This document shows positions 1 through 64,000 of a stretch of DNA of 64,000 nucleotides, one piece after another; within the stretch, counting starts at the first letter, position 1; every line of letters begins with the position of its first letter. This stretch comes from Coleofasciculus sp. B1-GNL1-01 (GTDB taxonomy: Bacteria; Cyanobacteriota; Cyanobacteriia; Cyanobacteriales; Coleofasciculaceae). The translations under genes were made by a program, and so were the position numbers. Location: NCBI GenBank assembly GCA_040220235.1, contig JAVJTO010000063.1. One strand, written 5' to 3'. The notes beneath the pieces were generated by a model that saw only the letters and a list, made by a program, of their open reading frames with translations, ran no database searches and was not told the origin of the DNA.

Positions 1-550
1 CAATCCACAGAAATGGAGAATTAATAACTTCTTCCATCAATTCAATGAGTTCAGGTTGTAAAAATAAACAGTATTTTTCCATAGTGCGGTTTAAGGAATC
101 CTTAAACTGCGAGCATTCACGTAATAGATAATCTGACCAATCCGCTTCAATTGCGCCCAAGACAGGGGCTGGTTTTGAAAAATCGAGAAACGCTAATTCT
201 TCAAAAAATGTATGATCAAATAAGTCAACGACTGTTTGATAATTTTTATCGGGTTTTTCGGCAATAGCCGCCTTAAACATATTAAAAAATAAATAAAAGT
301 GACGCCGAAGCGGTCTCCTTAGTTGCAGGAATGCCACACCTTCTAGTTTTCTGCGTTGATTTTCTTGATCGATCGCAATGACCCGATCAATCGAAAAGAC
401 GACAATTAGAATGCCAGTAATTTCTGAGGCAATATCTAAAGAAAAGGATTTGAGCCAAGGATATTGACCCGAACTTAGGAAATAAACGAAAAAGCAGCAG
501 CCCAATAAGATAGGAAGTACAACATAAGGAGTTTTAAAAGATTTTCTCAT
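1..550 (-). CDS. Hypothetical membrane protein, runs off the window start
   Basis: Hand-translated from ATG at 550: MRKSFKTPYVVLPILLGCCFFVYFL...DIASEITGILIVVFSIDRV, two N-terminal hydrophobic segments; absent from the ORF track because it is truncated. Confidence 0.7.
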   Translation of the reverse strand, partial: MRKSFKTPYVVLPILLGCCFFVYFLSSGQYPWLKSFSLDIASEITGILIVVFSIDRVIAIDQENQRRKLEGVAFLQLRRPLRRHFYLFFNMFKAAIAEKPDKNYQTVVDLFDHTFFEELAFLDFSKPAPVLGAIEADWSDYLLRECSQFKDSLNRTMEKYCLFLQPELIELMEEVINSPFLWI

Positions 551-604
551 CTTATCGCCTGCTACTTTGCTTGAGCGTCCGGGTTATTGAGAAAAGATCA
601 TCTT

Positions 605-949
605 CTATTGCAAGAAACCCTCTGCTGCTAATAATCCTACAGAAAAGAGTACCGTAGCCATTAGCGAAAAAACCATCATCATGCCAGAAGGCATAAAGCT
701 GCGGGTGCGGAAAAGGCGAATAATAAAAACGATAAATAACACTAGAGAAATTAAGGTGGCGAGTCCGAGTCCCATAATGGGGATAATCCGACAAAGCCAC
801 CAAGCCACCAAAAGTCCCAGACCACTACTGATACCCGAAATTAGGGATTTTTGGCTTTTGGCTTTGACATACCCGATTACGCCACCCACCAAAACGAGTA
901 AAGCGTAGATTAAAACAAATCCGGTAATAATTGGCAATAAGTTGTTCAT
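605..949 (-). CDS. TMEM14 family small membrane protein
   Basis: YALLVLVGGVIGYVKAKSQKSLISG motif; four hydrophobic segments. Confidence 0.85.
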   Translation of the reverse strand: MNNLLPIITGFVLIYALLVLVGGVIGYVKAKSQKSLISGISSGLGLLVAWWLCRIIPIMGLGLATLISLVLFIVFIIRLFRTRSFMPSGMMMVFSLMATVLFSVGLLAAEGFLQ

Positions 950-1230
950 GTTAGGAAAATTTGGCTGGATTTAAAGATTAGCCATACAGTAATGCATCGT
1001 ATTGATTATACTCGCTTTGCCGCTACCTGAGATGTAAAGGCTCCAAGGCTGCACTTGTTTCTGGTATCTGCTTTTTCGTCTAGGGTTAACTGGCGAGTTA
1101 CTTCCGCTGCGCTATGCTAATAAATCACCCAAAAACGACTGCCCTTTACGGCAGCCCAATCCCCCGCCTCCCGTCTTCATAGACGGGGGAATAGCTTTTC
1201 CATGACTTTTAGGCTTTTACAGGAATTGGT

Positions 1231-1599
1231 TTAGAAGGAAGAACCGTTGGAGTGGTCGTTGTAATGGGATTTCCCATGCCAATTCATCGTGTCAGTCATG
1301 TTGTCTTCGAGTTCCATGCGTTGTTCCATGCGACGTAGAAAATAGCCCGTCATCATCGCCGAAGCCAACAATCCAGCTAAGTTTTCGCGATCTGTGGTAA
1401 CTTGTACATTAAAACTCTCAGATGGAAGCATGCCCACCAGTCCTTGGACATTCTGGGAAATGATTTGCTGAATTTCCGGGCTGGCAGATTTGGCAACCTG
1501 GGACAGCACATCGGGGGATTGGTGTTGGAGATAGTTCAGGAGTTGGTTGGTTGCGTCATCTTCAGGGGGAGAATTGAGGAAGTCAGAGTTAAATACCAT
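1231..1599 (-). CDS. DUF760 domain protein
   Basis: LVGMLPSESFNVQVTTDRENLAGLLASAMMTGYFLR signature. Confidence 0.9.
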   Translation of the reverse strand: MVFNSDFLNSPPEDDATNQLLNYLQHQSPDVLSQVAKSASPEIQQIISQNVQGLVGMLPSESFNVQVTTDRENLAGLLASAMMTGYFLRRMEQRMELEDNMTDTMNWHGKSHYNDHSNGSSF

Positions 1600-1748
1600 T
1601 AGAAATTAAAAGATGTGACTTACTTGTTTCTACTCTAAACGATTGTACTAGCTACCGACTTGGTGCTTTGGTTCAACAGTCCTAGTTCTTAAGGAAGAAA
1701 TTCAGGATTGTCCTTGTGGCTGAAGGATAAGCTCAAATGAAGTGGTGC

Positions 1749-2240
1749 TTAGGATTGAGAGGATGTCCGTAGGGACGGTAGGAGGTTATCGAGTTCAAAG
1801 TGTTGATGAAATTTATTGGTGACTTGCAACCAGTAGGAACGACCATCAGTTTGTCGGCGTCTGCTGACAAATCCGAGGGAGATGAGTTCTTGAACATGCT
1901 GATAGGCACCACTACCGCGTAAGTCGATCAGTTCAGTTTGAGCAATAGGTTGTTTGATTGCGATCGCTGCTAAGGTTCTCAATGCTCCTACACCTAATTC
2001 AGCAGGCACTAGACTTTGCATTAACGTAGCAAATGAAGCCCGTAACTGCAAGCTATAGCCCTTTGGCGTCTCGACGACTTCTAGGGCGCTGTCTCGATAG
2101 GCATAGTCTGACATCAGTTCAATTAAAGCATCTTCTACCGCCGAGCGATCGCATCTGGCGCACTCAGCAATTTCCGTCAGGGACAAGGGTTTGCCCTTTA
2201 AGTATAGAATCGCTTCAATTTGGGTCGCTAGACGAGGCAT
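1749..2240 (-). CDS. scpB: SMC-Scp complex subunit ScpB
   Basis: IEAILY, LRTLAAIAIKQPI and DLRG motifs. Confidence 0.92.
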   Translation of the reverse strand: MPRLATQIEAILYLKGKPLSLTEIAECARCDRSAVEDALIELMSDYAYRDSALEVVETPKGYSLQLRASFATLMQSLVPAELGVGALRTLAAIAIKQPIAQTELIDLRGSGAYQHVQELISLGFVSRRRQTDGRSYWLQVTNKFHQHFELDNLLPSLRTSSQS

Positions 2241-2403
2241 TGGGGATTGGGGACGTTTTGAGTGTTGAATGTGTAGGGGCGGGTTTAGGGAGTTCGCTCA
2301 AGCTGTTGACGATAACTTGGGTTCAAAACCCGCCCTTACCGAGTGTTGAGTGATGAGGGATTAAGGATTGGGGATTAGGGATTGGCAAGTACCGAAATGC
2401 TCA

Positions 2404-3279
2404 TCAATCGAGTTGTCGTCCCGTCAGTTCCACAAAGATATCTTCTAAATTTGAGGGACGAACCATCATACCCGTTTTATCCGGTAAGCTGTCAAGGTAG
2501 GCATTGGCATCATCTAGAGTGGGAAAGAACTTATACTCGAAGCGATCGCCAATTTGTTTCATCAGTAACCCTTCACCATGGTTAGCTTTCAGTTGTTGCA
2601 GGGTTCCCAGCTCAATTAGCTTACCACAGTCCATAATCCCGATGCGTCCTGGCTGACTTGCCCCATACGCATCACACAATACCTCCACCTCGTCCATATA
2701 ATGCGTCGTCAGCAGCATAGTCATCCCTTGGCGGTTTAAATCGCGAATAATCTCCCACAGGCGGCGACGGGTTTGGGGATCAAGTCCCACCGTGGGTTCA
2801 TCTAAAAATAGAATTTTGGGTTGGTGCAGTAGCGCCCTAGCAATTTGCAGGCGACGCTTCATCCCACCGGATAGGGTTTTGACGGGCGAATCCCGCCTTT
2901 GGGCTAATTCTACGTACTCCAACCACTGGTTAATCAGGGTTTGCCGTCGGGGATTGGCAATGTGGTGCAAACGTCCGTGGAGTTCCATATTCTCCCAAAC
3001 GGTCAGGTCGTTATCAACACTGGTTTGTTGCAACACGACACCAATATTTTGCTTAACTTCAGCCGGTTGGCGCACCACATTGTAACCTGCAATCTCAATT
3101 TGCCCTTCGGTGGGTCGGGTTAAGGTGGTTAACATGCGAATTGTCGTCGATTTCCCCGCACCGTTGGGACCGAGTAGACCAAATATCTCTCCCGATTCGA
3201 TAGTGAAGGAGAGGTCATTAACCACAGGAATTTTATCGTAGGTTTTTTGAACGTGTTGGACACAAACAGCAGAGGGCAT
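2404..3279 (-). CDS. ABC transporter ATP-binding protein (ABC-2/NodI-like exporter)
   Basis: GPNGAGKS, LSGGMKRR, LDEPTVGLDP, TTHY; ATG 3279 preferred over TTG 3303. Confidence 0.9.
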   Translation of the reverse strand: MPSAVCVQHVQKTYDKIPVVNDLSFTIESGEIFGLLGPNGAGKSTTIRMLTTLTRPTEGQIEIAGYNVVRQPAEVKQNIGVVLQQTSVDNDLTVWENMELHGRLHHIANPRRQTLINQWLEYVELAQRRDSPVKTLSGGMKRRLQIARALLHQPKILFLDEPTVGLDPQTRRRLWEIIRDLNRQGMTMLLTTHYMDEVEVLCDAYGASQPGRIGIMDCGKLIELGTLQQLKANHGEGLLMKQIGDRFEYKFFPTLDDANAYLDSLPDKTGMMVRPSNLEDIFVELTGRQLD

Positions 3280-3325
3280 TCGGTCTGACTCATAGTAGGA
3301 CAACTTTACATTTCATCATATCTTC

Positions 3326-3462
3326 GTCCCACACAATATCGTAATCAATGCCGAAGTAGTTATGGATTAAGCGGTCACGCATTCCCGCGATCGCACGCCA
3401 TTCAATTGTTGTTGATGTTCATGCAAGAGAGAGAATGCGTGAGATTTGGTTTTTACAGGCAT
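3326..3462 (-). pseudogene. Remnant of an MNT-HEPN (MntA/HepT, DUF86) toxin-antitoxin operon with a large internal deletion
   Basis: ATG 3462 gives MPVKTKSHAFSLLHEHQQQL (MNT-like N-terminus); another frame from about 3409 gives TIEWRAIAGMRDRLIHNYFGIDYDIVWD (DUF86 RxxxxH core). Confidence 0.75.
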
Positions 3463-3660
3463 AGTTTACTTAAACAAACCGAGCTGGTCTGATGTTGAGT
3501 CTATCACAGCGCTACGGTGGCAGGATTGGGTTCATACCTTAACCTTGCTGGCGTCGAGATAAGGTGGCATATTTAATAACTTTGAAGTTTCCGAGTTATC
3601 CTTGATTAAATTTGGCAGTAAACAATAACTTATACTCAAATACACCGATTACACGTACAC

Positions 3661-4410
3661 TTAGAGGATTTGGTGAATAGTCTCAATAACCTGCTCAACA
3701 AAATTAACTGCATCGCTGACGAGAATTTCATCAATGTACCAGCGGCTTCCGATATTATATGTAGGATCTATATCAGCTTCATGAGCAATTTTGTTTCTAC
3801 GATCAACTATCGCACTCAGTTGTTGTTTAACATCTTTGGCGGATCTGCCAAACTTCTGAGCAACCTCTTCCCACAATTTTTTATCTGAAATTAGTCGAAT
3901 GGCATCGGCTATTTTTTCAGGTTGCTGAAAGCTTTGATAGCTAAGACGTTCTCGAACTTTATCTTCTAGCCAAGAGGCATTATTCAGTCTGTTCAAAATG
4001 CCACTTGATATAACTGGGAGCAAAGCCGAAACTGTGTGAGATTGCTGCAAAAATGAGGAACCTTGACTTTGTTGAATTTCATTCTCTAACCAGGATGCAA
4101 TATCCATCGCTATCAATCGTTCTTGTCGTGCGCCACCTAGGGAAACTTGAAAACGAGAAAATGCAGATTGAGAACTGTTGCGTGGAGGATTAGGTTCGGA
4201 ACGCTGACCCCTGTGAATTTCTAGCATTCCTAGAGTTACAACTTCATGGATATAGTAATCCAAGGCGCTCACAGCTAGAACTAGAGCAGCTCTCAAAATA
4301 TCTGACAAATCTAGAGCGGTAGTAGATTGAGCCTTGACAGAGTTGTGAAGAGAAATCAGCTCTCGAACACGAACAATGCTGATTCGGAATTGATCAAGCG
4401 CTGACTGCAT
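3661..4410 (-). CDS. HEPN domain protein (RiboL-PSP-HEPN-like), putative RNase
   Basis: DILRAALVLAVSALDYYIHE helix; RRNKIAH RxxxxH motif; overlaps the parA stop by 17 nt. Confidence 0.8.
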   Translation of the reverse strand: MQSALDQFRISIVRVRELISLHNSVKAQSTTALDLSDILRAALVLAVSALDYYIHEVVTLGMLEIHRGQRSEPNPPRNSSQSAFSRFQVSLGGARQERLIAMDIASWLENEIQQSQGSSFLQQSHTVSALLPVISSGILNRLNNASWLEDKVRERLSYQSFQQPEKIADAIRLISDKKLWEEVAQKFGRSAKDVKQQLSAIVDRRNKIAHEADIDPTYNIGSRWYIDEILVSDAVNFVEQVIETIHQIL

Positions 4411-5467
4411 AGGAAGGAGAAGTGAGTCCTATAATCTTATCGGCTAAATCCGAAAATGTGCTTTCAAATTGTTCTTGCTTATCTTGAGCTTTTTCTATAA
4501 CATTGCCCTGCCATTTAGCAGAACGTAATTGCTCAGGTGTCAAGGCATAGACGGGTACTTGATACTCCTGTGACAGAGCGATTAACCTATTAAAGTCGGG
4601 AATTTTCGTAAGAGTGTAACTTTGATCAATACCATTCTCCCTATAAAGTTGATCGGGAAGCATCATGTTATTTTGCCTCAGAACGGGAATCAGTTTTTTA
4701 GGAATATCCTGTTCAATTCTTCGCATCCATGTTTCAAGAGCAGCAGTTTCATGGCCGCGAATAATCCGAAAGTTTTGGACAATAATACCTAAAAAGCGTA
4801 GTGTAATATCAGGAAATGGATAGGATGCTGCTTTCAATACAGGAAGCGAACTAGCCTGTTTCGCCCAGGCATACCATTTAGGTAAAATTTTAGCTAATGA
4901 ATCAATTGCCATTACAGAAAATAAATCGGCAGTAGTCGGTACTATAAAAAAGTCACTGGTCATTAGTAAATTTTGATTGATTGCTCCTAAGCTGGGAGTC
5001 ATATCAATCAAAATGTAATCTGCACTAAACTTTTTAGCCGTTTTATCTAATAAATCTGTGATAGAGCCGGGTAAGTTTTTGAGACCCTGAATTGAGCTAC
5101 CTAACTCTTGAGCAATTCCCAACGTGGCTTCATATTCTGCAAAACCAACATGACCAGGCAATAAAAACAGTCGTTCTTGTCCCTCAATGGGAATGCAATC
5201 TACTGCCTCAATAGCCCTGGGCTGTGACTCAAATGCTGGTGCTAGCCCTGTTCTAATATTTGAATCTGTACTGTAAATCGCCTCAATTCTTTCCTCGCCG
5301 CTCTCTGTTCCTTGCCCTAAAGCCATACCCGTTAAATTACACTGGGGGTCAGTATCTACAAGAATTACTGTTTTTCCCTTTGAGGCAAGCATCCAACCAA
5401 GATTAAATGTGGTTGTAGTTTTGCTAACTCCGCCTTTGTGATTAAAGAGGGCAATTTTTTGAACCAT
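4394..5467 (-). CDS. ParA/Soj-family ATPase (orphan, no parB)
   Basis: Deviant Walker A KGGVSKTT, VDTDPQCN, YILIDMTPSLG. Confidence 0.9.
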   Translation of the reverse strand: MVQKIALFNHKGGVSKTTTTFNLGWMLASKGKTVILVDTDPQCNLTGMALGQGTESGEERIEAIYSTDSNIRTGLAPAFESQPRAIEAVDCIPIEGQERLFLLPGHVGFAEYEATLGIAQELGSSIQGLKNLPGSITDLLDKTAKKFSADYILIDMTPSLGAINQNLLMTSDFFIVPTTADLFSVMAIDSLAKILPKWYAWAKQASSLPVLKAASYPFPDITLRFLGIIVQNFRIIRGHETAALETWMRRIEQDIPKKLIPVLRQNNMMLPDQLYRENGIDQSYTLTKIPDFNRLIALSQEYQVPVYALTPEQLRSAKWQGNVIEKAQDKQEQFESTFSDLADKIIGLTSPSYAVSA

Positions 5468-5578
5468 TGCACTTACCGCCTCTTAGTTGTTCAACTTTAT
5501 GTTTTAGTATAACTTGATTCTGACTCTTCCGGACTTACTCTGCAAAATGGTTAGTTTCAAGAACTCCCATGCTAGCTC

Positions 5579-5707
5579 TAAGCTGTTCGGCATTTAAACC
5601 TTAATGTCTAATAATGGCGAAAGCCTTGTAGTGCGTTTAGCGAAGCCATGCCGCAGGCTTTGCATCTTGCTCGCTACTAATACCCAATTTAAATGCATGA
5701 CAGCTTA
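5579..5707. mobile_element. MITE-like element, family A (TAAGCTGT...ACAGCTTA), carrying a 26-nt internal insert
   Basis: 8-bp terminal inverted repeat with TA ends; related copies at 16787, 17628 and 37373. Confidence 0.75.
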
Positions 5708-5819
5708 CCTAGGTTTTATACCCCAATAGTCACCTGAGCAGCACAGAATTGAAATACAAAGCCTTGCTAAAATGGAATTACAGCAGTTTGCTCGGCTATG
5801 CTGTACATTGTCGATCCCC

Positions 5820-6110
5820 CTAAATCCCCCATGAAACAAAAAGCGAAGCATCCTTGGTAGGAATGGGTAATTGTTCAGCTTCAAATTTACTGTAAAATCT
5901 ATAAGCAGGAGGACAAACAGAACCGTATCGCCATGCTTGGATTTCTTCATCAAACAATGGCTCATCGTACAAGGCTAAATGTAGACTTTGTACATAATAC
6001 AGAAGCTTTTGAACCTTCATATTGGTCATTTCAGCTTCTATACCGTCCTCGTATGCTCTGACAATGAAGTAGCGAGCTGCATTGAAACATAACTCAACTA
6101 ACGATACCAC
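5820..6110 (-). pseudogene. Panacea (DUF4065/SocA-like) antitoxin, 3'-truncated
   Basis: MTNMKVQKLLYYVQSLHLALYDEPLFDEEIQAWRYG motif; after LPIPTK the frame enters a dispersed repeat and stops, lacking the family's later TH...PW motif. Confidence 0.75.
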
Positions 6111-6187
6111 AAGCGTTTCAAGTTGTATAAATTTTACCTACCCTACATCCAATCGGCTGATTGAGGATGATGCAGGATTTGAATCGC

Positions 6188-7498
6188 TTATCTCGCTTGC
6201 AAACTTGACTCAATTGTATAATCCTTTGATACTGGAATGGGTTCTACCAGCGAAAAGCCCAACAAACGCAGACCCCAACGCTCAAACCAAGGTACAGATA
6301 ACCCCCATCGCATCTTAGTTAAGAAAAATCGCTCAAAGGCAATCTTTAACCAGCTTACCCAACGACCGCGTTTGGCGATCGCACGTCGCCGTTGACCTGT
6401 TTTGGGATTAGGTAAAACGGGATCAGCTAAGAAGACAATTCCTGTATCACCAAAATCCGCCATACAAATCGCTGCTAAGGTTGGCGTCACCGATGCCGCT
6501 TGAATCACACCCAATTCTCTGGCAATATTGTGCGCCACCGCCATACCCATCGCCTCCGCCATTTGCCCCGTTTTTGGCACACCGATAGGCAATGGTGTCT
6601 TTTCCGGTGGCGATAACTGCACAACCACTCCCGCACTATAGATAGAGGGAAATGAGGGATGCTGATACGTCGGTAATACAGGTAGAAAACCCTTGTGATC
6701 ACTCAACCCAGGGACATCTCGGACAAAGCTTGGTCCCCGGAACGGCGGTAGCAGCATGGCGTAATGGAATGGTAGCCTATGACCTTCTGCTAAGGTGATC
6801 TGTTGGGGATGAATGGCAGTAATTTCAGCATTCTCAATCACCTCAATCTGCCGTTGGCGCATTAATTCAGTCACCAATTCCGCCGAATCTGCCATACCCC
6901 CAATTCCCAAATGACCCCCATAAGGTTCTGGGGTGACAAACGTAATCGGTACTTTTTCTCGCAATCCTTGTCGCCGCAGTATCCAATCGGCTAATAGGGC
7001 AAACTCATAAGCCGGTCCCATACAACTCGCACCCGGAACCGCCCCCACAACCAAGGGTCCAGGATTTTCCAGAAATTTCGCCCACGCTTCTTTTGCCATC
7101 AAAGCATGGTGAGGATTGCACACCGATTGGGTGTAACCGTTATCAGGTCCTAATCCTGGTATGGTATCTAGGGCTAATTCTGCTCCGGTAGCAATCACTA
7201 CATAGTCATAATTAATAGTTCTGTCTCCCACCCTTAACCATTGAGCATGGGGGTCAATATCCGTTACCTTACCTTGAACAAACTCAATTTGACGGGATTT
7301 TACCACAGAAGCAATATCTACTTGAATTCGCTGGAGTGGAGTTAAATTGAACGCAACCCACGGGAGAGAGGGAATAAACGTAAATTTAGGTTTGTCACAA
7401 ATTAACGTAATTTGGTGGACGTGAGGCAGGAGATGCCGCAGTTCGTAAGCGGTGGGTAGTCCGCCAATACCCGCACCGATTACCACAATATGAGCCAT
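6188..7498 (-). CDS. sqr: Sulfide:quinone oxidoreductase, type I (SqrA-like)
   Basis: MAHIVVIGAGIGG FAD motif; three conserved Cys in SVCNP, GASCMGPAYE and AAICMADFGD; VPKTG; likely start ATG 7498. Confidence 0.92.
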   Translation of the reverse strand: MAHIVVIGAGIGGLPTAYELRHLLPHVHQITLICDKPKFTFIPSLPWVAFNLTPLQRIQVDIASVVKSRQIEFVQGKVTDIDPHAQWLRVGDRTINYDYVVIATGAELALDTIPGLGPDNGYTQSVCNPHHALMAKEAWAKFLENPGPLVVGAVPGASCMGPAYEFALLADWILRRQGLREKVPITFVTPEPYGGHLGIGGMADSAELVTELMRQRQIEVIENAEITAIHPQQITLAEGHRLPFHYAMLLPPFRGPSFVRDVPGLSDHKGFLPVLPTYQHPSFPSIYSAGVVVQLSPPEKTPLPIGVPKTGQMAEAMGMAVAHNIARELGVIQAASVTPTLAAICMADFGDTGIVFLADPVLPNPKTGQRRRAIAKRGRWVSWLKIAFERFFLTKMRWGLSVPWFERWGLRLLGFSLVEPIPVSKDYTIESSLQAR

Positions 7499-7520
7499 GA
7501 TTACACCACTGTTTATTAAC

Positions 7521-7549
7521 ACTATACAACTTTGTAACTATATTTACAA
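7521..7549 (-). promoter_or_regulatory. Predicted sqr promoter (TTGTAA-N17-TATAGT) overlapped by palindrome TTGTAA-N6-TTACAA, which also fits the NtcA box GTA-N8-TAC
   Basis: Plus strand 7532-7549 TTGTAACTATATTTACAA; -10 (ACTATA on plus) at 7521-7526. Confidence 0.6.
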
Positions 7550-7610
7550 TCTATATGGACTGAGCCGCACTCCACGAACGCGAGATGCCAAAACGAAATA
7601 CCTTTACCCT

Positions 7611-7677
7611 GTAGGGGCGACCCGCTTGCATCAATCAACAACTGGCGTCCACTCAATCGGTTCGGGTCGCCCTCTAC
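7611..7677. repeat. GTAG-tagged REP-like inverted repeat
   Basis: GTAGGGGCGACCCG...CGGGTCGCCCTCTAC. Confidence 0.75.
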
Positions 7678-7730
7678 GAAGCATCACCAGCACCTGAAGT
7701 AGGTTAAGCACATCTCATACAACTTATTGC

Positions 7731-7760
7731 TTGACTAAATAGCCAAATAGCTATTAAACT
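7731..7760 (+). promoter_or_regulatory. Predicted petC-operon promoter TTGACT-N18-TAAACT with an operator-like palindrome AATAGC-N6-GCTATT in the spacer
   Basis: -35 at 7731-7736, palindrome 7738-7755, -10 at 7755-7760; RBS GGAGGA at 7795-7800. Confidence 0.55.
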
Positions 7761-7805
7761 AATTAACAAATCGTAAATTTTTTTTACACAAATCGGAGGA
7801 TATCC

Positions 7806-8339
7806 ATGGAAGACAGTCTATCGATGCAAAGTCCCTCAATGTCTCGGCGACAGCTTCTCAACTTCCTCACCGGAGCAACTATCGCCGCTACAGCTAGCGC
7901 CGCCCTCTATCCAGCCGCTAAATTCTTTGTCCCACCCCAAGAAGGGGGCGCAGATGGTTCGATTATCGCCAAAGATAAATTAGGGAATCCCATCCCCGTG
8001 TCCCAGATAGTAGCCCAAGGTGCAGGTACCCGTGCTTTGGTCGCGGGTTTAGCAGGTGAACCGACGTATTTAACCGTTACCGACGATAACACCTTAGACT
8101 CAATCGGAATTGTCGATAACTGCACCCACTTAGGTTGTACCTTTCCTTGGAACAATATCGACCAACAATTTCAATGTCCCTGTCACGGGTCTCGTTATAG
8201 TCCCGATGGTTCTGTTGTCCGGGGTCCGGCTGACCGTCCCCTAAAACTGGTGCAGGTTAATATCGAAGGCGACTACATCCGCATAGCGCCTTGGACGGAA
8301 ACTGATCCCCGCACTGGGGAAACACCGTGGTGGGTGTAA
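7806..8339 (+). CDS. petC: Cytochrome b6f Rieske iron-sulfur subunit (petC paralog without adjacent petA)
   Basis: Tat RRQLL, CTHLGC and CPCHGS boxes, [15 protein letters not shown]-terminus. Confidence 0.92.
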
Positions 8340-8578
8340 ACTTTAATCATTTTGTCTGATACCAAGTTTGTATGACGTTGCACTTTTACCCCACCGCCTA
8401 CGGCACCTCCCTTTAGTAAGGGGAGGTTGGGAGGGGTGAATGAGTATTAGGGGCAATGTTATGAAGAAAGGGTATGGGATTTCCTGGTATTTCCCACGTT
8501 CCTATAGACTTTCGGTCAAATATGTCTACGGAAACAGCAACGTCATTGAATTTTAACATGTTGAATTGGAAATAACTT

Positions 8579-8956
8579 ATGAACTCTGTCTGTTCTTTTT
8601 CTCCTTCTGTCAAAGACTGTTCTCCCCAAGAATTTGTCCACTCTGCAAATCAGCCTTTACTTATCGATGTCCGCAGTGGGTTTGAATATGCCATGGGTCA
8701 CGCTCCCAGCGCAATTAACCTCAGTTTACCCCGCCTTATTATCGGCATGATCCCGATGTTTCGCCGCTGGGTTTTACCGCAATGGTTCCAAGATTTGCCC
8801 AAAGACAAACCCATTGCCGTTATTTGTTTAACCGCCCATCGCAGTCCTATTGCTGCCAAACAACTAGCTAAAGCGGGTTTTGCTAAAGTGTTTAACATCA
8901 CGGGCGGTATGGTGGAATGGCGACGGTTAGGCTTAGAGATTCAAACCAATTCGTAA
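8579..8956 (+). CDS. Single-domain rhodanese (sulfurtransferase)
   Basis: LIDVRSGFEYAMGHAPSA, active-site loop CLTAHR, GGMVEW. Confidence 0.88.
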   Translation: MNSVCSFSPSVKDCSPQEFVHSANQPLLIDVRSGFEYAMGHAPSAINLSLPRLIIGMIPMFRRWVLPQWFQDLPKDKPIAVICLTAHRSPIAAKQLAKAGFAKVFNITGGMVEWRRLGLEIQTNS

Positions 8957-9033
8957 GGGAATCGCTGCTAGGAAACAAGCTGGATGCTAACTTGCTACCA
9001 TGAAAGTTCCCTAATTGTGAATGGTAAATCGTT

Positions 9034-9720
9034 ATGGTCTTAAAAATACAACCCTGTTCAAACTGGTACAAACAATTATTTGCTTGGGGAATGGCGAAGG
9101 CAAACGCAGCCGATGAAAATGCTATTCAATTGGCAAATTGCAGTAGCCATTCTACCCTAGCTCAACTCAAGCAGGCTTTATTTGCCGACTTGCAGGGGAA
9201 AGTCTTAGAAATTGGACCAGGCGCTGGGGTTAATTTAGAGTATTATCCCACTGACATTCATTGGATAGGCGTTGAACCGAATCCCTTTATGCATTCCTAC
9301 CTGGAACAGGAAGCCGAACAGGTTGGGTTGAACAGGATTGATATCAAAAGTGGGTCGGCTGAACGGATTGAGGTTGAGGATAATAGTGTGGATGCTGTCG
9401 TCAGTACCTACGTTCTCTGTTCCGTCAGCAATCTTCCCGCAACCGTACAAGAAATTCGGCGAATTCTCAAGCCAGGAGGTCGCTTTTTGTTTGTTGAACA
9501 TGTGGCGGCTGAATGTGGCAGTTGGCAACGGCGGATTCAAGGTAGCATTGAGCCGATTTGGAAAACGGTGTTTGATGGGTGTCGCCCGAATCGGGAAACC
9601 TGGCTGGCATTAGAAAAGGCGGGATTTGAAAACCTAAATTATCAACAGTTTCAGGTTTCTTTTCCAATTGTTAGTCCTCATATTTCTGGAGTGGCTACTA
9701 AAAGTAGAGATGTGTCATAA
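9034..9720 (+). CDS. Class I SAM methyltransferase resembling TMT1A/B (METTL7)/MddH thiol methyltransferases
   Basis: VLEIGPGAG, EPNP, SVDAVVSTYVLCSV, LKPGG, EHVAAECGSW, FDGC, PHISG. Confidence 0.8.
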   Translation: MVLKIQPCSNWYKQLFAWGMAKANAADENAIQLANCSSHSTLAQLKQALFADLQGKVLEIGPGAGVNLEYYPTDIHWIGVEPNPFMHSYLEQEAEQVGLNRIDIKSGSAERIEVEDNSVDAVVSTYVLCSVSNLPATVQEIRRILKPGGRFLFVEHVAAECGSWQRRIQGSIEPIWKTVFDGCRPNRETWLALEKAGFENLNYQQFQVSFPIVSPHISGVATKSRDVS

Positions 9721-9742
9721 CAGGAGTTTGGGAAAAGCCAGG

Positions 9743-10086
9743 GAGCCAAGAAATAAATTTCTGGCTTAAAGCTAAAGTAAGCTAAAGCTTACTGGATAAG
9801 TCTTTCTCAGTTCTCTAAAACCATTAAAACTATGCAACTCACGAAAAAAAATCTGCCTGAACGTCTGAATCATAAAGTCAGTCTTGTTTGCTTGTTGCGG
9901 GTGGAGACTCTTTAGGTTAAATGGCATGCTCCTTAAGCGAAATGTTGTTGGCTTGAGAGCCAAGAAATAAATTTCTGGCTCAAAGCTAAAGTAAGCTAAA
10001 GCTTACTGGATAAGTCTTTCTCAGTTCTCTAGAACTATTAAAACTATGCAACTCACGAAAAAAAAATTGCCTGAACGTCTGAATCA
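9743..10086 (+). repeat. 130-bp direct duplication (9743-9872 and 9957-10086) covering the upstream region and first codons of the flavoprotein gene
   Basis: Near-identical copies offset by 214 nt; ATGCAACTCACGAAAAAAAA at 9832 and 10046. Confidence 0.9.
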
Positions 10087-11044
10087 CATTTATGATGCGA
10101 TTGTCGTCGGCGGCGGTGCCGGTGGATTTTCTGCTGGAATCTATCTGCAACGATTTCGCCTTTCAAGCTTAATTATTGATAAAGGCAAAGCTCGCTCATT
10201 CTGGATGCAGGAATTGCACAATTATTTAGGCTTACCACCGGATACTCCAGGTCGCGTTCTGTTGCAACAAGGGAAACAGCATTATACCTCTTTAAACGGT
10301 GATATGCTGAATGGTTATGTTGAAGAAGTGGTGGATGAGGGAGATAGGTTTGCCGTGCGGGTAAAGGTGGGTCGTAAAAATAGTATTTACCCCGTATTCC
10401 GCTCGAAATACTTAATTGCTGCGAGTGGCATTATCGACAATTTACCCCCTTTGGAGGATATGCAAAATGTCTTTGATTATGCAGGATATAACTTACACGT
10501 CTGTATGGTTTGTGATGGCTACGAAATGACAGATAAACAATGTGGTTTCATTGCGGGTAGTGAAGCCAGTATTGAAGAAATGGTGTTTAATCTCAGTTGG
10601 TTTACTCCTTATATCACCGTGTTCACTCATGGACTGTTTGCGGTGAGTGACTCAATGCGTTCTCAACTGCACAATCATGGTTATCGTTTGGTGGAAACCC
10701 CGATTAAGAAATTTCTGGGTGAAAATCACCAGATGACGGGAGTTGAGTTAGTGGATGGGTCAATTATTCCCTTAGAAACTGGATTAATTTCTATGGGGTC
10801 ACGCTATCACAATACTTATCTCCAAGGATTCAATTTAGATGTCAAGGGTAGTAATCTGATTACCGATAAAATGGGGCGGACGTCTCACCCGCGAATTTTT
10901 GCGATTGGAGACTTAAAAGTGGGGTTAAATCAAGTGGTTGTGGCGGCTGGAGATGGTGCTTTAGCAGCGACTCAGATTTGGCGAGATATTCGTCGGGAAT
11001 CCGGTTCTCGCCGCTGGGAGGAAAATCTAGCGGTTTCTGTTTAG
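10046..11044 (+). CDS. Thioredoxin-reductase-like FAD oxidoreductase with CxxC
   Basis: DAIVVGGGAGG, HVCMVCDGYE, TSHPRIFAIGD. Confidence 0.85.
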   Translation: MQLTKKKLPERLNHIYDAIVVGGGAGGFSAGIYLQRFRLSSLIIDKGKARSFWMQELHNYLGLPPDTPGRVLLQQGKQHYTSLNGDMLNGYVEEVVDEGDRFAVRVKVGRKNSIYPVFRSKYLIAASGIIDNLPPLEDMQNVFDYAGYNLHVCMVCDGYEMTDKQCGFIAGSEASIEEMVFNLSWFTPYITVFTHGLFAVSDSMRSQLHNHGYRLVETPIKKFLGENHQMTGVELVDGSIIPLETGLISMGSRYHNTYLQGFNLDVKGSNLITDKMGRTSHPRIFAIGDLKVGLNQVVVAAGDGALAATQIWRDIRRESGSRRWEENLAVSV

Positions 11045-11139
11045 TGAGCCGGAAGTCAATAACCAAAGCCTTGAGCAATGGTGCATTACTACAATTGCCC
11101 AAAATCAACAAACGAAAAACAACTCAATTAAGGATCAAA

Positions 11140-11637
11140 ATGATGAAAAGTAAAAAAATGATATCAGGATTAATCCTGGGATTATTACTGGTTTTAACTC
11201 TGCTAGGTGGTGTATTTTTGCCTAAATCTGCCCTAGCTGCCGTAGAATCTAAGGTGACGAGTCCACCTAGCGCAGAAGTCTATACAGCAGTCGATCAGTT
11301 GCTGAATTCGCTACCACGAGATTACTACACAGTAATGCAGGTAAAGCAGTTAAAGAACAAGCTCAAAAAGCGGGATAATGTCGTATTGGTTGATGTGCGA
11401 GAACCGTCTGAATATGATTCAGGACACATTCCTGGCGCTATTAATATTCCCGTGCGATCGCTCACCAAAAATTTGGATAAAATTCCCACGGATAAACCTG
11501 TAATTTTATACTGTTCGAGTGGGCATCGCACGGCAATTGGCATGACGGCGTTGCGGTTGTTAGGGTACACGAATGTTCGCAGTTTTCCTCCCAGTATTAA
11601 TGGCTGGAAGGCGGCTGGCGAACCGTTGGAAAAATAA
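11140..11637 (+). CDS. Exported rhodanese (Sec-type signal peptide)
   Basis: Start ATG 11140: MMKSKK, hydrophobic stretch, SALA/A; DVREPSEYDSGHIPGA; CSSGHR loop. Confidence 0.85.
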   Translation: MMKSKKMISGLILGLLLVLTLLGGVFLPKSALAAVESKVTSPPSAEVYTAVDQLLNSLPRDYYTVMQVKQLKNKLKKRDNVVLVDVREPSEYDSGHIPGAINIPVRSLTKNLDKIPTDKPVILYCSSGHRTAIGMTALRLLGYTNVRSFPPSINGWKAAGEPLEK

Positions 11638-11908
11638 GCCTGTTTAATTTCTTGAATTCCCCTAATAGGAATAAGAAGTATCTTAGACTACGGGAGACAG
11701 GGATCTCCCTATGTCATTCCCTTCCCAGAGTCGGCAAGGCGAAAGAAAGCAGATACACCCTGCCTTATTCAAGACCCTATATAAAATGCAGATGACCCTC
11801 TAAACCTTTGACGAAATAACGGCTCATTTTGTGTCATTGGTGGCAATAAATTTTAAAAGGAATGGTACGCTCAAGCCAGCTTGGGATAGGGGCTGGGGGT
11901 GAGGGCTG

Positions 11909-13924
11909 CTACCTCACCAACGTCTTCACCGTCAACACCTGTGGCGGTGTGGAATCGGGTGGATAAATAAATTCCACGTTTACCTTTCGCTGTTCCCCTG
12001 GCGCTAAATTTAACGTAACTAAGGGATCAGACGGTTGTCCCCGACGCTGCACTAAATGCACATAGCGTGTCTGACTTTCCCCTTGATTATCTTCATAAGT
12101 GACCCGAACCGTTCCCCGAAAAAAGACCTGATTAACGGTTGGATTCAAAAACAGTAATTTATCTGTGCCTGCCTCATCTTTTAATGGCGTTTGCATTGAT
12201 ACCGTAACCCTTTGAGATTGACTGGTTGTATTTTTCAGGGGTAACATTAAATTATAGTCTACGCCATAATTACTATGAGCATAATACGCCGTATCCGGAT
12301 AACGGGCTAGCATCGGCGCACTTTGAATTTGACCTGTATTTAACGTAATTAAATGCAGCGTCCCTAAGACATAGGAAAATGCCTCACCGGGTTGGGGAAT
12401 TCTTAGACTATCGGATTCTAAAGTATCGGTAATCTCTGCCAACCATTCGGTTCCTTGGGAAACCCCGGCAACTCGTCCAAATACTGTCGGTTCTCTAGGC
12501 GGGTCAAGGGGGGTTGGGGTCAGATTCCGGGGTTCGGCTAATTCTCCTTCAACTAACAAAGTTTGCCATTCCGCTAATGTCGGGGCGCGGTATGTCCTAT
12601 TCGAGTTTTGCGGCGCTTTCATGGCTAAATTAGCAACATAAACTGAACCATTACTCTGCAATCGCATCATCGTGGAACGCCCATTGGATGCAGGTGCGCG
12701 TCGGATAGGAATCGGCTGATTCATCAACAGTTGAGTTTGCCCTGCGGTTAAGACTAATTGTTCCGGAAATATGTCCTGACGCATCCCCCGCAGGATATCA
12801 TTCATCGTGCGACTACCGGGTCCCGAATAAATCTGACCATTGGGATTATCCACTATATCCGGTAAGTCAATAAATGGTGCATCAGGAGTACTTAAATAAC
12901 TCGCCGCTTGCAAAACCTCAATCGTTACAGGTTTATCGGTAGGATTGTGCAGCAGTAATCCCTGATACAGGGGACGGGTTTCTGCTTGAGTTTCTGCCCT
13001 AGCGATATGATGGGTAAAAATGTCGAACCGTCCTTGAAAGGGAAAGTTTAGATGGGCAGAAGGAATGCGCTTTCCGGTTGGGGGAAACGTGGATAACAAA
13101 ATTCCTTCACTTCTGACTAATTCGGGATAATTACTATTAAATGTGGGAACAGAATTCAGCCCTCCCGGTAATGTCCGCACCTGTTGAGGATGAATTTCAA
13201 CCCCAGCAATATACTCAGGCGGAACCGCATAAATATTTAACGCCCGACATAATAGCGCCGCAACTTCGCCCCGAGTCGCCCGTTGATTAGGGCGAAGTTG
13301 TCGTACTGTGGGATAATTCACCACCAGAGTATTCACCGCCGCCGCCGCGATCGCATTCCTAGCGTATCCTGGAATACCAGAGGCATCTTGGAAATACTGT
13401 CCCAGGGTAGAGTATGGATTACTGGGAATGCTGTAATTCTTCGCCCCCGCCAAAACCCCAATCGCTTGCACACGGGGAATCGGTTGACTGGGTTGAAAAA
13501 TCTGCCCCGGATAACCCGCGAAAAATTCCCGTTGATAAACATCCTGAATTGCCCGATATGCCCAATGACTCTGTGGTACATCTGTAAACGTGATCCCACT
13601 GCGTTTAACTTCGGCGTCGGGAAAGGCATTCAGCATCAACACTGCAAATTCTGCCCGGGTAATCGAACCATTGGGGCGAAACGTGCCATCTGGGTAACCC
13701 GTGACTAGGTTTCGAGATGCCATCTGGTTAATGCAATCCTTTGCCCAATGGGTTTGGATATCGGGGAATGCAGTAGCCTCGGTGGTTATCAGGCTAAAAC
13801 AGAAGGCAAGGAGAAGCGATTGAGAGATAGAGACGTGGAAACCTCTAGGCATGAAATAGGCGTTCTGGATTAATTTACCGTTGTTGAAACATTTTTGGCA
13901 GAATTTGTTTCTGCGATTTGTCAT
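11909..13924 (-). CDS. S-layer homology (SLH) + DUF3370 protein
   Basis: FPDIQTHWA/GYPDGTFRPNGSITRAE SLH repeats; FNSNYPE and YPDTAYYAHSNYGV DUF3370 motifs; true start may be ATG 13852. Confidence 0.85.
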   Translation of the reverse strand: MTNRRNKFCQKCFNNGKLIQNAYFMPRGFHVSISQSLLLAFCFSLITTEATAFPDIQTHWAKDCINQMASRNLVTGYPDGTFRPNGSITRAEFAVLMLNAFPDAEVKRSGITFTDVPQSHWAYRAIQDVYQREFFAGYPGQIFQPSQPIPRVQAIGVLAGAKNYSIPSNPYSTLGQYFQDASGIPGYARNAIAAAAVNTLVVNYPTVRQLRPNQRATRGEVAALLCRALNIYAVPPEYIAGVEIHPQQVRTLPGGLNSVPTFNSNYPELVRSEGILLSTFPPTGKRIPSAHLNFPFQGRFDIFTHHIARAETQAETRPLYQGLLLHNPTDKPVTIEVLQAASYLSTPDAPFIDLPDIVDNPNGQIYSGPGSRTMNDILRGMRQDIFPEQLVLTAGQTQLLMNQPIPIRRAPASNGRSTMMRLQSNGSVYVANLAMKAPQNSNRTYRAPTLAEWQTLLVEGELAEPRNLTPTPLDPPREPTVFGRVAGVSQGTEWLAEITDTLESDSLRIPQPGEAFSYVLGTLHLITLNTGQIQSAPMLARYPDTAYYAHSNYGVDYNLMLPLKNTTSQSQRVTVSMQTPLKDEAGTDKLLFLNPTVNQVFFRGTVRVTYEDNQGESQTRYVHLVQRRGQPSDPLVTLNLAPGEQRKVNVEFIYPPDSTPPQVLTVKTLVR

Positions 13925-14051
13925 TCGTCATACTCGCTATCGCGAGAAGCAAGCTACGTCATTCGTCATATCTCCCTCATCTTCCCCATCTTCCCCTGCT
14001 TCCCCTGCACCCCCTCTCTAACCCCAAGAGAAAATTTTTTTCGGAACTGGC

Positions 14052-14080
14052 TTGACAAATCCATAAATCTTCGTCACAAT
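14052..14080 (+). promoter_or_regulatory. Sigma70-type promoter of tRNA-Asp
   Basis: TTGACA-N17-CACAAT, 20 nt upstream of the tRNA. Confidence 0.6.
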
Positions 14081-14099
14081 AGAATTCGGCTCGGAAATT

Positions 14100-14173
14100 G
14101 GGACTGTAGTTCAATTGGTTAGAGCACCGCCCTGTCACGGCGGAAGTTGCGGGTTCGAGCCCCGTCAGTCCCG
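14100..14173 (+). tRNA. trnD: tRNA-Asp(GTC)
   Basis: Acceptor stem GGGACTG/CAGTCCC, anticodon loop CTGTCAC, GGTTCGAG T-arm; CCA not encoded. Confidence 0.97.
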
Positions 14174-14377
14174 TAAAATGGTTAAAGAATGTAGGTCTAG
14201 TTGGCACAGAATCCAATGCCTACTCACTCAACCGCTACGGGGTGAGTTAGATTCGCAGTGAATCCAATGGCATTATCGTTTGTCTCAACCCCTCTACTGG
14301 CAACATCGAGATTTCTAGCTGAATTACGATGTCTTAATAATATAATTTTCGATAAATTATAGGATACTCAAGGTGTC

Positions 14378-15139
14378 ATGTTGCCATTCACGGGTTATGA
14401 CTCAAGCACTTACCCAATTTTCAATCAATGTCTTCAACGGTATTTTCCAGGTGCATTACCTATGGAAGATTACATGAAAAAAACTTTCCATTGTTTAAAT
14501 GCCCTGGGTTTTGAAGATGAAAATACAATGGGAATGGCAGCACTCTGTCGGGACGAAATTACTGATCCGTTACTTAATGAAGTCATTAAATACTGGGGGA
14601 AAACCTTTAATTGTTGTAGTCTTGCTGGGTTCGTGATGATGGGAAAAACGGGTTTAGCTGCCGCAACAGATCACGTTCCGATTTTCGATGGAATACGCCG
14701 CTTTACATTTTTAGCAATGCCTCATATTGCAATTTCTAGAGACGGAGAAATTGGCAAGGTTTATCGAGAAGGTATCCACAAAGCGTCTCATGCCTGTGGT
14801 GCATTAGAAACGATTGTAAACGAGTTAAAATCAGGACGTCTTAATCTGCAAATGGATATCGAGGATCTGGAACAATCTATTATCCGACAAAAAATACTGT
14901 CCACTATAAATTATGGAGACAAACCGAATTTAGTTGAGATGACTAAGTTGGCTTGTCAGATTATTTCTGATGATGTACAAACCCTCTTGCATCCTTTAGA
15001 TTCTTCTATATTTAAGTATGCGGTGATGACGGGTATTCAAATTCATGGTCCTATGGATACGAACTGGATCTATCCTCATAATTTTTATGTGGTGGGTGCA
15101 GATTTACCAGGAGGCAAAAAGTTTATTGAAGTGGTTTGA
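14378..15139 (+). CDS. LCIB/LCIC-family (theta-type) carbonic anhydrase-like protein
   Basis: LCRDE, G-K-TG, PHIAISRDGEIG and ACGAL motifs give the Cys-His-Cys Zn ligands, as recalled for Chlamydomonas LCIB. Confidence 0.85.
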   Translation: MLPFTGYDSSTYPIFNQCLQRYFPGALPMEDYMKKTFHCLNALGFEDENTMGMAALCRDEITDPLLNEVIKYWGKTFNCCSLAGFVMMGKTGLAAATDHVPIFDGIRRFTFLAMPHIAISRDGEIGKVYREGIHKASHACGALETIVNELKSGRLNLQMDIEDLEQSIIRQKILSTINYGDKPNLVEMTKLACQIISDDVQTLLHPLDSSIFKYAVMTGIQIHGPMDTNWIYPHNFYVVGADLPGGKKFIEVV

Positions 15140-15337
15140 AAAAACATTTCGGGGAGGGGTGAGGGAGTGTTTAGCGCCTGATGATTAGCAAAGGTGGGTG
15201 ATTCTTCCTACTTTATCCGTGGGTAAATCACGTTAAGAACAGGCTCAAGTCAGCGCCAACGACAACTGAGCGCCGCTCTACGCTAGAATGAATAGCTGGA
15301 AAGTACTTAGCCCACCCTACCATCAGAGATTGATCTT

Positions 15338-16789
15338 GTGACTGTTAGAGTCCGTATTGCACCGTCTCCCACCGGAAACTTACACATCGGTACCGCCAGA
15401 ACCGCCGTATTTAACTGGCTATTCGCCCGACACCACGGGGGTCAGTTTATTTTACGCATCGAAGATACTGACCAGACGCGATCGCGCCCCGAATACACCC
15501 AGAATATCTTGGATGGATTCACCTGGTTAGGACTCAACTGGGATGAAGGACCAGTTTTTCAATCGAAACGGTTTGACCTGTATCACCACACCATTCAAAC
15601 CCTTTTAGATAACGGATTAGCCTATTACTGTTACACCACAGAAGACGAACTCAAGGCACTCCGAGACGCCCAAAAAGCCCGGAAACAAGCCCCTCGCTAC
15701 GATAACCGTCACCGCAATCTTACCCCCGAACAACGCACCGCCTTTGAAGCGGAGGGACGACAGCCGGTGATTCGGTTTAAGATTGACGATAATCGCGAGA
15801 TTGTCTGGAATGACCTGGTGCGCGGTAAACTCACCTGGAAAGGGAGTGATTTAGGTGGGGATATGGTCATTGCCCGCGCTGCATCCCAAGGTGAAATTGG
15901 TCAGCCTCTCTACAATCTAGCGGTCGTGGTTGATGATATAGAGATGAAAATCACCCATGTCATCCGAGGCGAAGACCACATTGCCAATACTGCCAAACAG
16001 ATATTACTGTATGAAGCCCTCAGCGCAACCGTACCCGAATTTGCTCACACGCCATTAATTCTAAATTCCCAGGGGCAAAAATTGTCTAAACGCGATGGCG
16101 TGACCTCGATTTCTGAGTTTCAGAACATGGGTTTTGTCCCGGAAGCCATGGCAAATTATATGACGCTATTGGGTTGGTCACCACCGGATTCAACCCAGGA
16201 AATTTTCACCCTAGAAGAAGCCGCCCAAGCGTTTAGTTTTGATCGGGTGAATAAAGCGGGAGCAAAGTTTGACTGGGATAAACTGGATTGGCTCAATAGT
16301 CAATATCTGCACAAAAAATCACCATCAGAATTAGTCGAGTTACTGATTCCCTATTGGCAAGAAGCGGGGTATGAGATTGACCCGGAAAATAATCGCCCTT
16401 GGTTAGAACGATTAGCGGCTGTGATTGGTCCGAGTCTGACGCGCTTACCAGATGCGGTGGAGATGACGCGGATGTTCTTTACCGACTCGGTTGAGTTGAC
16501 CCCAGATGCAATTGAGCAACTTAAAAAAGAAGGGGCTACAGATGTACTGAACGCGGTTTTGGACGCATTAGATAATACGCCGGAATTCAGTGCAGAAACC
16601 GCCGGACAAATCATTAAACAGGTAACAAAACAGCAAAAAGTGAAGAAAGGGTTAGTCATGCGATCGCTGCGGGCTGGACTTACGGGTGATGTCCATGGTC
16701 CTGATTTAATGGAGTCTTGGGTACTGCTGCATCAGAAAGGACAAGATAAACCCCGTTTACAGCAAGCCTTGAGTCAGGTGTCATCATAA
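15338..16789 (+). CDS. gltX: Glutamyl-tRNA synthetase
   Basis: [23 protein letters not shown]. Confidence 0.97.
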
Positions 16790-17012
16790 GTTGTTTGACA
16801 TTTAAACCTTAATGTCCAGAATGGCGAATTGTAGTGTGAGCATCTTTCTCACTATCTATACCCAACAAACATTGGGGAATCTTCAAAACTCTTAATATCC
16901 CGTATGGTGGGCATTGCCCACCAGCCTTAAATCAGTACCATTTAATTTAAGTGCTTTACAGCGCATTGCTATAAGCGCGATATAATCTGATAGCAATCTT
17001 GCCAATAATCCC

Positions 17013-17528
17013 ATGATGTATACTCGCAGTTCCTATGAACTCATGGCATCCTATAACCAGTGGATGAACCAAAAGTTGTATGCGATTTGCGCTCAAATAC
17101 CTGATCAAAAACGCAAAGAAAACCTTGGTGCTTTCTTTCAGTCCATTCACGGAACATTAAATCATCTACTCTATGGCGATTTAGCCTGGATGGGACGTTT
17201 CACGGGCAATCCTTTAACCGGAACTAAAATTGGACAGATTTTGTATAATGATTTTCACCAACTGTGCCAAGAACGAGAAAGACTCGATCAGCAAATTATC
17301 GACTGGACAAAAACGCTGTCTGAGGACTGGTTAAATCAACTCTTTGACTATAGAAGTAATATTGATGGTCAAACTCGTATCTTACCCACCTGGGTTTTAG
17401 TTACCCATATGTTCAATCATCAAACCCATCATCGGGGGCAATTAACAACGCTTTTAAGTCAGTTAGGCTATGATCCAGGGGTGACTGATTTGCCCTGGTT
17501 ATCCAGTTTGTATGACCAAAACGGATAA
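17013..17528 (+). CDS. DinB family protein
   Basis: YNQWMN, SIHGTLNH, HMFNHQTHHRGQ. Confidence 0.9.
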   Translation: MMYTRSSYELMASYNQWMNQKLYAICAQIPDQKRKENLGAFFQSIHGTLNHLLYGDLAWMGRFTGNPLTGTKIGQILYNDFHQLCQERERLDQQIIDWTKTLSEDWLNQLFDYRSNIDGQTRILPTWVLVTHMFNHQTHHRGQLTTLLSQLGYDPGVTDLPWLSSLYDQNG

Positions 17529-17676
17529 AATAACTAAATCCGCACAACTGTAGAAGCGGATGTAAAGTTATTTTATTTTACTAAGTAGGATAGTGGAAAT
17601 AAATTCAACTCTATTAAGTTATGTTAATAAGCTGTTCGGCATTTAAACCTTAATGTCAAGAAGTGCGAAATCCTTG

Positions 17677-17839
17677 TAATTCCTCGAACCCCCTCTATCG
17701 CTTTCCTGTAGGCGCTGAGGTTGTAGTAGGAACAGGCTTCGATATAGGTTTGTAGGGTGGTTATCTTCTGGACTTTGATATTAGGGAAATCAGCATCAAA
17801 TACTTCATAAACCGTTACTAATTCCGATTTACCTTTAAC
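17677..17839 (-). pseudogene. Orphan 3' fragment of a class III nucleotide cyclase gene
   Basis: Translates VKGKSELVTVYEVFDADFPNIKVQKITTLQTY..., matching the C-termini of the cyclases at 50524 and 52059; +1 frameshift in a G run; no start. Confidence 0.8.
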
Positions 17840-17876
17840 TCCTGTACAGTATCAGAGGTAGCGCAAACCTCTGTCT

Positions 17877-19424
17877 ATGCTCAATTCTCTTGTCTCATTC
17901 AAAACCAATCAACGTCCTTACCGCCCTCGGTTTACCCCCAAACAACTGCTGCTGCTGTTGCTATTGTTACTCGAAGCACAACTTGTCACCCAGCCAACCC
18001 CAGTCACGGCTCAAACAGATCCGCCGACAACGGTTGAATCCTCCCCGGATACGACGCCGACAATTTGCCCTGCGGATCTCAAAGCCTCCATTGACGCGAT
18101 CGCAACTCGTCCCGAATTTGATTATGCGCGTTGGGGTATCTTGATCCAACCCCTATTCTCAGACACACCCTTATATAGTCGGGAACGCGATCGCTATTTT
18201 ATCCCCGCCTCTAATCTCAAACTCTTCACCACAGCCGCCGCTTTATCCCAACTCGGTGCTAATTTTCGCATTCGCACCTCTATTTATGGCACGCCAACAG
18301 AAGGAACTATACCCCAATTACGAGTCGTTGGGCGAGGTGATCCCAGTTTAAATACGGATCAGTTAAAAGACTTAGCCCAACAGCTTCAGCGTCAGGGAAT
18401 TCGGCGCGTGGATCAACTGATTGTCGAAGATCGTTATTTTAGTGAACCTAAGGTTAACCCAACCTGGGAATGGTCAGATATTCAATTTTATTATGGGACG
18501 GCGGTCAATAGCTTAATTCTCAATGAAAATGCAGTATTACTAACCTTAACGCCTCAAGACATAGGACAACCCCTCACCGTGACTTGGGCTGATCCCATTG
18601 CAGCAAAACAATGGCAGATTGAAAATCAAACTGTTACTACTGACGCCGAACCAGCGGAATCAATTAATATTTCTGGGGTGCTGGGTAAACCATTATTACG
18701 AATTCGTGGTCAATTAGCGGCGGATGCAGGACTTTGGTTAACGGCGGTGGCAATTCCTGATCCGGCGGACTATTTCCTGGAGCATTTCCGTCTGGCGTTA
18801 GCGGATTCTGGAATTCAGGTGGAACGAGGGTTGGTAACGACTGAACCGAATTCTCAAGAAGACACTGAATTAGCGGCGGTAGACTCTCCTCCCCTGAGTG
18901 AATTGATTGCTGAAACCAATCAGCAAAGTAATAATTTGTATGCAGAAGCCTTATTGCGATCGCTGGGTGTGACCGATAAAGAGGCAAATGAGTCAACCGC
19001 TAAAGCTGGACGGGAACAGATTAGAGATATCTTAACCGAATTAGGGGTTGAACCGGAATCCTACGTCCTTGCTGATGGTTCCGGATTGTCTCGCCACAAT
19101 CTAGTAAGTCCCATGGCTATTGTACAAACCTTACAGGCGATCGCCCGAACTCCGATGGCACAATCCTATCGAGATTCCTTAGCTGTGGCTGGGGTAGAAG
19201 GAACACTACGACAACGCTTTCAGAATACCCCAGCCCAAGGTCGAGTGTATGCCAAAACCGGAACGATGACTGGTGTGTCAACCCTTTCCGGCTATGTAGA
19301 CGTTCCCGATTATCAACCTTTGGTATTTAGTATTATGGTGAATCAATCCAATCAATCAGTGAGTACAATCCGTCAAGCCATTGATGAAATTGTGGTTTTG
19401 CTGACGCGGCTACGTTCTTGTTAA
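17877..19424 (+). CDS. dacB: D-Ala-D-Ala carboxypeptidase/endopeptidase (PBP4, peptidase S13)
   Basis: PASNLK, SNN, DGSGLS, AKTGT. Confidence 0.93.
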   Translation: MLNSLVSFKTNQRPYRPRFTPKQLLLLLLLLLEAQLVTQPTPVTAQTDPPTTVESSPDTTPTICPADLKASIDAIATRPEFDYARWGILIQPLFSDTPLYSRERDRYFIPASNLKLFTTAAALSQLGANFRIRTSIYGTPTEGTIPQLRVVGRGDPSLNTDQLKDLAQQLQRQGIRRVDQLIVEDRYFSEPKVNPTWEWSDIQFYYGTAVNSLILNENAVLLTLTPQDIGQPLTVTWADPIAAKQWQIENQTVTTDAEPAESINISGVLGKPLLRIRGQLAADAGLWLTAVAIPDPADYFLEHFRLALADSGIQVERGLVTTEPNSQEDTELAAVDSPPLSELIAETNQQSNNLYAEALLRSLGVTDKEANESTAKAGREQIRDILTELGVEPESYVLADGSGLSRHNLVSPMAIVQTLQAIARTPMAQSYRDSLAVAGVEGTLRQRFQNTPAQGRVYAKTGTMTGVSTLSGYVDVPDYQPLVFSIMVNQSNQSVSTIRQAIDEIVVLLTRLRSC

Positions 19425-19541
19425 AAGAGGGAATAGGGAACAGAGAATTCTAGTGTTGTATCTGGGTTGGCTACCGCCGTAATAACCCAGTCCGCGTAGG
19501 CGGACTTTGTTTGTGTAGCAGCGATTTTAATCGCCCTAGCT

Positions 19542-20225
19542 TTAGAATTTGGCTAACCGACTCGTGGCGTAAAGATCATGATATTCGGTATAAAACTTGC
19601 CACTTCTAACTTCTCGACGTATAGGTTTACCCGTCCAAATTTCCACAGATACCCAATCGCCACTTTGTTTAAGTTGAAAACCGTCTTCACCTGGAATCAG
19701 GTCATCAAAAATAATTGACCAGTGGGGCGGTGAAATTTCCCAGGCTTGAGGCGGAATAATGCCCTCTTGTTTGCGATTTCGATCATAAATGGGGATAATT
19801 GTTTGAGGATTGAACCTAACTTGCGTCACAATGGGATTAATACAGCGACCTTCACGAATCACAAATTCAAGCACAGCATCCCAGTCATAGATGGGTTGAC
19901 AGTCTCCGACTCCAAACTCATCTTCTGGCACACAGATAGCTCCCATTAACCACGTTAACTTTGATAGAATCCGATTGACACGCGGGCGATCGCACTCTAG
20001 CAGGTTAAGTTCTACAGGGCTAAACTCGCGTAGTCTAGGTGTCCACTTGGGTGTCCATAATTCAAAGGATAAGGTTTCATCGATGGGAACACGGGTCAGA
20101 GTCAAGTTGGGAGTGGCTTGTCGGGGTTGCAATGCTTGGAGGAATTCTGACTGAATAAACTCTGACATCCCTCGGCTTGGCACGCTAAACATAGCAGTTT
20201 GAAACATAGTAGTTGAGTTAAGCAC
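19542..20225 (-). CDS. Hypothetical protein
   Basis: 227-aa Trp/Pro-rich ORF filling the gap; no family recognised. Confidence 0.65.
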   Translation of the reverse strand: MLNSTTMFQTAMFSVPSRGMSEFIQSEFLQALQPRQATPNLTLTRVPIDETLSFELWTPKWTPRLREFSPVELNLLECDRPRVNRILSKLTWLMGAICVPEDEFGVGDCQPIYDWDAVLEFVIREGRCINPIVTQVRFNPQTIIPIYDRNRKQEGIIPPQAWEISPPHWSIIFDDLIPGEDGFQLKQSGDWVSVEIWTGKPIRREVRSGKFYTEYHDLYATSRLAKF

Positions 20226-20414
20226 CTTTGTCTAGACTCAGCGAAAAAAGATAGAACCATCCTGATCAAGGTTATGCTTAAACCTGATCATCCGTTACCC
20301 CTCTAGAGTCTTAATTTGACCTTAATTCTCTATCAGAATTTTAATATCGAAGATTTAGCGACAAGCCTAAGTGATCGATACTTAAACTCATCCGTGATTC
20401 TTTTTGTTTAAAAA

Positions 20415-20430
20415 TGTAATATAAATCACA
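20415..20430. promoter_or_regulatory. Possible CRP-family site
   Basis: TGTAA-N6-TCACA, one mismatch to TGTGA-N6-TCACA, about 190 nt upstream of the 19542-20225 ORF. Confidence 0.35.
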
Positions 20431-20513
20431 GACAAGGGTCATGGGTCATTTTTTATAGCAAAATGCAGAAGGCAAAAGGGGGTTCCTTAAGTTGACACCT
20501 ATGGTTTGACAAA

Positions 20514-20617
20514 TATAGCAACCGCCATAGCGGTTAGGACGCATCATTTGGTAAAGACGCGCCATGGCGCGTCTCTACAATAGTTCGCTTGTCCTAATCG
20601 ATGTGTCTACTGCTATA
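20514..20617. mobile_element. MITE-like family B (TATAGCA...TGCTATA) with a central GACGCGCCATGGCGCGTC palindrome
   Basis: Related copies at 31624-31727 and 43520-43623; the core palindrome alone at about 21283-21310 and 62414-62437. Confidence 0.75.
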
Positions 20618-20781
20618 ACATTTTGCCACAAACCGATAACTGGACTAAACCCGCCCTTAAATCATTCGTGAGGGCATAGGAAATTTTAAATCGTAATATG
20701 TAATTCAGACGGGGTGGGTTTAGTGACAGTTTGGTGGCAAAAAACAATAATGGTGAAACCCACCCCTACAACCGAAAAGAC

Positions 20782-21105
20782 TCAAAGCTCGTTGTCTATC
20801 ATTTCCTGCAACTTTTGCTTACCAATAGCACCTTCGTGGAACTGGGCAACCTCTCCATTTTTAAAGAGTAAGAGTGAGGGGACTCCTTCGACGTGATACT
20901 GTTTCACAGTAATGGGATTTGGATCAACTTCCATCTTAGTCACTTTCAGGCGATCGCTATAATTTTGTGCAATCCAATTCACCGAGGGCGAGACGAGGCG
21001 GCAAGGTCCACACCAATTTGCCCAAAGATACACTAGCACTGGCTTGTCAGCTTTTAAAACTTCGGTTTCAAACTCCTGATCGGTAATCTCAAGTACGTTA
21101 CTCAC
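20782..21105 (-). CDS. Thioredoxin, x-type
   Basis: WCGPC; KMEVDPNP and VEGVP...HEGAI resemble Synechocystis slr1139; GTG 21105 follows a GGAGG RBS. Confidence 0.88.
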   Translation of the reverse strand: MSNVLEITDQEFETEVLKADKPVLVYLWANWCGPCRLVSPSVNWIAQNYSDRLKVTKMEVDPNPITVKQYHVEGVPSLLLFKNGEVAQFHEGAIGKQKLQEMIDNEL

Positions 21106-21332
21106 AACACCCTCCATAAACACAAATGACTACTCTAGCGAGACTCACCGCCTCTCGACAATGGTTAGCCATTGTCAGATGATCAGTCAGTCAGCCCGTT
21201 TTTTCCGGTTCTCTCGATCAGTCTAAGCCTTCAGGCGATCGCAAGAAAACATCCAAGGAAAAGGAAATGTCATGATTATGATCTAGAGACGCGCCATGGC
21301 GCGTCTCTAGGATTGTTGATGATGGCTGATGC

Positions 21333-22112
21333 TTACAAATTGTCGATTTGCTTTCGCAGTTGTTCCAATTCGTCGTCAACTTCGGATTGGGGGGCAGCAC
21401 CCGAGTCTGTTTTCTGCTCCGATGTGCCTTCTAAAGCGGGCTGGGAGACCGAACCACCGGATAACTGGGCTTTCATTGCCGTTAACTCATCATCAACATC
21501 ACTACCCGATTCCAGGGCAGCAAATTGACTTTCTAAGTCAGCACCACCCAACTCATGAGCCGCTTGGGAACGGGCTTCGAGTTCCATCACTTTGTCTTCC
21601 ATCCGCTCAAATGCCCCCATTGCCGAACTGGTTCCCAACCGACCAATGGTGCTTTGTAACTGTTCGTTTGCTTTGGCAGCACTCACCCGTGCCTTAAGCA
21701 TATCTTTCTTGGTCTTCGCCTCAGAAATTTTGCTTTCCAAGGCAACCAGGTTACGCTTCAGGGTGGCTACTTGAGTGGTTTGCTGTTCAAGCTGACCTTT
21801 TAGGGTCGCGGCTGTATCAGCGACGGATTTCTTACGCTGGAGTGCTTCCCGGGCGAGGTTTTCATCCCCTTTTTGCAGGGCAAGTTGGGCGCGTTGCTGC
21901 CAGTTATTGGCTTCGGATTGGTTTTTATTGTATTGTTGCTCGGTACGTTTTTGGGTGGCAATGGATCGGGCAACGGCTTGGCGCAGTTGTACCAGATCTT
22001 CTTGCATGTCAATAATGGCTTGCTCCAGAATTTTTTCTGGGTCTTCAGCCTTGCTAACCATATCGTTAAGATTAGCTCTGACAACTCGGCTCAGGCGATC
22101 GAATAGTCCCAT
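21333..22112 (-). CDS. vipp1: Vipp1/IM30 (PspA family)
   Basis: MGLFDRLSRVVRANLN...AEDPEKILEQ; C-terminal extension EVDDELEQLRKQIDNL. Confidence 0.9.
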   Translation of the reverse strand: MGLFDRLSRVVRANLNDMVSKAEDPEKILEQAIIDMQEDLVQLRQAVARSIATQKRTEQQYNKNQSEANNWQQRAQLALQKGDENLAREALQRKKSVADTAATLKGQLEQQTTQVATLKRNLVALESKISEAKTKKDMLKARVSAAKANEQLQSTIGRLGTSSAMGAFERMEDKVMELEARSQAAHELGGADLESQFAALESGSDVDDELTAMKAQLSGGSVSQPALEGTSEQKTDSGAAPQSEVDDELEQLRKQIDNL

Positions 22113-22390
22113 GACGCTGTTTATCCTCGCGGAATGTACAAACTAAGTATCAAGCAGGCTCTAAGCTTGGGAACCTGCTCAGGGGGTCAATTTTGTGGAA
22201 TAGAGGCTCTCCTGCCTTTTGGAGAAAGCACTGGGTTAATGTAATTGAAACACTCATCAAATTATGGTATTCGGACAGGAGGCTATTTATCTAGTGTAAA
22301 AACTTCCAGCTAAATAGTGCTAGCTCGTCTTCGTTTTTGGTATTGAGGAGACGTTTGACAGATGTCCCATGGCACGTCTGTGGGCATCAA

Positions 22391-23155
22391 CTAGGATTTA
22401 TCCAGATCAGAACGCAGTTTGTCCAGTTCTGCCTCGATCTCCGCATTGCCACCTGATGCGGCTTGAGCGGACGGTAATTGTGCCGATTCCGTTGTGCCAC
22501 CTAGGTTAGCTTTCATCGAGGCTAATTCTGTATCAACGTCATTGCCACTTTCTATGGCATTAAATTTCTTTTCCAGTTCATCGCCACTAGAGAGTTCCGC
22601 GATCGCCTCCGAGCGGGCTTCGAGTTCGTGTACTCTGTCTTCCATACGCTCAAAGGCACTCAAAGTCCCGCCTGTGTTGAGATTTCCTAACATCTCGTTA
22701 ATTTTCTCTGAGGCTTGAGCTGAACGCGCTCTGGCAATGTAAAGGTCTTTTTTCGTTTTTGCCTCCGAGATTTTACTCTCTAGGGTCCGCATATCTTTTT
22801 TAAGTTTAGTAACAATCTCACCTTGCTGCCCCAGTTGCCCCTGGAGAGCTTGAGCCGTTTGCTGATGAGTTTGTCGCCGAGTTAGGGCTTCTCGTGCCAA
22901 ATTATCGTCCCCTTTCGACAGTGCCAGTTGAGCGCGGTTGTACCATTCTTGTGCCGTTGATTCAGCTTGGGAGGCTTGGCGTTCTGTACGTTTTTGGGAC
23001 GCGATCGCTTGGGCGACAGCCTGCCGCATTTGGATTAAATCGTGCTGCATATCGTCTACAGCTTGTTCCAGAATCTTCTCTGGATCTTCGGCTTGTCCAA
23101 TCAGGCTATTCAGGTTGGCGCGAATTACTCGCCAGATGCGATCAATCAATCCCAT
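22391..23155 (-). CDS. pspA: Second PspA/IM30 family protein
   Basis: MGLIDRIWRVIRANLN...AEDPEKILEQ; tandem paralog. Confidence 0.88.
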   Translation of the reverse strand: MGLIDRIWRVIRANLNSLIGQAEDPEKILEQAVDDMQHDLIQMRQAVAQAIASQKRTERQASQAESTAQEWYNRAQLALSKGDDNLAREALTRRQTHQQTAQALQGQLGQQGEIVTKLKKDMRTLESKISEAKTKKDLYIARARSAQASEKINEMLGNLNTGGTLSAFERMEDRVHELEARSEAIAELSSGDELEKKFNAIESGNDVDTELASMKANLGGTTESAQLPSAQAASGGNAEIEAELDKLRSDLDKS

Positions 23156-23280
23156 AGCAGCTCTCCATTGTGGTTAGGGGTGGGGAAAACTTTAACCCTA
23201 TGGTATCTCAGGCTTCTTTGTCTGATGTAAGTAGGTGGACACAATTAAAGTTAACGGTTGAGATTAGGGAACTCTTACAA

Positions 23281-24609
23281 TCATTCAGGTTTATAAATCG
23301 ATGCAGAAAGCCCTTGTTGTTTAAGCCTCTCGACCAGGGTTTTGGCTTCTGACTCTAATTTAAATGCACCCATAGCAATTCTTGTCCCTGCGGGTACGTT
23401 CACTACGTAAGCATCAGGGACAATAGTTTGGGCTGTCTCCAGCACACTACTATCGCTAGAGTTAATCAGCACATAATAGAACTCATCACTCAGATTCGAG
23501 ACGGCGTTGTTGGGATTCAGTTCAGCCGAGGTAGATTTATTCGTTTTTTCTGAGGACTTGTTAGTCGATGATTCGGGTTGAGCGGGTGAGGAATTTGGTG
23601 TCACCGATGGCGTCGCCGTTGGAGGTGGTGGGGTAGGAGGAGTTAAAAGGGCGGATGGTAAATTTGAGGCTGGATTCGGTAACTGGGGTAAAGGTAGCAC
23701 TGAAGCTGTGGGTGGAGCCGCTGCTGGAGGCTGTGAATTGGGAATGGGGGCGATGGGTGCAGCACTTGGACTAGAGGTTGGATTGGCTTTCAGATTAGGG
23801 AGTGTATTGATATTCACGTCTGGGAATTCATCATCACTGGCAAGATTAGGTCGATTTACGCCGAGTAATTCATTTTCCCCATTAGCGGTTGTCGCTGTTG
23901 AATTCTCAGCCGTTGTGGGTATCTCAGTTTCTAAGAAGTCAAGTCCTAGGCTAGTCCGAAAAATATAGGTCAATGTCGCACTCGAAACCAGCAAGAGTAA
24001 AATCGAACCGACACCGAGGGGAGTGAGGATTCTATTCGTTATGGGTTTTTGGGATTCCTTTGGGGTTTCCTGTTCGGCTAACGTTTGCCGTAGTTTTTCT
24101 GAGGATTCTAAGTAGTCTTCTGGCTGAGACTGATCCGTTGTCGGGACAACTAATTTACCGTCCTCTTCTAGGGATTCCTCTAGGCTTGGGAAGTCAGTAA
24201 CGCTTTGCTCCTGAGTCTTCACCAAGGGGGCTTCCTGGCTAGGTAGGGGAGGAAACAGGGGTGGAGTGGGTTCAGTCTCTGGGGATTCCCTCTGTTCTGG
24301 TGTGGGAGAACCACTCACGGGAGAGGATTGCCGATCAATGTCTCCGGGAGAACTCGTAGAATCGGCGGCTGGGGCGATAGAAATAGGAGACGCTGTTGTC
24401 GGCTCAAGCTGATTGACTCCCGGTTTCTGTTTGGGGTAACGTCCCGGCAGTTGGGGAGATGTGATACCACGTCCCCGACGTTGGCGTCGATAGCGGGCTA
24501 ATTCGGCTTCGAGTTGCACGTCTAGGCTACCTAAAGCCGTCTGCAAAGCAGGGTTAATCGACAGAGGGGAGGAAGGAGTTGATGATGTAGCTGAGGTTTT
24601 TTGGCTCAT
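23281..24609 (-). CDS. Pro/Ser-rich single-pass membrane protein with a SPOR-like C-terminus
   Basis: LDVQLEAELARYRR N-terminal motif, one TM, C-terminal VPDAYV...MGAF...LVERLKQQGLSA. Confidence 0.65.
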   Translation of the reverse strand: MSQKTSATSSTPSSPLSINPALQTALGSLDVQLEAELARYRRQRRGRGITSPQLPGRYPKQKPGVNQLEPTTASPISIAPAADSTSSPGDIDRQSSPVSGSPTPEQRESPETEPTPPLFPPLPSQEAPLVKTQEQSVTDFPSLEESLEEDGKLVVPTTDQSQPEDYLESSEKLRQTLAEQETPKESQKPITNRILTPLGVGSILLLLVSSATLTYIFRTSLGLDFLETEIPTTAENSTATTANGENELLGVNRPNLASDDEFPDVNINTLPNLKANPTSSPSAAPIAPIPNSQPPAAAPPTASVLPLPQLPNPASNLPSALLTPPTPPPPTATPSVTPNSSPAQPESSTNKSSEKTNKSTSAELNPNNAVSNLSDEFYYVLINSSDSSVLETAQTIVPDAYVVNVPAGTRIAMGAFKLESEAKTLVERLKQQGLSASIYKPE

Positions 24610-24725
24610 GAAGGGAACTTCCGTTTAATCCGGCAGGGTTGAGTTAGAGGCTCGTTGTGACAACGAAGACAGTCGTTAAGGATGGTGTTGGTTTAAGATA
24701 GCTGTATAGGGAAGCATAAATACTC

Positions 24726-25268
24726 ATGCTGAAATCTCTTAATCATATAGTAGAAGCACTGGATAATCAGCCGTTTTGGCAAGGTCAAAAGCAATTTCAA
24801 CAGATCCGCGACTGTTGGGCTGAGGTTGTGGGTGCAGATAGGGCGCAGCAAACTAGACCCCATTCACTATCCCGGAATATTCTTTATGTTGCCACGTCAA
24901 GTTCGGTTTGGTCTCAAGATCTGAGTTTAAATTGCCGTTCTATTTTGAAACAGCTTAATGCTCGATTGTCCACGCCGATAGAGACTATCCGTTTTTCGCC
25001 CGGATGGTGGTATCAAGAGCAAACCTTACCCCAGGCTGAGGAATCGGAACATCCCAGCCTTGTGGATGAACCGGAGGTCTCATCGTCTGCCGATCCGCCT
25101 GTGGAACCGCCTACACCCCAAACGGCATTTGAACAGTGGGCGGCAAAAATTAAGGCGCGATCGCAGAACTTGCCCCTTTGTCCGCAATGTCATTGTCCCA
25201 CACCGCCAGGAGAACTGAAGCGCTGGCACGTTTGTGGCTTGTGTGCGACCAAGCAGTGGCAAGGTTAG
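24726..25268 (+). CDS. DUF721 (DciA-like) protein with C-terminal Zn finger
   Basis: WAEVVG...LYVATSSSVWSQDL; CPQC...CGLC. Confidence 0.85.
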   Translation: MLKSLNHIVEALDNQPFWQGQKQFQQIRDCWAEVVGADRAQQTRPHSLSRNILYVATSSSVWSQDLSLNCRSILKQLNARLSTPIETIRFSPGWWYQEQTLPQAEESEHPSLVDEPEVSSSADPPVEPPTPQTAFEQWAAKIKARSQNLPLCPQCHCPTPPGELKRWHVCGLCATKQWQG

Positions 25269-25603
25269 TGGATTAGGTGAGAGGTTACCCACCCCTTGAC
25301 CCTGCTTATCAATGCTGGGCAATCAGATTGATTTAACTTATCATTTTCGTTAAAATTTCTCGCTAAAATTTCGTATCTAACTATACATTAGGTTTTCCGT
25401 TAGACTTGATCCCCATTGGGTTTCACCAAAAATTCACCAAGTTTCTGACCAAGCTTAACTGATTGTTTCGTTTCTTTGCGAAAATATGTTCATATATAAA
25501 GCAATTATAAAGAAAATATAAAGTATCAATAGTTTAAGTAAAAAATAATGGAAATTAAGAAGATATAGGCAGCTAATTAAACGTTCATTTTTTAAGACAT
25601 CCA

Positions 25604-25912
25604 ATGAAGACCTTTAAATGCTCAACGTCCGCTTGTCAGTTTTGTCGCTATTACCAACTTGAAGGACGGCGCGGCGGTATGTGTCAGCAACTTGGCGTAC
25701 CCGTTAAAGCCAATTGGAAAGCTTGTTCTTTAGCCCTACCACCCTTTGCGCCCTCGTGGGAAAGTTTTGAGCAAATATGGCTTGATGATCAACGCATGTT
25801 GAGAGAAGATTTAGCTACAACCTGCTCACATAGCCATTCCCAGCCGACACGCTCGACAAAAGTTCAGACATCAAACCCTGAAAACGAGGCAACTAAAGTT
25901 GCTCTTGTGTGA
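25604..25912 (+). CDS. Cys-rich hypothetical protein
   Basis: CQFCRYYQLEGRRGGMCQQLGVPVKANWKAC. Confidence 0.75.
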   Translation: MKTFKCSTSACQFCRYYQLEGRRGGMCQQLGVPVKANWKACSLALPPFAPSWESFEQIWLDDQRMLREDLATTCSHSHSQPTRSTKVQTSNPENEATKVALV

Positions 25913-26185
25913 TTTCCCTTTTATAAGGCTCGGCTAGAGTATCGGTTGATTAGAGGTTACTTACAGCCTTCATCAATTGAACACATTCAGATCAGTAAAG
26001 GCATAAAGCTTACCCTTAAGTTTTATCGTTTTAGTGGATTTCCTTTTAATTAATCTTTGATAACCAAATCTTAATCTTTGAGAAAATTGATGTAGGGGCG
26101 GGTTTCACCGTTATCGTTTCTGACCTTACCTAGATGTGACTAAACCCGCCCCGACCGAGTGAAAGACCTAACGAACAGTGTCAAA

Positions 26186-27019
26186 CTACGGTAACCAAGG
26201 ATATTGACGGAAATCAGGAGGGCGCTTTTCCAGGAAGGCTTGTTTCCCTTCTGACCCCTCCTCCGTCATGTAGTACAGTAATGTGGCATTTCCCGCCAAT
26301 TCTTGCAAACCTGCTTGACCATCACAGTCAGCGTTAAACGCCGCTTTTAAGCAACGGATAGCGATGGGACTTTTTTGTAAAATTTCCCTTGCCCATTGAA
26401 TCCCCTCCGCTTCCAACTGGTCTACAGGGACAACAGTATTCACCAAACCCATATCCAGCGCCTCTTGTGCCGTATACTGGCGGCAGAGGAACCAAATCTC
26501 CCGGGCTTTCTTCTGACCCACGATTCGGGCGAGATAGCTAGCGCCAAACCCGCCATCAAAACTGCCAACTTTTGGACCAGTTTGCCCAAAGATGGCATTA
26601 TCTGCGGCAATGGTTAGGTCACAGATAACGTGCAAGACATGACCGCCGCCAATGGCATACCCGGCAACTAAGGCAATCACGACTTTGGGCATCGAACGAA
26701 TCAGGCGTTGTAAGTCTAAGACATTTAAGCGAGGAACGCCATCATCGCCAACGTATCCTGCCTTATCCCGGACACTTTGATCCCCTCCAGAACAGAAGGC
26801 ATATTTACCATCGGTGTGAGGACCCGCCCCGGTTAATAGGACAACGCCAATTCTCTGGTCTTCGCGGGCGTTACAAAAGGCGTCGTAGAGTTCAAAAACA
26901 GTTTTAGGGCGGAAGGCGTTGCGCTTGTGGGGGCGATTAATGGTGATTTTGGCGATACCGTCGGCTTTGTGATAAAGAATATCCTCGTAGGTTTTGGCGG
27001 TTTGCCAGTCAATTGACAT
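26186..27019 (-). CDS. menB: 1,4-dihydroxy-2-naphthoyl-CoA synthase
   Basis: From Met at 27019: [31 protein letters not shown]; 277 aa, full-length MenB. Confidence 0.95.
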
Positions 27020-27547
27020 ATCAGTATTTTCCGTTTTCAGTCGCCGCAGTGATTCTTCCAATTGTTGCATCGCCACACTCGCATCGCGTCCATGGGTGCA
27101 GACTTTGGTCATCAGAAAAACTTGATCACGCCGCCCAGCCAGGGCTTTGCCCATCAATTCTTCACTGCGATGGTTATTATATTCCCAGGCATTATCCATA
27201 AACGTGATTCCCGCGTCAACGGCTTCTTGGACAATGCGGATTGCTTCCTCCTGACTCGACGCATGACCCAAATGAGCGCCGCCTAAGCCAATGGCGGAGA
27301 CATCTACACCAGTGCGCCCCAGGGGACGACGGGGGATTTCTCCAGGGTTGAGGCTTGTCATACTATTTATATCTCCTGCAAGGAGCGTTTTTGGGAGCGG
27401 TGCGGCTGCAACAGGTTGGTTGACTGATTGCAAAATTAAGTCAGAGAGAGCAATTCCTGCACCAAGGACACCGCATCGTTTGAGAAACTGTCTGCGCTGG
27501 GGGTTGAGTGGAGAGTGATCACTAACGGCTTTGTCGTTATCGGTCAT
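27020..27547 (-). pseudogene. 5' part of a Tat-signal aldo/keto reductase, fused in frame to menB
   Basis: [42 protein letters not shown], then abruptly ENTD-MenB. Confidence 0.8.
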
Positions 27548-27590
27548 CAACTTTTATCCGTTTACCATACTTTAAGTATGTTCAAAAAGT

Positions 27591-28562
27591 ATGTTCAAAG
27601 ACTCAGTTTTGCTCAACGACTGGCACGTTATTGCGGCGGCTGATAACTTTACTGCGGGTACGGTGCAGTCTATACGGTTGCTGGAACATGATTTAGTGAT
27701 GTGGCATGATGGCGAAGACTTCTCGGTTGGGCAAGATCAATGTCCGCACCGAGGGGCGGCTTTATCACGAGGAGTTGTTCGCTCAGGCAATTTGATCTGT
27801 CCTTATCACGGCTTGGCGTATGACCGAAAGGGAAACTGCATTCGCATTCCTGCTCATCCTCACCTGACACCACCAGCAAGTGCTAGTTTGACGACTTATC
27901 CTATTATTAAACGCTACGGCTTAATTTGGACATCTCTGGGTCAACCCAAGGATACACTTCCTTATTTCCCGGAGTGGGATGACCCCAGTTATCGGAAAAT
28001 TCTCTGCGGTGCATATTATTATCGCGCTAGCGGTTTTCGCGCCTTGGAAAATTTTCTGGATTTGGCTCATTTTCCCTTTGTTCATCAGGGAGTGCTGGGA
28101 GACGAGTGTCAAAGTGCGATCGCGGACTATCATGTCCACTCTACCCCAGATGAAATTATGATTGACAATATCAAAATCTGGCAACCTGATCCTGATGGTA
28201 CAGGTAAAGGTAGTTATGTCACCTATAGTTATCGAATTTTGCGTCCACTAACGGCTCATTTTATCAAAGCATCAACTCAAGGGAACTTGGCTATTTTTTT
28301 TACCGTCACGCCCGTCACGGAAACCGAATGTCTGGGCTGGATGGGGTTAGCGATGAATTATGGGTTTGATGTTCCTGAAGCTGAATTAAAAGCGTTTCAA
28401 GATAAAGTTGTGGCTCAAGATATTCCCATTGTTGAGTCACAACGTCCTCGATTATTACCGTTAGATTTACAAAAGGAATGTCATTTTCCCAGTGATCAAG
28501 CCTCCCTAGCTTACCGTCGCTGGCTGAAACAAAAGGGGGTGACATTTGGCACGATACCGTAG
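27591..28562 (+). CDS. Rieske non-heme iron oxygenase (VanA/SxtT-like)
   Basis: CPHRG...CPYHG; ENFLDLAHFPFVH; QDIPIVE. Confidence 0.88.
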   Translation: MFKDSVLLNDWHVIAAADNFTAGTVQSIRLLEHDLVMWHDGEDFSVGQDQCPHRGAALSRGVVRSGNLICPYHGLAYDRKGNCIRIPAHPHLTPPASASLTTYPIIKRYGLIWTSLGQPKDTLPYFPEWDDPSYRKILCGAYYYRASGFRALENFLDLAHFPFVHQGVLGDECQSAIADYHVHSTPDEIMIDNIKIWQPDPDGTGKGSYVTYSYRILRPLTAHFIKASTQGNLAIFFTVTPVTETECLGWMGLAMNYGFDVPEAELKAFQDKVVAQDIPIVESQRPRLLPLDLQKECHFPSDQASLAYRRWLKQKGVTFGTIP

Positions 28563-28661
28563 GGGCGGGTTTAGGGACTAAATTCCGATATTCACCACTA
28601 ACGGAACAACAAAACCCGCCCTGATTCATAATACATAAGTCCTCCAATCGCTTACCCCTGA

Positions 28662-29645
28662 ATGAAGAACAAAAATTCATCTGTAATACCCCATCCCTCA
28701 TCCTTATTTTTCAGCATTGTTATTCCAACGTATAATCGTCTACCCATTCTACAAAAGTGCCTAAAAGCTTTAGAACACCAACATCTCAGGGACAATACTG
28801 TTGTCGCTGGCTATGAAGTCGTCGTTGTAGATGATGGCTCAACAGATGGTACCCTAGAGTGGCTGGACTCTCATCGTCAGGAACTGTCCAAAGTGCGATC
28901 GCTCTCTCAAGATCACCTGGGTCCAGCCGCCGCCCGAAATCTAGGCGTTGAGCAGGCTAAAGGCGATACAATTATCTTTATTGATAGCGATTTAGTCGTC
29001 ACCGAGAATTTCCTCCAAGCCCATGCGGATGCATTGATACAGGGACAACAGCAATTAGGGAGCGATCGCGTCTTTACTTACGGCTGGGTAATTAATACCA
29101 ACAATTTCGATAATCCCAGTTCGGAACCCTACAAGATAACGGATTTTTCCGCCGCCTATTTTGCTACTGGAAATGTGGCGATCGCGCGGAAGTGGTTGGA
29201 GGAAGCAGGACTCTTTGACACTCGTTTTCAACTCTATGGTTGGGAAGACTTAGAACTGGGTGTTCGCCTCAAACAATTAGGCTTAAAACTGATTAAATGT
29301 CCGGCGGCTGTTGGCTATCATTGGCATCCTCCGTTTAATTTAGACCAAATTCCCCGCATGATTGACCGAGAAATTCAACGGGGACGCATGGGGGTCTTAT
29401 TTTATCAAAAACATCCGACTTGGGATGTGCGAATGATGATTCAGATGACATGGCTGCACCGGATATTGTGGGGGGTTCTTTCTATCGGTGGGAGACTCAA
29501 TGAACGAACTATGGCATCCTTTTTGCAATGGTTGATTAATCGTGGGAAGCCGCAGTTAGCCTTGGAAGTTGCCCGAATTTTCCTGAATTGGTATAACGTG
29601 CAGGGAGTTTATGCGGCTTATGCGGATATGGAACAAAAGCGGTAA
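28662..29645 (+). CDS. Glycosyltransferase family 2
   Basis: SIVIPTYNR, VDDGSTD, FIDSD, YGWEDLELG. Confidence 0.9.
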   Translation: MKNKNSSVIPHPSSLFFSIVIPTYNRLPILQKCLKALEHQHLRDNTVVAGYEVVVVDDGSTDGTLEWLDSHRQELSKVRSLSQDHLGPAAARNLGVEQAKGDTIIFIDSDLVVTENFLQAHADALIQGQQQLGSDRVFTYGWVINTNNFDNPSSEPYKITDFSAAYFATGNVAIARKWLEEAGLFDTRFQLYGWEDLELGVRLKQLGLKLIKCPAAVGYHWHPPFNLDQIPRMIDREIQRGRMGVLFYQKHPTWDVRMMIQMTWLHRILWGVLSIGGRLNERTMASFLQWLINRGKPQLALEVARIFLNWYNVQGVYAAYADMEQKR

Positions 29646-29671
29646 AACAAAAGAAAGAGTGTATTTAACTT

Positions 29672-31036
29672 ATGAGTCAATCTACATCACCTGAAAGCAA
29701 CGACAAGGAAGTTCAGGGAATTACTAGGATTTCTGTACAGGGGTTTAAGTCTCTTTATGACGAGTGCAGTATTGAAATCCGTCCCTTAACCATTTTGGCA
29801 GGTGCGAATAGTTCCGGTAAATCCAGCATCATGCAGCCATTATTGCTGATGAAGCAAACTCTGGAAGCACCCTATGACCCTGGTGCATTGTTACTGAATG
29901 GTCCGAATGTGCGATTTACTGCTAATGAACAAATATTTTCTCAATTCAAATCAAAGAAAAATATTTGCGTATTTTCGACAAATATAGAAATAGATCAATC
30001 AAAAAGTTTACTTCAAAAATTTAAAGCCGCAAATCGGGGTAAATTAACAAATTTTGAAATTAAACATAAAGAAGGAGAAAAAGAAAACAGATTTTGGAAA
30101 GGAATGGCTCGTCAAGAAATATTGTATTTTTTGACAGAGTATTATCAAAATAAAAATGAGTCTATTGGATGGATTATACAAAACACAGGAGAAATGGTTG
30201 ACCACTTAGAATATAGCATTAATCTTGAACGTTGTTTCCTTGATTTAACCTGTAAATCTAAAATTTTTGTGAGTATAAATACCGACAAAAGTACATTGCT
30301 GGATGCCAATTTATATGATAGCCATTCTCATACAAATTTATTTAAAACCAATATTCGCAAAATGATTCATCTGCCAGGGCTAAGAGGTAATCCCGAACGG
30401 ACTTATCCTACCACAGCTATTGGCAGCGAATTTTCCGGTACTTTTGAGAATTACGTTGCCAGTATAATTAATGAATGGCAGGAATCAAATGATAAACATA
30501 TTAAGCATTTAAATAAAACCCTTGAGATAATTGGATTACCTAAAATTGAAGCTGTGCAGGTTAATGATGTACAGGTTGAATTACGGATAGGTCGTTTTAG
30601 CATTGCTGATGTTGGTATCGGTGTCTCTCAAGTTTTACCAGTTTTAGTAGCGCTTCTGGTAGCAGAACCAGGACAGTTAGTGTACATAGAACAACCCGAA
30701 CTTCACTTACATCCTCGCGCCCAAGCTGCTTTAGCGAATATACTAGCAGATGCAGCTAAACGAGGTGTGCGTGTTGTTATAGAAACTCACAGTGAATTGC
30801 TACTTTTAGCGGTTCAATCTTTAGTCGCAGAACGCCAATTATCGCCAGATTTGGTAAAATTGCACTGGTTTACACGGGGAGATGATGGGATGACGAAGGT
30901 TAGTAGTGCTGATTTAGATGAAGCGGGTGCGTTTGGAGATTTTCCTGAAGATTTTAGCGATGTATCTCTAAAACTAGAAAGCCGCTATTTAAATGCGGCT
31001 GAATCTCGTTTATCGGAAGGTTCCAGTGGTAGCTAA
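29672..31036 (+). CDS. ABC-class ATPase (AAA_15/AAA_21-like, DUF3696-like tail)
   Basis: GFKS, GANSSGKS, DVGIGVSQVLP, IEQPELHLHP, ETHS, GDFPEDF. Confidence 0.88.
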   Translation: MSQSTSPESNDKEVQGITRISVQGFKSLYDECSIEIRPLTILAGANSSGKSSIMQPLLLMKQTLEAPYDPGALLLNGPNVRFTANEQIFSQFKSKKNICVFSTNIEIDQSKSLLQKFKAANRGKLTNFEIKHKEGEKENRFWKGMARQEILYFLTEYYQNKNESIGWIIQNTGEMVDHLEYSINLERCFLDLTCKSKIFVSINTDKSTLLDANLYDSHSHTNLFKTNIRKMIHLPGLRGNPERTYPTTAIGSEFSGTFENYVASIINEWQESNDKHIKHLNKTLEIIGLPKIEAVQVNDVQVELRIGRFSIADVGIGVSQVLPVLVALLVAEPGQLVYIEQPELHLHPRAQAALANILADAAKRGVRVVIETHSELLLLAVQSLVAERQLSPDLVKLHWFTRGDDGMTKVSSADLDEAGAFGDFPEDFSDVSLKLESRYLNAAESRLSEGSSGS

Positions 31037-31586
31037 AGGGGTTTCCAAGCGACTGGTAATTGATGCGTCAGTTGCCCGTTCATCTGGCGGAGAGGATGCG
31101 ACTTATCCAACTTCAGTACATTGTCGGGATTTCTTACAAGCTGTTTTGGATATCTGCCACAAAATTGTAATGACATCAGATATTAAAGAAGAGTGGGATA
31201 AGCATCAATCAATATTTGCGCTGAGATGGCGTCGTCGAATGGTGGCTAAAGGAAAGTTTGTCTTTTTAAAAGAGGTTTCAGGCGATAAGGAGTTATGGGA
31301 TAAAATTGATCTGATTGCTGCTACGGACAAACAACGTGCAGAAATGTTCAAAGATGTACGATTACTGGAAGCCGCGATCGCGACGGATAAAACTGTGATA
31401 TCGTTGGATGATAATACAGCCAGAACATTTTTTAGTCAGGCGGCTAGTGAAATTAACGCACTCAAAGACATTGTGTGGGTAAATCCCGATAAAGTAGAAG
31501 AAGAGACACCGATTGAGTGGCTAAAAAGTGGTGCAAAACCGGAGTCTAAGCGATTACTGGCAACCTGGTGCGATCGCGTACCATAG
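31026..31586 (+). CDS. PIN-like domain protein, putative nuclease
   Basis: RLVIDASV...KDVRLLEAAIATDKTVISLDD acidic PIN pattern; GTG 31026 follows GGAAGG and overlaps the ATPase stop. Confidence 0.65.
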   Translation: MVAKGVSKRLVIDASVARSSGGEDATYPTSVHCRDFLQAVLDICHKIVMTSDIKEEWDKHQSIFALRWRRRMVAKGKFVFLKEVSGDKELWDKIDLIAATDKQRAEMFKDVRLLEAAIATDKTVISLDDNTARTFFSQAASEINALKDIVWVNPDKVEEETPIEWLKSGAKPESKRLLATWCDRVP

Positions 31587-31851
31587 ATCTAAGATTACAC
31601 CGATTAGCTAAATAGAGTCACCATATAGCCTATAGCCGGGAAATAAATTTCCGGCTAAAGTAGAGACGCGCCATGGCGCGTCTCTACAATGGTGCCGAAA
31701 GTCCTAATCGATGTGTCTACTGCTATATAATCTATATAATCTTTTTTATAGATGACAGTCCAAGTTCTAGCTTAGTTTAATCACCGCGTTGGAAGTATCT
31801 AAACCAAGCCTTTCAGACAAAGACAGCAGAAAGCATGATCGCACTGTTCTC

Positions 31852-33570
<1,719 letters not shown>

Positions 33571-33647
33571 CGCGGTTTCTCTGGCAGATGCTATGGGGCG
33601 GGTCAATTATACGGCATTTCTGCGCGATCGCACGCCCTAAAACGAGC

Positions 33648-33678
33648 AAAAAAAGAGGAGGAAACCGATGTCCTCCCC
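33648..33678 (-). terminator. Intrinsic terminator downstream of the DUF1830 gene
   Basis: Minus strand GGGGAGGA-CATCGGTT-TCCTCCTC followed by T7. Confidence 0.7.
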
Positions 33679-33771
33679 AGTCCTTATCTATTGTGGCAAC
33701 ATGAGTTTCAAACAATGTTAAGTTTTGTTTGAGAACCTATACCAATGTGCCTTCTTTATGCTATTTCTTTC

Positions 33772-34053
33772 TTAAGCTGATAGCCGAGGCTGATCAACGT
33801 CAACCTGTAACTGGCGACAGGGGATTTTTTCAATCTTGATCGCTTGACCCAGATAAGTTGATAAAACTTCGAGTTGAGCATCCGATGCCGCTTCAAACAA
33901 CAGGCGATCGCCGGGAAACACAACACGCTCAAAACTGTAAGCGCTAGGGTTACCAATCCGAATCACTTGCAGTGAGCTAGTTGTGTTGGCATAGCTACAA
34001 AGACGTTGAGCAGAAGCACTCGTCGGTTGTGAAGGAATGGCTGATATCATCAT
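33772..34053 (-). CDS. DUF1830 protein
   Basis: CSYANTTSSLQVIRI...FERVVFPGDRLLFEA. Confidence 0.88.
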   Translation of the reverse strand: MMISAIPSQPTSASAQRLCSYANTTSSLQVIRIGNPSAYSFERVVFPGDRLLFEAASDAQLEVLSTYLGQAIKIEKIPCRQLQVDVDQPRLSA

Positions 34054-34452
34054 GATGGGTCTTAGGTGTTCTTGAGTAACAAAGCGAAGGTGATTGACTC
34101 CCTCTATTTTAATTTTTACAAATTAGAGTTTAAGTTTACTAAAAACAATTGTTAAATTTACACTAAATTTTATATTTGTTGACAAAATTAAATACAAAGG
34201 GTATTGACATTTAACCTGTCAAACCCTCAGAAGCGACGAAGGATAAGCGGTTTATCATTAAACCACCTTAGTGGAATTTTGGCAACCGGAAAGCGAGAAC
34301 GGGAAACAGCCAACAGGCTATTTAATTTAAACGAATCTTCGTTCAGTCATTTTTTAGTAACATACTTATACAATTTGTCGGCAAAATCAGAGGGGATTTA
34401 TCTCCGGCGACTCTGAGATGAGAACGATTCAGACTGATATCACTTAAAAATG

Positions 34453-34998
34453 TTATGATACGCCCCGCAGTTTACGAGAATGATCCACTAAACTCTCCGC
34501 AAACTGATCTAAACGCTTTGAGAGTTTCTCATCTAAAAGCTTGCCATCCTCGCCAAAGGCTTGCCAAGCTCGACCAAAAGCAATTTGCTCTGGAATCACC
34601 CAACCATGAACCCAACGGATAATCAGCCGGAGTTCATTGAGGGCATTACTATTGGCTTGACCGCCTAAAACACTGAGCAGCCCTGTTACCTTACCCGATA
34701 AATGGTCAAATGTCATCAAATCTAGGGCATTTTTGAGTACCCCACTCACGCCCCCATGATATTCCGGTGTAACCAAAATTAAGCCATCAGCGTCCTGTAC
34801 CGTTTCCCGTAATCGGATCACATCAGGATAACCGGGATAGTCATCGCTACCGATACAAAAGGGTAACTGCATCTGTCGCAGGTCAAGAATTTCTGTGGAT
34901 GCGCCCAAGGCTTGTACACGCTGAATGGCTAAGGTTAAAGCTTGATAACTATAGGATTTAGCTCGCAGGCTACCATTAATGCCAACAATTTTTACCAT
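34453..34998 (-). CDS. NADPH-dependent FMN reductase
   Basis: GSLRAKS, TPEYHGGVSGVLKNALD; start ATG 34998. Confidence 0.9.
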   Translation of the reverse strand: MVKIVGINGSLRAKSYSYQALTLAIQRVQALGASTEILDLRQMQLPFCIGSDDYPGYPDVIRLRETVQDADGLILVTPEYHGGVSGVLKNALDLMTFDHLSGKVTGLLSVLGGQANSNALNELRLIIRWVHGWVIPEQIAFGRAWQAFGEDGKLLDEKLSKRLDQFAESLVDHSRKLRGVS

Positions 34999-35203
34999 GT
35001 CTTGCCGATGAATACTTTCTAATACAAAATACCTTAGTTCCCTGGTTCCTGACATCCCACACCCCACACGCCACACCCTGCCTACTCCTTCACTTTTCCG
35101 AAAACACGATTGCATCCTCTCCTAGCCACGGCTAGATTGGAGGAACGCTAAACTAGAGGTTGGTAAAGCAGTTGAACGTGCCGCGTCACGCCTTGGCAGC
35201 ATA

Positions 35204-37273
35204 ATGCTGCGAGTTAATAGACAGGACCAACAAGGGAAATTTTGGATGAACAACAGTTCCTGGATGAGATCATGGATGGGACAAGAACCGCGTAGAGGTT
35301 CAACAAGGAAGCCAAAACCGCCACAGAATAAACTCCGGTATTGGTGGCGTATGGTAACCAGTTTAGTGATCGTTCAAGGTGTGATGCTGGGTGTCCCTGC
35401 CCAAGCGCAACAAACGGAGCAAAAGCCATCGTTAAGCTATGGGCAGCTTTTGCGGCAAATTGATGCCTGCACGCCGCCACCCTCATCCCCAGACGAAGAG
35501 AACCCACCGAGTCAGACATCGAAAACGGATTGTGATATCGAAAAAGTTGAACTAGACCCCGCCCGTGATGTTGCCAGAGTCTACTTAGTCGGACAGGAAG
35601 ACGCCGAACCTCCTCAAGAGATCATGCTACTGGAGCAAAATGGCGAACTGATTGGCAAATTGCGGAACACCAATATTCCCTTGGATGTGACACCAACCAC
35701 GAATAATTCCGCCGCTGTAGGGTTGGTGATGCAGTTATTTTTGCTCTTACTCTTGCTCGCCGGACTGATGATGATTCTGCGCCGTTCGGCGAGTAGTTCC
35801 GGTCAAGCGTTAAACTTTGGCAAATCTCGCGCTCGCTTTCAGATGGAAGCGAAAACAGGGATACAGTTTGGGGATGTGGCGGGGATTGAAGAAGCGAAAG
35901 AAGAATTGCAAGAAGTTGTCACATTTCTCAAACAACCGGAACGGTTTACCGCCATCGGTGCGCGTATTCCCAAAGGGGTGCTGTTAGTCGGTCCTCCGGG
36001 TACAGGGAAAACGCTGCTGGCAAAAGCGATCGCGGGAGAAGCGGGAGTTCCGTTCTTTAGCATTTCGGGCAGTGAGTTTGTGGAGATGTTCGTCGGGGTA
36101 GGTGCCTCGCGAGTGCGGGATTTATTCAAAAAAGCCAAAGAAAATGCTCCCTGCTTAATCTTCATCGACGAAATTGATGCCGTGGGCAGACAACGGGGTG
36201 CGGGTATCGGTGGGGGTAACGATGAGCGAGAGCAAACCCTCAATCAGTTGCTCACAGAAATGGATGGATTTGAGGGAAATACGGGGATTATCATTATTGC
36301 GGCGACCAACCGTCCCGATGTCTTAGATTCCGCCCTGCTTAGACCGGGGCGATTTGATCGCCATGTTATGGTCGATCTACCCACCTATAACGGACGGCTG
36401 GGGATCTTGGATGTCCATAGTCGGAATAAGAAATTAGCACCAGAGATATCCTTAGAAGCGATCGCCCGACGCACTCCGGGATTTTCGGGCGCGGATTTGG
36501 CGAACCTACTTAACGAGGCGGCGATCCTCACCGCCCGACGGCGTAAAGAGGCAATCACACCTCTAGAAATTGATGATGCCATTGATCGGGTGAGCATTGG
36601 TCTGCAAATGACGCCGCTTCTGGATAGTAAGAAGAAGCGATTAATTGCTTACCATGAGGTTGGACATGCTTTGCTGATGACCATCCTGAAAAATTCTGAT
36701 CCCTTAAATAAGGTGACAATTTTGCCCCGTTCCGGTGGTGTGGGTGGGTTTGCCCAACCCTTACCCAATGAGGAATTTATGGATATCAGTCGCTCTACGG
36801 ATCTGGGTGATTTGTACTTGCCCCGGACGTGGCTGATTGATCAGATTACCATCGCTTTAGGGGGGCGGGCGTCGGAAGAAGAAGTCTTTGGTCATAGTGA
36901 AGTGACTATTGGTGCCGCCAGTGATATTAAGAAAGTGGCAGAACTGGCGCGTGAGATGGTGACTCGCTACGGAATGTCTGATTTAGGTCCGGTTGCTCTG
37001 GAACGCCCGGATAGCGAAGTGTTTCTCGGCGGTGGTTGGACACAGCGATCGGACTATTCCGAAGAAGTTGCCGCTAAAATCGATCATCGAGTTCAAGCGA
37101 TCGCGATGCAATGCTATGAACAAGCGCGTCAGCTAATTCGCGACAATCGACCGTTGATTGATCGCTTAGTGGACATTTTGTTGGAACAGGAAACCATTGA
37201 AGGGGAGCAATTCCGACAAATTGTTGCCGAACACACCCAACTGCCAGAAAAACAAATGGCGGTGATACATTAG
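35204..37273 (+). CDS. ftsH: ATP-dependent zinc metalloprotease FtsH
   Basis: [25 protein letters not shown]; start uncertain. Confidence 0.95.
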
Positions 37274-37372
37274 GAAGGCAAAAAGGAAAGCAGAAGGCAG
37301 AAGGCTGTAAGGTTGATGTCTTATGCTTTTTCGTCTAAGTAGGTTGGTGGAAATAAACTTAACTAGATTAAA

Positions 37373-37672
37373 TAAGCTGTTCGGCGTTTAAACCTTAATG
37401 TCAAGCATGGCAAAATCCTTGTAGTGCGAGCATCTTGCTCGCTACTAATTCCCAATTTACAGCGCTTTTCACGTTTACAGCGTTTTCCATGCTGGTGAGG
37501 TACATTGAGAATAAGACTTTTGCACTCACAGAGGCTAACCTCGTCTTGTTACTGTACCTCACTAGACTGAGAAATGCTGTATGGAATACAAAATTGTATC
37601 GGCTTGCTTTTCAGCGCAATGATCGTCTGTAGTCTACTAACTTGAAAACTGCTGTAAATGCATGACAGTTTA
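37373..37672. mobile_element. Three-level nested MITE-like elements
   Basis: Family A shell, middle element 37458-37656, inner element 37476-37581; each inverted-repeat bounded and TA-flanked. Confidence 0.8.
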
Positions 37673-37746
37673 CAGATTGAGGTATATCTTCAGCAAAAGA
37701 AATACCCGCCTGGTTCAATTTTTGCTGACTCGGTTGGGAAATTCGG

Positions 37747-40080
37747 TTAGTGCTGACACGTCGCTAGGGAAACCACTGAATCCGGGAAGCGACGACTTAA
37801 TACGGGTAACACAGGACAAGGCTTTTTTATCTGCAAATTATCTGAAGCTTGTCCACTGAAGGTATTCCAGCGAAAGGGTCCTTTTTGTGCCGCCGACATC
37901 CATAAAAGTCGTTTAGCGCGGGTCATGGCAACATATAATAACCGATATTCTTCGGCGGTTTTGAGTTGTCCCGCTTTCTCCCAGGCTTCTAAGGCTGTGG
38001 GTAGGGGGTGTTCGTGCAAACTGGCGCGAATTTGCGCCCGGGCGACTTCAGCTAAGGTGAAATCGCCTAAGAATTGGGCGGCGGTGGGTACCCAAGGATT
38101 ACCGGGAATGGTGTCTTCGTGGAGAAAGGGGAGAAATACGTAGTCCCAATCTAAGCCTTTGGCTTTGTGCATGGTGATGATGGTGAGTTGACGGTGACGT
38201 AGATAGCGAGAGTCTGCGTTGTCGGTTTCGACGGGTTCAAATCGTTCCGAGGAGACAATTTCACTTAAGGCGGCTAAGGTAGCAGGCATGGCGCTGCTAC
38301 TATAGGTTTGTTTGACCACTCGTTCCGCTAATTTATCGGCTGTGGCGAGTTCTGATTGGTCGTATTTTAAGGTGAGGGCTAAGAAGGAAATAAGCTGATA
38401 ATGGGGTAATTCTAGACGCGCCCGTAAGAGACTACGACAATATCTGGCGGCTTGACTGACTCCAGGGGATTGAGTGGGGTCAAGGGGTCCAGGATAGAGG
38501 AATTGTTCGGGATAGGTGGCGAGGGCGTTTAAGTCTTGGGTGGGAATCAGTTGGCGTTTAACCAGAACGTCTAATGCGGCTTTTAGGTAGTCGGGAGAAT
38601 GGGGACGGTCGATAAATTGCAATAATGCCAGTATTTCAATGGGAATGTGGGAATGGCGATCGCTCCCTTGCACATCATACACGTCAATCCCATGCTGGCG
38701 TTTGAGATAGTCGAGTTTCTGGGCGATAAAATTACCTTGGCGATTTTCCCGGACTAAGACGGCGGCGTTATGGTCTGGGTTGCGGGTAAATAGGTCTATT
38801 ACTCGTTGTCCCAACAATTCTACCGTTTGATAAATATCACTGGGTTGATAGATTTCTAACCCTCTCCCCTCTGGCTGGGGATTGGCGTCAGTTTGGGGGT
38901 CATCGGGGGGTACGGGGTGGATGGTTTGGGGACGAAAGGGACGAGTGGATTCATCCTGGTTTTGCGTATAGGTTTGATTCACCCAATTGAGGATAAAATT
39001 AGCCGCATTAATAATAATCGGTGTACTACGACCCGCTTGATCCATGGTAGCTAGGCGCTGTTGTTCCTGGCATTGGGTACAAAAGCGATTAAAATAAATG
39101 GGGTCAGCGGGAGTAAAGGTGGAGTTAATCGCTTGATTTGGGTCACCCACCCGGATTAAATTGAGGGGACTGTAAGGATTACTGGGATCAGCGGCTAGGG
39201 TTTGTAATAAGCGATATTGGAGGGGACTCGAATCCTGTGCCTCGTCTTCAAAGACGGCAAAGAATTGCCTCTGCCACAGTTGACGCACGGTGTTATCGTC
39301 TAGCACTCGCAACGCTGCCAGAATCATATCATCATAATCAATAAAGTCTCGCGATCGCGTCACTCGTTGATACTGTTCGTATAATCCGGCTGCGATCGCT
39401 AATATGTCATAAGGGTCATTGGTTTGTTGACTGATTACCCATAAGTCTTCCGGTAATAATCCCGAACTTTTGGCTTCGTGAATCACGGTATAGGCTAAAG
39501 ACGGTAACACTTCGGTTCGCAATACCGATTGTCGCCGCAATCGTTCCGTTTCTTCCCCATCAAAACTAACTCCTTCCAATAAAGTAGAATAGCGGCGCGG
39601 ATTCGAGGCAATCCACTGTTCTACACAAGCGCGAATTAGGCGGTGGCTTTGATTCGGGGTGACAACGGTTAGTGTATCTAAATTAATCCCCGATAAATCC
39701 GGATGGCGGTTGGCAATATTGAGGGCTAATCCATGCAGCGTATAGACGACAAAACTATTTTGGGGTAAGCGTAGCGGTTTGAGGTACTCGCGAATTTTGC
39801 CCTTAATTGAAGCCGCCGCCGATCGCGTAAACGTAACCACGACTAATTGTCGTTTACCATGAAGTTGATATCGTGCGATCGCAATAGCCGCCGCAACAGC
39901 CATTCCCGTAGACTTCCCCGCACCCGGTACCGCTGACACCGCCAGAGAACCCCCCTGCCAATCTGCCATCGGTTGTTGTCCCTGACGTAAGCTATTCCGC
40001 AGGCGTTGCAATTCCTGTTCCCTGAAAGCAGTGAGGGACAGTTGTACAGTATTTTGACTGGTGTTGGAATGATCTGGCAT
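37747..40080 (-). CDS. UvrD/REP-family ATP-dependent helicase
   Basis: AVPGAGKS, TFT, EDEAQD, GDPNQAI, TMHKAKGLDW, RLLYVAMTRAK. Confidence 0.92.
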   Translation of the reverse strand: MPDHSNTSQNTVQLSLTAFREQELQRLRNSLRQGQQPMADWQGGSLAVSAVPGAGKSTGMAVAAAIAIARYQLHGKRQLVVVTFTRSAAASIKGKIREYLKPLRLPQNSFVVYTLHGLALNIANRHPDLSGINLDTLTVVTPNQSHRLIRACVEQWIASNPRRYSTLLEGVSFDGEETERLRRQSVLRTEVLPSLAYTVIHEAKSSGLLPEDLWVISQQTNDPYDILAIAAGLYEQYQRVTRSRDFIDYDDMILAALRVLDDNTVRQLWQRQFFAVFEDEAQDSSPLQYRLLQTLAADPSNPYSPLNLIRVGDPNQAINSTFTPADPIYFNRFCTQCQEQQRLATMDQAGRSTPIIINAANFILNWVNQTYTQNQDESTRPFRPQTIHPVPPDDPQTDANPQPEGRGLEIYQPSDIYQTVELLGQRVIDLFTRNPDHNAAVLVRENRQGNFIAQKLDYLKRQHGIDVYDVQGSDRHSHIPIEILALLQFIDRPHSPDYLKAALDVLVKRQLIPTQDLNALATYPEQFLYPGPLDPTQSPGVSQAARYCRSLLRARLELPHYQLISFLALTLKYDQSELATADKLAERVVKQTYSSSAMPATLAALSEIVSSERFEPVETDNADSRYLRHRQLTIITMHKAKGLDWDYVFLPFLHEDTIPGNPWVPTAAQFLGDFTLAEVARAQIRASLHEHPLPTALEAWEKAGQLKTAEEYRLLYVAMTRAKRLLWMSAAQKGPFRWNTFSGQASDNLQIKKPCPVLPVLSRRFPDSVVSLATCQH

Positions 40081-40287
40081 TGTTTCGGGGAAACGTGATC
40101 AGGATTGAATATTTTTATCGCTTTCTTGTCACTCTGGGAAAAGAACCGTCAAAGCTGATTGCTGAAAGCCATGATTACTAGGCATTGGGACGTTGAGAAA
40201 CTGATAGAAATTCATGTTTTAGGGGAGAATTGCCAAACTCTATCATAGTAAGGGTATTATGCTTGGCTCTTCCGAAAGTGACAATAA

Positions 40288-40378
40288 TAGGACTTACGCA
40301 AAGGCTCTATATGTAGGGTGTGTTAGCGTAGCGTAACGCACCATTGCCATTATAGTTGGCGTAGCTGCGTAAGTTCTG
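40288..40378. mobile_element. MITE-like element (AGGACTTACGCA...TGCGTAAGTTCT) with an internal GTAG palindrome
   Basis: 12-bp imperfect terminal inverted repeat. Confidence 0.65.
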
Positions 40379-40443
40379 AATAAGAGCGTTAGTCTACAGG
40401 CTTTAGTCAGTAACAGTCTAGTAATTCCGAGGAGACAGATGAA

Positions 40444-40764
40444 ATGACCTTTGCCGAATCCCGCAGTGACACGGTTCCAGTTGAGCTTCCCAATGGGGCG
40501 ATCGCTTTCTTTGAGGTGACAACCACGGGGCGAGAGGATGTCAGCTTTGACTCAAAGCAGTTTCAGCCTGTCGCTGATGCAATTGAAGGTGTGGTTCAGA
40601 TGATAGCTACACCCCTGAAAAAAGTCAAACCCAAGAAGGCGACGGTAAAATTTGGCATGGAAATGGCAATCGAGTCTGGACAATTGACAGCGGTAATTGT
40701 CAAAGGATCGGGTAAAGCGAATCTGGAAATTACGTTGGAATGGGAAGCTCAATCTAAAGCTTAA
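40444..40764 (+). CDS. Trypco1 (CU044_2847-like) trypsin co-occurring protein
   Basis: GREDV...PKKATVKFGMEMAIESGQLTAVIVKGSGKANLEITLEW; 3 nt from a trypsin gene. Confidence 0.85.
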   Translation: MTFAESRSDTVPVELPNGAIAFFEVTTTGREDVSFDSKQFQPVADAIEGVVQMIATPLKKVKPKKATVKFGMEMAIESGQLTAVIVKGSGKANLEITLEWEAQSKA

Positions 40765-40767
40765 ATA

Positions 40768-43329
40768 ATGAGTCGCGTCGAGGATCTGCTGGAACAATGT
40801 ACGGTGAAGCTTTCCCTTCCTGGTCAAATGGGTTGGGGTACAGGCTTTTTTGTGGCTCCAGAATGGATTCTCACTTGCGCTCATGTGGTAAGAGCGAAGG
40901 GTGAACCTGTTCAAGTCTGGTGGCAAAAGCAGGAGAATTGGTCAGAGGCGGTGGTAGAGGACTTGTTCCCTAACCCTTATGATTTAGCGCTGTTGCGGGT
41001 GACGCTTCCTACTGATGCCAATCCGCCTTGTGTGTATTTGGATGAGGCGATTCAATCCCGCGATCCGCTCTATCTATTTGGCTATCCTGATCAAGATTTT
41101 GACAATGGCTGTCCGGTGACATTGAACTGTGAAGGGTTAACCGGGGATGAACCAGAGTTAATTAAGTTGGCTTTGGGACAGGTGCGACCAGGGATGAGTG
41201 GCGCACCGTTGCTGAATCAGCGAACGGGTAAGGTTTGTGGGATGGTTAAGTTTACCCGCGATCGCTCTTTCGATTTGGGGGGTGGAGCCGTGCCAACTGC
41301 CACGATTCTGGAAAAGTTTCCCCAATTGCGAGAGTTTCAGGAGCAGTTTCATCAACGCGATCGCCGCTGGCGGGATTTAGAACGCGATCGCCGCCCGATA
41401 AATCCAGAACAAAAACCGCCCCTAACTCGCCAAGAATACCGCAATCGTCAGGCATTACTGACAAAAGTAAACAACTTTTGGGTCAAAGGTGTTCTGGAAA
41501 AATCTCTCTATAATCAGGTGATAATTGAGTTGGGGTTGGAGGAACACGCTAATGCTGTCGTTTCTTCCTGGAACATGGAATTAGAAACAACTGAGGCGAC
41601 ACAAAAACCTTTACCCAAAGGAACTAAAGTTATTTCTATCTTTGACCAGTTGGGTGAGGGACGAACACTGTTGATTCTAGGAGAACCTGGAGCGGGGAAA
41701 ACTACCAGCTTACTGGAACTAACCCGTGATTTAGTTAACCGCTCCGAACAGGGTCTAGATTACCGCATTCCTGTCGTATTTAACTTATCCTCTTGGGCGG
41801 GTAAAAAGCAGACGATTGCGGATTGGCTCGTGGGGGAACTCAACAGCAAGTATCAAATACCTAAGTCAATTGGGCAGGACTGGGTAAAAAAACAGGAACT
41901 TCTGCTGCTGCTGGATGGTTTGGATGAAGTGGACGCAGAACAGCGGGATAGTTGTGTTGCGGCTTTGAATGATTTTCATCAAGATTATGCTCCAGAGATG
42001 GTCGTTTGTAGTCGGATTAAAGACTACTCAGCCCTCTCTAACCGTCTCAACTTTCAAAGTGCAATTTATTTAAAGTCACTCAAGAAAGAACAAGCGGTTC
42101 ACTACTTAGACAGTATAAAGGTTGATTTGACTGGGTTAAGAGCATTAATTGAAGAGGATAGGGCGTTGCAGGAGCTGGCGAAGTCACCATTAATGCTCAA
42201 TATTATGGTTCTAGCTTACAAGGGAGTAGCTGTTGAAGATTTGCCGAAAACTGAAGTTGTGGAAGAACGGCGTAATCAGCTATTTGATGCCTACATTGAG
42301 CAAATGTTTCATCGTCCTACTCGCGTTAAGGTTGAGCAACGATACTCGCCAGATCAATCCATACGTTGGCTTACTTGGCTAGCCCAAATATTAGTTCAGG
42401 AGTCACAGACCGTATTTTTAATTGAAAAAATACAACCAATAGGGTTAACAACTAAAGGCAATAAAATACTTTATGAGATTGGAATCTTCTTAATTGCTTG
42501 GCTGATTAGCTTCCTGATTTTTCGGCTATTTTTTGGACTGTTTTTTCTGTTTGATGGACTAAGTTACGGGCTGTTCGTAGGGCTAATTTATGAGCTATTA
42601 TTCAGTTCAATTAATGGACTTATATCTATGTGGAATAAAACAAAAATACAAACAGTAGAAACATTAATTTTTTATACAAAAGGCGTAAAAAAATCGCTGA
42701 AAAATGGACTGAAAAATGGACTGAAAAATGGGTTAAGTGTGGGGGGGCTTTTGGGGATGATTGTAACGCTGATTTATTGTCTGACTGAAAGTTTAATTTT
42801 TGGGGGCATTTTTGAGGTAATTGTAATGCTGATTTATGTGCTGATTTATGGGCTGATTTTGGGAGTAATTTATGGGCTGATTTTGGGAGTAATTTGTGGG
42901 CTGATTTTGGGAGTAATTTATGGGCTGATTAGTGGAATAAAAGGTTCGGCAATAGCGACAAAAACAATTCCCAACCAAGGTATTTATGAAACAGCCAAGA
43001 ATGCTGGGATTATTGGATTAATCAGTTGGCTGATTGTTGGGCTGATTGTTGGGCTAATTGCGCTGATTGTTGGGCGGATTTCTGAGCTGATTGTTGGGCT
43101 GATTGTTGGGCTGATTGCGCTGATTGCTGGAGGTGGTAAAGCTTGCATCCAACACTTCACTTTACGCCTCATCCTTTATCGTGATGGTTACATCCCCTGG
43201 AATTATGCCCGTTTTCTCGACTACGCCACCGATCGCATCTTCCTCCAAAAAGTTGGCGGTGGTTACATCTTCATCCACCGGATGTTAATGGAACACTTTG
43301 CCCAGATGGAATGCGATCGCTCTCGTTAA
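40768..43329 (+). CDS. Trypsin-like peptidase + NACHT NTPase + multi-TM C-terminus
   Basis: TCAHVV / YDLALL / PGMSGAP triad; GEPGAGKT, LLLLDGLDE; GLI repeats; QKVGGGYIFIH tail. Confidence 0.9.
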   Translation: MSRVEDLLEQCTVKLSLPGQMGWGTGFFVAPEWILTCAHVVRAKGEPVQVWWQKQENWSEAVVEDLFPNPYDLALLRVTLPTDANPPCVYLDEAIQSRDPLYLFGYPDQDFDNGCPVTLNCEGLTGDEPELIKLALGQVRPGMSGAPLLNQRTGKVCGMVKFTRDRSFDLGGGAVPTATILEKFPQLREFQEQFHQRDRRWRDLERDRRPINPEQKPPLTRQEYRNRQALLTKVNNFWVKGVLEKSLYNQVIIELGLEEHANAVVSSWNMELETTEATQKPLPKGTKVISIFDQLGEGRTLLILGEPGAGKTTSLLELTRDLVNRSEQGLDYRIPVVFNLSSWAGKKQTIADWLVGELNSKYQIPKSIGQDWVKKQELLLLLDGLDEVDAEQRDSCVAALNDFHQDYAPEMVVCSRIKDYSALSNRLNFQSAIYLKSLKKEQAVHYLDSIKVDLTGLRALIEEDRALQELAKSPLMLNIMVLAYKGVAVEDLPKTEVVEERRNQLFDAYIEQMFHRPTRVKVEQRYSPDQSIRWLTWLAQILVQESQTVFLIEKIQPIGLTTKGNKILYEIGIFLIAWLISFLIFRLFFGLFFLFDGLSYGLFVGLIYELLFSSINGLISMWNKTKIQTVETLIFYTKGVKKSLKNGLKNGLKNGLSVGGLLGMIVTLIYCLTESLIFGGIFEVIVMLIYVLIYGLILGVIYGLILGVICGLILGVIYGLISGIKGSAIATKTIPNQGIYETAKNAGIIGLISWLIVGLIVGLIALIVGRISELIVGLIVGLIALIAGGGKACIQHFTLRLILYRDGYIPWNYARFLDYATDRIFLQKVGGGYIFIHRMLMEHFAQMECDRSR

Positions 43330-43736
43330 ACACATACTCCGAAACGCTACACACCCACAGTAGAAAGCATTCTGGCGGATGAATGGAAAAGTGCGATCGC
43401 ACTCCCTACTGTCATTAAAAATACAGTAAAGTTTGGTGTTATCGCAAGAGGGTAAAGTCGCTGTACGACATGGCTAATAAAGTTCGGTTTAACGATAAAA
43501 ATAGTAATCCACTTCACTGATAGCAATCGCCATAGCGGTTGGAAACATCATTTAGTAGAGACGTTCCGGCGGAACGTCTCTACAACAGTTCGGAAAGTCC
43601 TAATCGATGTGTCTACGGCTATAAAATTTGCTGAGGGTGACAGAATTGGCAACAAATTTGGGCATACTCTGAATAGAGTGAGTCATATAGCAACAAAGGC
43701 AACGACACCAGCAATCCGGTTACAGATTACACGGCT

Positions 43737-46193
43737 ATGGAACAACTACAAGCGCCAGAGGAGACGATCGCTCAACGTTATCGTATTTTAGCACCCTTGG
43801 CAGAGAGTGGAAGCGGTATCACCTATCTGGGCGAAGATGGGGAAACTGGAAAACGAGTTGTCCTGAAAGCCTTGTCACTGCGCCAGATTACTGATTGGAA
43901 AGCCATTGAACAGTTTGAACGAGAAGCGCAGGTGTTGGCTCAACTGAATCATCCGGGGATTCCTCGATATCTGGATTATTTCTATCAAGATACATCAAGC
44001 GATCGCACGTTCTATATTATCCAACAATTTGCCCCCGGACGCTCACTAGCCGAATCGGTACAAAACGGGTGGCGGGGGAAGGAAACAGAAATTCGCCAAA
44101 TTGCTATTCAAGTCTTAAACATTCTGGTTTATTTACATCAGCAAACACCCCCTGTAATTCACCGAGATATTAAACCCGATAATATCATCCGAGGCGATGA
44201 TGGGCGGATAATGCTTGTGGATTTTGGTGCGGTGCAAACTACCTATTACAGTACCTTAGCTAGAAGTCATACTGTGGTAGGAACCTTTGGCTATATGGCA
44301 CCCGAACAATTCCTGGGACAAGCGGTTCCAGCTACCGATTTGTATGGGTTAGGCGCAACGTTGTTATTTTTACTCACTCATTGTTCTCCCGCTGATTTAC
44401 CTGTCAATCATCTGACGACAGATTCCCGGTGTTTTCGGATGCAACTATCGGAAGCCTTTGCTGATTGGTTGGAGACAATGCTGGAACCGGATTTAAATTA
44501 CCGCTTCGCTTGTGCTGAAACCGCCCTGGCTGAGTTACAAAATCAGCGAGTTGTTGTTAAACTTAAACCCGTTAAGCCGAAGCCAGTATTCTGGAAACCT
44601 CTGGTATCGGTGGGACTTTTAGCTAGTATTATTTTAGGAATTAATACGTTTAAATATCCAATCCTTAGCACGCTTAGACTAACACCGCCCCAGGTTTATA
44701 AAGCCGCCGAACAGGGAGATAGTACCACGATTCAGCAGTATCTCAAAAACGGGTTAGAGGTAAATGCCAGAAATGGAGACTATACAACCCCCTTACACTG
44801 GGTAGGTTCACCAGAAGTGGCACAGATATTGATTAATGCTGGTGCGGATGTGAATGCCACAGATCAGTATGGTTGGACTCCTCTCCATTATGCGCGATCG
44901 CGTGACATTGCGGCGTTACTTATTGCTAACGGTGCTGATATTCATGCCAAAAGTCAATTGTACCGAGATCGATTACTGAATCCTCCTACACAATCGTTTT
45001 CAATTAATTCCTGGAACAGCTTAATGAAAATTTGGCTTACTGAACTGACTCCTTTACACGTTGCCCGTTCTGCTGAAATTGCCCAATTATTAATTGATAA
45101 CGGCGCTGATGTGAATGCCAAAGATGACCGAACGAATCGCACGCCATTGCATCTAGCACATTCTCCTGAAATTGCCGCTGTTTTAATTGAAAATGGTGCA
45201 AAAATTGAGGCAGATGAGATTAATACAGACTATCATTCCACTGGGACTCTTCTGCATCAGGCAAGTAAAATCGGTTCTCAGCAGATGATCGAGTTTTTGC
45301 TGCAAAGGGGAGCCAATATTGTCGCTAAAGATTCTCAGGATAATACGCCGTTGCATTTTGCCCCTTCTCCTGAAATTGCAGCACTTCTAATTGCTGATAT
45401 TAATGCCAGAAATCGTGATGGGGAAACACCACTTCATCAAGCAGTACAGAATGACAAAACCGAGCTAGTTGAGTTTTTGCTGGCTAAAGGTGCAAATAGT
45501 AATGCCCAGGATAACCAAGGAGAAACGCCATTACATCAAGCAGACAATACTACGATTATCGAGTTATTACTCAATAATAATGCTGATAGTAATGCCCAAG
45601 ATAATTGGGGGAATACACCGCTTCATAACGCGGCTTCTTTGCTTAAGCCAGATTGGGTGGCGTTACTGATTTCTAAGGGAGCAAATGTTAACATCAGGAA
45701 TAATCAAGGAAACACCCCGCTACATGTCGCGATCGCAAATCAAACTCATGACGATTTTAAAGGAAATAATGATCTGGATGTAATCAAACTATTGATTGCT
45801 AACGGTGCATACGTGAATATGCCAAATAATCAATTCTCTAGTCCCCTTCATGTCGCCGCTTGGAATAACTTAGACGCTGTTAAACTTCTGATTCAAAAAG
45901 GAGCAGAAATCAATGTTCCTGATGGAGAGGGCAAAACACCCCTGCATCGTACAGGATTACAGGATATTGCCTTATTTTTAGTTAATTCAGGTGCTGATAT
46001 TAATGCGACAGATATTAATGGTGACACTCCGCTGCATAAAGCCGTCAGAAATAACTGGTCGAAATTAGTCGTGCAGTTACTTGCTAGAGGCGCAGAGGTT
46101 AATGTGATGAATTTTTACGGTGAAACTCCTCTACAACTGGCTAAAGAAAAGTATATCAAACAATTACTCGAAGATTATGGTGCGATTCCCTAG
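43737..46193 (+). CDS. Ser/Thr kinase + TM + ankyrin repeats
   Basis: VVLK, HRDIKPDN, DFG, APE; TM LVSVGLLASIILGI; more than 12 TPLH repeats. Confidence 0.9.
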   Translation: MEQLQAPEETIAQRYRILAPLAESGSGITYLGEDGETGKRVVLKALSLRQITDWKAIEQFEREAQVLAQLNHPGIPRYLDYFYQDTSSDRTFYIIQQFAPGRSLAESVQNGWRGKETEIRQIAIQVLNILVYLHQQTPPVIHRDIKPDNIIRGDDGRIMLVDFGAVQTTYYSTLARSHTVVGTFGYMAPEQFLGQAVPATDLYGLGATLLFLLTHCSPADLPVNHLTTDSRCFRMQLSEAFADWLETMLEPDLNYRFACAETALAELQNQRVVVKLKPVKPKPVFWKPLVSVGLLASIILGINTFKYPILSTLRLTPPQVYKAAEQGDSTTIQQYLKNGLEVNARNGDYTTPLHWVGSPEVAQILINAGADVNATDQYGWTPLHYARSRDIAALLIANGADIHAKSQLYRDRLLNPPTQSFSINSWNSLMKIWLTELTPLHVARSAEIAQLLIDNGADVNAKDDRTNRTPLHLAHSPEIAAVLIENGAKIEADEINTDYHSTGTLLHQASKIGSQQMIEFLLQRGANIVAKDSQDNTPLHFAPSPEIAALLIADINARNRDGETPLHQAVQNDKTELVEFLLAKGANSNAQDNQGETPLHQADNTTIIELLLNNNADSNAQDNWGNTPLHNAASLLKPDWVALLISKGANVNIRNNQGNTPLHVAIANQTHDDFKGNNDLDVIKLLIANGAYVNMPNNQFSSPLHVAAWNNLDAVKLLIQKGAEINVPDGEGKTPLHRTGLQDIALFLVNSGADINATDINGDTPLHKAVRNNWSKLVVQLLARGAEVNVMNFYGETPLQLAKEKYIKQLLEDYGAIP

Positions 46194-46291
46194 ACTTAAA
46201 GGATGCTTCGCTTTTGGTTCCATGGGAGAGAATTCAAAGCCTCTCTCCTTGCAGGAGAGAGGTTTGGAGAGAGGTTTTATAGATACCGTTA

Positions 46292-47587
46292 ATGAAAATG
46301 CAACAACTCTATTCTCGTCAAAACATCATAGCTCAACGATATCGCATCCTCAATGTTTTAGGACAAGGCGGTATGGGAAGAACCTATAAAGCTGAAGACT
46401 TAAAAACGGGTCAAATCGTTGCAATAAAATCCCTATCTCTGTATCAAATAAGCGACTGGAAAACCTTAGACTTGTTTAAGCGAGAAGCCCAAACTATCGC
46501 GCAACTCAATCATCCCGCAATTCCCAAGTATTTAGCCTATTTTCAGGTGGATACAGTTGAAACTCGTGATTTCTATTTAGTTCAGCAACTCGCTCCAGGA
46601 AAGTCGTTAGCTGAATTAGTGGAAATGGGCTGGAAACCGAAGGAGGCTACTGTTAAACGTTTAGCCATCGAAGTCTTAAAGATACTGGTTTACTTACAAC
46701 AATTTACCCCAGCGATTATTCATCGTGATATTAAGCCACAAAATATCATTCTGAGTAAAAACGGAGAAGTCTTTCTCGTAGATTTTGGGACTGTTTCCGA
46801 TACCTATCGTCACACCGTAACCGGAGGTAGTACGATAGTGGGAACATTCGGCTATATGGCTCCCGAACAATATCGAGGTCAAGCTGTATTATCCACGGAT
46901 TTGTATGGATTAGGGGCAACATTACTATTTTTATTAACCGGACAATCTCCCGCCGATTTTCCTCAGCATCAGCTAAAGATTAAGTTCCGTTCTAATGTGC
47001 AAATTTCACCCGATTTTGCTGATTGGTTAGAGCGAATCCTCGATCCGGCGATCGCCTATCGTTTTGCTAATGCGAAAGATGCCTTATCTGTCTTGCAAGG
47101 GAAACAGAAACTAAGGCAAAATATAGGACAACTTTTTTACCAATCGCCGCAACAGCGGATAGCATTACTCAAGACGCCGCACAGATTAATTCTAGAAATT
47201 AAACCCATAGGGCGACAGCGCGATCGCTTTCGTTTACTCAGGCGATTGACTCGGATAATTAAACCCATTTTACCGTTGCTTCTATGGGATATGATTGGTT
47301 TGCTTCTGGTTAACTCTATCGCTGTGCCATCTTTTTATGGTGAGCTTTATAAAACGATTCGACTCAACAATCATCCGGATGTGATATTTCTAACAACTCT
47401 TTACAACTGGGTGTTAACAGGATGTGTTGTGTTTCTGATTTTGGGGATTTTATTTTTAATTATCTATGGTTTAATCGGGCTATTTAGTATAGCCAGCTTT
47501 TTAATTAAAGCGACATCTCGCACTTGGATTGAACTAACGCCAAACCGCTTTCAAATAAAACGATGGATGCTAGGTTTATGCTACTGA
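46292..47587 (+). CDS. Ser/Thr kinase with TM segments; probable premature TGA (frame continues to 47782)
   Basis: GQGGMG, VAIK, HRDIKPQN, DFG, APE; 64 further sense codons after TGA 47585-47587. Confidence 0.85.
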   Translation: MKMQQLYSRQNIIAQRYRILNVLGQGGMGRTYKAEDLKTGQIVAIKSLSLYQISDWKTLDLFKREAQTIAQLNHPAIPKYLAYFQVDTVETRDFYLVQQLAPGKSLAELVEMGWKPKEATVKRLAIEVLKILVYLQQFTPAIIHRDIKPQNIILSKNGEVFLVDFGTVSDTYRHTVTGGSTIVGTFGYMAPEQYRGQAVLSTDLYGLGATLLFLLTGQSPADFPQHQLKIKFRSNVQISPDFADWLERILDPAIAYRFANAKDALSVLQGKQKLRQNIGQLFYQSPQQRIALLKTPHRLILEIKPIGRQRDRFRLLRRLTRIIKPILPLLLWDMIGLLLVNSIAVPSFYGELYKTIRLNNHPDVIFLTTLYNWVLTGCVVFLILGILFLIIYGLIGLFSIASFLIKATSRTWIELTPNRFQIKRWMLGLCY

Positions 47588-47786
47588 AATTTTCGGGGAA
47601 GTATCAGTGATATCAATCCCATAAACTTAGACAAAATAAAGTTACCGTTACTCAGAAAAACGATAACCGTGTGTTCGCTACAGTCGCATCGACGCAAGCA
47701 TTGGCTAGGTATAGCACTCAGTCGCTCAGAGCAAAAGTGGCTGGTGAGAGAAATAACTGAGTTTTTGGGGATTTTATCTTAATTTT

Positions 47787-47889
47787 TAGGGAGCATTCAG
47801 TTGGGGATAAAGCATTACCCAAAGTAACGAATTTACCAGGGGTTCAGCCTCCTTACAAGAGTCAACGTGCCAAAATGGGATGCTCCCAA
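47787..47889. mobile_element. MITE-like element (GGGAGCAT...ATGCTCCC)
   Basis: Terminal inverted repeat between convergent genes. Confidence 0.55.
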
Positions 47890-47927
47890 TTTTTAAAAGC
47901 CAAGAACTAAAGTTCTGGCTAAAAGAT

Positions 47928-48731
47928 CTAACCCAAAATAAGCAATCCAGCGTAGACAGTTGCACCCAAAGCAAATGCCCAAAAGCGACTTTGCCGTTCT
48001 TCGGGTAATTCTTCTTTAATCACATTCAGGATAATTCCCCCACCCAGAAACGCAAACAGCACCGCTAAAGCGGCTGGAGAGATTTCCGTAGCTTGTCCAA
48101 TCGCCCAACCACATAAAATCGCACCCGCTAAAACCCAGCGCCCTACCCGATGATAGGCGTCTTTGTGATGATCCCGCAATCCATAGTCATTGACAAAAAA
48201 GTGCAACGCCATGGCGATAAAAAAGAATAAGAGACCCTCTAATCCCGGTTCCTCCCGATGAATCAGTAGATAACCAATTAACAGGTTATAAAGGGAAAAT
48301 GAGCCAATATGTAACCAAAAGATTCCTTGAGAGAGGATACCGCTAAGTTTGTGCTGATTTTGTCGGTATACTGTAACCAGATGTTCTAAGCCATAGAATA
48401 CCGTTAATCCCAGAAGTGCGACTAAATAAACGTGGCTTTCCAAAAACGCGATCGCCAATCCTTCTGTCTGTTCAATAGTTCGCTGTCCCTGATTGAGTTC
48501 TGGCAATAAATGCACAAAAACATACGCCACCGATGCTCCCCCAGCGAATGATAACCACTGACTGCGAGGAATCACATCGAGAAAGCGCATTTTTCCCCCG
48601 AATAGATGGACAATCGCCAGGAGTATGGCGAAGATTAATGCTAGCAGTGTGGTTGATGATTCGTTCAATACTGAAGCGTCTGCGATCGCGAATAATCGTT
48701 GTACACCCATTCTCCTATTTTCTTGAAACAT
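47928..48731 (-). CDS. ZIP-like multi-pass membrane protein
   Basis: SFAGGASVAYVFVHLLPEL, ALHFFVND, GGIILNVIKEELP; start uncertain. Confidence 0.7.
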   Translation of the reverse strand: MFQENRRMGVQRLFAIADASVLNESSTTLLALIFAILLAIVHLFGGKMRFLDVIPRSQWLSFAGGASVAYVFVHLLPELNQGQRTIEQTEGLAIAFLESHVYLVALLGLTVFYGLEHLVTVYRQNQHKLSGILSQGIFWLHIGSFSLYNLLIGYLLIHREEPGLEGLLFFFIAMALHFFVNDYGLRDHHKDAYHRVGRWVLAGAILCGWAIGQATEISPAALAVLFAFLGGGIILNVIKEELPEERQSRFWAFALGATVYAGLLILG

Positions 48732-50004
48732 CTGGCAATTCCAACACAGTCACCTGGACTAAGGGGGTAACATTAAAATCCTGTTCTAATAAATGAGTTT
48801 GAATCGCTTCAGTTAACTGTGTCTGAATCGTTTCCGTAGAAGCCGTTACCTCCGGATTACGCTGCACATAAACTATCGTCAGTAGTGTATTTTGCCCCTC
48901 AATTTTCGTCCGCGTAAACTGCACATTCGACTGCACCAGTTTTGCCAAATCACTCTCCTGCACCACCTGCTGAATCTCCGTTGAGGTACGCTGTTCAAGT
49001 GAGGTTCGCTGTAAAGTGGGTTCCTGCCAAAGTTGGGCGGTTAACAACCCTGCCATGATCACCGCCCCAATCCCCAACCCCACAGGAAACAACCACCGCT
49101 TGCCCCGGTTATAGCGAGCGCCCGTGGCGGAAAGCCCCACCAGACGGAAGACAATCGCGCCAGAAAAATTAATCCCGGCTAACTGAAGCACGAGGAGAAA
49201 CAGACTATTCACCACCATATCCCAGCGTGCGATCGCGGCTGCCATTCCCACTAATCCGGCGGCTGGGGCTAAGGATGCGGCGACTAACACACCAACGGCG
49301 GCTCCGGACACCAGACTACTGCGTTCCGATTGGATGAGATTCAACGCGCCTGCTGTTCCGGCAATGAGGGGGAGGAGAATCGTAACTGATGATACCTTAA
49401 AACTCGCCATCATCAGACTGGTTGGGGCTTGTTGTTGCATAATCACACTCAAAATCCCTGCCACCAGCACAGTCACGGCAATCCCTGCACCATAGCGGAT
49501 GACACTACGCTTAAGTAAGTATAAATCGCCTCGTGCCGTTGCGATCGCGGTATTCATCGCTGGTCCTGCAAAGGGTGCAATCAGCATCGCGGCGGTGAGT
49601 AGATAAATGGTATTGGTAAACAACCCAATCCAAACCACCACACCTGCACAAGCCGCATACCCCAGAAATCCTGTCCAAGACCCAACACTCTGCAACCCAG
49701 CTAAAAATATCTCTAGGGGGCTGCGTAACTCCACCTCTTTCACTTGTTGCGGGGCTTCTGACGGGGGCGGTTTGAGGGGCATCATCCCTCGAGGCACTAT
49801 TGTCACATGCAAGTCAGGCAGAGTATCTAAGGCTTCTAGCAACTGCTCAACCTGACGATTGGGAACATAAGTAATTACAAAATCTATTGGTTCCTCAGTA
49901 TCAGACGCCTCAAACCGCGCCAGATTCGTCCCCTGATGAGCTTTAGCCATATCGAGAACCTTATCCCCTTGTCCTCGTGGCACTTGAATTAACAGTTGGC
50001 GCAC
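48715..50004 (-). CDS. DUF389 membrane protein
   Basis: AMLIAPFAGP, GAAVGVLVAASLAP. Confidence 0.8.
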   Translation of the reverse strand: MRQLLIQVPRGQGDKVLDMAKAHQGTNLARFEASDTEEPIDFVITYVPNRQVEQLLEALDTLPDLHVTIVPRGMMPLKPPPSEAPQQVKEVELRSPLEIFLAGLQSVGSWTGFLGYAACAGVVVWIGLFTNTIYLLTAAMLIAPFAGPAMNTAIATARGDLYLLKRSVIRYGAGIAVTVLVAGILSVIMQQQAPTSLMMASFKVSSVTILLPLIAGTAGALNLIQSERSSLVSGAAVGVLVAASLAPAAGLVGMAAAIARWDMVVNSLFLLVLQLAGINFSGAIVFRLVGLSATGARYNRGKRWLFPVGLGIGAVIMAGLLTAQLWQEPTLQRTSLEQRTSTEIQQVVQESDLAKLVQSNVQFTRTKIEGQNTLLTIVYVQRNPEVTASTETIQTQLTEAIQTHLLEQDFNVTPLVQVTVLELPDVSRK

Positions 50005-50279
50005 CTCATCCTCCCATAGTTACCTGTCATTTAAGAGGAATGGCACGCTTAAGAGGAATATTGCTGACTTGTATAGCCAAGACATGAATTTCCTTGTCAA
50101 AGCTCAAGTGAGCTAAAGCCTACTAGGTAAGTATTTAACCCGTTTTAACGGGTTTGAGCTTTTAGCCCGAACTTTAGTTCAGGGCTGAATTTTAAGTCAG
50201 TGCCATTCCATTTAAGCGTGATACGCCCAATACATTTTGACTTCCCTCATCGGAAAGATGTTAGGGCGGAGGTGTGGAG

Positions 50280-50345
50280 GGGAGATGGGGGAGATGGGGA
50301 AGATGGGGGAGATGGGGAAGATGAGGGAGATGAGGGAGATGGAGA
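50280..50345 (+). repeat. 9-nt tandem repeat (GGAGATGGG variants)
   Basis: About 7 units; related array in the opposite orientation at about 13970-14010. Confidence 0.8.
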
Positions 50346-50523
50346 AAATTATGTAGGGGCGGGTTTCACTACTATCTTTTCGGTTATACCCAGATGTAAC
50401 TAAACCCGCCCTTTACCAATGACAAAGGACGAATGACAAATGACAAATGACATTTTTTCCGAAATAAGGCTAAAGGCATTGATATGAAAACTATAGCTTG
50501 CCCTTAAACAACCGATCGCACCT

Positions 50524-51936
50524 ATGCAACCTGAACACCCCTCCCTAGAGCAGCTCATTTTGGAGAATGCTAGTCTGCGTCAGGAAATCGCCGCCCTGAA
50601 GCAGGAAAATGCGGATTTGCAAATTCTGCTGGAGATGACAACGGAACATTCGGATACCGTTACCGCCCAGTTGCATAATCAGGCAATTCAAGCAGTACGC
50701 GATAGTGAAAAACGACTCTTACAATTTCTGGAAGCCATGCCCGTGGGTGTGGCGGTACTGGATTATCAAGGCTGTCTGTACTATATTAATCGCAAGGGAA
50801 AACAGTTAACCCGACATAGCATCCCTCTGGGAGTCAAGGCGGAAAAATTAGCTAACGTTTATCACATTTATCGCGCCGGAACCAACCAACTTTATCCCTT
50901 TAATCAGTTGCCGATTGTGCGAGCGCTTCAGGGTGAAACTGCCACGGCTGATGACTTAGAAATCCGCCACGGAGATCAGGTGATTCCCTTAGAAGTTTGG
51001 GGAACACCGATATTTGATCAAGACGGGACTATTATTTTTGCGATCGCGGCGTTTCAAGACATCACCGAACGTAAAAAAGCTGAAGCAGAACGCCTTCAGT
51101 TTACCACGGATCTGTTTGCCCTCAATCAAGCCCTATCCCGCTTTGTCCCCCGCCAATTTCTCCAGTTGTTGGAGAAAGACAGTATTGTTGATGTGCAATT
51201 GGGCGATCAGGTTCAGAAAGAAATGTCGGTGTTATTTTCGGACATTCGCAATTTTACCACCCTTTCGGAACAAATGAACCCGGACGATAATTTTAAATTT
51301 ATTAATTCCTATTTTAGTCGTATGGAATCGGCAATTATTGATAACCAGGGGTTTATTGATAAATACATTGGTGATGCCATGATGGCACTCTTTAGCGGTA
51401 GTGCCGATGATGCTCTCAAGGCAGGAATTACCATGTTGCATCGGCTGGCTGATTATAATAGTCATCGTGCCAATTTTGGCTATACGCCGATTAAAATTGG
51501 GATTGGGATTAACACTGGCTTGTTGATGTTGGGGACAGTCGGTGGTGCATCGCGCATGGATAGTACAGTGATTAGTGATACCGTGAATTTAGCGTCTCGG
51601 ATGGAAGGATTAACTAAAGCTTATGGTGTACCGTTGTTGATTTCTCACCACACCTTTTGCCAGCTCAATAATGCCAATGATTATAATTTTCGCGTGATTG
51701 ATAGAGTTAAGGTTAAGGGGAAATCTGAGGCGGTGAGTGTTTATGAAGTCTTTGATGCCGATGAACCGGAAATGCGACAGGCTAAGTTAGTCACTAAAAC
51801 TACTTTTGAACAAGCCCTGTTATTTTACAATCTGGGTAAGCTTGACGTAGCCGCCAGTCTGTTTGAACAGTGCTTGCAGCAAAACCCCAGGGATAGCGTG
51901 GCTCGAATTTATCAGTTACGCTGTTTAAGCAGGTAG
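50524..51936 (+). CDS. Coiled-coil + PAS + class III adenylate cyclase
   Basis: LFSDIRNFT, DKYIGDA, GINTG, VNLASR; Lys in DKY favours ATP. Confidence 0.9.
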   Translation: MQPEHPSLEQLILENASLRQEIAALKQENADLQILLEMTTEHSDTVTAQLHNQAIQAVRDSEKRLLQFLEAMPVGVAVLDYQGCLYYINRKGKQLTRHSIPLGVKAEKLANVYHIYRAGTNQLYPFNQLPIVRALQGETATADDLEIRHGDQVIPLEVWGTPIFDQDGTIIFAIAAFQDITERKKAEAERLQFTTDLFALNQALSRFVPRQFLQLLEKDSIVDVQLGDQVQKEMSVLFSDIRNFTTLSEQMNPDDNFKFINSYFSRMESAIIDNQGFIDKYIGDAMMALFSGSADDALKAGITMLHRLADYNSHRANFGYTPIKIGIGINTGLLMLGTVGGASRMDSTVISDTVNLASRMEGLTKAYGVPLLISHHTFCQLNNANDYNFRVIDRVKVKGKSEAVSVYEVFDADEPEMRQAKLVTKTTFEQALLFYNLGKLDVAASLFEQCLQQNPRDSVARIYQLRCLSR

Positions 51937-52058
51937 AAAGCAAGGCAAATGGATGAAAAATAAGTATCGAGGATTTTTAATTCCTATAAAATGATTGATT
52001 TTAACAGTTTATATGCCTGATTGTGCTTCCCTATTCCCTGTTCCCTTAAATCACATCT

Positions 52059-55000
52059 ATGTTTAATATTCGCGGTTATCAGATTTTATGCCAAATTTAT
52101 GAAAGCACTCAATCGATTGTCTATCGAGGAATTCGCCAAGCGGATCAGCAAGCGGTTATCCTCAAACGCCTGAATACTCATTATCCTACACCGGAAGAGA
52201 TTCGCCAATATAAGCAGGAATATCAGATTACCCGCCGTCTCAATTTGGCAGGCGTCGTCAAAGCCTATCGCTTAGAACAGTATCAAAACAACGTAGTTAT
52301 TATATTCGAGGATTTTGGTGGCGATTCTTTACAGCTATTGCTTAATCACCATCCACTGACTTTGGCTGAGTTTCTAGATATCGCGATTAAAATAACTGAG
52401 AGTTTAAATCAAATCCACGCCGCTAATATTATCCATAAAGATATTAACCCTAGCAATATTGTTTACCATCCCCAAACCGGAAAAATTAAACTCATTGATT
52501 TTGGCATTGCCAGTGTTTTGAGTCGGGAAAATCCGACTCTGAAAAACCCCAATGTTATCGAAGGGACTTTAGCCTATATCTCCCCGGAACAAACGGGCAG
52601 AATGAACCGATATGTGGATTATCGCACAGATTTTTACTCGCTGGGTGTCACCTTTTATGAATTGTTGACCGGAAACCTCCCCTTTGAGGCTCAAGATGCG
52701 ATGGAGTTAGTGCATTGCCATCTGGCAAAATATCCCACACCTCCCCATCTTTTAGGCGGGAGTAAACAGATGCAGGAAGGTAAGGGAGTGGGGGAGATAC
52801 CCCAGGCGGTTTCAGACATTGTGCTTAAACTCCTCGCGAAAACAGCAGACGAACGCTATAAAAGTGCCTTGGGAATTCAAGCAGATTTAGTGATTTGTCT
52901 GATGCAATTAGAGGCAAATGGCTTTATCGAACCCTTTCCCCTTGGCGAAAATGATGTCAGTGAAAAATTCCAAGTTCCTCAAAAAATCTATGGTAGAGAT
53001 GCTGAATTAGCCATCTTATTCGCTGCCTTTAACCGTGTGGCTAAGGGGGGCAAAGAATTAATGCTCGTATCTGGTTTCGCCGGGATTGGCAAATCGGTAT
53101 TAGTTCAGGAACTTCATCAACCCATTGTCCAAGAACGGGGCTATTTTATCGTTGGTAAATTTGACCAATTTAAACAGAATCGCCCCTTCGCGTCTTTGGT
53201 GCAAGCCTTCTCTGACTTAATCGGACAATTTTTAACCGAAAGTGAAGCCAAAATTGCTGATTGGCGTTCTCAAATTTTAGAGGCATTTGGTATTAATGGT
53301 CAAGTTATTATTGACGTTATTCCTAAACTTGAGCTGATTATCGGTCAACAGCCTCCTGTAGCGGAACTTCCGGCGACAGAAGCACAAAATCGCTTTAATC
53401 GATTGTTTGCTCAGTTTATCCAGGTGTTTGCTCAAGCAGAACATCCTCTAGTTATTTTCTTGGATGATTTGCAATGGGCAGATTCTGCGTCTGTAGATTT
53501 ATTGGAACGGTTACTGACTGATATAGATAGTCGTTATCTTTTAATTATTGCTGCCTATCGGGATAACGAAATTAACCCGCTTCATCCGTTAAATAGGTTG
53601 CTGGATAAGAGTCCTAATCTGGGTGTGGCAGTTAATCAAATTAATCTCAGCCCTTTAGCGTTAATCCACCTCAATCAGCTAATTGCCGATGCGCTGGATT
53701 GTTCTTTAGAGGCGGTAAAATCCCTGGCAGAATTGGTTTGGAACAAAACTCAAGGCAATCCTTTTTTTGCTAGCCAGTTCTTAACCTCTATTTATAACCA
53801 AGGGTTACTTAAGTTTGATTTTGATTCGGGTTCGTGGCAGTGGGATATTCAAGATATTGCAGCGCAAACGGTATCTGATAACGTTGTTGAATTTATCGCC
53901 CAAAAACTGCAAAGGTTATCGGAAAATACCCAAACAAGTTTACAGCTTGCGGCTGGGATTGGTAATGTCTTTGATTTAACCATGTTAGCCGCTATTTATG
54001 ATAAATCACGATTAGAAACTGCCATTGACTTATGGGAGGCGGTTCAAGCAGGACTGATTATTCCTCTGGGTGAAGATTACAAATTTATTCAAGCCGCTGT
54101 ATTTACTACGTCTAGTTATTTCACTGACAATGATCCGAATGACAATTCCTCTTCTTTAACGTCACCAATCAGTGTCACGATTAATCCTTCATACCGATTT
54201 ATTCATGACCGAATTCAACAAGCTGCCTATTCGTTAATTTCTGAACCTGATCAACCTGCTATTCACCTGCAAATTGGTCAGTTTATGCTGAAAACAACTC
54301 CCCCAGAAAAGCAGGACGAGAAACTCTTTGATATTGTTAATCAGTTAAATGTGGGTATCCCATTAATTACGCATCAGTCTGAGCGAGATGAACTGGCTCA
54401 ATTGAATCTCTTAGCTGGACAAAAAGCCAAAGCCGCCACTGCTTATGAATCGGCGGCTAATTATTTAAATACAGGATTGAATTTGTTAGCCACCGATAGC
54501 TGGCAGCTTCAGCATGATTTAACAGTAAAACTCTATTATAAAGCCGCAGAAACTGCTTATTTACGAGGAGAGTTTGCCGAGGCAAAACAGTTAGGAACGG
54601 TTATTTTAGACCAAGCTAATACATTGAGCGATCGCGTCAAAGTCTATGAGCTGATGATGCAGATTAGTATCGCCGAAAATCAGCTACTTCAGGCGATTGA
54701 TATTGGCTTAGAAACTCTGGAAATGCTGGATGTTTTTTTAGTCGAGTCTAACGCGGAAAACAGACAAGTTGAGTTACCCTCGCTCACCGACTTGGACGAC
54801 TTTCCCAAAATGACTGATCCGCAGAAAAAAGCGGCAATGAGAATACTGGTTACCGTGGCATCAGCGACCTATTTAGCCAAGCCAGAACTCTTGTTTCAGG
54901 TAATCTTAACCATGGTCAATCTTTGTCAAACCTATGGACTTTTACCAGAGTCTACTTACGCCTATTCAGTGTATGGATTACTTCTGTGTGGAATGTTGGG

Positions 55001-57845
55001 GAAAATAGAGGAAGGCTATTACGCCGGGGAGTTGGCGCTGAGACTTTTAGATCAATTAGAGGCAAAGGCACTTAAGTGTAAAGTGCTGCACCTGTTTAAC
55101 GTCTATATCCACCACTGGAAAGCCCATGCTAAGGATACCTTAATTCCCTTGCGATCGGCAATTCAATCTGGATTGGAAACCGGGGATTTAGAATATGCGG
55201 GGTATTGCATGACCAATGATTGTACCTATTCGTTTTTTATTGGTACTCCCCTGGATGTTGTCGAAAAAAAACATAAACACTATATTAAATCACTCTCTCA
55301 AATAAACCATACATTTTCCCTTTATTTAACCCAACTCTGGCGACAACTCTGCTTGAACTTAATTGGAGAAGTCGAGTCAGTGGTGCAATTGCAGGGGGAT
55401 AGCTTTGATGAACAGGAAACTCTGCCCTACTTACACCAAACTAATAATCATACCTTACTCTTTTTTGCCTATTTAGCCAAAGAAATCCTCAGTTATTTAT
55501 TTAAAGAGGTGAATTTAGCGATTTCCGCAACCCATCAGACTGAGGCATTTGCCGGATCAGCCCAGGGATTAATCGTTTATGCGATTCATCTGTTCTACAA
55601 TTCACTCATCCTTTTGGCACAGTATCCAACGGTAGAACCCTCTGAACAAGAACAGTATTTAAATCAAGTCATTGCCAATCAAGAAAAGATGCAACATTGG
55701 GCGAATTATGCCCCGATGAACTATCAGCATAAGTATGATTTAGTGGCAGCAGAGAAAGCGCGAATTTTAGGAGACTTCCTCAAGGCAATGGACGATTATG
55801 ATCACGCGATTCAGGGCGCAAGAGAACATGGGTATATCCAAGAAGAAGCCTTAGCTTATGAACGCGCCGCCGAATTTTATCTCAGTCTCAATCGAGTAGA
55901 AATTGCTCAAACGTATATGACTAAAGCGCATTATTGCTATAGTCGCTGGGGCGCAAACGCTAAAGTTAGGGACTTAGAAGAACGCCATTCTCAGTTAATT
56001 GAACGGCGGTCAAATTTCCGTTCAGCCGACAGGGACACCTCCGGCGTCAATCCCTTTATTCAAACCTCTAATGGGAGTGATTCGTCTCGCTTAGATTTGA
56101 CCAGTGTTCTGAAAGCCTCCCAAGCGTTATCAGGAGAAATCCTTTTGGATCAATTGCTGGCAAAGTTCATGCAAATTCTGATTGAAAATGCAGGTGCAAC
56201 TCAAGGCTATTTGATTCTGTCTACTCAGGGACAACTACTGATTGAAGCGGAGGCGGCGGTGAATCAGGAGACGGTTAAGGTGTTACAGTCTATTCCAGTA
56301 GAAAATAGTCCCGCTGTGGCAACAAGTATTATTAATTATGTAGCGCGTACCCAAGAAACCGTTGTCTTACATGATGCCATGAATCAGGGTAAATTTACCC
56401 AGGATCTCTATGTGATCCAAAATCAGTCTAAGTCGATTTTGTGTAGTCCATTGATCAATCAAGGGAAACTATCGGGACTGATTTATTTGGAAAATCATTT
56501 AACCACGGGGGCTTTTACCTCAGACCGACTAGAACTGCTGAAACTCTTATCCTCTCAAGCCACAATATCAATTGAAAATGCTAAACTCTACGCCAAAATT
56601 CGCAGCAATGAAAGTAGACTAACTCAATTTTTAGAAGCTATCCCTGTGGGGTTAGCCGTTATCGATCAAAGTGGCAAAACCTACTACCTGAACCAACGAG
56701 CGAAAGACTTACTGGGGCAAGGAATTATATCCGATCTCAACCCCGATGAAATTTCTGAGATGTATCAAAGCTATATCGCTGGGACTGATCAACCTTATCC
56801 TAATCATAAATTGCCTGTAGTCAGAGCATTGCGTGGTGAATATACGACAGCGGATGATATTGAAATTCACCAGGGCGATAAAATTGTTCCCATCGAAGCG
56901 TGGGGAACACCTATTTTTGATGAACAGGGGAATGTTATCTATGCAATTGTCGCCTTTCAAGATATTACCGAACGTCGCCAAGCTGAGGCTGAACACGAAC
57001 GATTTACCCAAAAACTCTCTCAACTGAATCTGGCATTTTCCCGGTTTGTGCCGCGTCAATTTCTCCAGTTTTTGGATAAGGACAGTATTGTGGAGGTACA
57101 AGTTGGGGATCAGGTGCAGAAGGAAATGTCAGTGTTATTTTCTGATATTCGGGATTTTACCCAACTCTCGGAAACAATCACACCGGATGATAATTTCAAA
57201 TTGATTAATTCTTATTTACAATGTATGGAACCGACGATTGTGGATAATCAAGGGTTTATCGATAAGTATATTGGCGATGGGATTATGGCACTCTTTGGCG
57301 GTGAGGTTAATGATGCGGTGAACGCCGGAATTGCCATGTTGCATCGACTGAGAGAGTATAATCAAGAACGCCAAAATCAGGGTGATAGTCCCCTGAGAAT
57401 CGGCATAGGGATTAATACGGGTTCCTTGATGTTGGGGACAGTTGGCGGATGCAATCGCATGGATACGACGGTAATCAGTGATGCGGTGAATTTGGCGTCT
57501 CGTGTGGAAGGATTGACGAAAGAGTATGGCGTGTCGTTGTTAATTTCCCATCATACGTTCTTAGGATTACAGCATCCCACTGACTATGCGATTCGTTTAA
57601 TTGGTCAGGTACAGGTTAAGGGAAAAGCGGAATTAGTCACAGTTTATGAAGTCTTTGATGCGGATTCTCCGGAGATAAAAGCGGGGAAGTTGGCAACATT
57701 GCAACTGTTTACTGAGGCGTTATCGTTCTATCATCTCCAGGTTTTTGAGCAAGCCGCACAAGGGTTTGAAGAGGTTTTACGGTTGAGTCCTAGGGATAGA
57801 GTGGCTCAACTTTATCTGAATCGGATTCGGGGGTGTGGGGTTTAA
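52059..57845 (+). CDS. Ser/Thr kinase + AAA ATPase + GAF + PAS + class III adenylate cyclase
   Basis: HKDINPSN, DFG, SPE; GFAGIGKS, FLDDLQW; YLENHL GAF; FSDIRDFT, DKYIGDG, VNLASR. Confidence 0.92.
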   Translation: MFNIRGYQILCQIYESTQSIVYRGIRQADQQAVILKRLNTHYPTPEEIRQYKQEYQITRRLNLAGVVKAYRLEQYQNNVVIIFEDFGGDSLQLLLNHHPLTLAEFLDIAIKITESLNQIHAANIIHKDINPSNIVYHPQTGKIKLIDFGIASVLSRENPTLKNPNVIEGTLAYISPEQTGRMNRYVDYRTDFYSLGVTFYELLTGNLPFEAQDAMELVHCHLAKYPTPPHLLGGSKQMQEGKGVGEIPQAVSDIVLKLLAKTADERYKSALGIQADLVICLMQLEANGFIEPFPLGENDVSEKFQVPQKIYGRDAELAILFAAFNRVAKGGKELMLVSGFAGIGKSVLVQELHQPIVQERGYFIVGKFDQFKQNRPFASLVQAFSDLIGQFLTESEAKIADWRSQILEAFGINGQVIIDVIPKLELIIGQQPPVAELPATEAQNRFNRLFAQFIQVFAQAEHPLVIFLDDLQWADSASVDLLERLLTDIDSRYLLIIAAYRDNEINPLHPLNRLLDKSPNLGVAVNQINLSPLALIHLNQLIADALDCSLEAVKSLAELVWNKTQGNPFFASQFLTSIYNQGLLKFDFDSGSWQWDIQDIAAQTVSDNVVEFIAQKLQRLSENTQTSLQLAAGIGNVFDLTMLAAIYDKSRLETAIDLWEAVQAGLIIPLGEDYKFIQAAVFTTSSYFTDNDPNDNSSSLTSPISVTINPSYRFIHDRIQQAAYSLISEPDQPAIHLQIGQFMLKTTPPEKQDEKLFDIVNQLNVGIPLITHQSERDELAQLNLLAGQKAKAATAYESAANYLNTGLNLLATDSWQLQHDLTVKLYYKAAETAYLRGEFAEAKQLGTVILDQANTLSDRVKVYELMMQISIAENQLLQAIDIGLETLEMLDVFLVESNAENRQVELPSLTDLDDFPKMTDPQKKAAMRILVTVASATYLAKPELLFQVILTMVNLCQTYGLLPESTYAYSVYGLLLCGMLGKIEEGYYAGELALRLLDQLEAKALKCKVLHLFNVYIHHWKAHAKDTLIPLRSAIQSGLETGDLEYAGYCMTNDCTYSFFIGTPLDVVEKKHKHYIKSLSQINHTFSLYLTQLWRQLCLNLIGEVESVVQLQGDSFDEQETLPYLHQTNNHTLLFFAYLAKEILSYLFKEVNLAISATHQTEAFAGSAQGLIVYAIHLFYNSLILLAQYPTVEPSEQEQYLNQVIANQEKMQHWANYAPMNYQHKYDLVAAEKARILGDFLKAMDDYDHAIQGAREHGYIQEEALAYERAAEFYLSLNRVEIAQTYMTKAHYCYSRWGANAKVRDLEERHSQLIERRSNFRSADRDTSGVNPFIQTSNGSDSSRLDLTSVLKASQALSGEILLDQLLAKFMQILIENAGATQGYLILSTQGQLLIEAEAAVNQETVKVLQSIPVENSPAVATSIINYVARTQETVVLHDAMNQGKFTQDLYVIQNQSKSILCSPLINQGKLSGLIYLENHLTTGAFTSDRLELLKLLSSQATISIENAKLYAKIRSNESRLTQFLEAIPVGLAVIDQSGKTYYLNQRAKDLLGQGIISDLNPDEISEMYQSYIAGTDQPYPNHKLPVVRALRGEYTTADDIEIHQGDKIVPIEAWGTPIFDEQGNVIYAIVAFQDITERRQAEAEHERFTQKLSQLNLAFSRFVPRQFLQFLDKDSIVEVQVGDQVQKEMSVLFSDIRDFTQLSETITPDDNFKLINSYLQCMEPTIVDNQGFIDKYIGDGIMALFGGEVNDAVNAGIAMLHRLREYNQERQNQGDSPLRIGIGINTGSLMLGTVGGCNRMDTTVISDAVNLASRVEGLTKEYGVSLLISHHTFLGLQHPTDYAIRLIGQVQVKGKAELVTVYEVFDADSPEIKAGKLATLQLFTEALSFYHLQVFEQAAQGFEEVLRLSPRDRVAQLYLNRIRGCGV

Positions 57846-57846
57846 A

Positions 57847-58094
57847 TAGGGCTTGCTGCACAAGTCGAAAACCCTTATATTTAATAAAGGACTCTCAGGA
57901 GTTTTCCGGCTGAGGGAGTGCAAGAAAATAAGATAAGATTTGTGAAAAACCTAGCATCATAGCGAGCGAGACGCAAAGCCTGCGGCATGGCTTCGCTTAA
58001 CGCACTACCGTTTTGTTCTTTCCTCCTGAACTCCTGAACTCCTGAACTCCTGAACTCCTGAACTCCTACTCAAATACTTATTCAGCAGACCCTA
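57847..58094. mobile_element. 248-bp MITE-like element with 19-bp imperfect TIR, containing (CTCCTGAA)x5 and the 26-nt insert
   Basis: TAGGGCTTGCTGCACAAGT ... ACTTATTCAGCAGACCCTA (15/19 match). Confidence 0.7.
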
Positions 58095-58183
58095 AATAAA
58101 GGGCGGGTTTTACATAAAGGGCGCACATCATTGAATAAAGGGCGCACGTCGGTGCGCCCCTACGGTAAAATACATTATTAAAA

Positions 58184-61100
58184 TCACCGCTCCATCGGTG
58201 TCCAATCTCCCGATAAAATAAACGCCGCCCAATAATAAGGATGTTGATACGCTTCAGAGTTTAACATCTCTAATTGTGACTGACGCAACGCCTCAGTCCG
58301 TCCCTGATTGTCCTGCAATTTCTGATAATACTTCACCATTAAATCGACGGTCGCCGCATCCGATATTTTCCATAAACTGGTGACTTGACTTTCTGAACCT
58401 GCTAAAACTAACGCCCGCCGAAATCCATAGATTCCTTCTCCGGTTTCGATATGTCCTAATCCGGTATCGACAGCCGATAAAACGACCAGTTTTGTCCCCA
58501 TCAAATTTAATAGTGACATTTCCTGGGCGGTGAGAATCCCATCTTCGTCGCCACTCCCACCCACGCGGAAGCCAGCAAGCACTAATCCCGATAGCAGTAA
58601 GGGATAATTTTCTCGGAGAGTTTGTACGGTTTCACTTTCAGGATTTGTTTCCAAGAAACCATGAGTGGCAATATGTAAAATAGAGGGACGATTTACCTGT
58701 TTTACAACGTTTTCTGTTGCCAGAGAACCTGTGAGTGGAGTAACCTCTAATAATTGACCAATTGCCTCAACTTCCTCGGCGGTTCCAGGGAGGGGAGTAA
58801 AGGTTTTTTGGGATAAGTCAATTAAGGGAATCATCTCAGATAGCGGCGTCATTGCTTTACCGCGAGGCTGAATCACTTCACCGGGACGCTGAAAATAGGG
58901 GTCAGCAATTAACACAGGTGGCTGTTGACTGGGAAAGGAGGTTTGTAGTCGGAGTAAATCTCGTCCAGAGGTTAAATAAGAGAATGAATAGGTTTCAATT
59001 AAATAGCGGTTATTTTCATCAACGAGAACTTCAAACGGAATTAAATTAAGCGTCCCATCGGGAGCAATGAGGATATGGCGATTGTTACCCATTCGTTCTC
59101 GCACGGGTTCCATGAGAACAGTATCCAATGCACGGGCAGATTGTTTAATTAGGGGAATCGGAATTTGGTTACCATTTTGGAAAAGTTGGCGAAAATCTGC
59201 AACTTTTTGATCAATTATCGCCGCTGCGCCTAAGTCAATGGCTTCAGGGGTTCCTTGGGAGGATAGAATGTAAGCTGCATAGCGGGGTTCACCTTGATGA
59301 TAATAGCGTACCAGTTCCACTAATACGGTATCTTCAGGGATTAATTGTTGAATAGTTTCGATGGTGACGGGTTGGGATTCAATCCGGAATTGTTCACTTT
59401 GACGAGAGAGTTGATTTTCCAATTGTTGCGCTTGTTGTTCTAGGGAGGCGAGTTGAATGCGGTAGTCTTCTGGAGGTAAAGTTATATCGTTTTCTGATGT
59501 TTTATAAATTAGGTTCGTCAGTTGTCGATAGGTATCCGCAAGTTCAGCTAATAACGCCTGATTTTCTGGGGTCAGGTTTTGACGTAGGCGTTGCAGGGTA
59601 TTCGTTGATACATCTAAGATGCGTCCTTTGCGTCGGAAGATCGTCGTTAGGGCTAAGTTAGCGGCTTGGGGATTATTCGGGGCAGAATTGAGATGAAAGG
59701 AAGGAGCAAAATTGGTGCTTCCAGAAAGCGTTTGTAAGTAATCTCGTTTCTGGCGATTAGAACCAGCGGCGAGATTAGCAGTGAGGTTATATTCTTCGAT
59801 ATTTAATCCTTCTTGGAGGACAGTGAGGGTATTATCAATGTCACCGAGTTGAGAGTAGAGAACAGCTAGATTATATAAGCTCATGGCGACACGAGGATGA
59901 TCCTCCCCCATGAGGCGTTTTATTATCTCTAAAGATTGGCGAAATAGGGGTTCGGCTTCTGTGTAGCGTCCTTGATTTCGGTACAATAATGCCAGATTAT
60001 TCAGGGAAGTTGCCACATCAGGATGATCCTGTCCCAGGAGACGTTTAAACATCTCTAAGGCTTGGCGATAGAGAGATTCAGCTTCAGAGTAGCGTCCTTG
60101 ATTTCGGTACAATGCTGCTAGACTAGCCAGGGAAGTTGCCACATCAGGATGATCCTGTCCCAGGAGACGTTTAAACATCTCTAAGGCTTGGCGATAGAGA
60201 GATTCGGCTTCACTGTAGCGTCCTTGAGTATCGTACAATACTGCCAGATTATGTAGGGATTGTGCTACATCAGGATGTTCTTGTCCCAGGAGACGTTTTC
60301 TCATCTCTAAGGCTTGGCGATAGAGAGGTTCGGCTTCACTGTAGCGTCCTTGATTTCGGTACAATGCTGCCAGATTATTCAGGGAAGTTGCTACATCAGG
60401 ATGATTCTGTCCCAAGAGGCGTTTTCTCATCGCTAAAGCTTGGCGAAACAAAGGTTCAGCTTCCGAGTAGCGTCCTTGATTTTGGTACAATAATGCCAGA
60501 TTATTCAGGGAGGTTGCCACCCAAGGATGATCCTCTCCTAGGAGGCGTTTTTTCATCTCTAAAGCTTGACGAAAGAGGGGTTCAGCTTCACTGTAGCGTC
60601 CTTGATTTTGGTACAATAATGCCAGATTATTCAGGGAAGTTGCCACATCAGGATGATTCTGTCCCAGGAGGCGTTTTCTCATCTCTAAGGCTTGGCGATA
60701 GAGAGGTTCGGCTTCACTGTAGCGTCCTTGATTTTGGTACAATAATGCCAGATTATTTAGGGAGGTTGCCACATCAGGATGATTCTGTCCCAGGAGGCGT
60801 TTTCTCATCTCTAAAGCTTGGCGAAAGAGGGGTTCGGCTTCCGAGTAGCGTCCTTGATTTTGGTAGAGTAATGCTAGATGATTCAAGCTAGTGGCAATCT
60901 GAGGATGTTCCTCTCCTAAGAGTCTTTTTCTCATTGCTAAAGCTTGGCGAAACAAGGGTTCAGCTTCCGAGTAGCGTCCTTGATTTTGGTAGAGTAATGC
61001 CAGATTATTTAAGCTAGTGGCGATATCAGGATGTTCCTCTCCATAGAGACGTTTTATCATCACTAAGACTTGGCGAAACAAGGGTTCAGCTTCCGAGTAG

Positions 61101-61546
61101 CGTCCTTGACTTCGATACAGAATTCCTAAATACGTTAAACTATCAGCAATATCAGGATGTTCCTCTCCATAGAGGTTCTGATAAAGGGTTAGCATCCGTT
61201 CGGCTAAGGGAATCGCTTCACTATATTGACCTTGATGGTAAAGTTGTTCAACCTGTTGCTTGAGTCGTTCGGCTTCGGCTAAGTCATCGGCTTCATTGGC
61301 GATAAGGGATGGAGGATGAGGGATAGGAGACGGAGGCGGTGATTGACTCAGGGCGATTGTAGGGATAGATAGGGATAAGGTAGCTAGTGCAAGAAGGCAG
61401 GAGGCAGAAGGCAGAAGGCAGGAGGGCAGAAAGCTTATACCGTAAGATTTTGCACCTTTTTTAACTGGAGAGTTACTTCCGCTGCGCTGGTCTAGAGATA
61501 GTTCTACCATGAAGAGTAGAGTAGGTCGAGTATCCCGGTTTAGCAT
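58184..61546 (-). CDS. TPR-repeat + CHAT (caspase-like) protein with catalytic Cys replaced by Val
   Basis: About 11 42-aa TPR units; HIATHG intact; LVVLSAVDTG in place of LSACxTG. Confidence 0.9.
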   Translation of the reverse strand: MLNRDTRPTLLFMVELSLDQRSGSNSPVKKGAKSYGISFLPSCLLPSASCLLALATLSLSIPTIALSQSPPPSPIPHPPSLIANEADDLAEAERLKQQVEQLYHQGQYSEAIPLAERMLTLYQNLYGEEHPDIADSLTYLGILYRSQGRYSEAEPLFRQVLVMIKRLYGEEHPDIATSLNNLALLYQNQGRYSEAEPLFRQALAMRKRLLGEEHPQIATSLNHLALLYQNQGRYSEAEPLFRQALEMRKRLLGQNHPDVATSLNNLALLYQNQGRYSEAEPLYRQALEMRKRLLGQNHPDVATSLNNLALLYQNQGRYSEAEPLFRQALEMKKRLLGEDHPWVATSLNNLALLYQNQGRYSEAEPLFRQALAMRKRLLGQNHPDVATSLNNLAALYRNQGRYSEAEPLYRQALEMRKRLLGQEHPDVAQSLHNLAVLYDTQGRYSEAESLYRQALEMFKRLLGQDHPDVATSLASLAALYRNQGRYSEAESLYRQALEMFKRLLGQDHPDVATSLNNLALLYRNQGRYTEAEPLFRQSLEIIKRLMGEDHPRVAMSLYNLAVLYSQLGDIDNTLTVLQEGLNIEEYNLTANLAAGSNRQKRDYLQTLSGSTNFAPSFHLNSAPNNPQAANLALTTIFRRKGRILDVSTNTLQRLRQNLTPENQALLAELADTYRQLTNLIYKTSENDITLPPEDYRIQLASLEQQAQQLENQLSRQSEQFRIESQPVTIETIQQLIPEDTVLVELVRYYHQGEPRYAAYILSSQGTPEAIDLGAAAIIDQKVADFRQLFQNGNQIPIPLIKQSARALDTVLMEPVRERMGNNRHILIAPDGTLNLIPFEVLVDENNRYLIETYSFSYLTSGRDLLRLQTSFPSQQPPVLIADPYFQRPGEVIQPRGKAMTPLSEMIPLIDLSQKTFTPLPGTAEEVEAIGQLLEVTPLTGSLATENVVKQVNRPSILHIATHGFLETNPESETVQTLRENYPLLLSGLVLAGFRVGGSGDEDGILTAQEMSLLNLMGTKLVVLSAVDTGLGHIETGEGIYGFRRALVLAGSESQVTSLWKISDAATVDLMVKYYQKLQDNQGRTEALRQSQLEMLNSEAYQHPYYWAAFILSGDWTPMER
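59870..61230 (-). repeat. 126-bp coding tandem repeats (TPR units)
   Basis: Recurrent GTAGCGTCCTTGATTT and CATCAGGATGATTCTGTCCCAGGAGGCGTTTTCTCATC at 126-nt spacing; boundaries approximate. Confidence 0.85.
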
Positions 61547-61629
61547 CCTAGTCGTCTCCCTTGTTCAATCCAGTACAAAGTCGAGATGATTCATTCAGTT
61601 TATCTCTAGAAATGATAAAACAAAATCCA

Positions 61630-62440
61630 CGTAGGGGCGCACCGACGTGCGCCCTAATTGCCAACGTGTGTCCTGATGTTTATCCTGGAAACAATTATCA
61701 ACCGCGTAGGGTGGGTTAGGCGGGCTTTCAAACTGAAACAGAAACCATTTAATCATCTGTCCGCCGTAACCCACCGATGTTCTGAGGCGAATAACTAATC
61801 ATCCGGCAAAAAATGGCTTAAAAAAGGGCGCACGTCATTAAATAAAGGGCGCACATCATTAAATAAAGGGCGCACTGAGGTTATGCGTTTTCAGTTAAAG
61901 AAACCCCTCACCCCCAACCCCTCTCCCACTCTGGGGAGAGGGGAGCAAGAATGTAGGGGCGGGTTTAGGGACTAAATTGGGTGGCTTAACGATAACTGAA
62001 CAACAAAACCCGCCCTTTATTTAATGGCGCTTTTGAACTCAATTTGTTCAAGGAATCTGTAATTTAAGCAAAGATAGGCTCGCATCCCTTACGACAAACT
62101 ACAAACTTTTAAAAATTCCTCACCTGAACATCGGTGGGTTAGGTTGGACACTTAATTGAATGGTTATTCGCTTCTATTAAATGCCGCCTAACCCACCCTA
62201 CGGCACTAATGTAAAAAATATCCATCTATTGTAGGGGCGGGTTTAGAGACTAAATTGGGTGGCTTAACAATAACTGAACAACAAAACCCGCCCTTGATTT
62301 AATGGCGCTTTTGAACTCAATTTGCCCGTGCAGACGTGCATTGGTGTCAACGTAAAGAAAACTCAAGGTATTGCGTTCTGGCAAGAGCTTAAGTTGACAC
62401 CAATGGTGGGGGTGTAGAGACGCGCCATGGCGCGTCTGGG
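61630..62440. repeat. Intergenic mosaic of GTAG-REP-like hairpins, a ~95-bp direct repeat (about 61952-62046 and 62230-62324), a 21-nt tandem and a MITE at 62339-62405
   Basis: GTAGGGGCGGGTTT...AAACCCGCCC family also at 2273, 26092, 28559 and 50353; CATTGGTGTCAAC...GTTGACACCAATG TIR. Confidence 0.8.
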
Positions 62441-62453
62441 AACGAGAGCCGGA

Positions 62454-62825
62454 CTATTCCCAGGCGTCGAGGTCTATGGCTTTTGAGCCACCTCGTTCTA
62501 GCTGTCCTAAAAGTTTACCCAACTGATACCACACTAACCAGCCAATGAATAGAGTTAGGGGTAGGGAAATGGTGTAAGCCAGGAATGTGGGAAAGCTAAA
62601 AATTTCTAGCCCAGCCGCCAGAAATACACAAATTCCGGCGGAAATTCCTAGGAATGGGATGAATAATGGCAATCCTTGCATTTGAGCCAGACTGCGAGAG
62701 GAACGGTTTTTTGACCATTCCTGTACCTTTTGTTTCAGTGTGGCTTCAAACGCCGCACCACAGGTAATCCCAGCCAATAAACCCATCACTAACAATAAAT
62801 AAGGCGGTTCGTGAAGATAATACAC
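62454..62825 (-). CDS. Membrane hypothetical protein
   Basis: CGAAFEATLKQ...GGSKAIDLD; three TMs. Confidence 0.75.
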   Translation of the reverse strand: MYYLHEPPYLLLVMGLLAGITCGAAFEATLKQKVQEWSKNRSSRSLAQMQGLPLFIPFLGISAGICVFLAAGLEIFSFPTFLAYTISLPLTLFIGWLVWYQLGKLLGQLERGGSKAIDLDAWE

Positions 62826-62907
62826 AAAGCACTCCCAGCATATAAGTCCGATACAGCCAGATTGTACACTGTCCAGCCTTGAAGCGGTGACGTATTGAGT
62901 TATTGAG

Positions 62908-63312
62908 TTATGATTTACTTTGGCGATGTGACCGACGTGAGTAGACCCAAGCCGATCGCATCCAGGTCCAACCCAGGAAACTGCCGATAAAATAAGCGGG
63001 GAAATCTGACCAGGTAAAGGTATTCCCCAAGATAACCCGACCCAGTAACGTGGCTCGAATGGCTTGCAAAAATGGAGGTTGCCATAGTTGCAGAACCTCC
63101 AGCAGACAAGTAACTATACAGACGCCTACCGCTGTCCACAGGGGAGACGCTTGGGGAAAGAAAAGTCCAACCAAGAGAATCCAGAAAATCTCATAAGCAA
63201 AGCTACCCAGTCGGTCATTCAGCCATTCCGGTGCAGGTGCGTAAAACCGCACCGCATACCCCAAAGGAGCAATGAGGATAATGCTGATGAGCAGGATAAT
63301 GCGATATTTCAA
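62908..63312 (-). CDS. DUF2809 membrane protein
   Basis: LEVLQLWQPPFLQAIRATLLGRVILGNTFTWSD. Confidence 0.85.
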   Translation of the reverse strand: MKYRIILLISIILIAPLGYAVRFYAPAPEWLNDRLGSFAYEIFWILLVGLFFPQASPLWTAVGVCIVTCLLEVLQLWQPPFLQAIRATLLGRVILGNTFTWSDFPAYFIGSFLGWTWMRSAWVYSRRSHRQSKS

Positions 63313-63334
63313 AATAGGATAGTGGTCAACCTCT

Positions 63335-63856
63335 CTACACCCATGGCTTTAACTCAGGATTAGCACTCAACTCTAATTCTGGAAACGCATAAACGACAAC
63401 GCCTGTATCGGGGTCATTGTCAATATTCACATACCCGGACTTGACCAAATCGTTCAACGTCGCTTCTACTTCCGCAAACCCTCGTCCCGTATCGACAACC
63501 CCCTGAGTCACGGACAATTTACCGCCTCTCGCTTCAGCCGCTTTCACTAATTGAACAACAAAGGAGTCATGGTTTAAAGTAGCAGGAGCATGATAAGGCT
63601 GGACTAATGTGGGTGAACCAGAAACCGTTGCTTCTCCAGCGATGCGATCGCGCTTCCCATATTTGAGATAATGTTCTTCTACCATGCCGGGAATTAGAAA
63701 CAGGTCAATGAATTGACCAACCCCAAATAATCCCCCCGTACAAAACCACAACAAACCTGTGCCAATCTTACCATTGTAGAAACGGTGCAATCCGGCAAAT
63801 CCAAACAGAAAGCCGAACCACAACAAATAACTCCCCTCACGTCTATTTATCTCCAT
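63335..63856 (-). CDS. TM2/NINE domain protein
   Basis: YLLW...[38 protein letters not shown] 63856 follows GAGGAGG. Confidence 0.85.
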
Positions 63857-64000
63857 TGCCAATCCTCCTCTTGGTTTGGTTTAGCTAAAGCGCTCTTTCC
63901 CGGTCACAGGCTGCATCGGCTTAAACTCCAGCGTGATTAACGTAAAGCCAGCCACTGTAAGTTGTCCTGTGGTTCTTTACACGCTTTCTTTCATTATCGC

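Follow-up and report, generated by a model that had tools for sequence, protein, structure and literature searches.

A type I sqr gene cluster with a sulfur-linked DDOR and a predicted ArsR-type operator in Coleofasciculus sp. B1-GNL1-01

Described systems and the Coleofasciculus locus

Coleofasciculus carries out sulfide-driven photosynthesis using a type I sqr (PMC5061849). Among the closest described systems, the sqr-arsR locus of Geitlerinema PCC 9228 and the suoRSCT genes of Synechocystis likewise combine a type I sqr with ArsR-type control and, in other genomes, a nearby low-oxygen psbA; the passages devoted to them describe no binding site (PMC5061849). In Thermostichales, type I sqr is likewise flanked by petC2, which is described as a low-oxygen isoform induced at low O2, and hypoxic electron transport was proposed. 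The sqr-petC2 linkage is therefore already published, in a report whose main text (Fig. 4 excluded) makes no mention of DDOR, methyltransferase or operator (PMC11304991). The SqrR, BigR, SoxR and sHdrR regulons (sqr-pdo-rhodanese-tauE) likewise join a two-Cys ArsR repressor to sulfur oxidation and transfer genes (PMC10451225, PMC8960804). DDOR, the diflavin-linked disulfide oxidoreductase, was described as a probable oxidase tied to oxidative stress with PrxII and PerR as neighbors (PMC6262485, PMC9025218), and as an enzyme without a known acceptor or settled role (PMC9025218).

The window analyzed here is a 64,000-nucleotide stretch of contig JAVJTO010000063.1 from Coleofasciculus sp. B1-GNL1-01. 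The six open reading frames that an earlier note had called from the sequence alone were confirmed as genuine, with matching coordinates and orientations (Table 1). The cluster holds no regulator and adds petC2, two rhodanese genes and DDOR to what is described in Geitlerinema and Synechocystis (PMC5061849). The gaps separating petC2, rhd1, the methyltransferase gene, DDOR and rhd2 are, in order, 239, 77, 325 and 95 bp. RNA-library contigs from four of 12 listed runs had even, DNA-like coverage over genes, spacers and flanks, so they are mute on expression and operon structure.

Table 1. Features of the cluster (positions in the window)
Feature	Position	Strand	Remarks
sqr, type I sulfide:quinone oxidoreductase (by sequence)	6188..7498	-	436 aa; Cys127/159/345
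Predicted sqr promoter	7521..7549	-	overlaps presumed NtcA-type box 7534-7547 and weak palindrome match 7526-7541
Short dispersed repeat between sqr and petC2 promoters	7608..7673	.	~100 genome copies
Predicted petC2 promoter	7731..7760	+	-35 at 7731, -10 ends 7760
16-bp palindromic operator-like site	7739..7754	.	fills petC2 promoter spacer
petC2, second cytochrome b6f Rieske protein	7806..8339	+	177 aa; both Rieske motifs present
rhd1, single-domain rhodanese	8579..8956	+	active-site Cys83; predicted membrane-associated
Class I SAM methyltransferase	9034..9720	+	228 aa
130-nt direct duplication (dispersed repeat and first DDOR codons)	9743..10086	+	copies 9743-9872 and 9957-10086, 96% alike
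DDOR, sulfur-linked clade	10046..11044	+	CxxC 153-156, without NADPH motif, Cys166
rhd2, rhodanese, predicted signal peptide	11140..11637	+	active-site Cys kept

The sqr product is assigned by sequence to the type I enzymes, as previously proposed. Its best PDB matches, over the full length, were Aquifex 3hyv (E 7e-101) and the 3sz0 series (E 1.5e-93), whereas 3h8i (E 2e-30) and the mitochondrial enzymes (E ~1e-13) matched far more weakly, and the three cysteines align with those of Aquifex. A tblastn search of the genome detected no further copy. The gene starts with an ATG at 7498; a GTG at 7522 is the start called by the ORF finder. The petC2 product passes NCBIfam NF045928 (293 versus a cut-off of 250) and is a second copy, 50% identical to a petA-linked Rieske protein encoded on another contig (C102). 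By identity, Rieske homologues across genera form two distinct bands (65-74% and 47-54%), and we infer the PetC2 label from the psbA-adjacent context in one genome (G044, locus L060) and from the published description (PMC11304991). In a 300-genome sample, petC2 was present in 16 of 268 genomes negative for type I sqr. This distribution, together with its description as a low-oxygen isoform (PMC11304991), makes "dedicated Rieske subunit", as the earlier note had it, an overstatement.

The two rhodaneses previously recognized both pass Pfam PF00581 and keep the active-site Cys, which lies in a six-residue loop in 26/27 rhd1 homologues and 25/25 rhd2 homologues. In Rhd1, a pair of hydrophobic helices (about residues 50-71) forms a conserved insertion, and the structure model of the protein resembles GlpE and PDO-rhodanese fusions. 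Near the N terminus of Rhd2, residues 11-27 are hydrophobic (KD17 2.82, judged by hydropathy only), and a signal peptide for export is predicted. Family searches placed the methyltransferase among class I SAM enzymes; its SAM glycine motif (residues 61-65) and acidic Glu81 are generic for that class and thus weak indicators. The family, PDB, protein-set, Atlas and plasmid searches returned no named thiol methyltransferase among its matches. It may resemble the TMT1/MddH thiol methyltransferases. Compared by description only, these S-methyltransferases are of similar size and have in common with it a UbiE-like class I fold and a glycine-rich SAM motif; mddH, unlike the cluster gene, is reportedly unlinked to sulfur genes in most hosts, and a supplement in this literature counts a few cyanobacterial MddH (PMC11445057, PMC12904073).

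A sulfur-linked clade of DDOR

The gene that the earlier note had called a CxxC flavoprotein encodes a DDOR: the CxxC and the flavoenzyme assignment were correct, while the identity had gone unrecognized. It matched 5jri (Slr0600 of Synechocystis) with E 4e-134 and 5n0j (Gll2934 of Gloeobacter) with E 3.5e-117, and the next PDB match had E 4e-26. As in those two proteins, the match is full-length and the CxxC and FAD motifs are present without an NADPH motif. Among 91 aligned DDOR sequences, CxxC was found in all 91, W53 and Y145 were nearly invariant, and the commonest segments following CxxC contained no glycine-rich NADPH motif.

The DDOR tree grouped 52 of the 91 sequences in one clade (SH-aLRT 92), in which the CxxC reads CMVC in 45/52 and an extra cysteine, Cys166, is found in 50/52 versus 5/39 outside. 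Neighbors belonging to the sqr/petC2/rhodanese/methyltransferase set occur at 44 of the 52 clade loci and at none of the 39 others, a restriction to one clade that is apparently unreported in the literature searched. While the published DDOR neighbors are PrxII and PerR (PMC9025218, PMC6262485), this clade adjoins sulfur genes, which are among its commonest neighbors. Of the neighbor families present at three clade loci or more, none was PrxII or PerR. Presumably these two are the neighbors of DDOR at loci L076-L079. By hand count in the 300-genome sample, DDORs at least 75% identical were found in 10 genomes, nine of them with type I sqr and seven with it within 10 kb; other DDORs were found in 30 genomes, 11 with sqr, which was within 10 kb in 0/11. 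Such a close DDOR was absent from 23/32 sqr genomes. The predicted complex of a DDOR dimer with Rhd1 scored 0.01 and was counted neither for nor against a partnership.

Alternatively, the genes could be adjacent because they belong to a mobile block that was co-transferred and shares one ancestry, DDOR and SQR being functionally unconnected. Frequent transfer of sqr among cyanobacteria (PMC11304991) and a petC2-psbA-methyltransferase block on a Stanieria plasmid are in keeping with such a history, and the single origin of the DDOR clade means that the 44 loci are not independent. Fisher tests exaggerate the association among such relatives and were set aside. However, DDOR has remained with the set despite many rearrangements: it diverges directly from sqr at L099 and L102, follows petC2 at L095 and rhd1 at L110, and has its own palindromic site (see below) in 4 of the 22 cases in which it can start a unit. 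We regard co-transfer alone as very improbable.

Gene linkage, operator and candidate repressor

In the 300-genome sample, 32 genomes have type I sqr; petC2 lay within 10 kb of it in 11 and back-to-back with it in seven (hand count), and the grouping of these genes exceeds chance. The synteny search that the earlier note had asked for, naming absence of conserved linkage as refutation, thus found the linkage conserved well beyond Coleofasciculus. In the note's picture, moreover, the genes form a self-contained island that is transcribed together, supplies a Rieske subunit of its own and methylates H2S. The full gene order is indeed intact in five of nine Coleofasciculus genomes, L093, L107 and L108 share the run sqr, petC2, rhd1, methyltransferase, DDOR, and H2S is methylated elsewhere in bacteria by methyltransferases of similar size (PMC11445057). 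However, all five partner genes occurred together at 0/45 DDOR clade loci outside Coleofasciculus, and in sister genomes parts of the cluster have been lost piecemeal from the same chromosomal place. The cluster GC resembles that of the flanks, no tRNA adjoins it, and the marks of a genomic island (atypical composition, a tRNA or integrase border, all-or-none presence) were not found. The methyltransferase gene is the most loosely attached of the set: it is near sqr in 2/32 sqr genomes of the sample and persists in one genome (G006) after sqr loss. A pdo operon and a candidate regulator lie elsewhere. A self-contained island is accordingly improbable. Since the best genome site of the palindrome described below precedes the distant pdo-rhodanese-tauE operon, the cluster probably forms part of an ArsR-type regulon whose members are scattered over the genome. 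DDOR itself has been lost from two of the nine Coleofasciculus genomes, and the natural deletions start at the repeat end (9805) of the 130-nt duplication.

An unsupervised search of 52 upstream sequences taken from other genera yielded the palindrome (total score 529, versus 122-143 in four shuffles). Scores come from the raw matrix, which includes its coding-sequence sites, so that ranks may shift a little. The petC2 site scored 16.9, the best in the window and third among the 6125 ORF-upstream windows of the genome, of which four reached at least 16. These four precede pdo-rhodanese-tauE (rank 1, on another contig), an unrelated ORF, petC2 and a family recurring at nine fetched loci. The presence of this palindrome both in the petC2 promoter and upstream of the pdo operon is apparently unreported in the literature searched. 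The match on the sqr side scored 5.0, a value reached by 631/6125 windows and not significant, and two of six sister petC2 promoters scored only 7.4; sqr genes elsewhere have a strong site in 22/26 cases, although these sites were partly in the training set. Intergenic sites scoring at least 12 numbered 71, in 31 of 43 clade loci, versus two in 2 of 32 other DDOR loci. Families outside the training set also showed the palindrome upstream (pdo 6/7, arsR 9/17). A shared, predicted operator of this kind fits the co-regulation suggested earlier. The box at 7534-7547, which we take to be an NtcA-type consensus, was rejected as the shared signal: it was present in 6/7 Coleofasciculus sqr upstream regions and in 0/24 of the others listed.

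A candidate ArsR repressor was not found in the B1-GNL1-01 assembly. In sister genomes, at L162:4769-5179 in one case, it adjoins sequence matching a contig end of this assembly, with an hdrC-B-A-C-B operon divergent from it; because its flanks end at contig borders, true loss was rejected as the default reading. The linked ArsR family has, by eye, a Cys near helix 2 in 25/27 members and near helix 5 in 26/27, the BigR/SqrR arrangement (PMC8960804). Unlike the described SqrR/BigR/SoxR/sHdrR systems (PMC10451225, PMC8960804), the cyanobacterial subfamily falls below the BigR cut-off (the candidate scores 43 on NF040642 versus 155) and its predicted regulon reaches photosynthesis genes.

The cluster is likely under a single repressor sensing sulfur or low oxygen. 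Low oxygen or general redox state, rather than sulfur, might drive the regulon, making sqr one micro-oxic gene among others and DDOR a general thiol oxidase for oxic-anoxic transitions. This signal stays a rival because the palindrome precedes psbA and petC2 in genomes (G043, G044) with no type I sqr match; it also precedes psbA (8/10), acsF (3/4) and heme oxygenase (2/4) where these were scored. The published low-O2 induction of petC2 (PMC11304991), its presence in sqr-negative genomes and the oxidative-stress link of DDOR (PMC6262485, PMC9025218) point the same way. Against it, the strongest genome site is at the operon of persulfide dioxygenase, an O2-requiring enzyme with sulfane sulfur as its substrate (PMC9426444), the commonest neighbors of the DDOR clade include sulfur genes, and the linked regulators show the two-Cys pattern of persulfide sensors. 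On balance we consider low oxygen an unlikely driver, though one to be taken seriously.

Proposed function and significance

We favor, with a probability of roughly 0.6, the reading that the cluster belongs, as one arm, to a regulon responding to sulfide and sulfane sulfur under a predicted ArsR-type repressor acting at the petC2 palindrome. The repressor, bound at this site, would hold the regulon off. Once expressed, SQR would pass sulfide electrons to plastoquinone, as established for this enzyme, and the electrons may then flow through b6f carrying PetC2. Rhd1 could accept sulfane sulfur at the membrane, and Rhd2 could carry it outside the cytoplasm. With its CxxC and two flavins, DDOR would transfer electrons to some acceptor from thiols, persulfide-loaded or not, and in this way might balance the thiol/persulfide pool when the O2-dependent PDO route is limited; direct action of DDOR on sulfane sulfur is plausible, at somewhat less than even odds. 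The methyltransferase would play an accessory part, perhaps in the methylation of thiols.

For cyanobacterial sulfide-driven photosynthesis, no enzyme other than SQR has been identified (PMC5776472). The sqr-tied DDOR clade opens a direct test of two questions, the further enzymes of this photosynthesis and the acceptor and role of DDOR, and natural Coleofasciculus strains with and without the DDOR gene exist. The palindrome supplies a definite site, and a list of genes, from which to study how the anoxygenic photosynthesis switch is controlled, and lets sulfide and low oxygen be told apart as signals. A bolder proposal, which we advance tentatively and think rather unlikely as a whole, is that this DDOR clade is the missing soluble thiol:sulfane-sulfur oxidoreductase recycling SQR sulfur with the rhodaneses, which could explain dark sulfur reduction in Coleofasciculus mats, and that one persulfide-sensing ArsR operator switches sulfur and micro-oxic genes (petC2, psbA, acsF) together, sulfane sulfur then being the signal for anoxygenic photosynthesis.

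Gene content and history of the sulfide cluster

The coordinates and descriptions of the six open reading frames of the sulfide cluster, in which sqr is divergent from petC2, rhd1, a methyltransferase gene, the DDOR (diflavin-linked disulfide oxidoreductase) gene and rhd2, were borne out, and their nearest named relatives are those of Coleofasciculus genomes (95-98% in DDOR). The type I SQR with three cysteines of the earlier note was confirmed by a full-length match to type I structures, with all three cysteines in position. The petC gene of the cluster is a second b6f Rieske copy with 50% identity to the petA-linked one. Both rhodaneses retain the catalytic Cys; Rhd1 carries a conserved two-helix hydrophobic insertion, and the N-terminus of Rhd2 is signal-like by hydropathy. 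The protein formerly described as a CxxC flavoprotein is indeed a flavoprotein, and its identity can now be given as DDOR. For the methyltransferase, a class I enzyme, family, PDB, protein-set and Atlas searches returned no specific family match; we presume a likeness to TMT1/MddH. H2S is a methylation substrate of those enzymes, according to partial texts of PMC11445057 and PMC12904073. The petC2-rhd1 spacer, present once in the genome and mostly absent from the sister genome G005, has a more stable predicted fold than shuffled sequences (z -3.1), which could act in transcript attenuation or processing.

Nine Coleofasciculus genomes, including the one under study (G000), were compared. The full gene order is kept in G000, G002, G004, G005 and G007, the last with sqr truncated by a contig end, and contig ends break up the cluster in G003 and G008. 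In G001, sqr, petC2, rhd1 and the methyltransferase gene are followed by a DDOR remnant with an internal deletion and then by open reading frames that we take to be transposase-like. The methyltransferase gene and rhd2 are the only genes left in G006, where the junction joins window positions 9805 and 11130. A near-identical junction (9805 to 11139) was found in contigs from three of four mat runs, and in these runs the depth of DDOR was below that of its flanks; the mat-run junction is a weak hint because its left side is a repeat. With a GC content close to that of its flanks, no adjoining tRNA (within the first 25 kb the sole one is at a distance of 2.5 kb) and piecemeal gene loss in G001 and G006, the cluster does not fit the "self-contained island" proposed before. 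It is a resident that is losing parts. The cassette located 3' of sqr differs in content from strain to strain, and its antitoxin-like reading frame (96 aa) is longer in G007.

Features in the window, in other contigs of G000 (C numbers) and in fetched loci (L numbers)
Feature	Location	Coordinates	Remarks
Variable cassette 3' of sqr	window	3661-6110	ParA-like ATPase, HEPN RiboL-PSP gene, short SocA/Panacea antitoxin-like ORF
Dispersed repeat, ~130 nt	window	5579-5710	some 250 genome matches
Presumed NtcA-type box	window	7534-7547	
Top palindrome of window	window	7739-7754	score 16.9
petC2-rhd1 spacer	window	8340-8578	
pdo-rhodanese/YgaP-tauE operon	C40 (L177)	43582-45875	
Ferritin-like candidate	C51 (L179)	79821-80491	
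CoA-disulfide reductase-rhodanese fusion	C119 (L176)	56927-58573	
hdrC-hdrB-hdrA-hdrC-hdrB operon	L162	5479-9950	also L164-L166, L053, L054, L093, L102
psbA and petC2 with motif	L060 (G044)	5078-7665	also L059
Broken or remnant sqr	L048 (G019)	9372-9746	also L047
petC-psbA-NifX-like-methyltransferase block	L173, Stanieria plasmid pSTA7437.01	194104-197722	conjugative plasmid

Linkage across cyanobacteria and a sulfur-linked DDOR clade

Among 300 other cyanobacterial genomes, evenly drawn and with neighbourhoods counted by hand from coordinates, type I sqr occurs in 32, petC2 in 37, DDOR in 40 and the methyltransferase in 12. The synteny check showed that the linkage of sqr and petC2 extends beyond the genus: the genes are at most 10 kb apart in 11 of the 32 sqr genomes and back-to-back in seven. 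Anywhere in the genome, petC2 accompanies type I sqr in 21/32 cases, compared with 16/268 genomes without it. Close DDORs, defined by at least 75% identity as a proxy for the clade described below (the next value is 71%, and clade members range down to 69%), occur in 10 genomes, nine of them with sqr and seven with it within 10 kb. Other DDORs occur in 30 genomes, of which 11 have sqr, none within 10 kb. The methyltransferase gene is near sqr in 2/32 genomes and adjoins a close DDOR in 4/10. The cluster is real and conserved, but modular.

The partial text of PMC9025218 describes DDOR as having two FADs per subunit and no NADPH or thioredoxin site, with glutathione as a possible donor, an acceptor that is not known, and PrxII/PerR as usual neighbours; PMC6262485, in the part available, has it as a probable oxidase. 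A tree of 91 rows was built from the best 80 of 234 relatives plus 21 more, with nine duplicates merged and one partial sequence excluded. With neighbours labeled by identity to the window's proteins and distant DDORs under-sampled, all 44 loci with module neighbours fell within one 52-row clade (SH-aLRT support of 92 in a quick search), which counts as a single origin, and such neighbours were found at none of the 39 rows outside it, seven of which have 1.5-kb flanks only. These 39 adjoin TetR, GST, glutaredoxin or PrxII/PerR genes. Near the 45 clade rows from outside Coleofasciculus are petC2 (23), sqr (22), rhd1 (16), rhd2 (15) and the methyltransferase gene (9); four of the five partners are present in six rows and all five in none. 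Further common neighbours are ArsR, tauE, DUF442, psbA, acsF, heme oxygenase, hemN, hdr-like genes and a persulfide dioxygenase-like gene (pdo) with a metallo-beta-lactamase fold. An extra Cys166, in place of Val or Ala, is found in 50/52 clade rows versus 5/39 others; its role may be structural only.

A common palindrome and its candidate repressor

An unsupervised palindromic search of 52 sqr/petC2 upstream sequences from other genera, G000 being excluded from training, produced one strong 16-bp motif (total 529 versus 122-143 in four shuffles; 40 seeds versus 15), the matrix being uncleaned, with about seven listed sites inside a small coding sequence. The top site among 8.66 million positions of G000 (score 19.2) is directly upstream of the pdo operon. 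The best site of the window occupies the predicted promoter spacer of petC2; the sqr-side site scores just 5.0, and two of six petC2 sites in sister genomes score 7.4. Only 4/6125 ORF-upstream windows of G000 reach at least 16, three of them belonging to families present at fetched sqr, petC2 and DDOR loci. A strong site was also found at the L179 gene, which has no Pfam match and belongs to a family present at nine fetched loci; the Atlas shows a resemblance to ferritin-like proteins of DUF2202 (score 0.91). The density of sites scoring at least 12 is 13.1 per 100 kb across clade loci, training sites included, and 0.5 across the remaining DDOR loci.

Other genes with the motif upstream are psbA (8/10), acsF (3/4) and heme oxygenase (2/4), some of which have a divergent promoter in common with a training gene. 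It is upstream of psbA and petC2 even where the genome has no type I sqr (G043 and G044), and it persists where sqr is a remnant or broken beside psbA or arsR. Control of the known low-oxygen psbA-petC2 cluster may act through this palindrome. What we take to be an NtcA-type box overlaps the predicted sqr -35 region; it is kept in 6/7 Coleofasciculus and in 0/24 other sqr upstream regions.

The likely binder of the palindrome is an ArsR family present at 26 of 110 clustered loci, with a two-Cys pattern like that of BigR/SqrR (PMC8960804, in part), yet under the BigR cut-off; persulfide-sensing repressors are described in the accessible part of PMC10451225. The candidate was not found in the G000 assembly. 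Sister genomes carry it in divergent orientation to the hdr operon, adjoining sequence that corresponds to a contig end of G000. This operon is found in several cyanobacteria, divergent from a two-Cys ArsR and with the same palindrome upstream. Its gene order resembles the sulfur-oxidising sHdr complex; a search by title found no paper on cyanobacterial sHdr, and in the G000 assembly the operon was not found, apart from one distant hdrB.

Proposed pathway and relation to known systems

Coleofasciculus carries out SQR-mediated reduction of plastoquinone by sulfide (partial texts of PMC5061849 and PMC5776472). Sulfane sulfur would release the repressor, PetC2 would enter b6f, Rhd1 would carry sulfur within the cytoplasm and Rhd2 beyond it, PDO would oxidise sulfane sulfur while O2 is available, and DDOR would act on the thiol/persulfide pool. 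DDOR is also one candidate for the dark sulfur reduction cited for Coleofasciculus in PMC9426444 (in part); its described direction is oxidative. The CoA-disulfide reductase-rhodanese fusion could be the reducer instead, having the architecture of NADH-dependent persulfide reductases and an upstream motif score of 9.7, as could peroxiredoxin (PMC9426444).

The adjacency of sqr to petC2 (PMC11304991) and to arsR and low-oxygen psbA (PMC5061849) has already been published, and polysulfide induces petC, isoform unspecified, in Synechococcus PCC 7002 (PMC12466478), all per partial texts. No DDOR-sqr link was found in mostly open-access main texts, and PMC9025218 Fig. 4B, PMC11304991 Fig. 4 and supplements could show one; texts of similar access gave no description of the palindromic operator. 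The cluster is a variant on the known sqr-rhodanese-ArsR theme, and what is new is the sulfur-linked DDOR clade together with a common operator-like site.

Follow-up and report, generated by a model that had tools for sequence, protein, structure and literature searches.

A TMT1-type candidate thiol S-methyltransferase in a sulfur and low-oxygen gene island of Coleofasciculus

What would a methyltransferase be doing next to the sulfide:quinone oxidoreductase gene (sqr) of a mat cyanobacterium? The gene that raises this question lies at 9034–9720 on the plus strand of the 64,000-nucleotide stretch of Coleofasciculus DNA analyzed here (the window), and an earlier note, made from the letters alone, had proposed that it specifies a TMT1/METTL7- and MddH-like enzyme turning H2S into methanethiol and dimethylsulfide (DMS). 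The reading frame is intact, running from ATG to TAA, and its 228-residue product, a member of the Pfam Methyltransf_11 family (E 9.9e-19), is classed here by Pfam, trees and a structural model as a TMT1/METTL7-type class I SAM methyltransferase and a candidate thiol S-methyltransferase. It displays the class I hallmarks, namely the SAM-binding GxGxG loop (residues 59–65), the acidic residue after strand 2 (E81) and the seven-strand core; in the AlphaFold2 model (pLDDT 91) strands and helices come in the expected order. No membrane anchor is predicted, the highest 19-residue hydropathy being 1.1. The five motifs quoted in the earlier note are all there, at residues 118–131, 145–164, 179–183, 187–194 and 215–219, and C129, E155-H156, Q169, C183 and R187 are invariant in 15 aligned proteins from both sides of the family, including both validated MddH enzymes and three named arthropod TMT1-like proteins. 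An 11-residue insertion at about residues 29–39 (9118–9150, plus strand), recognized in the alignments and often carrying Cys or His at position 36, marks the cyanobacterial clade that we call clade A; in the window protein it is modelled at a pLDDT of about 87–92.

Among the matches listed (25 of 27 families), no NCBIfam cut-off is reached by this protein. The best of nine matches to solved structures is YcgJ (E 9.5e-12), with no close relative among the nine, and a feature search of a protein-cluster atlas returned only unnamed Methyltransf_11 clusters. The gene is single-copy, the other five of six matches in the genome having E values of 4e-6 or weaker, and is the sole TMT1/MddH-family gene of the Coleofasciculus genome. 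A Coleofasciculus sp. homologue is 94% identical to its product, and the protein of another genome of the genus (G004) equally so.

The likeness to TMT1 proved real: the protein shares 45% identity over 175 residues (E 2e-47, 145 bits) with a TMT1B-like protein of the horseshoe crab Tachypleus, a similarity far beyond chance, although the match is to this named arthropod protein and not to human TMT1A/B. Four plant- or alga-type proteins, so labelled from our own reading of unnamed sequences, are 37–40% identical to it (147–164 bits), and the remaining 15 of the 16 named arthropod proteins score 88–140 bits, a range overlapping the 80–117 bits of the MddH-type proteins. The validated MddH genes were taken from frames in their own genomes (L134, M. 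litoralis Sw-45; L128, H. pelagia CL-AP6), which agree by eye with the MddH sequences in the supplement of PMC11445057; their products are 34% (E 3e-32) and 33% (E 1e-31) identical to the window protein, respectively, and none of 36 MddH-type rows exceeds 40%. The published rule for MddH is more than 45% identity and an E value of at most 1e-50 to the Halomonas EF61 enzyme (PMC11445057). An identification as MddH was set aside on the 33–34% identity (E about 1e-31) to these two validated enzymes, neither of them that of EF61, together with the trees.

Of 136 proteins collected, 25 redundant or partial rows were removed and the other 111 went into a quick tree; a careful one was computed from 47, and AU tests used 32 rows. 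Trees and alignments covered arthropod TMT1-like, plant and MddH proteins, leaving out vertebrate TMT1 and MddM sequences, and their animal rows are named by homology only. Both trees split MddH from the TMT1 side. In the unrooted 47-protein tree, one side of this split (support 100/100) comprises MddH and a cyanobacterial clade C, and the other the window methyltransferase together with the plant proteins, the arthropod TMT1-like proteins and a mix of unnamed ones. Upon rooting with six long-branch methyltransferase outgroups, SH-aLRT support is 98 for the MddH side, 80 for the TMT1 side and 96 for both together. Grouping of the window clade with MddH is rejected (AU p 4.8e-5, 32 rows), and a single side uniting cyanobacterial clades A, B and C with MddH is weakly rejected (p 0.042, 32 rows). 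The protein fell among the TMT1-like and MddH proteins and not outside them; the unrooted split and the Tachypleus match uphold the TMT1/METTL7-type placement given in the earlier note, while low identity, a separate clade and the AU test speak against membership of MddH. The window methyltransferase represents a TMT1-side clade of this family and, though no member of MddH, likely works as MddH does.

The gene order in the window is sqr (minus strand), petC, rhodanese, methyltransferase, DDOR, rhodanese. The gene that the earlier note had called sqr (6188–7498, minus strand, divergent from petC, its frame open to a GTG at 7522) does match solved sulfide-quinone reductases (3HYV, E 7e-101), and lies 1.5 kb from the methyltransferase gene on the opposite strand. 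The petC gene (7806–8339, plus strand) codes for a second cytochrome b6f Rieske protein, 50% identical to the other PetC of the genome and likely of the low-oxygen type by analogy with the genes described in PMC5295598. A single-domain rhodanese (8579–8956, plus strand) ends 77 bp upstream of the methyltransferase gene on the same strand, and a homologue of DDOR, the diflavin-linked disulfide oxidoreductase, with a CxxC motif (10046–11044, plus strand) follows it, succeeded by a second rhodanese with a hydrophobic N-terminus and an uncertain start codon (11140–11637, plus strand). DDOR owes its name here to matches with PDB entries 5JRI (E 4e-134) and 5N0J (E 4e-117), which we take to be Slr0600 and Gll2934. 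The name is also that of PMC9025218.

From strand and spacing (239, 77 and 325 bp), an operon from petC onwards is plausible. A scan of the plus strand found no terminator-like site between petC and the DDOR start, and promoter-like sites (12 against 8.1 ± 3.0 in shuffles) are uninformative. A 130-nucleotide direct duplication (9743–9872 and 9957–10086, plus strand, 96%) takes in the DDOR upstream region and first codons; related mat RNA contigs skip it, joining 9723 to 10018. Every cluster gene is covered by contigs from 4 of 8 RNA-library runs on hypersaline or marine samples, from a relative about 94–96% alike, but since such contigs cannot tell RNA from carried-over DNA without a silent-stretch control, we do not count them as evidence of expression. 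Farther out, the region downstream of sqr (3661–6110) holds a ParA-like ATPase, a RiboL-PSP-HEPN gene and a short Panacea antitoxin fragment, and positions 5499–6182 are skipped by related contigs. An LCIB/C-type beta-carbonic anhydrase is found at 14378–15139 (E 2.5e-69), and a persulfide-dioxygenase-like gene with a rhodanese occurs elsewhere in the genome (L200, G000:C40:44520-45831).

Homologues are scattered across the cyanobacteria: at E 1e-25, with seven candidates scored per genome, a match occurs in 45 of 401 genomes sampled from the phylum, and at E 1e-30 in 21 of 61 relatives, including all eight same-genus genomes. The clades rest on tree position and the insertion, with neighbor genes playing no part in their definition; clade A, with the insertion, includes the window methyltransferase (support 99 and 100/98), and clade B has no insertion. 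Marker genes were picked from clade A neighborhoods and sought by tblastn in stretches of 4–19 kb. The 21 clade A loci, eight of them from Coleofasciculus, represent 13 genus-level groups (the fragmentary L043, L061 and L062 were left out). Sulfur or low-oxygen island genes occur at 18 of the 21, with DDOR at 12, petC at 11 and sqr at 8, making DDOR the most constant neighbor of the clade A methyltransferase. Counted by genus-level group, a marker is present in 10 of 13, DDOR in six and sqr in three, a fourth having sqr 13 kb away. At the 16 clade B loci, on contigs that are in some cases short, sqr, petC and DDOR were each found at none, and rhodaneses only as weak matches (27–35%) at three. 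Clade A on the TMT1 side is an undescribed cyanobacterial clade tied to a sulfur and low-oxygen island, and the conserved neighborhood, as opposed to the zero of 16 in clade B, proved specific to it.

Other clade A neighbors include YeeE/YedE, SulP, persulfide-dioxygenase-like, NifX-like, DUF2214, DUF4079, ArsR and psbA genes; at one locus (L035) the gene adjoins a persulfide-dioxygenase-like gene, YeeE/YedE and SulP. HdrB-like genes recur near the island or sqr (L035, with an adjacent 4Fe-4S gene, L046, L047, L185, L192 and L194), and the island of one genome (G401) holds a second, TehB-like methyltransferase (L044:4746-5336). The genus also shows losses: the G006 locus (L033) has no sqr, petC, first rhodanese or DDOR and keeps the methyltransferase and second rhodanese, and that of G001 (L032) has transposase-like frames in place of DDOR and the second rhodanese. 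Clade C is the sister group of MddH (100/100) and is present, by score, in about 25 of 400 genomes; its proteins (L022-L026, L063-L067) are 38–43% identical to M. litoralis MddH (E 1e-49 to 1e-60). The main text of PMC11445057 mentions cyanobacteria for mddA only, and its source-data sheet has cyanobacterial rows under an unclear heading.

These neighborhoods bear on what the enzyme might methylate. Thiol methyltransferases can methylate selenide, and the window enzyme might act on selenide, telluride or arsenite, or serve metal resistance: clade B loci (4 of 16) and widely examined clade C loci (2 of 5, with CopA and MerR) adjoin metal-resistance genes, among them CopA, MerR, CusA or multicopper oxidase, and an ACR3-like gene adjoins one clade A gene (L049). 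We find this quite improbable, for CopA or MerR occurs at none of the 21 clade A loci, the protein is no ArsM (52 bits against an NCBIfam cut-off of 263), and a Halomonas mddH mutant is not cobalt- or zinc-sensitive (PMC11445057). Island genes were seen at none of those five clade C loci.

The clade A island resembles the microoxic petC-rhodanese-psbA1 cluster, which is low-oxygen-induced in Acaryochloris and Synechocystis (PMC5295598). This likeness would also suit a mere passenger of a low-oxygen island that O-, N- or C-methylates a non-sulfur small molecule such as a quinone, pigment, lipid or other metabolite: the Stanieria gene comes after petC, psbA, NifX-like and DUF4079 genes in a stretch with no sqr, marker genes are missing from three of the 21 clade A loci, and neither H2S nor methanethiol was methylated in E. 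coli by a eukaryotic Mdd-like protein that shares 41% identity with an MddM1 (PMC12904073). Such a role seems unlikely to us in view of the UbiE/MenG, MpqE, PmtA and BioC models, which give 38–57 bits against cut-offs of 158–390 (UbiE/MenG, TIGR01934, 38 against 158), and of the tree, in which the protein sits with the TMT1-like and MddH proteins at a great distance from the six outgroup methyltransferases.

How tight, then, is the tie to sqr itself? In the 400-genome sample, in which kin are not independent and clade C genomes are assigned mostly by score, 38 genomes have sqr, including 6 of 9 with clade A, 2 of 10 with clade B and 10 of 25 with clade C. The 6 of 9 compare with 32 of 391 other genomes, kin again not being independent, or with 32 of 141 once 250 genomes of families without sqr are dropped. 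Conversely, an intact clade A gene is present in only 6 of the 38 genomes with sqr and missing from 32, and G006 keeps the gene with no sqr detected; strict dependence on sqr is ruled out by these two facts. G008 has sqr and a clade B gene only, its petC lying at a contig edge. A clade A gene was likewise missing from all 20 further stretches chosen around sqr or DDOR, although one of these lies next to L044 and some run into a contig edge. In Acaryochloris, neighbors of the plasmid-borne clade A gene (AM1_D0242 and D0245) appear in the oxygen-responsive table of the PMC5295598 study, in which the gene itself was not found by coordinates. The sqr cluster of the earlier note is confirmed for the window; for the clade the tie is to a wider island of DDOR, petC and rhodanese more than to sqr. 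As for DDOR, a subgroup at least 75% identical to the window protein (13 of 400 genomes) co-occurs with sqr in 10 of 13, within a few kb in G089, G113, G226, G232, G165, G098, G308 and G033 (loci L179-L183, L191, L045 and L049). The usual DDOR neighbors are PrxII and PerR (PMC9025218); the DDOR-sqr tie is tighter than that of the methyltransferase to sqr, and may be a clue to the DDOR substrate.

Thiol S-methylation is suggested by the gene context and by enzymes validated on either side of the family (MddH; vertebrate TMT1A/B). By this analogy, the window methyltransferase may convert H2S to methanethiol and/or methanethiol to DMS, a proposal that we regard as evenly poised in itself and prefer to the other readings. 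Since the Coleofasciculus genome has neither a match to mddA (the membrane methyltransferase, NF045656, also absent from the families listed for the window protein) nor a clade C gene, it is the only candidate there among the families tested. For MddM, the published rule is at least 40% identity, an E value of at most 1e-30 and 70% coverage to M. poriferae MddM, and in none of the 34 metagenome loci reached with a published MddM1 primer did a related methyltransferase lie at the primer site. In the mechanism that we envisage, sulfide would go first to SQR, whose affinity is micromolar, and plastoquinone and the second Rieske protein would be fed from there; sulfane sulfur would fall to the rhodaneses and DDOR; and the methyltransferase would come into play only at high sulfide or methanethiol (MddH Km about 0.2 mM), as overflow detoxification. 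Thiol methylation would then be ancestral to the TMT1/MddH family and retained in clade A. Against this stand the 33–34% identity to the closest validated enzymes compared, the inactive eukaryotic Mdd-like protein (PMC12904073), the Halomonas mddH mutant, which is no more H2S-sensitive (PMC11445057), and the rarity of intact clade A genes among sqr genomes. Methylation moreover costs SAM and takes away an electron donor, and the insertion may have altered the substrate.

That substrate could instead arise in the steps after SQR and the rhodaneses, as a persulfide, a polysulfide or an organic thiol, the enzyme capping sulfane sulfur to give methyl polysulfides or protecting a thiol while working with DDOR. 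DDOR and rhodanese are more constant neighbors than sqr, the upstream rhodanese is close by on the same strand, the insertion often has a Cys, vertebrate TMT1A acts on bulky organic thiols (PMC10705543), and PMC9025218 leaves the DDOR acceptor unassigned. We nevertheless give this only a minor share of the probability: MddH does not act on glutathione, cysteine or CoA (PMC11445057) and, as weak evidence, none of four longer homologues (three plant, one unnamed, their recognizable domains methyltransferase-type only) is fused to rhodanese, DDOR or SQR.

Returning to H2S and methanethiol as substrates, a broader picture, which we put forward tentatively and as short of probable, is that Coleofasciculus, which builds sulfidic mats, and scattered other cyanobacteria possess a TMT1-type enzyme of their own, induced together with SQR, DDOR, rhodaneses and a low-oxygen Rieske protein, and turn sulfide into methanethiol and DMS. 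If so, mat cyanobacteria would be a direct, DMSP-independent source of both compounds through a clade that MddA and MddH surveys have missed, and DDOR, by its place in the island, would have a part in handling sulfane sulfur. Published sulfide-methylation surveys use MddA, MddH and MddM probes, and clade A lies far short of the identity and E value required for MddH. Were the enzyme active, oxygenic phototrophs of sulfidic mats would join the producers of climate-active DMS, the bacterial TMT1-side protein would serve as a soluble model both for the animal enzymes, which are membrane-associated, and for the plant homologues, and genes other than sqr could be tested for a part in cyanobacterial sulfide tolerance. 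Searches that left most subscription journals outside found nothing on Coleofasciculus or Microcoleus chthonoplastes and methanethiol, nor on petC2; by title and opening of abstract, nothing on cyanobacteria, TMT1 and methanethiol concerned clade A, and the accessible literature reports no measured activity for a clade A, clade B or plant-group enzyme.

Among known systems, TMT1A and TMT1B (METTL7A/B), represented here by arthropod TMT1-like rows, lie in that form on the same side of the tree as the window methyltransferase and have in common with it the Cys, Glu-His, Cys-x3-Arg and C-terminal Pro-His motifs. They differ in a hydrophobic N-terminal segment, apparently present in the arthropod proteins and absent from the window protein, and in a SAM-binding Asp where the latter has Glu81; the window protein further stands apart by its insertion and its bacterial gene island. 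Thiol methylation by TMT1A is conserved between fish and humans, with activity in five vertebrates (PMC10705543). MddH (Zhang et al. 2024, PMC11445057), which methylates H2S and methanethiol with a Km of about 0.22 mM and is described there as phylogenetically distinct from TMT1A/B, resembles the window protein in class I fold, similar size, GxGxG loop, Glu at the SAM-binding acidic position and the invariant Cys, His, Cys and Arg; its genes, however, adjoin metal genes or cydAB without a general link to sulfur. MddM1 and MddM2 (Guo et al. 2025, PMC12904073) are likewise class I H2S/methanethiol methyltransferases with an MddH-like fold and a proposed detoxification role, but are mainly from Actinomycetota, cyanobacteria not being named in the accessible text. 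According to PMC5061849, the type I SQR of cyanobacteria has an affinity in the micromolar range, and in Coleofasciculus it sustains photosynthesis on sulfide; the sole methyltransferase in the accessible part of that study is ArsM-like and on another contig, and neither there nor in that of PMC5295598 is a TMT1-type gene or DDOR mentioned near sqr or petC. With the microoxic psbA1-petC-rhodanese cluster and cyanobacterial sqr loci, the window shares the second petC and a rhodanese, and several related loci also share psbA, NifX-like and ArsR genes; the window locus itself differs in having no psbA or ArsR and in adding the TMT1-type gene and DDOR.
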